IMG/VR virus record: IMGVR_UViG_3300031772_000008
Source: an uncultured virus (IMG/VR IMGVR_UViG_3300031772_000008)
Taxonomy: Duplodnaviria > Heunggongvirae > Uroviricota > Caudoviricetes
Length of the DNA stretch: 31,680 bases
Reading direction: 5' to 3' (one strand)
Below the pieces are notes generated by a model. The model ran no database searches, was not told the DNA's origin, and was given only the letters and a program-made list of their open reading frames with translations. This document shows, one piece after another, positions 1 to 31,680 of this stretch; positions within the stretch are counted from its first letter, which is position 1, and every line of letters begins with the position of its first letter. The position numbers were made by a program, and so were the translations under genes.

Positions 1-1
1 C

Positions 2-91
2 TACTACGATGACATCGTGTCCTGCTTCTATGAATACGTCAGTAACATGCGACCCGATGAAGCCAGCGCCACCAGTGACCATTATCTTCAT
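2..91 (-). CDS. NAD-dependent nucleotide-sugar epimerase/dehydratase (GalE-like), N-terminal part only; continues beyond the window
   Basis: Not in the ORF track. Reverse strand from ATG at 91 reads [30 protein letters not shown], the extended-SDR Rossmann motif [15 protein letters not shown] upstream. Confidence 0.9.
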
Positions 92-108
92 AAATCATTC
101 TCCGATAC

Positions 109-133
109 AAAAAATACCAGAGCAACCTGGTAT
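109..133 (-). terminator. Intrinsic terminator-like hairpin directly upstream of the epimerase SD
   Basis: Minus strand ATACCAG-GTTGCT-CTGGTAT followed by a T run. Confidence 0.7.
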
Positions 134-158
134 GGTATAAATAAGTGTATTCATCTAT

Positions 159-167
159 ATTATATCA
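159..167 (-). promoter_or_regulatory. Extended -10 promoter element (TGaTATAAT)
   Basis: Minus strand TGA-TATAAT; the TGA is also the stop codon of the upstream gene. Confidence 0.55.
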
Positions 168-491
168 TTCCCTTCTGAGTTGTTGTATGAACATCGCCAT
201 CGCACTTAACGCGAATGGAAGGCTGACAAAAAATGTCACTTTTTGGTTGCAAATCAAGAGGATAGTGAATAATATCCCGAACCATGTAGAAGAACATACT
301 AAACACAGTATCCCAGACGCGATAGAACCACGTTTATATACTGGGTCTGAGAACTGGTCGTACTTAACCCCCGCTTTCATTCGTATCCAGTCTAACATAC
401 CGAACGGCCCACTCTGTTCTGTATCCGCGAGCATATTCGATATTCTCCAAACAGCTAACGGCATTGTTAATATAGACAGGATGGTGTACAT
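165..491 (-). CDS. Small membrane protein, DUF1360-like
   Basis: LAVWRISNML..GPF..R and CLVCSSTW pattern with hydrophobic helices; TAATG overlap with the upstream gene. Confidence 0.6.
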   Translation of the reverse strand: MYTILSILTMPLAVWRISNMLADTEQSGPFGMLDWIRMKAGVKYDQFSDPVYKRGSIASGILCLVCSSTWFGILFTILLICNQKVTFFVSLPFALSAMAMFIQQLRRE

Positions 492-3400
492 TACATTCCA
501 GACGACTTCAATGCACTATCGTAAATAACCGCAGCCCTTTTTGCTCCTATGCCTTCAATAGATTGTAATCCTTCTACCCCTAATTCAACAATATCGTTCC
601 ATGTTTTGACGCCTTTTTTCAATAATATATCTGAAATATTATCTGTTATTCCTGGCAGACTTTGAAAGTCAGGCAGTTTCAATATATCTATCGATGGTGG
701 CGCAAGTCCTTCCGGTGCATTTGCGGGATTTGTTTTTACAAAATCCAATTCTTTCGGAGCATTAACTTCTACCGGAGGAGGAGTAGAGACTGGTTCGCTA
801 ACTGTCATGTTAGGTACTGGTTGAGTGAACGGAATGAACCATCCAGGATGAGTTGCGATATCAGACCTATGAACATAGAATCTCTCCATTCCTCCACCTG
901 CTCTATATCCGTAGTTTATCTTTGTAGACGCCCCAAATACATTGTGCATTCCACGATTTGGATTCTCGTAAGTGATTAATATCATATCATCGTCTACCAT
1001 TGATTTGGTTTCTTGCATGGTTCGTAAAGGTACAGTAATTTGTTTCTTATTTCCACCACAACTTCTGCATGGCATAGTTTCTACTCCTTCCAATTTCTTG
1101 GTAATATAATTCAATAGTTTTTGTGGCATTTGTATGCCTGTTTCTCTTCGACCTCCGGTATAAAACCTATACGCTACCATTGGTTTTGATAAACGTGCGA
1201 AACACTTTCCGTTACGTGCCATCCTGATCCAGTATTCCCAATCTTCCCACGATGGCATGTTCTCATCAAATCCACCTATCTCATCATGCCACGCTTTAGG
1301 GATTAATGTGGTAATAAGATTCCATATATATAAAGGATTAGCAGGTTGAATACAGGCTCTCTCGCAGTCGTAATCACCCGCATAAGATAAATGCATCGCG
1401 AGACCATCTTCTGGATTATAATCCAAAAGTCTATTACTATTCTTGAGTCTTTCAGCCTCTTCTTGAGTTATAAATGCCTTACTGACGTAATCTGTATAAA
1501 CTCCCATGCCTGTTTCGTTCCATCCAGCAACCATACTCTCAAGCGCATCGGGAACTAAAAAGTTATCATCAGCGTCTAGGAATGTTATCAGTCCAGCACG
1601 CGCTTTCTCAACCCCTCTGTTTCTCGCATAACCTGAGCCTTTCTTTCCAGATGTTTTGATTAATTTCACATAAGGATAGGCTGTTAATATGTCTGGAACA
1701 CCATCGTACGTCCATCCGCCCTCTTCACCTGTATCATCTACCAATATAACTTCCCACTTCCTTAGTGTTTGACTTTCAATACTATCTAAGGCATTAATAG
1801 TATGAGGCTTATGCCCCGGCCCTACAGGAATTATGACACTCACTATGGGGTCATCGTATTGTCTTACTGGATGAGTAAGTCTATTGTTCATGGGTGTTGC
1901 AACACATAGAAATGGGTGAAGCTGGTCTTTCGTGGAAGGATGTAACTCTCTCCAGTTTATTTCTCTATATGCTCTGTCTCCACTCACCCTACCGCTCTTG
2001 TATGAATAAATAAACAACGGCGCTTCTGTGACCCTTTTACCCTTAAAACCGTATAGTCCTGCTCTTAACCAGAACTCAGCATCTTCCGATCCGGCTCCTT
2101 TTGGAGCGTATCTACTGCGATATCCTCCCAATCTTTTCCACATTTCTTTCCTGAACATACTGCATGTCGGGATTTGATTAATCCCTCCGGGATAAACCAT
2201 GTTATCAAAATTGTACTCAGGAGGCCATTGGCTTACGGTTTGTTTCCCATCTGGTTCGACTGCCAAGAGTCCTGTATAAGCGATCCCTAGTAGAGGGTCT
2301 GCATCTAACGCTTCTTTACATGCTCTTACCCATTCAGTATCTATTCTATCGTCTGCGTCTAAACATACGATATAATCACCAGTCGCCATAGATATTCCTG
2401 TGTTTCTTGCTACGGCTACACCTGCATTATTCTGATAGTGGTATTTAACATCATACGCTGAGACTACTTGCTTAGTGTCATCTGTGCTTCCATCATCTAC
2501 TACGATAATTTCTTTTACTGGAACAGTTTGGGCTAAGACACTTTCGATTGCTCTACCCACTAAATCAGAGTAGTTGTAACACGGGATAATAACACTTACA
2601 TTATTATTTTTGGGTTGCATCGCCAATTTATAGACTTCGGATAGTTTCTCACATGCTTTATCCCATGTGAATTTTTTAGCCAATTCATTAGCGTTCTTTC
2701 CTAATGTATCTCTGTACTTCAGACAGTATCTTAATCCTTCTGCTAAGTTTTCTATATTCCCTGGTTGCGCTAAATACCCACTCACGCCGTGTTGTATGAA
2801 ATCGTTATTTCCTCCATAAGCATATCCCAATACAGGAGTTCCCGCTGCTAGAGATTCAAGAGTTAGTATTCCAGCAGTTTCTTTCACGGCAGATATTGTT
2901 ACTTCTGCTCTTTGTATTACTTCCTTCATCTTATCGTGGGATAGTAATCCAGTTATTCTTACATTGGACGGTGCATCCGATAATGCGAATGTGCATAAGA
3001 ATAACTTATCAGGGAAAAGTCTCGCTAATTCATTAACATACGCAGGATTGCATACATCTCTTATTCTGTTTTTTGCATACGCTAAGATATATCCATCATT
3101 CGGTAGAGTATGTTGCCATTCATCCCAATCCACTCCATGAGGAACGACGGTTGGATCAACTCTTACATCTCTTTGTATACTCTCAGCTACCCAATTACTT
3201 GGTACTGTTATTTGATCTGCGTGTCTTATTGAGTCAATTACTGCTAAATTTGCTTTCCATTCCTGAGCTAACATGGGTAAGTCCGCGGTCCAATAAACGC
3301 CATGAAGGTGAACAGCACAAGGTATACCACGTGGATATTTACTCCCCATTCCTGCATGAACAGCTAATACATCAAAATTGTCATCGCTTCTTGGAACAAA

Positions 3401-3511
3401 TTCAATTCCATATTTATTCCCATGCTCGAACCATTTCCTAACAACGGTGTGTATCCCGCTTTCTCCGTTCTTTAGATCGTCTACGTGAGGAACACTTCTG
3501 ACTTTAATCAC
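491..3511 (-). CDS. Multidomain glycosyltransferase: GT4 (GT-B) + GT2 + GT2 + C-terminal CxxC and helix-hairpin-helix region
   Basis: GT4 motif ETAGILTLESLAAGTPV; two GT2 starts VSVIIPCYN..VVDDGSTD..CLDADD and VSVIIPV..LVDD..FLDADD, each with an ED motif (SEDAEFW, WEDWEYW); C-terminal LPGIT and IEGIGAKRA HhH motifs. Confidence 0.9.
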   Translation of the reverse strand: MIKVRSVPHVDDLKNGESGIHTVVRKWFEHGNKYGIEFVPRSDDNFDVLAVHAGMGSKYPRGIPCAVHLHGVYWTADLPMLAQEWKANLAVIDSIRHADQITVPSNWVAESIQRDVRVDPTVVPHGVDWDEWQHTLPNDGYILAYAKNRIRDVCNPAYVNELARLFPDKLFLCTFALSDAPSNVRITGLLSHDKMKEVIQRAEVTISAVKETAGILTLESLAAGTPVLGYAYGGNNDFIQHGVSGYLAQPGNIENLAEGLRYCLKYRDTLGKNANELAKKFTWDKACEKLSEVYKLAMQPKNNNVSVIIPCYNYSDLVGRAIESVLAQTVPVKEIIVVDDGSTDDTKQVVSAYDVKYHYQNNAGVAVARNTGISMATGDYIVCLDADDRIDTEWVRACKEALDADPLLGIAYTGLLAVEPDGKQTVSQWPPEYNFDNMVYPGGINQIPTCSMFRKEMWKRLGGYRSRYAPKGAGSEDAEFWLRAGLYGFKGKRVTEAPLFIYSYKSGRVSGDRAYREINWRELHPSTKDQLHPFLCVATPMNNRLTHPVRQYDDPIVSVIIPVGPGHKPHTINALDSIESQTLRKWEVILVDDTGEEGGWTYDGVPDILTAYPYVKLIKTSGKKGSGYARNRGVEKARAGLITFLDADDNFLVPDALESMVAGWNETGMGVYTDYVSKAFITQEEAERLKNSNRLLDYNPEDGLAMHLSYAGDYDCERACIQPANPLYIWNLITTLIPKAWHDEIGGFDENMPSWEDWEYWIRMARNGKCFARLSKPMVAYRFYTGGRRETGIQMPQKLLNYITKKLEGVETMPCRSCGGNKKQITVPLRTMQETKSMVDDDMILITYENPNRGMHNVFGASTKINYGYRAGGGMERFYVHRSDIATHPGWFIPFTQPVPNMTVSEPVSTPPPVEVNAPKELDFVKTNPANAPEGLAPPSIDILKLPDFQSLPGITDNISDILLKKGVKTWNDIVELGVEGLQSIEGIGAKRAAVIYDSALKSSGM

Positions 3512-3860
3512 TTGTCACCCCGTAAATATAATCTTCTTTATCGAATTTCTCACTCGCCAATACTAATAGAGTAGTATTTTCTGTTAGGAATACAATGTTC
3601 ACTATATTCATTGGAGGAACGTGTAATCCTATATCTGGGCAATCCAATATATAATCTTTCCCATCGCCCATTTTAATTAATACCGCCCCACAGACACATA
3701 CAAAGAACTGGTGAGTCTTTTTATGCGCGTGTCCTCCCCTCATTTCCTCAAGAGGAACATTGTAAATAAAGAACACTCTTTTTACTTTGAACGGCAAATC
3801 TTCCAAGACAGTAAGGCTTCCGCGCCGTTCGCTTCTATGAGTTTCTAAAGATACAATCAT
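3504..3860 (-). CDS. fdtA: dTDP-4-keto-6-deoxyhexose 3,4-ketoisomerase (FdtA/QdtA/WxcM cupin family)
   Basis: RGSL, PFKVKRVFFIYNVP, RGGHAHK and LLVLAS..DYI signature motifs. Confidence 0.85.
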   Translation of the reverse strand: MIVSLETHRSERRGSLTVLEDLPFKVKRVFFIYNVPLEEMRGGHAHKKTHQFFVCVCGAVLIKMGDGKDYILDCPDIGLHVPPMNIVNIVFLTENTTLLVLASEKFDKEDYIYGVTSD

Positions 3861-4402
3861 TCTCGTTTCCTGTATGCTCTAAATTTATCCGCAGAATATT
3901 CTGGTAAATAATCATCACCTTGAAGCATATGGTCTACTACGAATTTAACATCAGGCCATTTCTCTTCTCCGTAATCGTGGAAACTTATAAATCCACCTGG
4001 TTTCACATGCCTGTACCAAGTCCTTAAGTCTCCTGTTAATCCTGCTTCTGAATGATCTCCATCTACGTGAAGCCAATCCACAGGAATAGGCCATCTTAGT
4101 CCTGCTATTTTACTATCTCCCCATATTCTTACTACAGTTCCAGTTTGGTCATCACCTGTTTCTTGAAGTCTCAAATGCTCGTTAGTGTAGATTGGTTGTT
4201 CTCCAGCCGCTATGTCAATCGAGAATATAACAACGTCTTGAGTGACTTCTAAAATAGCCAATGTATCCGTCCCTGCTCCCGCGCCTATCTTTACAATAAC
4301 TGCATCTGAAGGAAGTAGCGCGGTTAGATTTTGCATAGCATCTATCTCGGCGTGCGTGGCGTAGCCCTGCCAATCTGATAATTCATATGCGGTTCGAGTC
4401 AT
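3857..4402 (-). CDS. Class I SAM-dependent methyltransferase (Methyltransf_24-like)
   Basis: KIGAGAG, LHVDGDH, VKPGGFISFHDY motifs. Confidence 0.85.
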   Translation of the reverse strand: MTRTAYELSDWQGYATHAEIDAMQNLTALLPSDAVIVKIGAGAGTDTLAILEVTQDVVIFSIDIAAGEQPIYTNEHLRLQETGDDQTGTVVRIWGDSKIAGLRWPIPVDWLHVDGDHSEAGLTGDLRTWYRHVKPGGFISFHDYGEEKWPDVKFVVDHMLQGDDYLPEYSADKFRAYRKRE

Positions 4403-4863
4403 ATTGCCTCCACGTATGCAAATTCACCGAATAATTCTTTTGCCTTTCGATTATAAGCCTCAGATGCATCGTTGATATCTTTATATCGTCCAATGTGAAT
4501 ATATTTATAATTATATTCTATGACAGCCCGCCATTTTTTATTAACTTTATCCCATGATACGCCCTTCTTACCGGATATATTGTTTGGAAAAATACTTCTA
4601 TTAGCTTCGTTTTGCGAATGCGTACAAATTCGCAAATTGTCGCGTCGATTATCGAGTCTACTCCTGTTCTTGTGGTCAACTTCCATACCGTCTGGAGCGA
4701 AAAGAATATATTGATGCATTCTAATGTGCTTTGATTTTTCATTTATTCTAATCTTCCTTTCGGCATACCCATCACTATATAGCCATTTCCATTGTGATAA
4801 ATATTCATAGTCACAATCATCCACGATGGCAACTTTACCCTTCGTTAGTTGTATTGTTCTCAT
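4399..4863 (-). CDS. HNH-AP2 endonuclease (free-standing homing endonuclease type)
   Basis: IQLTKGKVAIVD, VDHKNRSRLDNRRDNLR HNH motif, and AP2 domain SGKKGVSW..KWRA..HIGRY..AYNRKAKELFGEFA; start at 4863 preferred for its ATGA overlap. Confidence 0.9.
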   Translation of the reverse strand: MRTIQLTKGKVAIVDDCDYEYLSQWKWLYSDGYAERKIRINEKSKHIRMHQYILFAPDGMEVDHKNRSRLDNRRDNLRICTHSQNEANRSIFPNNISGKKGVSWDKVNKKWRAVIEYNYKYIHIGRYKDINDASEAYNRKAKELFGEFAYVEAI

Positions 4864-5540
4864 TTTATCCACCTTTCCACCACAGAACGGTGTGGTTCTG
4901 GTATATGTTCTAGTTCATAATTCATAACATCTCCCTTTAGCATTAAATTGCTATAGCGAACAGGCCATTGTCTTGAGCCTAGAACTCTATACGACTGCTT
5001 AGTCATATCTATATACATCTCGGTCATCCACGGGTCATGGTCTGGTTTTAGTAAACTTAGAAAGTTCCGTCTATTCCATATTGCAGCTTGTAAAGACATT
5101 TCATAGGGTGCGTCTTTATCACAAGCTATAATATCATAATGTCCGTAAGATTCTATGTCGCGCATACCCTGTCCGTGTAGTCTATCCGCCGTAAGATCAA
5201 ATCTAACTACATCTTCATGTTCCCGCATATAACTTGCTAGTGTAGAAACCCCTGCACAGTCTGCTGTCCTGCATAATAGATAATCCTCAAGCATCAACAC
5301 GAATACATCATCGTGGAAGTCTTGAAGTAATTTTATCAGTCCATTCGACCATTTCTCTTTCGGATAAGGGTTCTTGTCTATCTGGTGAAATGTAAAGTTA
5401 CTCGGAAGAGGAAACTGGGGAGGCGTAAATCCTCCTATAACAACCTCTTGAAGTTCAGACCAGTATTGATTGAAAAGGTAACAGAAAGGTTTTAAGCACC
5501 ATTGATAGACATCACTTGTATACACAAAGACTCGTATCAT
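4860..5540 (-). CDS. Putative GT-A fold glycosyltransferase
   Basis: WSNGLIKLL..VFVLMLEDYLL and SLQAAIW..PW..E pattern of a GT2-like family; located in a sugar-enzyme cluster. Confidence 0.6.
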   Translation of the reverse strand: MIRVFVYTSDVYQWCLKPFCYLFNQYWSELQEVVIGGFTPPQFPLPSNFTFHQIDKNPYPKEKWSNGLIKLLQDFHDDVFVLMLEDYLLCRTADCAGVSTLASYMREHEDVVRFDLTADRLHGQGMRDIESYGHYDIIACDKDAPYEMSLQAAIWNRRNFLSLLKPDHDPWMTEMYIDMTKQSYRVLGSRQWPVRYSNLMLKGDVMNYELEHIPEPHRSVVERWIK

Positions 5541-5836
5541 TGGACTGTTTCCTCTGGTATTTTCATAACCCTAGAAAGCGTCTTGAACTTGTACCATCCG
5601 AGCCTACCCATATCAGTCTCGTTCAACGCGGTTAGATCATCGAAGTCATTGACTACTATCACAAGGCATTTATCAAGTCCTATCTTTCCTAATGCCTCAG
5701 TAATCGCATCTATCGCGTATTTGTTTGCATTCTCGGTTTGATATTTAATCGCTAAAATGTCACCATTATTGATATGTATCTTTCTCAATATACGTGACAT
5801 TTGCCTAACGGATACGCTAGAATTCGTCTGTGTCAT
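5537..5836 (-). CDS. Hypothetical protein
   Basis: 99-aa ORF overlapping both neighbours in the operon. Confidence 0.7.
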   Translation of the reverse strand: MTQTNSSVSVRQMSRILRKIHINNGDILAIKYQTENANKYAIDAITEALGKIGLDKCLVIVVNDFDDLTALNETDMGRLGWYKFKTLSRVMKIPEETVQ

Positions 5837-6008
5837 ATATTTGGTTTAATACGGACGCGATTGCAACGAACAAATCTTTAAGGTCATCAACGTTCTCCAT
5901 GAATATAGGCTGTATAACATAGAATGGACTGTCATCTTTTTTTGCTTCGATAATAGGTTTCTTCTCTGCAACGTATACTCTGTATTTACCTCTCTCAGAC
6001 TTCTCCAT
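5817..6008 (-). CDS. Hypothetical protein
   Basis: 63-aa ORF with GAGGAG SD, overlapping both neighbours. Confidence 0.65.
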   Translation of the reverse strand: MEKSERGKYRVYVAEKKPIIEAKKDDSPFYVIQPIFMENVDDLKDLFVAIASVLNQIYDTDEF

Positions 6009-6198
6009 CGCTCTCCTCTATTTGCTTCGCAACTCCCTCTGCATATTTTCGGTCTACAGTATATCCAATCTGTAATAGATAAATAACTTGACCATTGAAC
6101 GTTCTTCCATTGAGGTCAGCTAGTATATGTATTTTATCATACAGGTCTCCTGGAAACCTTATCGTGTGTGACCGTGACGGTATAGACATTTTTACCAT
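5995..6198 (-). CDS. Arc-like ribbon-helix-helix DNA-binding protein
   Basis: HTIRFPGDLYDKIHILADLNGRTFNGQVIYLL fits the Arc pattern (strand-RxP-helix-GRSxN-helix); GGAGG SD. Confidence 0.8.
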   Translation of the reverse strand: MVKMSIPSRSHTIRFPGDLYDKIHILADLNGRTFNGQVIYLLQIGYTVDRKYAEGVAKQIEESDGEV

Positions 6199-6218
6199 AA
6201 TAATCCTCCAAAGTAGTA

Positions 6219-6247
6219 TTGCACAATTATATCACAACTGGTATAAT
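6219..6247 (+). promoter_or_regulatory. Sigma70-type promoter TTGCAC-N17-TATAAT
   Basis: TTGCAC 6219-6224 and TATAAT 6242-6247, followed by GGAGG SD and ATG at 6266. Confidence 0.8.
6226..6234 (-). promoter_or_regulatory. Extended -10 promoter (TGaTATAAT) for the Arc/glycosyltransferase operon
   Basis: Minus strand TGTGA-TATAAT about 28 nt upstream of the Arc start; overlaps the divergent plus-strand promoter. Confidence 0.65.
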
Positions 6248-6265
6248 TGCGGTATGGAGGACAAT

Positions 6266-6391
6266 ATGTTATCATGTCAATTGGAGGGTCTTGCATTGGA
6301 CGGAGTGTTATGGTCTATAATTGCGTGTACGTTCGTGTTTACAGCATGTATTATTGTAATGATCTATTTCAGAACGAATAAGAAGAAATGA
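6266..6391 (+). CDS. Small single-pass membrane protein (41 aa)
   Basis: GGAGG-5nt-ATG at 6266; hydrophobic helix then RTNKKK; 3' part of track ORF 6095..6391. Confidence 0.7.
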   Translation: MLSCQLEGLALDGVLWSIIACTFVFTACIIVMIYFRTNKKK

Positions 6392-6612
6392 GGAAACATC
6401 CAGGGATTTGGTTCACCCTATGGTCTTTTGAAACCTTGTTCTTTTTATGTCTGTTGTTTGCTGTTTTAGATTTAAGTGAGTTCGAACGAAACTTATCTCA
6501 GTTATTTGTAAGAGTATGGTTGTATATATGTGTATGGTTCATCACTGTATTTCATGTCCGTTGGATGATGAAGATAGACGAGAAACAGTATAAAAAGAAT
6601 AAAGACAAGTAG
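6388..6612 (+). CDS. Small two-helix membrane protein (74 aa)
   Basis: ATGA overlap with the upstream gene; two hydrophobic segments and a charged tail. Confidence 0.7.
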   Translation: MRKHPGIWFTLWSFETLFFLCLLFAVLDLSEFERNLSQLFVRVWLYICVWFITVFHVRWMMKIDEKQYKKNKDK

Positions 6613-6617
6613 GAGCG

Positions 6618-6722
6618 TTATAGGCGTAATGAGCAGTCGCACGACGGAAAAGGCAAACGAACCGAGGCGTGCAGAAAGGTTCTGCTTAACAGAAAGAAGA
6701 GGTGCAATTCCTCACCCTATAA
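6618..6722 (+). ncRNA. Candidate structured RNA with tRNA-like closing stem and T-arm
   Basis: TTATAGG/CCTATAA closing stem; GAGG-TGCAATT-CCTC T-arm-like hairpin next to the 3' strand; inner TGAGCAG/CTGCTTA and GCACG/CGTGC helices. Confidence 0.45.
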
Positions 6723-6752
6723 AAATAGCCTTGGTTTCCCAAGGCTATTTTG
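6723..6752. terminator. Bidirectional intrinsic terminator
   Basis: AAAATAGCCTTGG-TTTC-CCAAGGCTATTTT perfect inverted repeat between convergent units, with T runs on both strands. Confidence 0.9.
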
Positions 6753-6768
6753 TTTTGTACGGATAGGA

Positions 6769-8214
6769 TTAGCGAGTAGACCAAACGGCGTAAGGTGCGT
6801 TCAGGCCACCACGGATTGAGACTCCTCCGTCAGCGAAATATGAGCTGGAGGGGTCGGTGTCTCTGCCGTGTTGTAATGGACTGTATTTAATGGCGTCGAT
6901 TCTTCCTGCCAATTGAGGAGTTCGTAGAACAACACGAGGCTCGACTTTCAATGCGAGTTTGTAGCACCACTTGATCTGTTCTAACGCCCAACTGTAGAAG
7001 CCCTGGTCAGTCCAGAAGAACTGTTCCATGCCTCTCAGAAGATTAACATCTGACTGAGCCTGTCGGTAATCCAGGTACTCGAAATAAGTAACTGGGAAAC
7101 CACCTTGGATGGTCAGTGGGATTGCATAGATCGAAGAAGCGTATTGACCAGGCAGGATATTGGCATTGTCAGCGGGGGTTAACTCTCGGATACCCGTGTC
7201 AGTGATGACAGGATAGCGAACGCCTTCGATGTCAATGTAATTCCCCTGTCGCATAGCATCACGAATCTGGGTCATGCTGGCTGCATCAACCATACCGATG
7301 TTTGAACCAACTTCGTCTCCATTACCTGCACTATTCCAAGGAGAACATCGATAAGTATTATAGCGGCAAGGCCAGCAAGCACTAAGTTCGTGCCATAGAC
7401 CTTTGCGCATCGCTAATACCCATTGAACGGGTGCAACGCCAGTTGAATCAGCGATGTCGTTCAAGTACCACATCATTGAAGAAAGGTACTCTACGATATC
7501 ACGATTGTCACCACATACGAGGTCATAGCCGAAGTTCTTGACATCTGAGTCAAGAGCGGGGCAGGCGACATCTGTATCGGCGTCACTTTGTCCAGTTGCG
7601 ATTTGAACATCTAAGCCTGGGAACTCACCTGCGGCGAAAGCACCTTGCCATGTCTGGTGATTTAACTCACGTTCCATATTGACTGCGGCGATAACCATTT
7701 CGGACATCGTAACTAAGTTAAGGATTTGCCCTTCGTTCATTCCCGAAGGGGTCATTCCGGTCATTCCGAGGACTTTTCCACGCAGGAATAAGTCTGTGAA
7801 ATCACCACGATGTAGTTTTAACATTACATCGTCCATGTCAATAGTCTGGGTGTCGAAGCGGATACGCCCGAAACGTGCAGTTAAGTTACAGCCTTTCATG
7901 TAACCTACAGGTGCGTCGTCACAAGCATGATCTGGTTGAGAGCCTGTTACAGCAGTAAAACCAGTGATAGACCCAAAACGCGGGTCTTGATATACGGTTG
8001 GGATACGGGGTAGTATCGAAGTAATGCCTACCGGACGCATGTGAGTCGTGATGATATCACGCTCTAGCCCTGGCACAGCGAATATACCGCCGCTCCCATG
8101 CAGAGGTGTATAAGTAGAGAACTGAGCAGGCGTCTTAGTGTGATCTTCCTTGTTCGCCAGTTGCTCTAATAGTTGAGTCTGCTTTTCTAGGATTTCGGTA
8201 ACTTTGTCGTCCAT
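6769..8214 (-). CDS. Major capsid protein (probable)
   Basis: 481 aa, directly downstream of the protease/scaffold gene; strong AGGAGG SD; followed by a terminator; GEFPGLDVQI and VVLRTPQLAGRI segments resemble HK97-fold capsid proteins. Confidence 0.75.
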   Translation of the reverse strand: MDDKVTEILEKQTQLLEQLANKEDHTKTPAQFSTYTPLHGSGGIFAVPGLERDIITTHMRPVGITSILPRIPTVYQDPRFGSITGFTAVTGSQPDHACDDAPVGYMKGCNLTARFGRIRFDTQTIDMDDVMLKLHRGDFTDLFLRGKVLGMTGMTPSGMNEGQILNLVTMSEMVIAAVNMERELNHQTWQGAFAAGEFPGLDVQIATGQSDADTDVACPALDSDVKNFGYDLVCGDNRDIVEYLSSMMWYLNDIADSTGVAPVQWVLAMRKGLWHELSACWPCRYNTYRCSPWNSAGNGDEVGSNIGMVDAASMTQIRDAMRQGNYIDIEGVRYPVITDTGIRELTPADNANILPGQYASSIYAIPLTIQGGFPVTYFEYLDYRQAQSDVNLLRGMEQFFWTDQGFYSWALEQIKWCYKLALKVEPRVVLRTPQLAGRIDAIKYSPLQHGRDTDPSSSYFADGGVSIRGGLNAPYAVWSTR

Positions 8215-8226
8215 AGATAAATCCTC

Positions 8227-9711
8227 CTATTGTTTGTTACCGTCCAACAGTTCGTTGATGAAAGGAACTAAAGTCCTTCCAGGAACGTTTGCGGCGGCTT
8301 CCTTCGGCTTGCTCTGGGCAAGCGAAGTTCGTCCATCGACCCTATTTTCGGGTGCGCCAATTGCTGATGTTGCAAACTGACCGAGTAATGCGTTCAGTGA
8401 TGCTGTGGGCGTCCCCTTTAGCACTTGATCGCGTGCATCGCTGGTCTCTTTGATCTGAGTGAGTCCAGCTTCTAACGCGTTCATGCGCTCTAACACAGGG
8501 GCAACAATGCCAGTAACAGCTTCCTGAACTGCTTTTTGCAGGTCAGCAACTGTCAGCGTAACCGTTTCAACAGATTTGGCTTCAGGTTCTTGAGTGGCGG
8601 GCTGGGCTTCCTCATTCTCCTTGCTTTCTAATCCTTCACTTACAGCCTTGTCTGCATCTTCGGCGTTGGCGGCTTCCAGACTTTCCAGGGTTTCAGGTTT
8701 GATACCTAAATTGGAAATCCATTCTTTCTTTGTTTCGTCGGGAATAGCCATAGATTCCTCCTTGCTTTCCAGGTTCAGAACTGCGAACCCGGTTAGCTTG
8801 TTCGCTGCCGCCCACGCTGGCAGAAAACTGATCTCACGGGTTTCGTGTTCCACGATTATAGTAGAGTCAACTTCGTCTCGCTTGATGCTTGAATAAGGCA
8901 TTCCATGCGAAACTTTTATCGGCTCTTTAGACTTCATCAGCGCCTCGGCAACATTCTCTTTTCCAACATCAAATGTTCCTAAAGCTACTGCAAATCCTAA
9001 CTCATCATAAGCAACACCATGCGCTTTGCCTACTTTCCATTCTTTCTTATGCCAAGGCCACAACTCAGGCATAGGTGCTTTCCCTTCCTTGACCAAATTT
9101 ACAAATCTCTTGTGGCTCTCGGAAGAAATTATCTCGCGTGGATTGTCATCGTCTCTGAATTTATTAGAGTAACGTGCCATCCACCAGTATTGATTACCTT
9201 GCTTCCACACTGTAATTCCAGTCTGGTCTTCAGGTTCATCCTTGAATAACTTCTTGAACATAACCCCAACTTCCTTTAACTTCGCAAACAAATCTTTCTT
9301 GGCAATAGGCTTTGTTACCTCCGCGGTATCGCACTGTTCTACAGTTTTCTCTTCAAAAATAGGGACAGGTGTAATAGTTTCTACGAACTCTTTCTTTTTC
9401 TTCCCCTCTTCATCCAACTCATCATCATCTTCTTCTTCAGGGATAAGGGCGACACGCGCCTTCCATTCATCTAACACCGCTGAAGCGCGCTCTGGTTTAT
9501 CCCCATCCGAATCACCAGCAATACCCTTCAGTAAATCAAGTGCTGCATCAGTCATCTCTTTAGCTTCACTAGCGTATAATGCTCTTGCATGCGCACTTGC
9601 ATCCGCTTTGCTGGCGTGACAGCCACCAGGAATTACATCGCCCGGACTGTCGTCCGCGTTGATCTTGTGAACACAGTACTTTTCACCATCTTTTGAAACT
9701 TTCCAGGGCAT
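8227..9711 (-). CDS. Prohead protease/scaffold protein (probable)
   Basis: Position before the capsid gene; GGAGG-5nt-ATG at 9711 (MPWK); central PWH..VSHG..EISFLP..AAN protease-like motifs; acidic coiled-coil C-terminus. Confidence 0.7.
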   Translation of the reverse strand: MPWKVSKDGEKYCVHKINADDSPGDVIPGGCHASKADASAHARALYASEAKEMTDAALDLLKGIAGDSDGDKPERASAVLDEWKARVALIPEEEDDDELDEEGKKKKEFVETITPVPIFEEKTVEQCDTAEVTKPIAKKDLFAKLKEVGVMFKKLFKDEPEDQTGITVWKQGNQYWWMARYSNKFRDDDNPREIISSESHKRFVNLVKEGKAPMPELWPWHKKEWKVGKAHGVAYDELGFAVALGTFDVGKENVAEALMKSKEPIKVSHGMPYSSIKRDEVDSTIIVEHETREISFLPAWAAANKLTGFAVLNLESKEESMAIPDETKKEWISNLGIKPETLESLEAANAEDADKAVSEGLESKENEEAQPATQEPEAKSVETVTLTVADLQKAVQEAVTGIVAPVLERMNALEAGLTQIKETSDARDQVLKGTPTASLNALLGQFATSAIGAPENRVDGRTSLAQSKPKEAAANVPGRTLVPFINELLDGNKQ

Positions 9712-9725
9712 GTTATCCTCCAATT

Positions 9726-9750
9726 AAAAAGACCAGATTTCACCTGGTCT
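9726..9750 (-). terminator. Intrinsic terminator-like hairpin directly upstream of the protease/scaffold SD
   Basis: Minus strand AGACCAG-GTGAAAT-CTGGTCT-TTTT. Confidence 0.65.
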
Positions 9751-9797
9751 GGTGTTAATAAATATATGCAGTTGTTGTATTTTACCACATCTAAACA

Positions 9798-10049
9798 TCA
9801 TTTACGCAATGTTTTCATTTTGTCAAGGAACTCATCAGCTTTTCCTTTTGGTTCTGACATAGCTAAATTATTAACTTCAGGTCGCATCCATAATATAGGT
9901 TCTCCATCAACTAATAATATAGTTACTGTAATAGTAGAGAACCCATTAGGGGACATATTGGATAATTGATTTAATCTCTTGGCTAGTTTAATGAATACGG
10001 GAGACAGGTCATCCATGATTAGAACTGCGCCGTGTTTTGGTTCGTTCAT
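9798..10049 (-). CDS. Hypothetical protein
   Basis: 83-aa ORF with ATGA overlap to the upstream gene. Confidence 0.7.
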   Translation of the reverse strand: MNEPKHGAVLIMDDLSPVFIKLAKRLNQLSNMSPNGFSTITVTILLVDGEPILWMRPEVNNLAMSEPKGKADEFLDKMKTLRK

Positions 10050-10531
10050 TTTGTCGTTAATCCCTTCTCTACAGCTTCCTGTATTTTTCTAGTAAAATCT
10101 GGTTGCATTTTCCTACGAATCAATGCACTCCAATCACGCCCTACAATACCTGGTCGCGGATGTAATTTGCTGACATATAATACCTTTCCTTTTCCAGCAA
10201 CATTTGTTCCAAGACTTCCAGGTACTTGAGTTTTGCTTTCCCAATCAGGAGATAAAGTAGCATAACGTACTCTCGTACCACCCTCTACCCATATCCAATG
10301 TCTTACTGCTTCAACATTTCCAGACGGATACGCACGGATGAATGGATTACCAGCTTGATAACCAACTTCATCCCTGAATATAGGAGGAGTTACCCAATGT
10401 TCAGTAGTCATAGCAAGATATACTTGGGCGCGTTTTGCCTGTCTTTTTAATGCATTTAGAATATAGGCACGCACACGATTAGAACTCATCGGTGCTGCTT
10501 CAATTGCTTTTACTACAAATAATCCAGGCAT
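10046..10531 (-). CDS. Putative neck/tail-completion-like virion protein
   Basis: Start at 10531 by TAATG overlap; WVEGGTR..HPRPGI..R..S pattern resembles HK97 gp10-like proteins. Confidence 0.5.
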   Translation of the reverse strand: MPGLFVVKAIEAAPMSSNRVRAYILNALKRQAKRAQVYLAMTTEHWVTPPIFRDEVGYQAGNPFIRAYPSGNVEAVRHWIWVEGGTRVRYATLSPDWESKTQVPGSLGTNVAGKGKVLYVSKLHPRPGIVGRDWSALIRRKMQPDFTRKIQEAVEKGLTTK

Positions 10532-10800
10532 TACATCGCTCCAACTGCTCTTAATGCATCTTCTATAGTATACACTACCGTAGTCACTTCCTGCCAATCG
10601 TCAAAGAAATCTCTTTCTTCTTGCGTTAATCTACCACCTTTGGATTTTACCTCTAATAAATATAAAGTTCCTCTGAATTTACAAAGCAAATCTGGAAATC
10701 CTCCACCAAGATTAGAAGTTATAGCGACCTTGCCTCCTGCTTTACGCAGAGCTTCAACAATCTCACGTTGATTCAGGTCTACTTTACCACGCAATCTCAT
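10531..10800 (-). CDS. VRR-NUC / PD-(D/E)xK nuclease
   Basis: KVDLNQREIVEALRKAG, GFPDLL, LLEVK, LTQEERDF..W motifs. Confidence 0.85.
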   Translation of the reverse strand: MRLRGKVDLNQREIVEALRKAGGKVAITSNLGGGFPDLLCKFRGTLYLLEVKSKGGRLTQEERDFFDDWQEVTTVVYTIEDALRAVGAM

Positions 10801-10806
10801 AATTCC

Positions 10807-11439
10807 TCACGGTCTAGGAGGATACCCAGGTGTAGCGGGTGCATTGGTGGGATAAAAATCACATGAACAATGATAACCTTTACATTCCAAAGTATACATT
10901 CTGGGTTGAATATTATGTCTCCTCCATGTAGAAGCACGATATACTCTTCCGTTATATCTTGAACACGATCTACAATGTTCCTTGGTAGGTCCTAGTTTCC
11001 ATTCCATTTTCTGGTCTTTCGCGGCATAATTAGAACCTAAAATCCTCACACGGTTGTATCCGCTCACCCATAATTCTGATCTCGCAATAAGAGGAGCTAA
11101 TTTTCCTCCCATTGCTTTTGTATTCGCCATGATTGCTTGACCTAATCCATTGATAAAACCTATTTCTGTATTTACTTCTTGTGTTAATCTCATGTGTTCT
11201 TCTTCTGTCAATTCACTCGGATTAACACCGTATATTTTAGCTCCTTCATACCACGCTTGAGTAAAACCTCGTTCTATCGAAATAGACATATGGTCTATAA
11301 ACCAGAAATAATCTACATTCCCATTCCACAAACTTCTAACTCCAGCACGTATATTAAGTCGGTATCCTTCGATAGACTTAAGTAGCATCGTTATATCAAC
11401 CTCGAAAGGGGTGCGGTGTACCGCCTGCCTCCTTGTCAT
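10807..11439 (-). CDS. Minor head / head morphogenesis protein (Mu gpF/SPP1 gp7-like)
   Basis: Directly after the portal; C-terminal W..G..EHCRSC..NGRVY..CKGYHCSC Cys motif; start could be 11439 or further downstream. Confidence 0.7.
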   Translation of the reverse strand: MTRRQAVHRTPFEVDITMLLKSIEGYRLNIRAGVRSLWNGNVDYFWFIDHMSISIERGFTQAWYEGAKIYGVNPSELTEEEHMRLTQEVNTEIGFINGLGQAIMANTKAMGGKLAPLIARSELWVSGYNRVRILGSNYAAKDQKMEWKLGPTKEHCRSCSRYNGRVYRASTWRRHNIQPRMYTLECKGYHCSCDFYPTNAPATPGYPPRP

Positions 11440-13117
11440 CGCCGTCTCCCTCTAGTTCGTCTACCTCTATCTTTGGCGCACTCGGACGCATCAAGTCTAC
11501 CTTACGCCTTCTAGGGTCTGGTTTAGTAGTACCGTCAGGAATTTCTCCAATATTAGGTGGTTCTGGTTTCGTATCCAGGAAATCCTCTTGACCGTACAGT
11601 TTCCTTAGTTCTCGTAAAGCAGCTAATGCTTTATGTGCTGCCCATCTTTCAGTTGGATTAGACGAATTAACAATGATCGTCATCGCGTCTTCGGATTGTT
11701 TATCTACCTTTGGCTTAAGGGTTTCCCACGAATTAGATTCAATATCCAGTGGATTTTCTACTCCTACTTCTATTAGTGTCTTTATCTGCGGGTCGTCTGA
11801 ATAGAACAAAGCTAAGACAGAAGTTCCATCAGCTAATCTTCCATCTTCTAACTCAAGCCTCTCAAACTGCCCTCTTTCTAAATCTCCTACTTCAACCATT
11901 TGAGCACGAGCAGTATGAGTATCCATAGCACCGTCTTTAATGGACGTAGACCAACGTCTTGCACGGATTTCTTTTGTTTCAGCAGACTGTCTATCTTCCT
12001 CGTCATCTTGAAAATCAAATACAAGTTTCAAATGAGGAGGTAAGTACTTCGAATTGAACATCAATTCAGTCAATTGAATGATCTGTCCAGGACCTTTACC
12101 TCTTTGTTTTAGATGTTGAATCAACGCATCTGCACGAGTCGCACCTGCTTCTAATGCAGGGAATAACTCTCTCGCGTCCATTCCTAAAGCCATCGCTATA
12201 ACAGCCATGCCTAGTTCAACATTGTCTCTTTCGTTGAAACCATCCGGTAGACCAGACAAGTCCATCAATTCTAGTTTAGCCTCTGGTAGACTTGAGTCAC
12301 CCACTACTGCTATCTTTGAATAACGAGAAAGTCCCTGAGAATCCTCAATACTTTCAACAATTCTGAACGCTTGACTTACATCTTCTGGGTCTATTCCACC
12401 CCCCGTAACTATAATCCCTCTACGTGGTCTACTACCTAGTTTTTCCTGCTTGTAAATTAATATATCTAAGAGAGATTGAGAGGTGTTTATCGCACGCGAA
12501 ATACTGCAAAAACCGACACCGAACATTTGAGCAATAGTCGACTCCATCTGCGCTTTATACATCACCCTGGTGAAATGCAACTTATACATCTTCCCAGTTG
12601 GGTCGTGGTAGATAACTGGAAAGATTGGGTCTCCAGTCCTCTGACATAAAGCAGGGTCTAAAGTCCTTACAGTTACAGGTCGTCCAATGATAGGACCGTC
12701 AGGTCTTCCTTCGCCAATGATCTCAGCGAATGTCCCATTGTCCTGAGTGACTAACGCCTCAACGAATTTCTCATAGAACGATGACCAACCCGCCCCAAAT
12801 TCAGCACCTATTAATAGACGAGAAGTCTCACTTTCTGCTTCTTTAACGTGTTCTACAATGGACTGATCTCTAGCTTGAACTCTTACAGGGATGGCACTCA
12901 TCTTGGATTCCATTGTATAGATAGCACCGCTTAAATAATCCACCTGTTTCCAGAAATTAGCAAGTTGGACATCACGCGTAGTGGACCACCACGGGTACAT
13001 AGACATACCTGCACGCGTAAGATATCGAAATACGTTCAATCCCCCCTGTGTATCTGACGGTGGTGGGGAAATAGTTTGCTGTAAACTCTGTTCTACTAAT
13101 TTCTGTATCTCACTCAT
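11396..13117 (-). CDS. Portal protein
   Basis: 573 aa directly downstream of TerL; ALVTQDNGTFAEII, MFGVGFCSI and IAMALGMDAREL portal-like segments; GAGGAG SD. Confidence 0.75.
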   Translation of the reverse strand: MSEIQKLVEQSLQQTISPPPSDTQGGLNVFRYLTRAGMSMYPWWSTTRDVQLANFWKQVDYLSGAIYTMESKMSAIPVRVQARDQSIVEHVKEAESETSRLLIGAEFGAGWSSFYEKFVEALVTQDNGTFAEIIGEGRPDGPIIGRPVTVRTLDPALCQRTGDPIFPVIYHDPTGKMYKLHFTRVMYKAQMESTIAQMFGVGFCSISRAINTSQSLLDILIYKQEKLGSRPRRGIIVTGGGIDPEDVSQAFRIVESIEDSQGLSRYSKIAVVGDSSLPEAKLELMDLSGLPDGFNERDNVELGMAVIAMALGMDARELFPALEAGATRADALIQHLKQRGKGPGQIIQLTELMFNSKYLPPHLKLVFDFQDDEEDRQSAETKEIRARRWSTSIKDGAMDTHTARAQMVEVGDLERGQFERLELEDGRLADGTSVLALFYSDDPQIKTLIEVGVENPLDIESNSWETLKPKVDKQSEDAMTIIVNSSNPTERWAAHKALAALRELRKLYGQEDFLDTKPEPPNIGEIPDGTTKPDPRRRKVDLMRPSAPKIEVDELEGDGDDKEAGGTPHPFRG

Positions 13118-13127
13118 GTTTAGCTCC

Positions 13128-14768
13128 TCAATCGCTCAATCTTATAATACGTGCTCTCTCTGCGGGAATGAAGGTCAATATTAATGCGTCCGCGTAGTTG
13201 GGAGACCTCTTGAGTTTTTCCCGCATATCATCTTTGGACATCATGTGAATCTTTCCACGGTCATCTATGCGATATGTAGGGGTCATTAATTCTTCCATCA
13301 GCATAGGTTCAGGAGGGAGCATGGCTTCATCTTCCCTTAACCACTCTCTACATGCCCACCACATCTGGTCTCTTATCTGAAAAAACTCTCCCAGTTCACT
13401 TACAATAGAAGGACTTGGCTTACCAGCCGCTTTCACAGATATACATCTCAATCCTTTCACTAATTTACTTACTTGAGGGGCGACTGAAGAACCATACCCA
13501 GTCCCGTCTACTAAAAGAATATCTACATTGTAGATACGGCATAACTCTGCCGCCCTCTCTCCACTTACTGTAGGATCAACTCCCTGCCATATCCTTTCAA
13601 CTCTTGGTACAAAGTTTCCATATCTCAATACAGGTGCGTTAAAGTCTTGCCCGAACTCAGCCACATCAAGACCCAATCTAGGTCTGATAGAGGGAGGTCT
13701 CTCACCATTCTCAGCCACATAATTATCCCAACGTTCTCTTGCCAGTCTTATCCACTCTGCGTTGATTAATTGATTCTCGCCTTGTTCTGGATACTGTCCT
13801 AAAACCATGTATGAGAAAGCAGATTCCATGATAACTCTCATCCCTTCTTTGAGAGGTGGATAGGGTATTCCCTGTAAACTATTAGCGGTCGTTCCAACAA
13901 GGAAATCAGGTACTTCGAACTTACGTGAAGCGGTCGGGTTCTCACCTTCAACAGCCGGTCGTGTCCATTGGTTTATTCTACGCACGACTGTTTCTCTTGT
14001 GACTGCACCAGGGATAATATCGTCTCCCGATAATACATTGGGATGTCTTAGAGCAGATAGATTAATAAATTTGGCTTTCTGGTCTATCTCCATTTGGTAG
14101 ATTGGACCTTGTTGCGATTTGGGGTTGAACATAACTAATAGTCTAGCCATACCACCGGACATGCAAGATTCGATACCTTCGTATACCTCTGGTGGAACAG
14201 CATCGCCTTCGTCTACAAGAAACAAAAGGTGAGGTGCGTGCTTACCAGAGAATTTACTTACTCTTTCTGAACTTGTTCCCGTCATAGGAATAGTAACGCC
14301 ACTGACAAATGATTCATCGTGGCGTTTTATTTCGAGTTCCTTGATAGTGAATTTTTTGAATAGGTCTGGGTGTAGACGAACTGCCCGCATCATAGCACCC
14401 CACAATATATTCTTCAAGTTCTCTAACGGAGGGGCTGCGGTCATAAATACCTTAGCGTCATCATAGACAGAAAACCACCATAATGCAATATCTGCGCTCG
14501 AATACGACTTACCTACTGCGTTCCCACTCTTAGCAACTGTCACTGGATTATCTACAACAGACCTCATCAGGTCTTCGACATCACTATAATAACTATGTCC
14601 TAATACTTCGTTCCCAAATCTAACGGGATCACGCTGATACTCCGCAAGTAAAGATAAGTTGGCGCGCTTCTTCGCCTCAGCCCAAGCCTCTCGGTACATG
14701 GTCTGCGCCCAGGTTGGGAGGTTACTTATATCTACTTGTTGGTCTAATGTAGTGGTCATATATATCAC
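13128..14768 (-). CDS. terL: Terminase large subunit
   Basis: Walker A AKSGNAVGKS, Walker B LFLVDEG, motif III MFNP, RNase H-like LGLDVAEFGQD, VDGTGYG, SPNYADAL. Confidence 0.92.
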   Translation of the reverse strand: MIYMTTTLDQQVDISNLPTWAQTMYREAWAEAKKRANLSLLAEYQRDPVRFGNEVLGHSYYSDVEDLMRSVVDNPVTVAKSGNAVGKSYSSADIALWWFSVYDDAKVFMTAAPPLENLKNILWGAMMRAVRLHPDLFKKFTIKELEIKRHDESFVSGVTIPMTGTSSERVSKFSGKHAPHLLFLVDEGDAVPPEVYEGIESCMSGGMARLLVMFNPKSQQGPIYQMEIDQKAKFINLSALRHPNVLSGDDIIPGAVTRETVVRRINQWTRPAVEGENPTASRKFEVPDFLVGTTANSLQGIPYPPLKEGMRVIMESAFSYMVLGQYPEQGENQLINAEWIRLARERWDNYVAENGERPPSIRPRLGLDVAEFGQDFNAPVLRYGNFVPRVERIWQGVDPTVSGERAAELCRIYNVDILLVDGTGYGSSVAPQVSKLVKGLRCISVKAAGKPSPSIVSELGEFFQIRDQMWWACREWLREDEAMLPPEPMLMEELMTPTYRIDDRGKIHMMSKDDMREKLKRSPNYADALILTFIPAERARIIRLSD

Positions 14769-14803
14769 ATATATACAGGCAGGATAGACTACCTGATTAG
14801 GAT

Positions 14804-14812
14804 ATTATAACA
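14804..14812 (-). promoter_or_regulatory. Extended -10 promoter (TGtTATAAT) upstream of terL
   Basis: Minus strand TGT-TATAAT in the intergenic gap, followed by a CAGGTAG/CTGCCTG hairpin (14776-14795). Confidence 0.55.
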
Positions 14813-14831
14813 CTATATATTGAGATATGAA

Positions 14832-15725
14832 CTACATACGAGAGAATGTCATCTGTTCCGGTGTAATATCAGTTGCCTTTTGACTGCCTCGATATTCGTC
14901 AAACGGCATAAATCCAAGCATATTCAGTCTTGCATAATATCGCATATAATCAGCCAATTCTTTGTATGTCCAGTTTGGTGATATATATTCATTCTTTCGT
15001 TTTGCATGTAACGGTTGATACCGCATTGGATTAGGTAATGCACCCATCCCCCTAACAGTATCTAATCTATATCGTGCATCATCAGGAGTATCGTTATATC
15101 CAATTAGTACATAGACCCTGATCTGTTGTGTTTTTATTCCATGCTTTATAAGTAATTCAAATGCCTTTCGATATTTATATTCAGTTTTTGTATCATCCCA
15201 TGCCAATCTAATAATAGTATCTTTAGGTAATTCCTCAAATCTAATAGCATGATGTATAGATAGCAACCGTGCGTCTAGTCCCTGATTGAAGTCAATCCCC
15301 GATATATTATTCTCAAGTAGTCGGTCAATAACTTTATCAAAGTGTGAATCACTACATGCCAATAGATTGTTATCGCATATTATAGGATTTACTTTCCAGT
15401 CGTCAAGCTCTACCAACTTACCCTCAATTTTAGGAACGGCACAGAATGAACAATTACGGATACATCCCCGACTGGTAAATGTCGCATCGGGATTATGTCT
15501 TTCTAGCGCGTCCGGTAAACCCGTAAGGTCAAACGCCGTAAACATTGATGGATTATTGATAATCGCTGGACCTCCAACTTTAACATAAAAACCAGATGAT
15601 TGAAGAAAGAGTGCCCGCATGTATGCTTTATCTAGTTGCCATGAAAACACACAGGACACATACGCTGTATCTTCCTCAATCCAATCTATCAGCCCACCAG
15701 ACCAACTCACTTTTTCTTTTCCCAT
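14832..15725 (-). CDS. Radical SAM enzyme
   Basis: TSRGCIRNCSFC (CxxxCxxC), DNNLL, DFNQGLDARL, YVLIGY, PMRY motifs; VGGP in the N-terminal region. Confidence 0.9.
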   Translation of the reverse strand: MGKEKVSWSGGLIDWIEEDTAYVSCVFSWQLDKAYMRALFLQSSGFYVKVGGPAIINNPSMFTAFDLTGLPDALERHNPDATFTSRGCIRNCSFCAVPKIEGKLVELDDWKVNPIICDNNLLACSDSHFDKVIDRLLENNISGIDFNQGLDARLLSIHHAIRFEELPKDTIIRLAWDDTKTEYKYRKAFELLIKHGIKTQQIRVYVLIGYNDTPDDARYRLDTVRGMGALPNPMRYQPLHAKRKNEYISPNWTYKELADYMRYYARLNMLGFMPFDEYRGSQKATDITPEQMTFSRM

Positions 15726-15913
15726 TCAATCATATTGCGGATATGCACAATGGCATATAGAATGACACCAGGAATCAACCCCCATTGTTGTATATGGATT
15801 GCATAGATAAGCCACAGTATCTGATTAGCAATGCCTACCCGTGGCCCCCATTTGCTCTTATTACCCATCAGCCAAAGCATTGTTGCAGAAGTAAAACTAA
15901 GTATCCATGCCAT
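15707..15913 (-). CDS. Small membrane protein, PnuC-like half-transporter pattern
   Basis: WLMGNKSKWG..GIANQILWLIYAI..QQWG; three short hydrophobic helices. Confidence 0.55.
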   Translation of the reverse strand: MAWILSFTSATMLWLMGNKSKWGPRVGIANQILWLIYAIHIQQWGLIPGVILYAIVHIRNMIEWEKKK

Positions 15914-15916
15914 CTA

Positions 15917-16669
15917 TCACATACCTCCCGCGACTGGTTTACCTTGTAAGCCCTCAGAATTAAAGAGACGCCTCCCACCTACGGCATTTATTTCTAAAGC
16001 CGCTTGAGCATTAGTATGAGGATTGTCACCGCAGGAACGATTGTGGAGGATACGGACTGTAGATACTACGCATACGCCAAATCCAAATCGCGCATGATAC
16101 TCTTCCGTCAATACATACATATTGATATACTTATTGATCCACAGCGCTTCTCTGAGAGGTCCTTGATCGTTGTTTTTGTAAACTTCTGGGTGTTTTTCGT
16201 AAAGTTCTAACCAGTCTGCAAATAAATTTTTAACGTGCTCGTTTGTTTTAACTAGCATGACTCCGATTTCAAACTCTGGAAATGAATTAGGAATATAACT
16301 GACTGTATTCGTTGTCTGACGAGTCACCCCATGACTCACACAAATATCAAACCTATCTGCTAGTTCAAACAAGTCATCTATGGGAGCAGCTACATACGTA
16401 TCTGTGTCAAGGAATAATATATTATCAAAGTCATTACGCAGAGCGTTAAATGCTTCACCAACGTATCTCGTACTATCGAGATACCATATGTCGGGGTATC
16501 TTCGAGGGGATAGTTCTATCAACCCATCGTATCCCGATGGGACGTGCTTAACGTCTGTCGCGAGAATACACGGTATATCTGGATGCCATCTCTTAAAACT
16601 CTCGCGACTCTCTATCGCATCGATTGTGTAACTTTCACCACCTGCTATCCAAACGACTGCTGATTTCAT
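15917..16669 (-). CDS. GT-A glycosyltransferase (GT8-like / nucleotide-diphospho-sugar transferase)
   Basis: ILFLDTDTYV DxD motif, IGVMLVK, NDQGPLREALW, RILH. Confidence 0.8.
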   Translation of the reverse strand: MKSAVVWIAGGESYTIDAIESRESFKRWHPDIPCILATDVKHVPSGYDGLIELSPRRYPDIWYLDSTRYVGEAFNALRNDFDNILFLDTDTYVAAPIDDLFELADRFDICVSHGVTRQTTNTVSYIPNSFPEFEIGVMLVKTNEHVKNLFADWLELYEKHPEVYKNNDQGPLREALWINKYINMYVLTEEYHARFGFGVCVVSTVRILHNRSCGDNPHTNAQAALEINAVGGRRLFNSEGLQGKPVAGGM

Positions 16670-16914
16670 GTATCCTTCCCGTCTAAATAATTTCTCATTG
16701 ACCCAATAGCTATTGCAATTTCTTCGGCTTTTTTCGTATATTCTTTTATAAATGCAGACATTATCGATGGCAATTCCGTAATAGGCAAATCCATTACACC
16801 ACCCACTGTTACTTGTTCTAACAATTCAAGCATATCAGAAAATTCCATCTTGCTTGTATAAAATTTATACAAAGCACTCAGCGGAACTTTAGTAAAATCT
16901 ATTTTATGTTCCAT
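16666..16914 (-). CDS. Hypothetical protein
   Basis: 82-aa ORF with ATGA overlap to the downstream gene. Confidence 0.7.
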   Translation of the reverse strand: MEHKIDFTKVPLSALYKFYTSKMEFSDMLELLEQVTVGGVMDLPITELPSIMSAFIKEYTKKAEEIAIAIGSMRNYLDGKDT

Positions 16915-16925
16915 ATTCTACCCTT

Positions 16926-17825
16926 TCACAGTATCTCAAGTGTCCTTATCACAAACTTGCACCAGTGCCCATAACTTAAAAAGTCATCATAGGTTATCTT
17001 TGATAACTCGCCCATTTTTAGCAACTTCCCTCTTATTTTATCCAGAATACCTAGGTAGTTCTTTAAGTATAATGTATCTTGCATCCAGAAAGAACATATA
17101 TCCCAATCAATCCAGTTTTGAAATGGTCTGCAATCCATGTCTGAAATATAAAACGGCACAACACCTAACTGCATGGCTTCGTAAAACCTGAATGATTGCG
17201 CACCTTGTCCTCTCGGTGCTAAAGCAATATAAGACTCTAGTATTATTTTTGTGAACTCATCTGTTGGTACACCCGCATGTTCTACTCTACAATTTTCCAT
17301 TCCCTTTAATTCATCACGCATGGACATTCTAATTCCATCTGTCTCTAAATTGCCCATGAAAGATGTTAACCATTTCTTCTCAGGTAACGGAGTAGGGAAC
17401 GGATGAGGTTCAGATAGTAGTGGAATATCAATACCCGTATTGCCTCTTCGACTTGCACAAAACATTACCATATCGTTCCAGTAAATGTCGGGCATCATAA
17501 CTCGTATGTCTGCCTCTGCAATCGTGAATGTTGGCATATCGTAAGATAATATTCGTTCAACCTCTTCAGCTAGTTCATCGACATTCCCACCCCAATTACC
17601 TCCTAAATCTCTATTGACGAAAAAATGACGATTCCAGAATATTGGGACGTATATCCAATCTGCCTTAGATATATCATCCACAAGCATCTCGTCTTGCAAT
17701 ATCCATTCATCGAAGTCTTGTTCTACACCACGATCCCCATTTTGGACTTGATTCTGTGGAGGCCACACGAATTCTTGATGTGTGGGTCTAAATTTATCCT
17801 CAACTGGCATTCGGTATATTTTCAT
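16926..17825 (-). CDS. Exostosin-family (GT47) glycosyltransferase
   Basis: ADWIYVPIFW, SFMG, and ALAPRGQGAQSFRFYEAMQLGVVPFYISD..PF..WIDW GT47 signature; start at 17825 (MKIY) preferred. Confidence 0.85.
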   Translation of the reverse strand: MKIYRMPVEDKFRPTHQEFVWPPQNQVQNGDRGVEQDFDEWILQDEMLVDDISKADWIYVPIFWNRHFFVNRDLGGNWGGNVDELAEEVERILSYDMPTFTIAEADIRVMMPDIYWNDMVMFCASRRGNTGIDIPLLSEPHPFPTPLPEKKWLTSFMGNLETDGIRMSMRDELKGMENCRVEHAGVPTDEFTKIILESYIALAPRGQGAQSFRFYEAMQLGVVPFYISDMDCRPFQNWIDWDICSFWMQDTLYLKNYLGILDKIRGKLLKMGELSKITYDDFLSYGHWCKFVIRTLEIL

Positions 17826-18351
17826 TCTCGACCTTTCTGTATACAATGAGAGTTCCTCTGCGAGCAACAAATTCCAACTTAAGCACTTTGACCACATCAT
17901 CAACTGCCCTCTTTACATTCTCTAACATGGGAGATTCGTAATCATGGAACGCCATGATACCATTAGGCTTTAATGTTTCATACCACACTAAAGCATCTTC
18001 GGTACATTCTTCGTACCTGTGTCCACCATCAATGAATACGAAATCAACATCTTCTCGTTCCCAATTAACACCGAATATTCTTGAGTCTTGTTTGAAGAAC
18101 CAATAGCGATCTGTATTACAGTATCCAGTCTCTTTCATAACCATCTCTTCATAAGGACAGTCATCAATGTCTACACTTATAACTACAGAATCTTGTCTCG
18201 CTTCAAGCATAGAGAGAGCAGATGTACCCATCCCTGCACCTATATTAATACATAACGGACTATCAGGAAGTTCTTTGACTATCTTCTTGATTAACTCTAC
18301 ATCACTTACTTGACAGTAATATTCTATTCCTGTATTTTCAATGGCTTTCAT
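17800..18351 (-). CDS. Class I SAM-dependent methyltransferase (Methyltransf_24-like)
   Basis: NIGAGMGTS, FVFIDGGHRYE, LKPNGIMAFHDY. Confidence 0.85.
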   Translation of the reverse strand: MKAIENTGIEYYCQVSDVELIKKIVKELPDSPLCINIGAGMGTSALSMLEARQDSVVISVDIDDCPYEEMVMKETGYCNTDRYWFFKQDSRIFGVNWEREDVDFVFIDGGHRYEECTEDALVWYETLKPNGIMAFHDYESPMLENVKRAVDDVVKVLKLEFVARRGTLIVYRKVENENIPNAS

Positions 18352-18658
18352 CGATTAATTCCTCTATAGACCAGTATACTTTAATCTTTCTAAGCAACGC
18401 AATAGTCACTTCATTCTCTGCCCCAGAACTTTCCCCTGGTAAACGTAGTAAACAATCGCACTTTTTGAGCCACGCTAAATCAAGATCATACCAGAATTTA
18501 ATATCGTGTGGATGTATCAAATGCCAGAATAAAGTTAGATGTGGAACGTATGGATAGTATCCATGAGTAGCTAATTCATCTGCGGCATGTATAACATTGG
18601 CAGTATTCACAACAGGGTCATCGTGCGTATAAGGTCCTGCTATGTAAACGTATTTCAT
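18338..18658 (-). CDS. DUF4406 / nucleoside deoxyribosyltransferase-like protein
   Basis: VYIAGPYT, PYVPH, WLKKCDCLLRLPGESSGAENE motifs. Confidence 0.75.
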   Translation of the reverse strand: MKYVYIAGPYTHDDPVVNTANVIHAADELATHGYYPYVPHLTLFWHLIHPHDIKFWYDLDLAWLKKCDCLLRLPGESSGAENEVTIALLRKIKVYWSIEELIDESH

Positions 18659-19740
18659 GCTACCCTCTCAACGCTCGTGATAAATGCAGGCCAATCTATT
18701 CTCTTCCCCCACCTTCCAGTAGCTATTAATTTTTCTACTGCTTCTTCTGTCCCCATTGAATAATCGTCTAAATCTCGTATAGCTAATATACCTTTGTACA
18801 CAATATGCTTTTCCCACATCAATAAATCCTCTACCAATCTACCTTTGTTTCCTAGGTCGTGGATAAGCATCGCAATAGGTTCTTTCCAAGTTAAAGTTAA
18901 CTCTCTGCACTCACCCTTACATAACTCTGGACTCGCGTTGGATTTAATCATATTCTCGTGCCAAATCAATTCATCCTCAGGTACATAAGGTTCGCCTATC
19001 CATCCATAACGTACTGTATAGCTGTCTATCGCAATGACTTTATTCTTTTTCCCATCTTGAGCGCCATACCATAAGGGTACTGTCCCAAAACCATGATACG
19101 ACCCAAGTTCTACTATCACCCCTCTTGGGGGAGCCATTAACGCAAGCTCATAGAACGCAGTTGCTTTACGCCTGTTGTATACTGAAAGTCCTCTTTGATC
19201 GTTGTTTTGAATGAACTCGAAAGCCTTCTCAAGTCCAGGTCTTGGTTCAATTATCTTTTTAGCATCCATAATTAAACTCGTGTAGTGAGGTTTCCCATCT
19301 TGATTCCTTGGGTCGCTTGATAGACATCTCTCTATATTTCCGTCTATCTCGTTCCATGCCCTTGCGTTAAACTTTCCGTTCTCATCGAACCACTCTAAAA
19401 GATTAACAATAAACCCTGCCTGCGCTAATAGATCACTCAATACATGATAGTTGTATAAAATCTTATGCTCCATATTTGGAGGACTTACATAGGCAATATA
19501 TTCAGGGTCAGGGTGATACCCGTCTGGGGTTGAAACCCTTATATATCCATCAGGATTGATGTGCTTATAACAGTTCTTAAAAGCTGGTAGTATTTTATCT
19601 TTAGGGATATGTTCTACAACATCTTCCAAAAGCATCGCATCTAACTCACCTTCAAAGTCAAGGGTAATATCTATTTGATTTTCTTCTGTAGAAACCCACC
19701 CCTCTTGAGTCTTTCCTCCAGCACCTATGATTATTTTCAT
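18655..19740 (-). CDS. Two-domain SAM-dependent methyltransferase
   Basis: N-domain IIIGAG..EDVVEHI..INPDGYIRVSTPD; C-domain VELGSYHG..AIDSY..GILAIRD. Confidence 0.8.
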   Translation of the reverse strand: MKIIIGAGGKTQEGWVSTEENQIDITLDFEGELDAMLLEDVVEHIPKDKILPAFKNCYKHINPDGYIRVSTPDGYHPDPEYIAYVSPPNMEHKILYNYHVLSDLLAQAGFIVNLLEWFDENGKFNARAWNEIDGNIERCLSSDPRNQDGKPHYTSLIMDAKKIIEPRPGLEKAFEFIQNNDQRGLSVYNRRKATAFYELALMAPPRGVIVELGSYHGFGTVPLWYGAQDGKKNKVIAIDSYTVRYGWIGEPYVPEDELIWHENMIKSNASPELCKGECRELTLTWKEPIAMLIHDLGNKGRLVEDLLMWEKHIVYKGILAIRDLDDYSMGTEEAVEKLIATGRWGKRIDWPAFITSVERVA

Positions 19741-20306
19741 GCGTCCTCGTTTTCAAATTCGACTCTATCGGTTTCTGATTCAGGTAATCTTATCCAAATT
19801 GCAGTTTTCCATCCTTCATCGCCCCATTCCATACCATCCCACGTATCCATCAGTTTGACCGCATTGGCGTACTCAACTCTCTCGCTATTATCCAAGCAAA
19901 GCATACCACCGATCTTTACTTTACTCCTTGAGTTACCTAAACACCTACATCGATTTCTCCCGTCTATTAACACAAGGTCGAATGATTCGTCTGGAAATTC
20001 CAAAATATAATCTGCGTAGTCTTGGATGTTTTTATACTCCCAATGACGTAAATCTGCTTTCAGCTTTTCAACTGCGAGTCGACCATATATATTTAACTTC
20101 CAACTCAAATCTAACTCGCATGAAATAACTTCACATCCTAATTTAGCAAGCCATATTGTACTTGCCCCCGTACCCCACTCAAACACATTCGGTTTATTGA
20201 ATAACATGCTCTCGATATAACGTGCAGAACCAGGTCTCAACCAGGGTTGATATTCCTCCATCGCCGTATCCGCTAATATAAAACCGCCATGTCCCATGTA
20301 TTTCAT
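19737..20306 (-). CDS. Class I SAM-dependent methyltransferase
   Basis: PWL, VFEWGTGASTIW, FDLVLIDGRNR, GGMLCLDNSER. Confidence 0.85.
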   Translation of the reverse strand: MKYMGHGGFILADTAMEEYQPWLRPGSARYIESMLFNKPNVFEWGTGASTIWLAKLGCEVISCELDLSWKLNIYGRLAVEKLKADLRHWEYKNIQDYADYILEFPDESFDLVLIDGRNRCRCLGNSRSKVKIGGMLCLDNSERVEYANAVKLMDTWDGMEWGDEGWKTAIWIRLPESETDRVEFENEDA

Positions 20307-21343
20307 TTCATCTTCTCCATACTTTTCCAGTCTGTATCATCATGTAACAACCAGGGATAACCTTCCCTGACTATCACAGAGCCATGCTTATGAGCACGTT
20401 TGGTATTATGCCTTTGTCCACAATACGCAAGCCTATACTCGTCTACCGTATGCCCTGCGTGAATAGCATAAAAATCACCGCTTATATCCCATGTGAAATC
20501 CAATAAATGACTATGCCCCATGATTACAGAACAATGATACTTAGCGGAAAGATTCTGCGCTGTCCCCTCCGCTGCACCTTTGGGATGTTCTATCATAAAT
20601 CTTTTTTCACCGGACATAAGTATTGAATAATAAAAGGGTGCTATCCTCCATGATTGGACATCAAGCAATCTAGTTATCTCAGTTGGAAACATAGGACTAT
20701 GCAATTGTCTCATCAATCTAGATTCGTGATTCCCCATTATACAATCAACATTATCAAAACATTCTGTCAATGATTTTACTGCCTTACGTGCAACCTTTAA
20801 TTCCTCACTTACATTAGGGTCTCCATCTTCTGGCTTGACTCCTATCTTATCTAATAAAGCGAATCCCTGTTCTTGCTGTCTTGATCCTAGTGTCTTCACG
20901 AAATTAATGAAATCATATTCTTGTTTTTCGTCTAACCCCCCATGTCCGTTAGGAATTTGCCAATTAGGAGACCAATCGCTTAGACTATCGAAATGCAGTA
21001 AGTCTCCAGCTATAATACATTGTTTTATCCCCCACGTTTGAGATAAATCCAGGACTCTATTGATAAAATCCGCATGATGAAAAGGAAACTCTGGGTCAGG
21101 TAATACTAACGCATCGCCTTCCATTTCAAGAGGTGTATCGAAACGAGGATACGGTGAAGATTGTATTCTTTTCTCTAAACGCATACCATGTACCCGCCAA
21201 TGACTTCTACACGCCTCCTCCTTTTTGCCCATTTCTTTCCCAATAATACTCCATTTATAGTTAGCGTCTTGGTAATGAGAATAAAGTTTGCATAACTTTT
21301 CCTCTTCTTCTGGACTCCATTCTGTAACTTTGGCTCTACTCAT
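20303..21343 (-). CDS. Metallophosphoesterase (calcineurin-like) with N-terminal Myb/HTH-like domain
   Basis: WSPEEEEKL..WSIIGKEMGK..CRSHW Myb-like start; LPDPEFP, AGDLLHFD, GNHE, MGHSH motifs. Confidence 0.8.
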   Translation of the reverse strand: MSRAKVTEWSPEEEEKLCKLYSHYQDANYKWSIIGKEMGKKEEACRSHWRVHGMRLEKRIQSSPYPRFDTPLEMEGDALVLPDPEFPFHHADFINRVLDLSQTWGIKQCIIAGDLLHFDSLSDWSPNWQIPNGHGGLDEKQEYDFINFVKTLGSRQQEQGFALLDKIGVKPEDGDPNVSEELKVARKAVKSLTECFDNVDCIMGNHESRLMRQLHSPMFPTEITRLLDVQSWRIAPFYYSILMSGEKRFMIEHPKGAAEGTAQNLSAKYHCSVIMGHSHLLDFTWDISGDFYAIHAGHTVDEYRLAYCGQRHNTKRAHKHGSVIVREGYPWLLHDDTDWKSMEKMK

Positions 21344-22026
21344 TCTTCCTCCATAACAGCGTCTATTATTTCTGTTTCCTTAATAGCACCGCTGTCTTTA
21401 CCAGCTTGAGCAATTGCTTCTAATAGAACTTGTACGGTCTTTTCTTTTACCGCATCTATCGTACTTTCATCCATACCAGCGTTTATAGCTTCTGTCCTCC
21501 AATCTATTTGAATCTTCTTGGCTTCGAACAATCCGAATATATCACAGCGCATTTTTATTGCACGTTCGATCATTTCAAGGTAACGTATATCCCCAACTGT
21601 CGCTTCAATAATCTTGTGCTTTTTCTTTCTTTGAATATCTGCTATCTTATCCATTGAAAAAGGTACTTGGTCATCTGTAACTTCATACTCTATTCTTACG
21701 TGTTTGTCTTTAGATTTCTCCCAAGCGTTCCATGCTTCTCTTTCTACTTCATCCAGTCTTGCAAGTTCTTTCGATTTCGCAGCGTTAAAATCAACAAGCG
21801 TGGAATTTAACCACGCCTGTCTTATGGATTGTAAATCTGTATTAATTACTTTACTAGATAGTGGTCTGTCAGGATACATAGAATTAAGAGAGAGTCTCAT
21901 CTCTTGCTGACTCTTTCCTCTTACATACATACGAGCTATGATAACTAAGTCCCGCTCGCGTTCTTCATCTGTCCTAAATAATGCAATACTATCTGTCGTG
22001 TCCAGAGGTATTAGTTTGTCATTCAT
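21340..22026 (-). CDS. terS: Terminase small subunit (probable)
   Basis: HTH-like IARMYVRGKSQQEM..INTDL, ELARLDEVEREAWNAW and GDIRYL..RCDIFGL pattern of a TerS-like family; heads the run of genes leading to terL. Confidence 0.6.
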   Translation of the reverse strand: MNDKLIPLDTTDSIALFRTDEERERDLVIIARMYVRGKSQQEMRLSLNSMYPDRPLSSKVINTDLQSIRQAWLNSTLVDFNAAKSKELARLDEVEREAWNAWEKSKDKHVRIEYEVTDDQVPFSMDKIADIQRKKKHKIIEATVGDIRYLEMIERAIKMRCDIFGLFEAKKIQIDWRTEAINAGMDESTIDAVKEKTVQVLLEAIAQAGKDSGAIKETEIIDAVMEEE

Positions 22027-22038
22027 TGTTTGATTATA

Positions 22039-22590
22039 CTATCGTTTGTTACAATCGTTTTTCCAGTTTCTTAAGTGCTTCATAGGCGTACGATGTACGA
22101 ATTCATACCCATATTGCGGAGGATTTTTATCTTCCCAACCACAATAGGGACATCCTCTTCCCTCTAGTGGCTGATGACAAACGGTGCAATATCCATTAGC
22201 ACCATAAAACTCTATCCTCATTAATTCGGACAGGATATCCTCATTCTGTTTGCGGAGGGCATCGTTCTCGTTACTCAATTCTAAAATCTTGCGAGACTCG
22301 GAGCATTTACAATGAATACAACCATTGTCGCCATGCCCATTTATGTGATGACCACACATACAAATAATGTCAGTCATTTCTACTCCTTCCAGACATTCCT
22401 CAATCAACAAATCTGTACTTTGTCCATGACCAGATTGAAGTGAATAATATTTCTTTCCATTTCTGATAAATATTTCTCTCTCGTCAATCGCGATGGTATA
22501 TATCTTGGCTTCAGGATCATCGGGTTTGTCATCAATAGAATATGGCCATGTATGGGAAACCCAATAACGTACAGTAATATTCTTAGTCAT
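22039..22590 (-). CDS. Hypothetical protein with Cys/His zinc-binding motifs; probably two fused units (second start at 22377)
   Basis: CMCGH..H..C..CKC and CTVC..CPYC motifs; internal AAGGAG SD before MTDIIC. Confidence 0.65.
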   Translation of the reverse strand: MTKNITVRYWVSHTWPYSIDDKPDDPEAKIYTIAIDEREIFIRNGKKYYSLQSGHGQSTDLLIEECLEGVEMTDIICMCGHHINGHGDNGCIHCKCSESRKILELSNENDALRKQNEDILSELMRIEFYGANGYCTVCHQPLEGRGCPYCGWEDKNPPQYGYEFVHRTPMKHLRNWKNDCNKR

Positions 22591-22792
22591 TTCTACTCCA
22601 ATCTATGCTTTGAAATCCAGGTTCTTTCCCAATGAATATATAAAGTTTTCCTTCCGTAACTAAAGCAGGACTTCCACGATATGAGGTCATCAAGTGCCCG
22701 TCTAAACCTTCGGCGCGCTTTATGATTTCTTTCACCCCTCTTCCTTTTACACGTTTGTATATTGATCCGCAGAAGTAATAGTTATCTGACAT
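22583..22792 (-). CDS. Hypothetical protein
   Basis: 69-aa ORF overlapping both neighbours. Confidence 0.6.
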   Translation of the reverse strand: MSDNYYFCGSIYKRVKGRGVKEIIKRAEGLDGHLMTSYRGSPALVTEGKLYIFIGKEPGFQSIDWSRND

Positions 22793-22946
22793 TCTTTTTG
22801 ATAACTGGATAGTTGTATGGGATTACTTCAAGAATAAATACAACCAGTAGGAATATAAATATACTGTACCAGTATTCCTTATAGAATATAAACAACCATA
22901 CGGAAGCAATAAACGACAAACGAGCCATTACAGAAACAATTATCAA
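22782..22946 (-). CDS. Small membrane protein (54 aa, TTG start), not in the ORF track
   Basis: GAGGTG SD, TTGA overlap; reads MIIVSVMARLSFIASVWLFIFYKEYWYSIFIFLLVVFILEVIPYNYPVIKKNVR and exactly fills the gap between neighbours. Confidence 0.6.
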   Translation of the reverse strand: MIIVSVMARLSFIASVWLFIFYKEYWYSIFIFLLVVFILEVIPYNYPVIKKNVR

Positions 22947-23251
22947 AATTCCACCTCACTCATCATCTCAGTCCATATCTCCATTTTGCGATGCCCTCTT
23001 TCGTCTGCCCTTATTTGATGTAGAACCATATAAATAGCACGTCGAGTAGCAATACTCGCACCTATGGATGGATTCCATTTGTCTGGATACGTTACTTTGC
23101 TGAAACCATATCCTAAGTATTCTTTATCGTTGAACCAAGCTGTTAATTGAACGAAAGTATATGGTCTGTTCTGACATAAATTAGTTACTACTGCTCTGTC
23201 TTCTAAGGTACTGATTAAAGCCTTACGCGAAAGTATTGGTTCGCCCTTCAT
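22943..23251 (-). CDS. Hypothetical protein
   Basis: TAAGGAG SD before ATG at 23251 (MKGEP); GFSKV.YPDKWN..IG..IA..RA motif. Confidence 0.7.
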   Translation of the reverse strand: MKGEPILSRKALISTLEDRAVVTNLCQNRPYTFVQLTAWFNDKEYLGYGFSKVTYPDKWNPSIGASIATRRAIYMVLHQIRADERGHRKMEIWTEMMSEVEF

Positions 23252-23261
23252 TGAGGTCTCC

Positions 23262-23525
23262 TTATAATTCCCGTTCTTGGTAGTCATCATGTGGGCGTAC
23301 ATAATCAGCGTTCTCAGCCCACTTTTCTAGTTGATCGTCATCGAATATTTCTTCGGGTGAGTAGTTTTCTTTCACCCAGTCCCTTAAATCTCCATCCTTG
23401 TATACTTCATCGGGGCGGAAGTTTTCCTCAACCCATGTTACGATAATACCCGCGTCTATGTTAGCCATCTCCATAAACATTTTTGCAAATGATACGTCCT
23501 CAGCGGATGTTGTTGGTCGGTACAT
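23262..23525 (-). CDS. Acidic hypothetical protein with 19-aa internal repeats
   Basis: AAGGAG SD; WVEENFRPDEVY / WVKENYSPEEIF / WAENADY repeats. Confidence 0.7.
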   Translation of the reverse strand: MYRPTTSAEDVSFAKMFMEMANIDAGIIVTWVEENFRPDEVYKDGDLRDWVKENYSPEEIFDDDQLEKWAENADYVRPHDDYQEREL

Positions 23526-23544
23526 TATAGTCTCCTTTTCTTTT

Positions 23545-24219
23545 TTACTCTAATCCCAGCATCTCAATTAAGTGCTTCGATTGAGCAGCCGCATCCCATG
23601 CCGCACCCCATGCCGCAGCCCTTGCCGCATCCCATGCCGCACCCCATGCCGCACCCCATGCCGCAGCCCTTGCCGCATCCCATGCCGCACCCCATGCCGC
23701 AGCCCTTGCCGCATCCCATGCCGCACCCCATGCCGTAGCCCTTGCCGCATCCCATGCCGCACCCCATGCCGCATCCCATGCCGCAGCCCTTGCCGCAGCC
23801 AACTCGTCATCAGTTGCAAGTCCATTGGCATATTTCTCAGCCACAACAACAGCGTTACGGCTTCGTTCATCAGTCAATAAGTGCCATATCTGACGAACAC
23901 ACCAGCAAGCGAACAGTCTCAGGTTCTTATCGTTCCATGTCTCGACCTGGCGCAATAACCTTACCTGTCTGCAAGCAACCTTATCATCCCCGACCAATAT
24001 CTTCCCCTTCGTTTCAGCCTCAAATAACTGATTTCCTTGACACCAAGTTAGTAAGTGAGCTGCATACGTCAGATGGTAGCCTTTGTTGCACAACACCAAC
24101 TTGCCCGCTATCTTTGGTGTCCATAGACCAGGTTGACCATCTTTAGGTAGGTATGGTGTCCAATCCATATCACTACCTACGCACGAATGATTGTTGTCTA
24201 GTACCTTGTAATATTTCAT
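23545..24219 (-). CDS. Phage Ala/Trp-repeat protein (AAWD/AAWG/AARA)
   Basis: AAGGAG SD before ATG at 24219; LCNKGYH, LRLFACWCVRQ and DERSRNAVVVAEKYANG..ELAAAR followed by tetrapeptide repeats. Confidence 0.8.
   Translation of the reverse strand: MKYYKVLDNNHSCVGSDMDWTPYLPKDGQPGLWTPKIAGKLVLCNKGYHLTYAAHLLTWCQGNQLFEAETKGKILVGDDKVACRQVRLLRQVETWNDKNLRLFACWCVRQIWHLLTDERSRNAVVVAEKYANGLATDDELAAARAAAWDAAWGAAWDAARATAWGAAWDAARAAAWGAAWDAARAAAWGAAWGAAWDAARAAAWGAAWDAAAQSKHLIEMLGLE
23588..23800. repeat. Tandem array of 17 full 12-bp units plus a partial unit
   Basis: Units GCCGCATCCCAT, GCCGCACCCCAT and GCCGCAGCCCTT (one GCCGTAGCCCTT variant), 23588-23791. Confidence 0.95.
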
Positions 24220-24229
24220 ATAGTCTCCT

Positions 24230-24259
24230 TGGGGCGGCTTAGTCGCCATCGCCGCCCCA
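24230..24259. other. GC-rich 9-bp hairpin abutting the SD of the repeat-protein gene
   Basis: TGGGGCGGC-12nt-GCCGCCCCA; no T tract on the minus strand. Confidence 0.7.
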
Positions 24260-24277
24260 GCATCGGATCATTTTATA

Positions 24278-24856
24278 CTAGGCGACTTTCTCCAATTTGG
24301 TCACTTTATCAGGCTTCCCGTCAGCCTTCCTGATAAAAGTGGCTTTGTAACCCTTGAGGTCGTACTCTTTGCCCTCAAGTTTCCCAACTGGGATGCCGGC
24401 CTGTACTAATACTTCATCCCAGACGGTCACTCCGTATTTCATCCACATTCCACCCTTCACTCTGTAATACTTCTTCCCATTTGTTAAAGTTACTAACAGT
24501 TTCTCGGTATCGTAGAAGTCACTTTGGGTTGAAACAACACCCTCTGATGCTGGAACATTAGCCATCTCAGTTACAATAGCATCAACTAGAGTTGGCACAG
24601 GAAGAGTAGCCGCAGGTGTTTCGTATGCATTCTTTCCTACCTGTTTCGCTAAACCACCCAAAGAATGAATGTGAGCCGTTGCTTCTAATGCAGATTTGAT
24701 ATGGGCTTGGACTTGTTCTAAACTCAGTATCCCTCTGATCGTAGTCTGAAGATTAAAGACTTGAGATTGAGTTTCATAGGTCCAATAAAAATTGGTCGAT
24801 GCCTGTTCAGGGTTATCGATTGTTACGGACTTTACCGTGCTGGTCTTATCGTCCAT
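24278..24856 (-). CDS. Hypothetical protein (192 aa) with a beta-rich basic C-terminal domain
   Basis: AGGAGG SD before ATG at 24856; the track's TTG start at 24910 is actually the -35 box. Confidence 0.75.
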   Translation of the reverse strand: MDDKTSTVKSVTIDNPEQASTNFYWTYETQSQVFNLQTTIRGILSLEQVQAHIKSALEATAHIHSLGGLAKQVGKNAYETPAATLPVPTLVDAIVTEMANVPASEGVVSTQSDFYDTEKLLVTLTNGKKYYRVKGGMWMKYGVTVWDEVLVQAGIPVGKLEGKEYDLKGYKATFIRKADGKPDKVTKLEKVA

Positions 24857-24882
24857 GATTACACCTCCTAGTGTATGGTGCA

Positions 24883-24910
24883 ATTGTACCACAATAGCAA
24901 TAGATGTCAA
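24883..24910 (-). promoter_or_regulatory. Sigma70-type promoter TTGACA-N16-TACAAT with extended TG
   Basis: TGTCAA 24905-24910 and ATTGTA 24883-24888 on the plus strand; leftward promoter at the strand switch. Confidence 0.8.
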
Positions 24911-24930
24911 GTATTCTAATGTTCCTACAC

Positions 24931-24959
24931 TTCCAGTTATTTAATCTATGTGATAGAAT
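24931..24959 (+). promoter_or_regulatory. Rightward promoter TTCCAG-N17-TAGAAT with extended TG
   Basis: TGA-TAGAAT 24951-24959 upstream of the AAGGAG SD and ATG 24980. Confidence 0.55.
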
Positions 24960-24979
24960 TACATTCCCCAAGGAGACAT

Positions 24980-25207
24980 ATGGACCCACAGTTAATCCAA
25001 TCCAGGACTGTTATAATCGCTGACCTGAACAAACTGAACGTAGAGTTATCTATTAAGGCAGCGATTGATTATTACAGGACTCTGTATGGCGAGCCTCGAA
25101 GAGTGTGGATAAATCCAAAAGATTGTGATGATAAAATACAAGAGGTAGATGGGTTCAAAATAGAGAGGCGCGGTGGTTGCTGTCGAGGCAAAGTTATGAT
25201 TCTATGA
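24980..25207 (+). CDS. Hypothetical protein
   Basis: AAGGAG SD before ATG 24980; ATGA overlap with the next gene. Confidence 0.7.
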   Translation: MDPQLIQSRTVIIADLNKLNVELSIKAAIDYYRTLYGEPRRVWINPKDCDDKIQEVDGFKIERRGGCCRGKVMIL

Positions 25208-26202
25208 GAGAAGATACGCTTCCTTCTGAGTTCGCTGAATTGTCTGGTAGAGTAAACTTTGTCCACCGCAAAGGTCAGTACGAATATTCTTCAAGTTGCC
25301 CTAGGTGTGGGGGTGGGATACATTCTGATGGAGAATTTTCTGACAGGTTCGTTATGTTTTTACCAGGTAGAAAAGGGATGGACTTTGCCTTTGGGTTCTG
25401 TAGAAAATGCGGGACGAAATGGTGGCCTGGGCAGAGAGATGGACGAGAGGTAGACCCTGCTACACTCGCTTTATTAGAAAGACAAGCCAAAGAAGCAGAG
25501 GAAAGACACAAGGAAGAACGCAGAGTTAAATTAGCACAGTTTAGTACAACTGAATTGTGGAATGAGCTACACGATAGACTAGGGATAGATGAAAGGAAGT
25601 GGTGGACTGACAATGGCATCCCCTCAGAGTGGCAAGATTACCTTAAGCTTGGTTACACACCAGATAAAATTTACCAAAGTATTAATGGGCTACTTCACAG
25701 CCCAGCTTACACCATCCCATACTTTATTTACGGCTTTGTATTTCGGACTATACAATATAGGTTATGTGATCCTGATAATCCCAAGGATAGGTACAGGTTT
25801 GAGTCTGACCTTGGAACTTCATACTATATGACAACACCGTCATTAAAGATAGGCGACCAAGTTATTATTTGCGAGGGGGCGAAGAAAGGAATGGTCACTA
25901 AGATATGGGGGGAAAATAAGACTACTGTATTAGCAGTACCCAGTAAAACAGACTGGAGAAGTTGTGGAATATTAGAAGCAGTAAAGGATTGTGGAAGAGT
26001 GTATATTTTATTCGACCCAGACTGTTATGAACAGCCACCTGATTCAAATAGCTGGACACCTCAACCAATATTATTTGCTAAAGAAATAGGAAAGAACGCA
26101 AGGGTGATGGAGTGCCCAGTAAAGGTAGATGATGCGTTTATATATTATGGAATGGATCAGAATGAATGGAACGCTTTGAAGAAACAAGCAGTGAAGTTAT
26201 GA
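25204..26202 (+). CDS. DNA primase-like protein (zinc finger + TOPRIM)
   Basis: CPRCGG..DRF..FCRKC zinc finger; LGY, TIPY, IQYR, RYR; IICEGAKK and ILFDPD TOPRIM motifs. Confidence 0.75.
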   Translation: MREDTLPSEFAELSGRVNFVHRKGQYEYSSSCPRCGGGIHSDGEFSDRFVMFLPGRKGMDFAFGFCRKCGTKWWPGQRDGREVDPATLALLERQAKEAEERHKEERRVKLAQFSTTELWNELHDRLGIDERKWWTDNGIPSEWQDYLKLGYTPDKIYQSINGLLHSPAYTIPYFIYGFVFRTIQYRLCDPDNPKDRYRFESDLGTSYYMTTPSLKIGDQVIICEGAKKGMVTKIWGENKTTVLAVPSKTDWRSCGILEAVKDCGRVYILFDPDCYEQPPDSNSWTPQPILFAKEIGKNARVMECPVKVDDAFIYYGMDQNEWNALKKQAVKL

Positions 26203-26381
26203 GTGGAATTTTTGTTACTGCGATCTATAATACCAGGCACGAGTATTGGTGTTTAGCAAGAGGAACAGAAACGTTTTACGATGAACATAGATTCTTGAGG
26301 ACTTGGGAAACCAAGCAAGAAGCAATTGATTGGCTTAAAAATAATCACCCAGAATTTACATTGGTTGAAACTGATGATTGA
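26199..26381 (+). CDS. Hypothetical protein
   Basis: ATGA overlap at 26199; WETKQEAIDWL motif. Confidence 0.6.
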   Translation: MSGIFVTAIYNTRHEYWCLARGTETFYDEHRFLRTWETKQEAIDWLKNNHPEFTLVETDD

Positions 26382-26823
26382 TTACATAAAACCGATTTAC
26401 GGTAAACATCCTAGTAAAAAAATGATGTTCAAAGCAGAATGTGGAGGCTGCGGAAAACTATTAAGACGAAACGCGAGGAATAAAATAGGTTATATATGTT
26501 CGGAGTGCAGTCCCAGAATAAGACATGATAACGATTCAAGTGTTTGTTATGATTGTCCATTTGTAATAGATTGTACTGCTAGAGTTCAGTTAGGGTTATG
26601 GCTTCGTTGTGAAACCCCAGATATTGCAGACTTAGAAAGGCTTAATTTTGCAGGAGGATTAGACGATGAAGGAGTTCGACGAGAGTTGGAAAGTACGATG
26701 GTCGGGAGAGGGGATCGGAAGGTTCTGGAAAAGGCAGTTAGCCAAAGCGCGTCGAAGATATATCAAAGCTGTGTTGAGGGGGGAGAAAGGAAAATACCCA
26801 TTCAGATACGAGACAGAATGTAA
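26374..26823 (+). CDS. Cys-rich putative zinc-binding protein
   Basis: CGGC, CSEC, CYDC..C..C motifs; its C-terminal third overlaps the next gene. Confidence 0.6.
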   Translation: MIDYIKPIYGKHPSKKMMFKAECGGCGKLLRRNARNKIGYICSECSPRIRHDNDSSVCYDCPFVIDCTARVQLGLWLRCETPDIADLERLNFAGGLDDEGVRRELESTMVGRGDRKVLEKAVSQSASKIYQSCVEGGERKIPIQIRDRM

Positions 26824-26839
26824 CTGGAAAAATCACTAG
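26666..26839 (+). CDS. Small basic protein (57 aa), not in the ORF track
   Basis: AGGAGG SD 8 nt before ATG 26666; MKEFDESWKVRWSGEGIGRFWKRQLAKARRRYIKAVLRGEKGKYPFRYETECNWKNH; its stop overlaps the SD of the next gene. Confidence 0.7.
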   Translation: MKEFDESWKVRWSGEGIGRFWKRQLAKARRRYIKAVLRGEKGKYPFRYETECNWKNH

Positions 26840-26847
26840 GAGATGTT

Positions 26848-27033
26848 ATGGAAGATATTAAGTTTTCTTATTGCGTAAATTGCTACGAGCGTCAGGATTT
26901 TATTCTTGTGAACGGTGTGTGGATTTGTAAAACTTGCAATAAACCAATGCAAAGAGCCACGGAAAGAATAGATAAATCATTGACTAATACAAGCAGTTCA
27001 GGTACAATTGTAACAGGAGGCAACTATGGCTAA
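26848..27033 (+). CDS. Small zinc-ribbon protein
   Basis: AGGAG SD; CVNC..WICKTC. Confidence 0.65.
   Translation: MEDIKFSYCVNCYERQDFILVNGVWICKTCNKPMQRATERIDKSLTNTSSSGTIVTGGNYG
26980..27008 (+). promoter_or_regulatory. Sigma70-type promoter TTGACT-N17-TACAAT
   Basis: TTGACT 26980-26985, TACAAT 27003-27008. Confidence 0.75.
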
Positions 27034-27064
27034 AAAAAAGAAGCCATGCAAGACAAAGAAATGA
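27026..27064 (+). CDS. 12-aa lysine-rich micropeptide MAKKKKPCKTKK
   Basis: AGGAGG-5nt-ATG directly after the promoter; TGA at 27062-27064. Confidence 0.6.
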   Translation: MAKKKKPCKTKK

Positions 27065-27068
27065 TCTA

Positions 27069-27198
27069 TGGGCGGCGGTGTGGTTGGGAACACACAGGCA
27101 GAACCGTAATGTATGAACAATACTAATCGTCGCATTGTCTAAATAAAGGGAACACTTCTGGTGAAAAGCCCACATCAGGTTCGAATCCTGACCGCCCA
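27069..27198 (+). ncRNA. tRNA-like RNA (130 nt) with acceptor stem, D-arm and T-arm but an ~80-nt middle region
   Basis: TGGGCGG/CCGCCCA 7-bp stem; GTGTG-GTTGGGAA-CACAC D-like arm after a 2-nt linker; TCAGG-TTCGAAT-CCTGA T-arm adjoining the acceptor strand; no canonical anticodon arm. Confidence 0.75.
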
Positions 27199-27204
27199 TT
27201 TTAT

Positions 27205-27451
27205 GCGCTCTATTTGTTTGGCGCTAGGCGAAGTAATCCTATATTACAACCAGACAAAGGTAAGGGACTAGCAACCGAGCGCGATGGGACTGCTTCGCTA
27301 TTACATAGGGATGTAACACGCATAGGAATAGCCCAACTGAAAGCACGAATGTGCCGTAGGTTGCGTGGCAAGGTGTCCTGCCAAAATTAAAACTATCGGG
27401 GTATAGGAGCAGGTGAAATGCCCCGAGCCTTGCCAAAGACTAACTTACCTG
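27205..27451 (+). ncRNA. Candidate structured RNA (~250 nt) with pseudoknots
   Basis: GCGCTC/GAGCGC, TTTGTTTGG/CCAGACAAA, GCGAAGTAATCCTAT/ATGGGACTGCTTCGC, TTACAT/ATGTAA, ACGCA/TGCGT, TGGCAAGG/CCTTGCCA, TCGGGGTAT/ATGCCCCGA, CAGGTGA/TTACCTG. Confidence 0.65.
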
Positions 27452-27459
27452 AAAAAGAT

Positions 27460-27476
27460 TTGACAAAAAATGTCAA
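27460..27476. promoter_or_regulatory. Palindrome TTGACA-N5-TGTCAA (operator-like; each arm is a -35 consensus)
   Basis: Perfect inverted repeat 30 nt upstream of ATG 27506. Confidence 0.55.
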
Positions 27477-27505
27477 TTTATGGTTACAAATAAAAAAGGA
27501 GACCA

Positions 27506-27688
27506 ATGAGTAAACTAAGTATAGCCGCATTTTTATCTTTATTTCCAAACCTCAGTAAATCTTCAAAACATGATTGGGTGTTCAGTCATAAAAATATAAA
27601 ACCGAGTGGAATTACCAAACACAAACCAAAGCCGGGGCGCAATCATCCTGTTAAGGGATACGATCAAGAAAATCATAAATGGATTTAA
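27506..27688 (+). CDS. Small basic hypothetical protein
   Basis: AAGGAG SD; 60-aa Lys/His-rich ORF. Confidence 0.6.
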   Translation: MSKLSIAAFLSLFPNLSKSSKHDWVFSHKNIKPSGITKHKPKPGRNHPVKGYDQENHKWI

Positions 27689-27700
27689 AAAAGGAGATAA

Positions 27701-28354
27701 ATGGAAACAAATGAAAAGTTAGATCAGTTAGCAGAATTTCAGTCTCAGCGCGACTCGATTGAAATCGAAAAACGTGCGTTACTTGACGAGGTTAAAATAC
27801 CATCCGAAGTCGAAGAAATTGTTGCTGAGGGCATGAAGAAAATGAGTGAGGTGGAAGAAACATTTTATCCAACCTTAGAATTACTCAAAGAAAAGACCGA
27901 AAAGAAACTGGCATTGATTGTCGTCCCTGACGAAATAAAAACTGCGCTTGCAGAAATTGATAGACAACGCGCCGAGATTATAGAGCATCAAACAAAAAAT
28001 GAGGCAGAAATAGCACAATGTATCCGTGCGGTCAAAGCTGAAATACAAGCCAATGTAGAGGCGAAAACAAAAGATATTTATGCTGCTATTGCCCAGCGTA
28101 AGGCTGAGATCGAAGTTGAGTTTTCCGGTAAGGCTGAAGCAGTTGATGAGAACATTAAGAAACTGACCGAGGAAATTAAATCTGACGTATTAACTATGGG
28201 TGTTTCAGTAAAAGGGAAATACTACCAGGGTATTTATGTAAAAGGACGCGTGACTTGGGATACTAGTAAAATGGATGGATATGCAGTTGGTCATCCAGAG
28301 GTTCTATTCATGCGCAAAGAAGGCGATCCATCTTGCACCATCAGGAAAATATAA
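27701..28354 (+). CDS. Coiled-coil protein, Mu Gam / Siphovirus gp157-like
   Basis: AAGGAG SD; long coiled coil then KGRVTWDTSKMDGYAVGHPEVLFMRKEGDPSCTIR beta-rich tail. Confidence 0.5.
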   Translation: METNEKLDQLAEFQSQRDSIEIEKRALLDEVKIPSEVEEIVAEGMKKMSEVEETFYPTLELLKEKTEKKLALIVVPDEIKTALAEIDRQRAEIIEHQTKNEAEIAQCIRAVKAEIQANVEAKTKDIYAAIAQRKAEIEVEFSGKAEAVDENIKKLTEEIKSDVLTMGVSVKGKYYQGIYVKGRVTWDTSKMDGYAVGHPEVLFMRKEGDPSCTIRKI

Positions 28355-28365
28355 AAAGGAGATAA

Positions 28366-28458
28366 ATGATATTCATTACAGTATCTACGATCAGCGTTGT
28401 TTTAGTTCTTTTTGTGGGGCTGTGCTGTTTACTGGCTTTACTTGCACCCAGTCAGTAA
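28366..28458 (+). CDS. 30-aa hydrophobic single-helix peptide, not in the ORF track
   Basis: AAGGAG-4nt-ATG; MIFITVSTISVVLVLFVGLCCLLALLAPSQ. Confidence 0.65.
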   Translation: MIFITVSTISVVLVLFVGLCCLLALLAPSQ

Positions 28459-28469
28459 TGTGATATAAT
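28442..28469 (+). promoter_or_regulatory. Sigma70-type promoter TTGCAC-N16-TATAAT with extended TG
   Basis: TTGCAC 28442-28447, TGA-TATAAT 28461-28469; predicted start near 28476. Confidence 0.75.
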
Positions 28470-28477
28470 ATGGATGA

Positions 28478-28940
28478 TTCTAGGTACAGATAGTGTTTTT
28501 ATTTACAGCTATAACAGCCTCGGCTGATAGCAAGTGCGCCCGAACACTGTCTCTACCTAGAAGTAAAAACATGTTGGGCGCACTTATATTATCAATTCCT
28601 TGCTCATAGGCGGAGCGGATAGGCGAGGATACATACGAACTGAGAGGAAACTCTCTAGGCAGAAACTGCTCCAACTGTTACTGTCGTAGACAACGACTGG
28701 TTTAACCTCAAGACATTTTATATGCGCCTCGGACAAAGCAGGGAACAGCGAGGTTCGTCCCTAATAGGGATTAGCGAAAAGATGGTTGAACCGACTCCCA
28801 CTCTGAAAGGAGTGAGAAACTCAAGTTCTTTCTTGCTTGGTTTATTTTTTTTTTGAACTTGTTTTTCGAAGGAGTCGCCAGGGCTGCCCTGGGAGAACTG
28901 TTTAAGTTCACCAGAGAAAGGTTAACGAATACGGTTAACA
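28478..28940 (+). ncRNA. Large highly structured RNA or leader (~460 nt) upstream of the replication genes
   Basis: More than a dozen helices, including TTCTAGGTA/TACCTAGAA, AGATAGTGTTT/GAACACTGTCT, AAGTGCGCCC/GGGCGCACTT, GAGAG-GAAA-CTCTC, CACTCT-GAAA-GGAGTG, CGACTCC/GGAGTCG, CAAGTTC/GAACTTG and CCAGGG/CCCTGG; no plus-strand ORF in the track. Confidence 0.7.
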
Positions 28941-29010
28941 AACAATATAGTATACTTAATGCTACTAGATAGCAAGGGCAGTTCTATTCCCTAATACGGA
29001 AGGAGAATGT

Positions 29011-29568
29011 ATGACACAAACTATGACACGAGGAATCCGATTGGCGATTACTGAAACGCTTGCCAAGTATGGAATTGATAATGTAGTCCTGGATATGGAA
29101 CTCACAAAAGTTATAACTGATATTATCCAAACGAAACAACCCAAACGAACTTTAGAACAATTGAATAAGGAAACAGAGGATGCGTTTTTTGCATCTTTAG
29201 CGAGTAAATCATCTGGATACGAACAATTTCCAGAGGATATAAGACCTTATGCAGAAAAGTTCTGTACGTTATATAAGATAAAACCACCTATTAGACCTCA
29301 CAAACAAAGAGAACGTAGTGAGTTTTCATTCTGGATAACATCTTTGCGTGAATTAATGGATGCCTGTGGTGAGTATGGTAGTGATCTATTAATTGAAATG
29401 CGCAAGGAATACGAGGGAGAGATGCAGGGAGGTCTTGCACCTTTTCGTGTGACAAGTCCTGCTAGTTTAGTGAAGTCTGCGCGTGGTAAAGCTGGTATGA
29501 AACGTCAGGGAATAAGTGGAACTATAAAGCAAGGTAAGCCTAAGTATCATTCTCTTCTGGATGTATGA
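29011..29568 (+). CDS. Hypothetical protein, possibly replication initiator or helicase loader
   Basis: AAGGAG SD; ATGA-coupled to the DnaB-like gene; function inferred from position only. Confidence 0.5.
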   Translation: MTQTMTRGIRLAITETLAKYGIDNVVLDMELTKVITDIIQTKQPKRTLEQLNKETEDAFFASLASKSSGYEQFPEDIRPYAEKFCTLYKIKPPIRPHKQRERSEFSFWITSLRELMDACGEYGSDLLIEMRKEYEGEMQGGLAPFRVTSPASLVKSARGKAGMKRQGISGTIKQGKPKYHSLLDV

Positions 29569-30566
29569 TGACTGATCCATTAGATATTATCTTTTCACCT
29601 GCACAAGTAGCAAGAGCCGGTACAGCATATATAGAAGCGCGTGCCTCGAATAAAACCGAAGGGATACCGTTCTATCTTCCTGCGATGGACGAGAAACTAC
29701 TTCCTTTATTACCAGGTGAGTTACTAACAATCATTGGAAGACCTGGTGCAGGAAAGAGCGCGGTTTCGATGTACTGGGCGAGATCAAGGGCAAAGTGGTT
29801 GCAAGACAGAAATATAGACGACCGTGTTGTGGTATTTTTAACTCTGGAGCAATCAGTGGAAGAACTCTACGCTTTCCACGTTGCCTCAGAAACAGGTATA
29901 CCAGTAGATATTATGGCTAGAGGGCATCTTGATAAAGACCAGATAGAATTAGTAAGAAACTATGGGGTAAGGCGTTCTACGTTAAATTTATGGCTTATGG
30001 GACACTCAATTGAAAGACGCAAGAAAAGACCTCGTATTAATCTTACCAATATATCCGAATCTTTAACGCGTGTAGAAAATTGGGAAGAGCAGGGTAAAAG
30101 AGACCTTAAAATAGACATGATATTTGTGGATTATTTGCAGAGAATTCCGTTTGAAGGAAGTCCAGAAAGTAAGGTTATTGGTATAGATGAGAACCTTAAT
30201 AAGTTAAAAGATATGGCGTTGATGTTTGCGTGTCCAGTTGTTTGTGGAGTTCAAGCGAGAAGAGAAGTGGATGATAGAGACCCTGCTATTCCAGAACTAG
30301 CAGATGGGCAATGGTCTTCGAGCGTAGAACAAACCAGCGATAAGATTCTTTCAGTAGTGCGCCCGATAAAGTATAAGAAAGAGGGTGAAACATTTGGTAA
30401 AATGATAGTGCAGGGCAGAAATCAAATGTTACTATGTATATTAAAACAAAGACTGGGGGACAGCCCGTGGTTGATCTGGACAAGCTTTGACCCTCAGTAC
30501 AATAGAATGATAGATGCTGAGGTAAGAGATTATAATCTAACCGAGGAGGCTTGGAGTGATAAATGA
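29565..30566 (+). CDS. dnaB: DnaB-like replicative helicase (C-terminal RecA-type domain only)
   Basis: GELLTIIGRPGAGKS Walker A, FLTLEQS, IFVDYLQRI, GVQARRE, SSSVEQTSD, LKQRLG. Confidence 0.9.
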   Translation: MMTDPLDIIFSPAQVARAGTAYIEARASNKTEGIPFYLPAMDEKLLPLLPGELLTIIGRPGAGKSAVSMYWARSRAKWLQDRNIDDRVVVFLTLEQSVEELYAFHVASETGIPVDIMARGHLDKDQIELVRNYGVRRSTLNLWLMGHSIERRKKRPRINLTNISESLTRVENWEEQGKRDLKIDMIFVDYLQRIPFEGSPESKVIGIDENLNKLKDMALMFACPVVCGVQARREVDDRDPAIPELADGQWSSSVEQTSDKILSVVRPIKYKKEGETFGKMIVQGRNQMLLCILKQRLGDSPWLIWTSFDPQYNRMIDAEVRDYNLTEEAWSDK

Positions 30567-30970
30567 ACGCTGAAGAAGTAAAGCAGGAAATCTTGTCTTG
30601 GATGAACCATGTACCACCATTGAATGGATGTGCTATTCCAAGTGCTGGAGAGAGAGGCACAATAACAGGTTTGATGAACTATGCGTTAAAACTAGATGCG
30701 GATATGAGTATTGCAAATGACCGCAGAAGAACTGTGCTCGCATGGATTTTCAGGGATTTACTCAATAAACCAATGGCAGGTGCTATAAGTGCAAAAGAAT
30801 TAAGTGACGAGATGTGGTGGGCCATGACAAAATGGGCTGACGTGCATCGAGATCAAGACACTGGTAAGTGGATGGGTAAGTTTGGATTCGAGGACGATGT
30901 AGTAACGTGTTTAAGGGCGATGGAATCCTGGGAGCATTTTATGAATAGTCAACTAGGGTTCGATGTATGA
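30563..30970 (+). CDS. Hypothetical protein
   Basis: 135-aa ORF with ATGA overlaps on both sides. Confidence 0.75.
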   Translation: MNAEEVKQEILSWMNHVPPLNGCAIPSAGERGTITGLMNYALKLDADMSIANDRRRTVLAWIFRDLLNKPMAGAISAKELSDEMWWAMTKWADVHRDQDTGKWMGKFGFEDDVVTCLRAMESWEHFMNSQLGFDV

Positions 30971-31224
30971 AGAAAAAGAAAGATTTCAGTGTAGTGTGTC
31001 ATGGATATAATGTTAAGTGTTCTCCTGTGGGGAGGCAGGAATACTCGAATTGTTATATTGAATCTGGAAGAGTTACCGGACATCCTACGGATACGATATA
31101 CTTAAGAGTATGCAACGATGAAATGCCTGAACCTTCGATACTTCTATTGCGTCCAGATGAAGCAAAGGCTATAATATGGGTGTTAAGTGGTGTGTTATGG
31201 TGTCAGGGAATGGAGAAGATTTAA
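30967..31224 (+). CDS. Hypothetical protein
   Basis: 85-aa ORF coupled to both neighbours; GHPTDTIYLR..LLLRPDEA motif. Confidence 0.7.
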   Translation: MKKKKDFSVVCHGYNVKCSPVGRQEYSNCYIESGRVTGHPTDTIYLRVCNDEMPEPSILLLRPDEAKAIIWVLSGVLWCQGMEKI

Positions 31225-31679
31225 TGGATAAAATGCTTAATCTTGACGATATTATTTCAACTACGGACACGGATGAAGTAGTAAAATCTGTCCTTGAATC
31301 AGGGGAGTTTGACCCAACCAGGGAAGCCGGCAGTATTTTACCTTACTTGCGCAAGGTCTCGATAAACGATTTAGTCCCGTCTGAGTATCAAGACCAGTTA
31401 ATGGCATTAGATTCGACTCTCTCTTCGTGTTTTTGGCAGATTGGAGATATAACGGACACTTTAATTAATTCAGTAAACAGAGAAAGAAGTGCTGAACTGG
31501 GTAAGTTAGTATCGAATACAGATATATTCTATGCGGTGGGTTATTTTTGCCATAGGGCAGCCAGGACTGTACGCAGTTATTATGAAAACTCAAGATTTTT
31601 CTCTCCAATAACCCGTGCTAAATACAACATTCCATATAGTGTATATGTTGTAGCGCGGTGGGTAAAAGACTGGGAATTG
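31224..31679 (+). CDS. Hypothetical protein, N-terminal part; runs off the window
   Basis: TAATG overlap at 31224; open for 152 codons (MDKMLNLDDII..FWQIGDI..ARTVRSYY). Confidence 0.75.
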   Translation, partial: MDKMLNLDDIISTTDTDEVVKSVLESGEFDPTREAGSILPYLRKVSINDLVPSEYQDQLMALDSTLSSCFWQIGDITDTLINSVNRERSAELGKLVSNTDIFYAVGYFCHRAARTVRSYYENSRFFSPITRAKYNIPYSVYVVARWVKDWEL

Positions 31680-31680
31680 A

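Follow-up and report, generated by a model that had tools for sequence, protein, structure and literature searches.

A triple glycosyltransferase with a swappable tail and a probable nested gene in a sugar operon of uncultivated phages

The window, that is, the whole stretch of phage DNA that was analysed (31,680 nucleotides), carries a long glycosyltransferase (GT) gene on its minus strand. The gene and the features around it are listed in the order of their coordinates.

100..133, minus strand: terminator-like hairpins closing the operon
165..491, minus strand: small membrane protein of 108 aa, DUF1360-like, with an invariant CxxC; its ATG and the GT stop codon overlap (TAATG)
491..3511, minus strand: full GT open reading frame (ORF), GTG start, 1006 aa, with GT4-GT2-GT2, a Cys-pair domain, a linker and a helix-hairpin-helix domain, (HhH)2
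3504..3860, minus strand: FdtA/WxcM-C-like sugar-nucleotide isomerase (PF05523, 1.2e-30); overlaps the GT start
3857..4402, minus strand: Methyltransf_24 methyltransferase; homologues in 30–33 of 80 loci
4860..5540, minus strand: conserved 226-aa partner, family unassigned (P0124); homologues in 42 of 80 loci
6722..6751, no strand assigned: terminator-like hairpin (13-bp palindromic) just after the capsid gene
6769..8214, minus strand: major capsid protein, HK97-type, 481 aa

The plus strand of 491..3511 is full of stop codons, so the coding strand is the minus one; the initial annotation had named no strand for this interval. The identity of the capsid protein rests on the ESM Atlas. The product of the long ORF is a soluble 110-kDa protein with no hydrophobic segment, and its parts are as follows.

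2624..3511, minus strand: GT4 (GT-B) domain, residues 1–296 (PF00534, 4.8e-16; PF13439, 3.1e-8); invariant E211..E219
1877..2602, minus strand: first GT2 (GT-A) domain, residues 304–545 (PF00535, 6.6e-37); DxD at D385/D387/D388
1097..1849, minus strand: second GT2 (GT-A) domain, residues about 555–805 (PF00535, 8.2e-15); DxD at D646/D648/D649
803..1075, minus strand: Cys-pair domain, residues 813–903; M-P-C-R-S-C, then a five-stranded beta core; Y867 and D884 invariant
689..802, minus strand: Pro-rich flexible linker, residues 904–941 (composition; AF2 pLDDT about 64)
512..688, minus strand: (HhH)2 domain, residues 942–1000 (HHH_5 profile, AF2 model)

The initial annotation described one GT4 and two GT2 domains in a single 1006-aa chain. 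This was borne out by Pfam both for the whole protein (Glycos_transf_2, 5.1e-52 in two stretches; Glycos_transf_1, 2.9e-15; Glyco_transf_4, 2e-7) and for each domain cut out alone, the isolated GT4 piece scoring 59.2 bits with PF00534 (cut-off 26.4) and 34.3 bits with PF13439 (cut-off 28.5). The EX7E motif defines the GT4 family; here it is invariant across 59 aligned homologues, as are the DxD motifs of both GT2 domains. The protein is a predicted combination of one retaining-type GT4 and two inverting-type GT2 units with intact catalytic motifs. As three catalytically intact GT domains reside in one chain, the assembly-line enzyme suggested earlier is reasonable as far as multi-step addition of sugars is concerned. 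However, the tandem GT2 pair is nearest to a two-domain alternating polysaccharide polymerase (the top solved match is E. coli K4 chondroitin polymerase, 1e-25 in two stretches), hence the product, supposed to be several sugars in order, may instead be a repeating polymer. Alternating polymerisation by the pair is only a lead. Compared by sequence with NCBIfam and the PDB, the GT domains come closest to polysaccharide, teichoic-acid and EPS enzymes, and the PHROGs label for the GT2 part is 'GtrB-like O-antigen conversion'.

The junction between the second GT2 domain and the tail is bridged by contigs from independent sediment metagenome runs, with no frame-breaking indels, which rules out an assembly artefact as the source of the fusion. 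The phage of the window is present in several sediment metagenomes. A database search yielded 1140 matches at E ≤ 1e-3, the best 120 of which are 917–1078 aa long and 44–100% identical, one being the window's own cluster; 116 viral stretches were matched as well, and 79 loci were kept, all sharing the fusion. A one-off loss of a stop codon, considered at the outset as a case against the fusion, does not explain an architecture conserved across the family, in 119 of the best 120 of the 1140 matches and in the 79 viral loci. The viral contigs span 37–66% GC. The family is widespread in uncultivated phages and much larger than the mycobacteriophage case discussed below.

The CRSC stretch and the Pro-rich linker after it were both found as described, the former being C815-R-S-C818. 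It opens a domain of about 90 aa, the five-stranded beta domain, which is conserved across the family and yields no Pfam match and no PDB sequence match. Three points were missed by the initial annotation, namely this domain, the swappable tail and the internal start.

The HhH tail is real, but the tandem motifs described initially amount to a single (HhH)2 domain. HHH_5 matches residues 948–999 of the whole protein (5.1e-7, 30.5 bits, cut-off 27) and, more strongly, the tail cut out alone (1.4e-8, 35.5 bits). The AF2 model has pLDDT of 95–97, and both AF2 and VIA support the HhH fold, whereas Foldseek with this model gives E values of only 0.03–0.4.

Among the best 120 of the 1140 matches, 101 have the HhH tail. 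The remaining 19 were sorted by eye, giving nine with GRP AT-hooks and seven with other basic ends. GRP AT-hooks are minor-groove DNA motifs; ends with a GRP core between Lys/Arg residues, such as KRGRPKK and KPGRPKK, are seen also in three loci (L001, L011, L079), and none in the protein of the window. Other tails are an E3_binding (peripheral-subunit-binding) domain in one locus (L047) and one unassigned helical motif with no PDB match, while a tail is lacking altogether in about 15 of 67 loci. At least 19 changes of tail type are needed on a rough tree. Judging from these comparisons, the C-terminal tail is a swappable module, which may be (HhH)2, an AT-hook, a basic peptide, another small helical domain, or nothing. 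Since relatives swap HhH for GRP AT-hooks or Lys/Arg-rich ends, predicted binding of the tail to nucleic acid or another polyanion is favoured. The tails of the E3_binding, helical or absent type are not nucleic-acid modules, which counts against such a role.

It is possible, if rather doubtful, that the tail is instead a protein–protein adaptor, either a capsid- or scaffold-binding peptide or a NusA-AR-like domain; this would alter only the tether part of the reading developed below. The HhH domains of the family tend to be acidic, with a median net charge of –2 and a pI of 4.9; the single sequence has as its best PDB match NusA AR2, which is an (HhH)2 domain that binds protein; the fold search puts NusA and SAM domains level to within 1 Z; and E3_binding stands in place of HhH in one relative. 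Moreover, the C-terminus common to herpesvirus UL26 and UL26.5 binds the major capsid protein, according to the part of PMC4498786 available. The C-termini of herpes or P22 scaffolds and the encapsulin cargo tags may serve as models of such adaptors. However, the family profile is nearest to PolX (8e-11) and then to the Rad51/RadA N-domains (2e-10), NusA and alpha-CTD scoring worse than DNA-repair HhH domains by four orders of magnitude; the G-I-G-x-K/R-R-A pattern is retained in the second hairpin; and AT-hooks recur in the nine homologues and three loci mentioned above.

In 53 of 80 loci a capsid homologue lies upstream, encoded on the same strand, and the position of the GT gene in the head–tail operon is retained among relatives with capsid identity of 28–58%. 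Terminator-like hairpins lie at both ends of the sugar unit, and the tape measure protein is encoded about 7 kb downstream of the GT gene (2.9e-26). Conserved around it are genes for the major capsid protein, sugar-nucleotide enzymes and methyltransferases together with tail genes, not genes of DNA metabolism; in relatives, 4,6-dehydratase, DegT aminotransferases, GNAT and extra GTs also lie beside the GT gene. The sugar operon that holds the GT gene is bounded by terminators and flanked by the major capsid and tail genes, and for this reason virion glycosylation is the preferred reading. In its full form, in which the GT would be the core enzyme of a phage virion-glycosylation operon and the 3' end of its gene would double as a nested gene, we hold this reading with about even confidence.

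The DUF1360-like protein has three hydrophobic segments, and its gene, predicted to be translationally coupled to the GT gene, is downstream in 54 of the 65 loci with room for one. A coupled membrane protein suits a membrane-associated, lipid-linked pathway equally well, which counts against virion glycosylation. Glycan synthesis might then take place on the host envelope or a lipid-linked carrier, in late receptor masking or for a secreted polysaccharide, with the CxxC membrane protein as the anchor. The polysaccharide-type relatives of the GT domains, with the K4 polymerase on top, and the O-antigen label agree with this. We nevertheless consider it unlikely: the GT itself has no hydrophobic segment, the morphogenesis operon position is conserved even between rather divergent capsids, the representatives scanned have neither a flippase or polymerase (Wzy) nor a ligase or priming phosphotransferase beside the gene, and generic GT family names do not fix the acceptor.

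A second product of the same gene is suggested by three features near its 3' end.

1084..1089, minus strand: internal Shine–Dalgarno (SD) core AAGGAG, 8 nt before the internal ATG
1073..1075, minus strand: internal start ATG (Met813); start codon conserved
491..1075, minus strand: proposed nested in-frame gene, 194 aa (Met813–Met1006) plus stop (SD and start conservation)

A start codon just ahead of the Cys pair is present in 65 of 67 loci (55 ATG, nine GTG, one TTG) that span 31–51% protein identity. All nine valines in this column are encoded by GTG, whereas its share of Val codons overall is 1509/4739. Synonymous resampling predicts the SD core in a fraction of 0.45, yet it is present in 55 of 65 loci (binomial 6e-11); of 1094 other internal ATGs, 106 have it. 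The peptide encoded over the SD is not itself conserved, and the SD is enriched beyond what the peptide requires. The SD duplex dG at the nested start is –8.4 versus –3.0 (MWU 4.5e-31), the local mRNA folding is weaker (–11.6 versus –15.9, MWU 4e-8), and the SD frequency along the whole ORF peaks at this very site, other 10-codon bins reaching up to 0.25. Both SD and ATG are unaltered in a divergent strain seen in sediment metagenome contigs. In one locus (L053) the module is encoded as a separate abutting ORF. On the other side, the short 'stand-alone' database matches are mostly fragments, as seven of eight are on contigs of at most 2.3 kb. The conserved SD and start codon at the boundary of the second GT2 and Cys-pair domains imply a nested in-frame product, and the last fifth of the GT gene is probably also translated alone, as a protein of about 194 aa with a DNA-binding-type tail.

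Alternatively, the internal SD and start may be unused, either left behind by a former two-gene arrangement or marking a translational pause site, so that only the 1006-aa fusion is made. This agrees with the ORF being continuous in 64 of 65 loci, with SD-like hexamers elsewhere in the ORF, and with the possibility that an SD-like site is left over from a past fusion; the sequencing runs containing the phage are DNA, none RNA. Still, we find disuse distinctly improbable, since a relic would decay, while here a start codon is kept at considerable protein divergence, with GTG for every Val, an SD enriched past the needs of a non-conserved peptide, and mRNA structure relaxed locally as at true starts.

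The initial annotation leaned towards DNA hypermodification, in which the tail would keep the enzyme bound to phage DNA while its three GT domains glycosylate bases; this is very unlikely, as no thymidylate-synthase (ThyS) homologue occurs in five near-complete relatives. The scan for PF00303 gave 0/5 with a control positive in 10 of 14 genomes; Tet_JBP (PF12851) also gave 0/5, its control being positive nowhere. Both families are absent from the scanned ORFs of the 31.7-kb window and from the 123 ORFs of a complete relative (G002). The available portions of PMC13326640 and of the Pyle et al. preprint describe ThyS homologues or 5mYOX/TET enzymes as making the known pyrimidine hydroxyl acceptors, 5hmC, 5hmU and 5hoC all needing them. 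The capsid, tail and sugar-nucleotide neighbourhood and the tailless relatives point away from DNA as well. What speaks for DNA as the substrate is that HhH and AT-hook are DNA-binding module types, that a catalytic part with a flexible linker and a binding module resembles polymer-tethered enzymes, that one complete relative has a weak C5-methylase match, and that DNA-glycosylating GTs may adjoin epimerases, secondary GTs and even terminase, as the same preprint has it in the text available.

Returning to virion glycosylation, we propose the following scheme. Ribosomes would start also at Met813 and produce a free protein of about 194 aa, consisting of the Cys-pair beta domain, the Pro-rich stalk and the HhH head, so that the 110-kDa enzyme and the free protein would have one module in common. 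Owing to this module, the enzyme would be placed where the small protein sits, as in UL26/UL26.5. The GT4 and the GT2 pair would assemble a glycan, which may be a repeating polymer, on proteins of the virion and most likely on the capsid, and the HhH or AT-hook head would most likely keep the module attached to DNA or to some other polyanion close to packaging capsids. A long shot is that the enzyme and its nested partner, sitting on phage DNA, sugar-coat it with no ThyS/TET step, or that the nested protein is a DNA-bound carrier, with the Cys pair, Tyr and Asp as possible acceptors; a related idea makes the free protein a capsid-surface stalk whose DNA-binding head sticks virions to extracellular DNA in sediment biofilms. 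Sugar-coated DNA or carrier, if true, would amount to a novel type of genome shielding.

Should the nested start be real, the large enzyme would have its targeting module in common with a separately translated small protein. The swappable tail on a Pro-rich stalk offers a natural experiment on enzyme placement in the infected cell. Further, three conserved families to which no function is assigned, the Cys-pair domain, the 226-aa partner and the CxxC membrane protein, are now linked for joint testing.

Phage-encoded virion glycosylation is known from a few mycobacteriophages, and the present family would be a much larger, widespread version of it. In cluster O phages, an O-methyltransferase and three tandem GTs modify the capsid as well as the tail tube, as stated in the available parts of PMC11600133 and PMC12363180, and both the cluster O (Corndog gp35–38) and the cluster F (Che8) cassettes have an O-methyltransferase followed by three GT units in the head-assembly block. 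Corndog gp35–38 directly precede the capsid protease. Like the actinobacteriophage cassette, the present operon combines a methyltransferase and several GTs inside a structural operon. For homology to Corndog gp35–38, the best BLASTP E value is 0.059, and the family profiles find nothing. The cassettes differ in that the three GTs are one polypeptide here, and the present family has in addition the Cys-pair domain, the probable nested start, the nucleic-acid-type tail and the coupled membrane protein.

In chlorovirus PBCV-1, one viral protein, A111/114R, combines three GT functions that build the capsid-protein glycan (PMC7826918, in the part available). PBCV-1 is, however, a eukaryotic giant virus with N-glycans. 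To our knowledge, A111/114R has neither a nested gene nor a DNA-binding tail. Tandem GT-A domains in one chain are found also in E. coli K4 chondroitin polymerase (PDB 2z86/2z87) and the heparosan synthases, but these make capsular glycosaminoglycans and have no GT4, Cys-pair or HhH domain. The phage DNA GT pathways (T4 alpha/beta-GT; 5mYOX/ThyS-linked GTs) likewise use GT-A and GT-B enzymes, and a DNA-binding-type tail would suit a DNA substrate; however, they have a ThyS/TET partner, none of which was found here, and the gene context differs. In the text of the Pyle et al. preprint available, none of the GTs has a DNA-binding domain, and 'DNA-binding' and 'fusion' occur 0 times.

No description of a nested-start design for glycosyltransferases was found in the literature searched. 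In phage lambda, Nu3 is nested in C. It acts as a scaffold and interacts with protease C (PMC3224144, in the part available). The nearest parallel is herpesvirus UL26/UL26.5, two genes of an HK97-lineage virus that overlap in frame and have the same 3' end, where the enzyme is at the N-terminus of the long product and the C-terminal part in common targets it to the capsid (PMC4498786, same part). The difference is that a protease and a scaffold are encoded there, whereas here it would be a triple GT and a putative small protein with a beta domain, a stalk and an HhH head. The nested-start design, if real, would be the logic of the protease/scaffold pair moved to sugar chemistry.

The GT gene is a single minus-strand ORF running from 3511 down to 491, which starts with GTG and encodes 1006 aa; the plus strand across this region is closed by stops. 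The initial annotation described a chain of GT4, GT2 and GT2 domains followed by CRSC and a helix-hairpin-helix (HhH) tail, and each of these elements is recovered. In the whole protein, Pfam finds GT2 (PF00535, 5.1e-52) in two stretches, GT2a and GT2b, the GT4 pair (PF00534, 2.9e-15, and PF13439, 2e-7) and HHH_5 at residues 948–999 (30.5 bits against a cut-off of 27, and 35.5 bits for the tail on its own). Excised one by one, the domains each score above their own curated Pfam cut-off. Alignment of 59 full-length homologues shows no variation in the catalytic signatures, which are E211..E219 for GT4 and, for the two GT2 copies, D385/D387/D388 and D646/D648/D649. CRSC corresponds to C815 and C818, both invariant, which open a conserved stretch where G854, G860, Y867 and D884 are invariant as well. 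The GT protein has no hydrophobic segments.

Four further sediment metagenome runs yielded contigs over the GT gene. The junction between GT2b and the tail is spanned by contigs of two such runs, X3 and X4, with 0 differences, and by a contig of a third, X5, that carries 13 substitutions and is gap-free. One X4 contig has a 3-nt insertion at 1023, which keeps the frame and is the sole indel listed in the other-run contigs. Since the junction is bridged by contigs of other runs, the fusion is not an assembly error.

Of 7997 candidates scored in a word-indexed search, 1140 proteins reached E≤1e-3. The 120 best of these are 917–1078 aa long and 44–100% identical, one of them being the window's own cluster. 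A profile scan of IMG/VR yielded 116 encoding stretches, from which 79 distinct viral loci were kept. The same architecture, which the initial annotation proposed to seek in phage databases, is thus widespread, and these family-wide database and IMG/VR matches show the fusion to be the usual arrangement in a large clade of uncultivated phages. The divergence of GT is paralleled by that of the capsid protein (28–58% identity in 43 loci). No record of the cultured-phage database spans 80% of the GT protein, the best matches there being generic GT2. In four loci of relatives (L001/L062, L014, L052 and L058) an opposite-strand ORF interrupts the gene between GT4 and the first GT2:

L001, 8923–9423, minus strand: interrupting ORF, weak DUF968 match
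L014, 10899–11642, minus strand: interrupting ORF, no family
L052, 10878–11690, minus strand: interrupting ORF, LAGLIDADG endonuclease (4e-22)
L058, 10917–11558, minus strand: interrupting ORF, weak DUF968 match

Since the gene is divided at this point in four loci, the GT halves would evidently be able to function as separate chains. Mobile endonuclease genes occupy the sugar operon both in the window and in relatives.

The domain following GT2b has the same organization in all members down to 31% identity, M-x-C-x(0-3)-C, then a spacer that varies and a core rich in beta structure. For this Cys-pair stretch Pfam yields 0 families at E≤10, the profile finds nothing significant among PDB sequences (best E 0.5), and the ESM Atlas has no usable match. 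Our own HMM detects the domain in 75 of 80 loci, and it is joined to GT2b everywhere except L053, where it forms its own ORF (8008–8415, plus strand) beginning 2 nt past the GT stop. L066 has the fused copy and an additional stand-alone copy about 8 kb downstream (21407–21763, plus strand); these two loci are the only ones with the Cys-pair domain as a separate gene. A near-length search for stand-alone Cys-pair proteins gave one match. The many matches of 130–270 aa in the representative library that start exactly at MxCxxC were rejected as stand-alone genes, seven of the eight close ones lying on contigs of at most 2.3 kb. Short matches beginning at the nested Met were left uncounted, because they are mostly contig-end fragments.

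A putative translation start lies just before the Cys pair. AAGGAG lies eight bases 5' of the Met813 ATG. Among 67 distinct loci (66 and the window), 65 carry a start codon no more than four residues ahead of the Cys pair (ATG in 55, GTG in 9, TTG in 1). Valine in the start column is always encoded by GTG, as compared to 1509 of the 4739 Val codons across these ORFs. An SD core is situated 5–18 nt upstream in 55 of the 65 loci, against 45% expected from synonymous-codon resampling with the same peptides (binomial 6e-11), and precedes only 106 of 1094 other internal ATGs; the peptide encoded across the SD stretch is not conserved. The median energy of the anti-SD duplex is −8.4 kcal/mol, as opposed to −3.0 kcal/mol at other internal ATGs (MWU 4.5e-31), and local mRNA folding is weaker than at 929 other internal Met codons (−11.6 versus −15.9, MWU 4e-8). 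Along the ORF, the SD frequency is maximal in the nested-start bin (0.334 versus a median of 0.118, 56 loci). A divergent strain, with six listed changes between 1099 and 1133, keeps both the SD and the ATG. The sigma-70 promoter scan found 18 sites with 21.5 expected and no internal promoter, and no RNA runs carrying the window's phage were listed. The simplest reading of these sequence features is that ribosomes would also initiate at Met813, producing a free 194-aa protein alongside the 1006-aa fusion from the continuous ORF.

The AF2 model of this product (residues 813–1006, alignment of 50 rows) has a mean pLDDT of 85.5. Residues 31–95 of the module form five strands and a short helix (pLDDT 92–96), and the HhH head is composed of three helices (95–97). 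The Cys pair sits in a low-confidence N-terminal arm (62–72), and the linker is low-confidence too. Fold searches covered the HhH part, and no novelty is claimed for the Cys-pair fold; the viral structure library gave HhH matches only, plus poor long alignments.

The module ends in different tails. An HMM finds HhH in 101 of the best 120 of the 1140 homologues; the other 19, sorted by eye, are nine GRP AT-hook ends (e.g. KRGRPKK), seven other Lys/Arg-rich ends and three with none. Among the 67 distinct loci, there are 24 with HhH, three with a GRP hook and about ten with other basic ends, and about 15 end at most 25 residues past the beta domain. The tail in one locus, L047, is the Pfam E3_binding (peripheral-subunit-binding) domain (4.9e-6). 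Four loci have a conserved helical motif, E..GK.R.TVL, matching nothing in Pfam or PDB. In its longer form, at the C-termini of L035, L055, L065 and L066, this motif of no known family reads (L/F)TV.EIK...E..GK.R.TVL; the description 'SAP/HeH-like' was dropped, as Pfam and PDB support is absent. The GT-core tree, a rough one made by FastTree from a fast alignment and carrying a warning about long branches, requires 19 changes of the tail type; well-supported branches alone require at least four changes for HhH and at least seven for the basic ends. The linker is 13–82 aa long (median 42.5); Pro makes up 20% of it, Glu 12%, and Val and Ala 10% each, with Thr at only 4.8%.

As judged by profile comparison, the HhH family is nearest to DNA-handling domains: PolX (8e-11), the N-domains of Rad51/RadA (2e-10 to 1e-8), and AlkA and Dbh (about 1e-6 to 1e-7). 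NusA AR and the RNA polymerase alpha-CTD score about 2e-6. The best match of the window's HhH sequence alone, however, is NusA AR2 (E 0.014). The HhH domains are acidic, with the median net charge of −2, and AT-hook tails show no link to AT-rich genomes. The occurrence of HhH and AT-hook tails points to probable binding of DNA or a polyanion.

The window comes from a tailed phage, with TerL (phrog_2, 4.2e-28), a DnaB-like helicase and HNH genes. The features around the GT gene are:

100–133: terminator-like hairpins after the last gene
165–491, minus strand: DUF1360-like membrane protein coupled to GT, CxxC at C63 and C66
4399–4872, minus strand: HNH/AP2 ORF, flanked by P0124 and the methyltransferase gene
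4860–5540, minus strand: P0124, a conserved partner of 226 aa, with invariant W64, D86, D115, D119 and R120 and an 'LMLEDYW' stretch
6095–6612 (within), plus strand: two ORFs of 98 and 74 aa, on the strand opposite to the operon
6220–6247, plus strand: promoter-like site TGCACA-16-TATAAT with an upstream TG
6722–6751: 13-bp hairpin directly after the capsid gene
6769–8214: major capsid protein, 481 aa, ESM Atlas feature score 0.99 to capsid clusters

Between the hairpins, all on the minus strand, are small ORFs, P0124, the HNH endonuclease, Methyltransf_24, an FdtA-like isomerase (PF05523, 1.2e-30), GT and the DUF1360-like gene, whose start overlaps the GT stop (TAATG). The capsid protein has a structural TM of 0.5–0.54 to the SU10_MCP and Phage_capsid models and no match in the cultured-phage database, and the 498-aa protein upstream of its gene has no PDB match. 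In the interval separating the capsid gene from the sugar operon, GC skew flips.

Relatives keep the gene order of the window. In 80 loci the same-strand upstream neighbours include the capsid gene (53), P0124 (42) and Methyltransf_24 (30–33). A same-strand DUF1360-like gene is downstream in 54 of the 65 loci with room for it, at most 400 nt away in 44; farther downstream on this strand, relatives have a 423-aa protein, a BNR-repeat protein and the tape measure protein. Their extra genes are 4,6-dehydratases, DegT aminotransferases, a GNAT, and further GT2 and GT10-like genes. The P0124 family, with no match in Pfam, PHROG, NCBIfam or PDB sequences, may be an unrecognised GT-A-like enzyme. All 41 of the 41 homologues keep the CxxC of the DUF1360-like protein, which lies within C-x-W-C-x-S-x-W; the literature on DUF1360 offered nothing informative. 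As the nested protein likewise begins with an invariant Cys pair, a metal site shared by the two, a zinc clasp, is conceivable.

A second sugar-chemistry island, outside the flanks covered for relatives, separates the terminase gene from the early region (14832–20306, minus strand). It contains radical-SAM, GT8-like and GT47 (exostosin)-like genes, two or three additional genes of the Methyltransf_24/23 type and a DUF4406/nucleoside-deoxyribosyltransferase-like ORF. The ORF at 20303–21343 (minus strand) combines an N-terminal Myb-like DNA-binding domain (1.4e-10) with a metallophosphoesterase-like part (phrog_221). Five full-length relatives (L087–L091) are in MAG bins labelled Anaerolineales, Bathyarchaeia, Saccharibacteria, Desulfuromonadales and Hermodarchaeota. 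Host assignment from these labels was rejected, given the mix of bacteria and archaea; the phage contigs were probably swept into the bins.

The initial annotation took the HhH tail as pointing to DNA hypermodification or to tethering to DNA or the procapsid; of these, we now consider hypermodification of phage DNA improbable for the GT protein. Thymidylate-synthase homologues are absent from all five relatives scanned (four at least 90% complete), the control being positive in 10 of 14 genomes. Tet_JBP is also found in none of the five, a weak negative, as its control was positive in no genome. Neither is present in a complete 87.7-kb relative with 123 ORFs, nor among the scanned ORFs of the window (31.7 kb of the phage). 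The acceptors tied to such enzymes in PMC13326640 and the Pyle preprint are 5hmC, 5hmU and 5hoC, although other acceptor chemistry for DNA glycosylation is conceivable.

We lean instead, by a modest margin of belief, towards the GT gene being the core of a virion-glycan operon, because of a layout of the cluster O type, a chlorovirus precedent and the GT2 pair resembling the K4 polymerase. New here are an internal start that the family conserves, a tail that can be swapped, and three partner families without an assignment. A literature search with subscription journals largely outside its scope did not find this architecture or a nested start in a GT.

In cluster O mycobacteriophages, an O-methyltransferase is followed by three GT units within the head gene block, and the enzymes are reported by citing papers to modify capsid and tail-tube proteins (PMC11600133, PMC12363180). 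The window operon resembles this layout, but the Corndog genes have no sequence similarity to the window GT, and hence the likeness is an analogy, not membership. In a chlorovirus, as described in PMC7826918, one protein combines three GT functions that serve capsid glycans. For the tandem GT2 pair, the nearest relative by sequence is the K4 chondroitin polymerase of E. coli (1e-25, two stretches), a two-domain alternating polymerase that likewise has a tandem pair, and thus the GT product may be a repeating chain. Finally, the nested module recalls herpesvirus UL26/UL26.5, where, according to PMC4498786, the enzyme-bearing long product builds up in capsids via the part common to the abundant short product. 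With the same targeting logic, the GT enzyme would be placed via the module in common with the nested protein, and the site bound by the module could be DNA, the capsid surface or, through a possible shared metal site, the membrane protein.

Follow-up and report, generated by a model that had tools for sequence, protein, structure and literature searches.

Candidate structured modules in a hyperplastic intergenic region between a tRNA-like slot and a PeSL-like cassette of an uncultured tailed phage

What kind of element occupies positions 27205-27451 of IMG/VR record IMGVR_UViG_3300031772_000008? The window, i.e. the whole stretch of DNA analysed here (31,680 nt), is a tailed-phage contig: Pfam/PHROG matches place a large terminase subunit and a DnaB-type helicase on it, besides further phage families, and the sequencing runs that contain its DNA are sediment metagenomes. 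The first-pass annotation, made from the letters of the window, described these 247 nt as one RNA of about 250 nt with two pseudoknots, placed directly behind a tRNA mimic, and proposed a candidate new ribozyme, switch or scaffold. A new double-pseudoknot ribozyme or switch of this size behind a tRNA mimic would be notable; comparison with relatives removes that reading.

The gap and its flanking elements

In the window, minus-strand genes extend up to about position 24910 and the replication module follows on the plus strand. A gap of 441 nt stretches from the stop codon of a micro-ORF (27026-27064) to an ATG at 27506, and it contains, in this order, a tRNA-like element (27068-27200), the 247 nt in question and a palindromic cassette (27458-27505). 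The conserved block (27201-27336) lies between a primase-like ORF and the DnaB-type helicase gene (Pfam/PHROG). The region is framed by the following features:

26980-27008, plus strand: promoter-like site TTGACT-17-TACAAT (10/12 matches in a sigma-70 scan), within the end of a 61-aa ORF
27026-27064, plus strand: lysine-rich micro-ORF of 12 codons, MAKKKKPCKTKK, with the SD sequence GGAGG and a start codon that runs into the stop of the 61-aa ORF (ATGGCTAA)
27068-27200, plus strand: tRNA-like element with acceptor stem, D arm, T arm (TTCGAAT) and an anticodon arm carrying an insert of 52 nt (ARAGORN, relaxed scores)
27458-27505, plus strand: palindromic gene-start cassette, TTGACA-5-TGTCAA, GGTTACAAA, A-rich tract, SD and ATG, forming the right boundary of the region
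27506-27688, plus strand: 60-aa ORF without Pfam/PHROG match, present in the window and absent from the related loci L004 and L005

The promoter-like site is the best sigma-70-like site near 27205-27451. Its hexamers and 17-nt spacing are the same in L005, with a different spacer sequence, and it is possibly the start of a transcript running over the micro-ORF, the tRNA-like element and the block. A counterpart of the micro-ORF, MVKKKKKPCKTKK, occupies the same place in L005 (321-362), the micro-ORFs having 12-13 codons. The micro-ORF is conserved while the sequence right after its stop codon differs between relatives. The 61-aa ORF (26848-27033) is zinc-ribbon-like and its only match is to Gin (PF10764), at 16.9 bits against a cut-off of 27.

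The tRNA-like element at 27068-27200 was detected by ARAGORN only at lowered thresholds. The default ARAGORN run gave no call and Rfam gave no match at E ≤ 10 over 26900-27600, while a tmRNA was not found by ARAGORN even with relaxed scores. The fold of the element has a z-score of -2.07. The corresponding slot of L005 (363-434) is filled by an unrelated 72-nt element with an acceptor-like stem and a T-arm-like hairpin, which also has neither a default ARAGORN call nor an Rfam tRNA match. At least four different fillers (window, L005, X11 and X14, the last two being contigs from further runs) follow the micro-ORF. This slot could be a fast-evolving decoy or a processing signal.

Relatives and predicted structure of the two modules

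Relatives were obtained by a protein-anchored scan of metagenome contigs, which gave 12 loci; the block was reached and carried only by L004 and L005. BLAST of 26840-27700 against loci L001-L014 showed the gap to be common to these two only. They are 99.4% identical overall and identical to each other in this stretch. Their alignment to the window covers 27201-27336 at 90.5% over 137 columns (BLAST), and the next aligned base is 27458, which belongs to the cassette. The locus L003 is identical to the window but begins 49 nt before the gene.

Contigs from four further runs (X11, X14, X18 and X21) were mapped on 26300-28400. Over 27201-27336 the X11 contig has 7 differing letters and two gaps (27234 and 27241), and beyond 27336 its loose end leads straight into the cassette. 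The X21 contig covers 27298-27335 without differing letters or gaps and is then joined to the cassette and to 28353 onward. Upstream, the contigs part from the window at 27062 (X14, X18) or at 27078 (X11) and continue with unlike sequence.

The segment 27337-27457 is absent from all three of the other haplotypes reaching this point (L004/L005, X11 and X21). Judged by these alignments, the proposed 3' domain is an indel of 121 nt that only the window's lineage shows. Its lack in three haplotypes out of three argues against one RNA of about 250 nt, since only 27201-27336 is common to the relatives. On the same comparison the 247 nt are two adjacent, separately inherited non-coding modules, and the single-RNA reading is largely refuted by the indel. 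The modules and their predicted parts are as follows:

27201-27336, plus strand: module 1, a non-coding block of 136 nt corresponding to the 5' domain of the first-pass annotation (BLAST to L004/L005; X11 and X21 contigs)
27205-27210/27277-27282, plus strand: helix P1 of the block (6 bp; consensus fold)
27213-27221/27250-27258, plus strand: helix P2 of the block (9 bp, one G.U; consensus fold)
27222-27249, plus strand: hypervariable tip of P2, carrying the loop strand 27228-27242 of the proposed pseudoknot 1 (L005 alignment, X11 contig)
27233-27237/27243-27247, plus strand: local hairpin within the tip (consensus fold)
27285-27334, plus strand: 3' hairpin of the block (consensus fold)
27337-27457, plus strand: module 2, the lineage-specific insertion of 121 nt corresponding to the proposed 3' domain
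27343-27346/27351-27354, plus strand: small hairpin of the insertion (fold)
27356-27363/27441-27448, 27366-27374/27427-27435 and 27396-27404/27418-27426, plus strand: long three-helix hairpin of the insertion (fold)

The pairings of the first-pass annotation can be read in the window. P1 and P2 are found in the 5' domain, and helices of 8 bp (27366-27373/27428-27435) and 9 bp with one G.U (27396-27404/27418-27426) are found in the 3' domain; ViennaRNA recovers these nested helices. The complementarity named as pseudoknot 1, between 27228-27242 and 27284-27298, is present at 14 of 15 positions, and the loop CAGGTGA (27410-27416) can form 7 bp, the proposed pseudoknot 2, with the tail TTACCTG (27445-27451). 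When the region is dinucleotide-shuffled, 15 of 300 shuffles contain a pair of complementary 15-mers that match at 14 of 15 positions. The 7-bp loop-tail match, which was chosen post hoc, is met in 94 of 5000 tail shuffles, and this pairing competes with the MFE helix 27356-27363/27441-27448.

The whole 247 nt fold at -72.5 kcal/mol versus -68.5 ± 4.6 kcal/mol in shuffles (z -0.87; 29 of 200 shuffles as stable), with a z-score of -0.18 on the minus strand. For the 5' part alone the z-scores are -0.60 (plus strand) and -0.90 (minus strand). Folded alone, the segment 27337-27460 has a plus-strand z-score of -2.91 (2 of 200 shuffles do as well) and a minus-strand z-score of -1.67. In these folding models, better-than-chance folding is clear only for the 3' part on its own.

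Within the block, the tip differs from L005 at 11 of its 28 positions while keeping the same length, and both X11 gaps (27234 and 27241) fall inside it. Relative to L005, the 108 nt outside the tip differ by a single substitution (G to A at 27253) and a 1-nt indel. Through this substitution a G.U pair of P2 becomes A-U, which fits a plus-strand RNA, and both P1 and P2 are retained in the consensus fold of the window and L005. In the tip, a hairpin of 5 bp with a 5-nt loop forms at the same position in both sequences, with two double and one single compensatory changes; covariation in the block rests on these 3 pairs and on two full-length block sequences (window and L005). The 3' hairpin is invariant between the two and is uninformative on pairing.

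Pseudoknot 1 competes with the compensated local hairpin of the tip. Furthermore, L005 keeps 11 of its 15 pairs, with no run longer than 3, the pairing being broken every fourth position. Of the proposed 5' domain, the nested helices have held, being kept in L005 with a change that suits the plus strand, and pseudoknot 1 has not. The comparison favours a plus-strand stem with a free apex and disfavours pseudoknot 1, with support that is thin because only two full sequences are available. An L005 MFE structure pairing both ends of the block was dropped, as the window is unable to extend that helix. By-eye pairings in a single sequence need relatives before being called pseudoknots.

Coding capacity and known RNA families

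A 1-nt indel after 27263 distinguishes the window from L004/L005. It lies within identical sequence and shifts every frame; by this comparison the stretch is non-coding. The window and L005 have different sets of ORFs, and no Pfam/PHROG match at E ≤ 0.01 was found for the plus-strand ORFs 27214-27390, 27506-27688 and 26166-26381 or for the minus-strand ORF 27239-27436. The last of these had been named in the first-pass annotation as a possible conserved protein that would speak against an RNA. It spans the indel junction, and in L005 its 5' half is absent and its frame is shifted. A phmmer search of 1.84 billion representatives returned a single match, a repetitive 821-aa protein with 8 matching stretches (E 8.4e-5). 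By these results the ORF is not a conserved protein, and it has no small-protein relatives in this search.

Rfam cmscan gave no matches for the whole window at gathering scores and none for 26900-27600 at E ≤ 10, so the check suggested in the first-pass annotation connects the region to no known family. A snoZ188 match in L005 300-640 (14.3 bits versus a gathering score of 50, E 3.2) was taken as chance. Rfam includes HDV-type models. The HDV-like architecture is a nested double pseudoknot of P1, P1.1, P2, P3 and P4 that starts at the cleavage site, for theta ribozymes immediately behind the tRNA. A permissive descriptor of this topology found 13 plus-strand solutions versus a mean of 22.9 in 100 shuffles, and 93 of the 100 had at least one, so that the descriptor is non-discriminating. 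Among the 10 of the 13 solutions listed by start, the first begins at 27210, and the solutions starting at 27210 and 27214 draw on the dispensable 3' domain. By eye, 27250-27258 has its sole complement on the upstream side, the wrong topology for an HDV-like fold. For a riboswitch, no Rfam aptamer match was obtained, and the conserved block is found before the cassette, not within a 5' UTR. Nothing in these results points to a ribozyme, switch or scaffold.

GOLLD and ROOL are phage-associated RNAs of several hundred nucleotides that occur near tRNAs and are represented in Rfam. The present region resembles them as a non-coding RNA candidate near a tRNA-like element in a phage, but it gives no match at E ≤ 10 and its conserved unit is 136 nt. 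Phage T7 has intercistronic hairpins processed by RNase III, and phage T4 has stable RNAs co-transcribed with tRNAs. T7 and the window have in common long imperfect hairpins that lie on the coding strand between genes, and the release of small RNAs from tRNA-containing transcripts would be the point of likeness to T4. Processing in the window would be by analogy. An intrinsic terminator scan of 24500-29500 gave 4 sites, none of them in 27000-27520, and neither hairpin is followed by a U tract.

Searches for homologs were conducted in several collections. Blastn of 26900-27700 against GenBank phages gave no match. In IMG/VR, the 217-aa protein encoded downstream of the cassette returned 2 loci (65% and 50% identity), and the RNA is missing upstream of both; the 165-aa and 341-aa proteins returned no loci, and three exact block patterns gave 0 each. 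The micro-ORF pattern returned one IMG/VR locus, which by reading is an unrelated coding region, and a 13-nt match in L011 was judged chance. No homolog outside this phage group was found in IMG/VR or, by the cassette pattern, in GTDB genomes.

The theta-ribozyme paper ties HDV-like ribozymes to gut-phage tRNAs and postulates cutting of the tRNA 3' trailer (Kienbeck et al. 2024, PMC10879173). Here too the region immediately follows a tRNA-like element of a tailed phage, and position is the only resemblance. Unlike theta ribozymes, it has no Rfam ribozyme match, and among the solutions listed no nested double pseudoknot begins at the 3' end of the tRNA-like element. The habitats also differ, being sediment here and gut for the theta ribozymes.

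The cassette and possible roles of the modules

AAGGAG and ATG come after the cassette palindrome (27460-27476). L005 has the same arrangement, and the cassette is 93% identical to L005 571-616 (BLAST). A second, degenerate copy is located at 223-254 (90% over 31 nt), so two copies were seen in 31.7 kb; the cassette has the pattern TTGACAAnAAATGTCAA...GGTTACAAA...AAGGAG. The perfect TTGACA of the cassette has no acceptable -10 box at 16-18 nt, and the site is absent from the sigma-70 promoter list. The loose ends of the X11 contigs place the cassette in front of different genes, before 27687 and before 28353, and the indel breakpoints of L005 (lack of the 60-aa ORF), X11 and X21 coincide with it.

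A scan for the cassette pattern gave 9 IMG/VR loci and 37 GTDB genome loci from many phyla. BLAST of the window against these 46 loci gave matches of 19-43 nt and none outside the cassette. The longest match (43 nt at 84%) falls in a coding region of a Microcoleus MAG contig (L036, 1185-1233); it was judged chance because the locus had been pre-selected on a 19-nt pattern. This match translates to KLTKNVNFWL, which is like LTKNVNLWL of a possible 31-codon ORF of the window (27418-27513).

In T4-type phages, promoter-early stem-loops (PeSL) combine a promoter, a stem-loop and an SD sequence and mediate modular shuffling (Arbiol et al. 2010, PMC2839356); PeSL also appear in Comeau et al. (2014, PMC4122927). 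Judged against the former paper, the similarities are a short repeated intergenic cassette with a TTGACA box, an overlapping stem-loop, an SD and a start codon, a setting with many small ORFs whose function is unknown, and insertions, deletions and replacements between close relatives that break at the cassette. The differences from PeSL as described there are that the modules here lie upstream of the cassette and, at 136 and 121 nt, are far longer than the PeSL stem-loop. In addition, the cassette of the window has a poor -10 box with no promoter call and is present in only two copies, and no evidence here makes the window phage T4-like. The PeSL-like layout of stem-loop, SD and start, the repetition and the indel breakpoints all agree, which would make the cassette PeSL-like.

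Transcript-end or processing hairpins in a hyperplastic intergenic region, between a swappable tRNA-like slot and the PeSL-like cassette, are tentatively preferred as the best explanation, at somewhat under an even chance. The gap would separate a replication-gene transcription unit (the primase-like gene, small ORFs, the micro-ORF and the tRNA-like element) from the cassette. On the plus strand, module 1 would form the P1/P2 stem with a freely varying apical hairpin and then a second long hairpin, and module 2 would add an extended hairpin of 121 nt gained only in the window's lineage. Both would be transcribed as the structured tail of the upstream unit, where the stem-loops could attenuate read-through into the next cassette, be processed by RNases and shield the 3' end. 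Serving as homology arms for module shuffling might be a further role of the conserved flanks. A role in the transcript tail is suggested because of position: in the more distant loci L001 and L007-L009 a G+C-rich stem-loop, with a promoter or SD after it, stands before the same downstream gene, and the PeSL of T4-type phages bring a stem-loop together with a promoter and an SD and drive modular shuffling. Against this explanation stand the lack of a terminator call and of a U tract in the region scanned, the block z-score of -0.60, the cassette not being scored as a promoter, covariation limited to 3 pairs, and the chance that mosaic ancestry accounts for the near-identity of the block.

The alternatives, ranked by weight, are a neutral spacer, a small RNA released from a tRNA leader, a DNA-level element, small ORFs and the originally proposed RNA. 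The first of these is unlikely. The block would be recombination debris that is alike through recent ancestry or gene conversion, the insertion would be a random gain, and neither would have a function. In L004/L005, where the 60-aa ORF is missing, the cassette abuts the 217-aa gene, and this neighbouring gene is mosaic too, with 108-nt stretches at 98% against 83.8% identity overall; the near-identity of the block may have arisen from the same mosaic ancestry. The block also folds no better than shuffles on either strand, gave no homolog outside the phage group in the IMG/VR scans or the cassette scan of GTDB genomes, and is followed by a 121-nt module that three other haplotypes out of three dispense with. 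However, the variation sits exactly at the apex of P2 (11/28 positions, versus one substitution in the 108-nt flanks), the independent X11 haplotype carries its two gaps in the same tip, the replaced tip still forms a 5-bp hairpin in place, and the insertion folds at z -2.91.

A stand-alone small RNA is improbable. It supposes that the tRNA-like element recruits RNase P and tRNA 3'-end nucleases and so frees an RNA of about 136 nt, in which the hypervariable apical hairpin serves as a specificity loop, e.g. of an antisense or immunity RNA. Among phage regulatory RNAs, c4 of P1/P7 and CI of P4 owe their maturation to RNase P. In the window as in L005, the block is immediately preceded by a tRNA-like minihelix (acceptor stem and T arm), whose sequence is unrelated between the two, and the block has the form of a conserved frame with a hypervariable tip. 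A duplex scan, however, gave no co-varying target: the best partner of the window tip outside the block was at 22811 (-22.7 kcal/mol), as good as the one inside the block itself (-22.6 kcal/mol), and the best partners of the L005 tip reached -17 to -20.9 kcal/mol. The 3' end has no terminator, and neither tRNA-like element is called by default ARAGORN or by Rfam. The fuller version, in which 27201-27336 is a new phage small RNA freed from a swappable tRNA-like leader and its hypervariable hairpin is a strain-specific recognition loop, would be a long shot. If it were true, recognition might concern immunity or exclusion between co-circulating phage strains, and the tRNA-like slot would be under the same arms-race pressure.

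The block could also act as DNA, as a protein-binding or replication site by the primase and helicase genes or mainly as a homology arm for filler exchange, which is distinctly improbable. Outside the tip its primary sequence is nearly invariant and not structure-compensated, it is located between the primase-like ORF and the DnaB-type helicase gene, and the filler between the conserved flanks differs in the window, L005, X11 and X14. Yet the block contains no iterons or repeats, only short chance matches, and its composition has no AT-rich unwinding stretch; the change from G.U to A-U and the G.U-containing helices better suit a plus-strand RNA.

Encoded small proteins are very improbable. 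One candidate is the plus-strand ORF 27214-27390, and another is the following:

27418-27513, plus strand: possible 31-codon ORF, with the SD sequence AGGAG (27405-27409) in the 13-nt apical loop of the insertion hairpin and the ATG in its stem

The AGGAG stands 8 nt before the ATG at 27418, and the frame reads through the cassette to a stop that overlaps the start of the next ORF; the tip has equal length in the window and L005. However, the 31-codon frame meets a stop in the L005 cassette and so is not conserved, the 1-nt indel changes the frame of 27214-27390, family matches are lacking in Pfam/PHROG, and the minus-strand ORF is without small-protein relatives. Scarcely credible is one RNA of about 250 nt with two pseudoknots acting as a new ribozyme, riboswitch or scaffold: all its pairings exist, at the shuffle frequencies given above (15/300 and 94/5000), and its 3' domain folds well, but that domain is missing in three haplotypes out of three, pseudoknot 1 is lost in L005, the whole-region z-score is -0.87, Rfam is silent even at E ≤ 10, and the HDV-like solutions number 13 versus a mean of 22.9.

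What the comparison leaves is an intergenic region built of exchangeable pieces, namely a tRNA-like slot with unrelated fillers in close relatives, a conserved hairpin block with a hypervariable tip, an optional hairpin and a repeated cassette. The cassette is the place where genes come and go, and the interest of the locus lies mainly in phage genome plasticity.

Several further observations were made in the window. Variant contigs put the cassette directly 5' of 28353, and the following 28355-29010 (about 650 nt) is without an ORF of at least 90 aa, holding only short ones, e.g. a 30-aa hydrophobic ORF at 28366-28458. A 228-aa protein (21340-22026, minus strand) matches PHROG 645, annotated 'Rnase E' (E 4.6e-7); if this annotation is real, the phage would bring its own RNA-processing enzyme, which would bear on the intergenic hairpins. 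The structural or late region encodes a 1006-aa protein (491-3511, minus strand) with glycosyltransferase (GtrB-like) matches and a radical-SAM protein (14832-15725, minus strand) that matches PHROG 9298 (E 1.3e-38).

Follow-up and report, generated by a model that had tools for sequence, protein, structure and literature searches.

A Putative Family of ~330-nt Pseudoknotted RNAs Preceding an Initiator-like Gene and a Helicase Gene in Phage-like Contigs

The locus and the extent of the conserved element

The window, i.e., the whole stretch of 31,680 nucleotides (31.7 kb) that was analyzed (IMG/VR record IMGVR_UViG_3300031772_000008), is a phage-like contig that was also found in sediment metagenomes. 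A blastn search of the phage record collection with the window returned no match, locus searches of viral contigs with single proteins found no relative of it, and no RNA run carrying the locus was present among the 24 sequencing runs listed. The main features of the locus are the following:

13128–14768, minus strand: large terminase
25177–26202: relative of DnaG-type primases
28442–28469, plus strand: promoter-like site recognized by eye, its function being presumed (TTGCAC at 28442–28447, a 16-nt spacer, and an extended −10 element TGaTATAAT ending at 28469)
28478–28592, plus strand: strain-specific 5′ hairpin domain, outside the conserved RNA
~28593–28925, plus strand: conserved unit of ~330 nt
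29011–29568, plus strand: 185-aa ORF resembling the C-terminal part of O-like replication initiators
29565–30566, plus strand: DnaB-type helicase (DnaB_C match, 3e-28)

A 31-codon ORF ends at 28463, and the next ATG is located at 29011; no plus-strand ORF of at least 50 aa lies between these positions, in agreement with the original prediction, which described a gap in a gene-packed arm. Terminator-like sites were not found by a scan of the plus strand in 26800–29300.

Sequence similarity to the relatives described below begins at ~28593 and stops near 28925. As judged from this comparison, only part of the originally reported span, 28478–28940, belongs to the conserved RNA; its 5′ end had been placed ~115 nt too far upstream, because the 20-bp stem and the crossing helix considered to open the RNA are a strain-specific cassette. 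These elements are indeed present in the sequence: the inverted repeat 28478–28497/28543–28562 (20 nt, 90% complementary), the inner hairpin 28508–28531, which is exact, and the crossing complement 28532–28541/28576–28585, perfect over 10 nt. Folded alone, the 5′ domain had a z of −3.81. However, it is missing from the two closest relatives of the window, loci L002 and L247. In L002, 458 other bases replace 28472–28592 and carry a 108-aa wHTH ORF with weak HTH_36, HTH_5, and DnaD-like matches; the same wHTH ORF is encoded upstream of the RNA in L247. Contigs of sequencing runs X2, X4, and X5 join 28471 to 28593 through 461 other letters (the wHTH-gene form), identity with this alternative form reaches 28471, and depth in run X4 was found only for the wHTH-cassette form. 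Since it is absent or replaced in L002, L247, and co-occurring strains, the prominent 5′ stem is a separate, swappable, strain-specific cassette abutting the RNA, and it may shield the 5′ end of the transcript in strains without the wHTH gene. The layout of this domain had been likened to that of an RNA at 27205; a repeat scan found no sequence shared between the two.

The promoter-like site at 28442–28469, which a consensus promoter scan did not list, is located before the swap point, and both cassette forms have it; since it also precedes the alternative cassette, it is not RNA-specific. In L146 and L055, the RNA begins no more than 3 nt after the end of the upstream ORF, and therefore a private promoter is not a trait of the family. 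Thus, a promoter-like site is present, as originally proposed, but it does not belong to the RNA as its own.

Homologues and fold of the conserved RNA

The helicase had 159 relatives at E ≤ 0.001, and an alignment of 49 of them led to 80 metagenome and 10 viral loci. With window positions 28364–29010 as the nhmmer query, we obtained the window's own contig (L001), its 99% relative (L002), and weak matches in L056 (2.6e-7), L061 (1.4e-6), and L055 (2.2e-5), all three lying upstream of helicases 38–41% identical. A profile search then added L058, which is identical to L087. Two patterns composed from the invariant strings matched 153 viral loci, two of them true (L146 and L215), while a stricter pattern matched one viral and 21 genome-contig loci, three of them true (L247, L246, and L259, the last identical to L055). 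The pattern matches L211, L227, and L249 were judged false because they lie inside coding sequence. A covariance model of the 5′ half, R1, recovered the known members at E ≤ 3e-8 over 95 sources and also returned L070 and L077 near E 0.1; L070 was confirmed by an 11-row profile at 1.3e-12, and L077 (R1 E 0.12) is left out of the member count.

The family so defined comprises 11 distinct sequences, that of the window and 10 further ones from metagenome, viral, and MAG contigs, with the G+C content of the 5′ half of the RNA ranging from 0.48 to 0.64. The MAG labels of L246, L247, and L259 (two archaeal and one CPR) are bin assignments of short contigs, not host evidence. MAFFT failed to align the 3′ half across lineages. 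A second covariance model, constructed for the 3′ half from three sequences, matched only those three and the window at E 0.39; since it found no further members, the evidence for the 3′ helices P-LR, M, and H5 comes from an anchor-based script.

In every member, the RNA is encoded on the coding strand, immediately ahead of a small ORF, which is followed on the same strand by a DnaB_C helicase; the homologues thus precede replication genes in every lineage, a point originally proposed as a check. The small ORFs are 133–185 aa in size and start 0–90 nt 3′ of the RNA. They are strongly divergent, with 9–24% identity to that of the window except for L247 (80%), and have in common the N-terminus MxQTxxRxI and a W-containing motif. 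Their products have no recognizable RNA-binding domain, and their pI values range from 5.6 to 9.2, the basic character being inconsistent. The 185-aa protein of the window had no match in Pfam, PHROG, or PDB, and a query with the L058 protein returned nothing. According to Atlas features, the 185-aa protein lies near phage clusters, including one with Phg_2220_C (0.92), but this is no more than a lead. In protein P0125 (296 aa), an HTH_36 domain is fused to a homologue of the C-terminal 140 residues of the window protein, and P0125 matches PHROG families annotated as replication initiation/O-like.

Among the helicase-family loci with at least 1000 nt of upstream sequence (52 rows), the RNA is present in eight rows (seven distinct loci), and one row is doubtful. 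Locus L005, whose helicase is 99.6% identical, contains a long ORF of the fused type and no RNA; L006 (helicase 69% identical) has an unrelated 162-aa ORF and neither the RNA nor the small-ORF family. Since the RNA and the small ORF are present or absent together in the relatives, they form an optional module inherited jointly ahead of the helicase.

The segment 28470–28960 folded with a z of −4.65 on each strand, none of 100 shuffles being as good, and its minimum-energy fold contains most of the hairpins listed in the original prediction. Thermodynamics by itself is nevertheless weak evidence for this RNA, because z is equal on both strands and the conserved core folded alone reaches just −2.12. 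The comparison of sequences yielded the following elements of the conserved fold:

28597–28607/28619–28629, plus strand: stem of hairpin H1, TCCTTGCT/GGCGAGGA; all six modelled pairs change on both sides, 91.7% paired
28612–28618 (GGAGCGG) with 28666–28672 (CUGCUCC), plus strand: pseudoknot PK1; 6 of 7 pairs change on both sides, 92.9% paired
28672–28681 (CAACUGUUAC) and 28694–28700 (CGACKGG), plus strand: conserved unpaired strings, with invariant or near-invariant columns
28699–28707 (GGTTTAACC / GGUUUAACC) with 28784–28792 (GGTTGAACC / GGUUGAACC), plus strand: long-range helix P-LR, enclosing H7, H6, and H8
28727–28753, plus strand: hairpin H6, CCUCG/CGAGG; 6 of 6 pairs change on both sides, 94.4% paired
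28758–28770, plus strand: hairpin H8, UCCCU-AAU-AGGGA; a hairpin at the same place in 8 of 10 lineages
28793–28798 (GACUCC) with 28871–28876 (GGAGUC), plus strand: helix M, closing a variable multiloop
28799–28814 and 28822–28861, plus strand: contents of the multiloop, hairpin hpA and an A/U-rich hairpin with a T run at 28841–28854, respectively
28878–28892, plus strand: hairpin H5, CCAGGG-CUG-CCCUGG; differing stems stay paired in 8 of 9 scripted sequences
within the 28878–28909 region beside H5, plus strand: conserved GAGAAYUGU
28895–28909, plus strand: 3′ hairpin GAACU/AGUUC, by eye

The alignments show covariation of the predicted fold, i.e., of H1 with PK1, of P-LR, stacked on M, and of H6, H8, and H5. 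Pairs were counted for H1, H7, H6, and PK1 in the R1 alignment of nine distinct sequences. Two-sided changes occurred in 21 of the 24 tested pairs; 90.8% of 195 cells pair, versus 62.2% in shuffled alignments and 36–47% with the partners slid, and none of 500 shuffles reached any of the five measures.

The loop of H1 is a conserved 11-nt sequence, AGRCGGNNCGG (28608–28618), seven bases of which form PK1 with the seven bases just 5′ of CAACUGUUAC. PK1 covaries though it was absent from the R1 model that built the alignment, and it was also picked by RNAalifold and by the single-sequence fold of the window. Its variants include GGCGCGG:CCGCGCC, GGUUCGG:CUGAACC, GCGAGAG:CUCUCGC, and GGAGUGA:UCACUCC; in L058 and L246, a shifted register was recognized by eye (GAGCC:GGCUC and GAUCC:GGAUC, respectively). 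The loop of H6 is likewise conserved over 17 nt (GACAAAGCNGRGAAMAG, 28732–28748).

P-LR is formed by the bases that follow CGACN and those immediately preceding a second CGAC. According to the anchor-based script, 44 of 45 pairs form with the strand's own partner in nine sequences, versus a mean of 3.24 of 5 with the partners of other lineages; the helix was also found by RNAalifold (three sequences) and by the window-only fold. The corresponding values for helix M are 40 of 40 pairs (eight sequences) and a cross-lineage mean of 3.7 of 5. M is doubly compensated in L247 (GACUUUC/GAAAGUC) and broken in L002 (3 of 7 pairs), perhaps owing to an assembly mixing two strains. Run X5 carries an uncompensated G28874T change in M, and run X4 contains both halves of the L247-type compensated M on separate short contigs. 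The stems of H5 vary as CCAGGG, CUGGG, CUAUG, CUACGG, CUAGUG, and CUAUGC, with one A-C mismatch, in L061. The 3′ hairpin was recognized by eye, with differing stems, in the window, L247, L058, L246, L215, L061, and L055. Folded alone, the window core reproduces PK1, P-LR, H6, H8, M, H5, and the 3′ hairpin.

Comparative support was therefore obtained for many of the helices proposed originally, namely H1, H6 (CCTCG/CGAGG), H8 (TCCCT/AGGGA), M (as CGACTCC/GGAGTCG), H5 (CCAGGG/CCCTGG), and the 3′ hairpin (GAACT/AGTTC), whereas PK1 and P-LR had been overlooked. Other proposals did not hold. The first of two GAAA hairpins (28642–28655) is a lineage-specific insertion, and the second, GCAG-AAA-CTGC, occupies a strand of the covarying PK1; GTCGT/ACGAC occurs in the window group alone. 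Competition with the covarying P-LR speaks against the long-range pairings CTGGT/ACCAG and TTAACCT/AGGTTAA; by eye, they are not kept in L061 and L055, and in L247 each loses one pair without compensation.

The conserved region does not code for protein: all six frames are interrupted by stops in 9 of 10 members, the exception being L146, with a single open frame. G-U pairs, which with the GNRA loops had been taken as a sign of function at the RNA level, provide weak strand evidence (12 G-U versus 7 A-C cells). GNRA tetraloops, found on the plus strand only, and the gene orientation are better evidence in this respect. With the covariation, and with helicases 38–44% identical downstream, the main claim of the original prediction, a densely structured RNA-level element ahead of an initiator-like gene and a helicase, was confirmed.

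Several further candidates were rejected. The closing helix CAAUU/AAUUG suggested by RNAalifold is invariant, is present in just three sequences, and competes with the 3′ hairpin. P-LR took the place of a small GG..CC hairpin following CGACNGG. An upstream mini-ORF in the multiloop was discarded because its peptide likeness follows RNA conservation and the covariation of H5 alters its residues. A likeness by eye to conserved regions of RNase P and to the group I ‘R’ element had no support in Rfam. A self-splicing intron in a split initiator gene was also considered; the downstream ORFs have their own Shine–Dalgarno sequences and the conserved N-terminus MxQTxxR, and no intron model matches.

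A look-alike of hairpin H8 at the downstream translation start

Hairpin H8 has a second occurrence in the window, at the start of the 185-aa ORF:

28988–29000, plus strand: H8 copy UCCCUAAUACGGA, overlapping the Shine–Dalgarno sequence GGAAGGAG (28998–29005) of the ATG at 29011

The copy is located 11 nt before the ATG and is identical to H8 (UCCCUAAUAGGGA) at 12 of 13 positions; no other plus-strand site in the 31.7-kb window comes within one mismatch. In L247, three positions are changed in parallel in H8 (GCCCUAACAGGGC) and in the start-site copy (GCCCUAACAGGGG), both copies reading GCCCUAACAGGG(C/G). H8 of L058 (CUCUAACAGAG) is matched by the start-site copy CUCUAACGCAG. In L056 and L061, the loop AAUGAAUUUU recurs in H8, in a multiloop hairpin, and in the start-codon hairpin, the stems of which differ but pair, and the AUG sits within the hairpin loop. 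An overlap with the Shine–Dalgarno sequence or the start codon, the mark of an operator, is thus found for the copy in the window and for those in L056 and L061. In total, the mimic is clear in approximately 5 of 10 lineages (the window with its near-copy L002, L247, L058, L056, and L061) and weak in L055 and L246; it was not found at the start sites of L215, L146, and L070.

H8 and its copy are also palindromes at the DNA level, and therefore a DNA-binding protein could read them. The variation of hairpin stems around a fixed asymmetric loop in L056, L061, and L055 would rather argue for recognition of an RNA hairpin than of a DNA palindrome. The translation-start regions with the look-alike hairpins were no more stable than shuffles in three of the four lineages folded; this instability fits the need for a bound factor and proves nothing.

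Possible functions and comparison with known systems

No Rfam 15 family (4227 models, including GOLLD, ROOL, OLE, HEARO, group I and II introns, RNase P, tmRNA, and riboswitches) matched the whole window at the gathering threshold. At E ≤ 10, the sole match in 27000–29200 was hsp17 at 28969–29013 (17.5 bits versus a threshold of 45), and at E ≤ 1, there was no match on the RNA in seven other members. The Rfam check proposed originally thus left the novelty of the RNA standing. In the literature searched, including passages of PMC10690425 and preprint 10.64898/2026.09.22.753630, the RNA is not described, though supplements of large catalogues could contain it as one of thousands of candidates without names. 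On these comparative grounds, an undescribed family of ~330-nt pseudoknotted RNAs very probably exists. It appears to be a new RNA family of a known kind, that of structured RNAs in cis to the genes served; there is a real chance that it lies further from the known kinds.

The interpretation we prefer, tentatively and at somewhat less than an even chance, is that of a leader or intercistronic RNA which binds a protein of its operon at H8 and limits the translation of that protein via the look-alike. The RNA would lie within the transcript of the phage replication operon and act in cis as a platform for protein binding. H8 in the folded RNA would be bound by a phage protein, in the simplest case the product of the next gene; once this site was filled, the protein would bind the look-alike at the Shine–Dalgarno sequence or start codon and switch translation off. 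Feedback of this type, by molecular mimicry, is known from ribosomal-protein operons and from gene 32 of phage T4, whose autogenous control by RNA-site mimicry is described in PMC10690425. The feedback mechanism itself we hold still more cautiously. Against it stand the presence of the RNA in just 8 of 52 helicase-family rows and two natural variants that weaken M. A 330-nt core with so many conserved unpaired bases also far exceeds the need of a simple operator, which suggests that the core does more than feedback, e.g., scaffolds a replication RNP.

The main alternative, itself rather unlikely, is that the region is the phage replication origin and its transcript acts as a primer or a persistent R-loop, or as a tether which takes over from a DNA-binding domain and delivers the helicase and the initiator C-domain protein to the template from which it was transcribed. 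The position fits, since lambda-type phages keep their origin between the DNA-binding and helicase-recruiting parts of the initiator: L002 and L247 have the wHTH ORF before the RNA and an initiator C-domain-like ORF after it, P0125 and L005 have both initiator parts fused and no RNA, and the window form has the RNA yet no wHTH gene. An A/T-rich run at 28841–28868, A/U-rich stretches after H5 in five lineages, and three iteron-like repeats just upstream of the RNA in L070 are also consistent with an origin. However, the T run belongs to the variable part and is absent outside the window group, and the close relatives L005 and L006 replicate without the RNA. A lambda-type iteron array (at least three close repeats plus an A/T-rich region) was not found in the window, where the two H8-type copies lie 230 nt apart. 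A simple primer would, moreover, leave the conserved, tertiary-looking core and the look-alike at the ribosome-binding site unexplained. The look-alike would have a role if the RNA were the origin-specifying part of a new kind of initiator, a possibility that we also consider unlikely: the nascent folded RNA would stay at the template and recruit, via H8, the C-domain protein and thereby the helicase, in place of the DNA-binding domain that is fused in P0125/L005 and encoded by a separate gene in L002 and L247, and the look-alike hairpin would set the protein:RNA ratio.

There is a slim chance that the element is a riboswitch-like leader, with the core as an aptamer for a small molecule or ion, e.g., one reporting on the nucleotide pool, and the H8 copy as a switching sequence. 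Its invariable location ahead of one kind of gene, in the same orientation and with no terminator in between, would suit such a role, as would the many invariant unpaired bases, the pseudoknot, and conservation over a G+C content of 0.48–0.64 and therefore probably across hosts. On the other hand, the RNA is ~330 nt long with at least eight helices, and we know of no riboswitch aptamer as large. The copy repeats the loop and both strands of H8, which strand exchange does not need; no expression platform was recognized, as neither a plus-strand terminator in 26800–29300 nor a conserved helix sequestering the Shine–Dalgarno sequence was found, and in several lineages the RNA is intercistronic and not at the 5′ end.

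Similarly improbable is a stand-alone trans-acting non-coding RNA, either a ribozyme or an RNA-only multimer held together by an intermolecular PK1 like ROOL, GOLLD, or OLE. Its complexity and conserved loops fit this possibility, and the 7-bp loop-to-strand PK1 may be intermolecular, which covariation cannot distinguish; in the window, a promoter-like TTAACG-18-TATAGT is located downstream of the RNA and ahead of the ORF, and homo-oligomeric ornate phage-linked RNAs exist according to a report in Nature (2025, PMC12286853). Tight linkage to one gene family speaks against it, no similarity to ribozyme or ornate RNA models was detected, and no terminator or defined 3′ end was found. A purely DNA-level element (palindromic sites and an unwinding region with incidental RNA folds, or else a hidden small gene) is very improbable and, for the core, largely refuted: the equal fold z on both strands, the palindromic H8 and copy, and the G-U cells barely exceeding the A-C cells would agree with it, but the compensatory changes in 21 of 24 pairs, the pseudoknot and the 90-nt-range helix, the stems of L056, L061, and L055 varying around a fixed asymmetric loop, GNRA loops on one strand, and stops in all frames in 9 of 10 members contradict it.

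Large RNAs whose pseudoknotted fold is conserved are rare, and they have repeatedly proved to be ribozymes, sensors, or RNP scaffolds. The RNA described here is associated with helicase loading in phage DNA replication, a step for which, to our knowledge, no structured RNA partner is known. Its 13-nt hairpin and the copy of that hairpin at the ribosome-binding site form a pair amenable to testing. If the RNA does recruit or regulate the initiator-like protein, an RNA layer would be added to the initiation of phage replication, and a compact natural RNA–protein module would become available for study. The minimum outcome is a new RNA family where annotation now leaves an empty gap.

Compared with GOLLD, ROOL, and OLE, the RNA is likewise large, with many helices and covarying long-range contacts, and occurs in phage DNA. 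Those RNAs are roughly 580–800 nt in length and linked to tRNA clusters, whereas the present one is ~330 nt long, matches none of the models, and is tied to a module of a small ORF plus a helicase. Like riboswitches and other cis leaders, it occupies a constant place ahead of a single kind of gene and contains a pseudoknot and conserved unpaired bases; it differs from them in matching no known class, in being much larger and without a terminator platform, and in its often intercistronic location. Origin transcripts that prime or activate replication, such as ColE1 RNA II, the non-coding origin transcript of lactococcal phage c2, and the T4 origin R-loops, are also long folded non-coding transcripts beside replication genes with an A/T-rich stretch nearby; in contrast to the present RNA, they are not known to keep a covarying fold from one distant replicon to another.

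The autogenous operators that mimic a primary RNA site, i.e., ribosomal-protein leaders, T4 gene 32, RegA, and the MS2 coat/replicase hairpin, share with the present system a hairpin at the Shine–Dalgarno sequence or start codon that looks like one within a structured RNA and is in cis to the regulated gene. The present system differs in that the putative primary site and the look-alike belong to one transcript, the former within a 330-nt pseudoknotted RNA, that the genes regulated would be replication genes, and that the binding protein is putative. The likeness extends to the MS2 operator, which has the start codon in the hairpin loop, as do the look-alikes of L056 and L061.

Variation and apparent assembly breaks at the RNA

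The segment immediately 5' of the conserved RNA was polymorphic within one phage population, as seen by comparison with L002, a relative with 99% identity:

Window 28472–28592 versus L002 308–765: cassette polymorphism

Two alternatives occupied identical junctions, a 121-nt hairpin (window 28472–28592) and a 461-nt segment carrying a gene for a 108-aa winged-helix protein, and both forms co-occurred in the same sediment runs. In the RNA copy of L002 (766–1100), helix M, which closes the variable multiloop, was broken: its 5' strand was window-like, while its 3' strand resembled that of L247, a further carrier of the RNA; this mixture suggests recombination or chimeric assembly within the multiloop. 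The contigs of three relatives (L003, L008, and L007) started 553–580 nt upstream of the helicase gene, at or just before the start of the small ORF. The RNA region seems to be the place where assembly breaks, as would be expected if the region differs between strains.

Other features of the window

Window 27068–27200 (+): tRNA-like element; acceptor, D, and T arms present, T-loop GGTTCGAATCC
Window 27200–27505: second non-coding gap, corresponding to the RNA placed at 27205 in the original prediction
Window 491–3511 (−): 1006-aa protein carrying the glycosyltransferase domains GT4 and GT2 (the latter twice), with a helix-hairpin-helix at its C terminus

The anticodon loop of the tRNA-like element contained an insert of 52 nt. 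ARAGORN called the element as Val-GAC only when introns were permitted and the threshold was reduced; its default run gave no call there, and an Rfam search gave no match. Rfam gave no hit in the second gap at E ≤ 10, and the gap has no sequence in common with 28478–28592. A 16-nt ribosome-binding string, AAAAAGGAGATAAATG, preceded three consecutive small genes (window 27493, 27688, and 28353), one copy being 88% identical. The domain architecture of the 1006-aa protein is unusual for a phage contig.

Repeats upstream of the RNA in L070

L070 3147–3204: three iteron-like repeats, CAATTAGGGGAAAACCCCTAA and variants

The repeats lie directly upstream of the RNA copy of L070, another carrier, as does a promoter-like TTGCAA-17-TAAGTT. 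A weak, sub-threshold resemblance to IMES-2 (25.7 bits versus 54.7) was also noted for L070.
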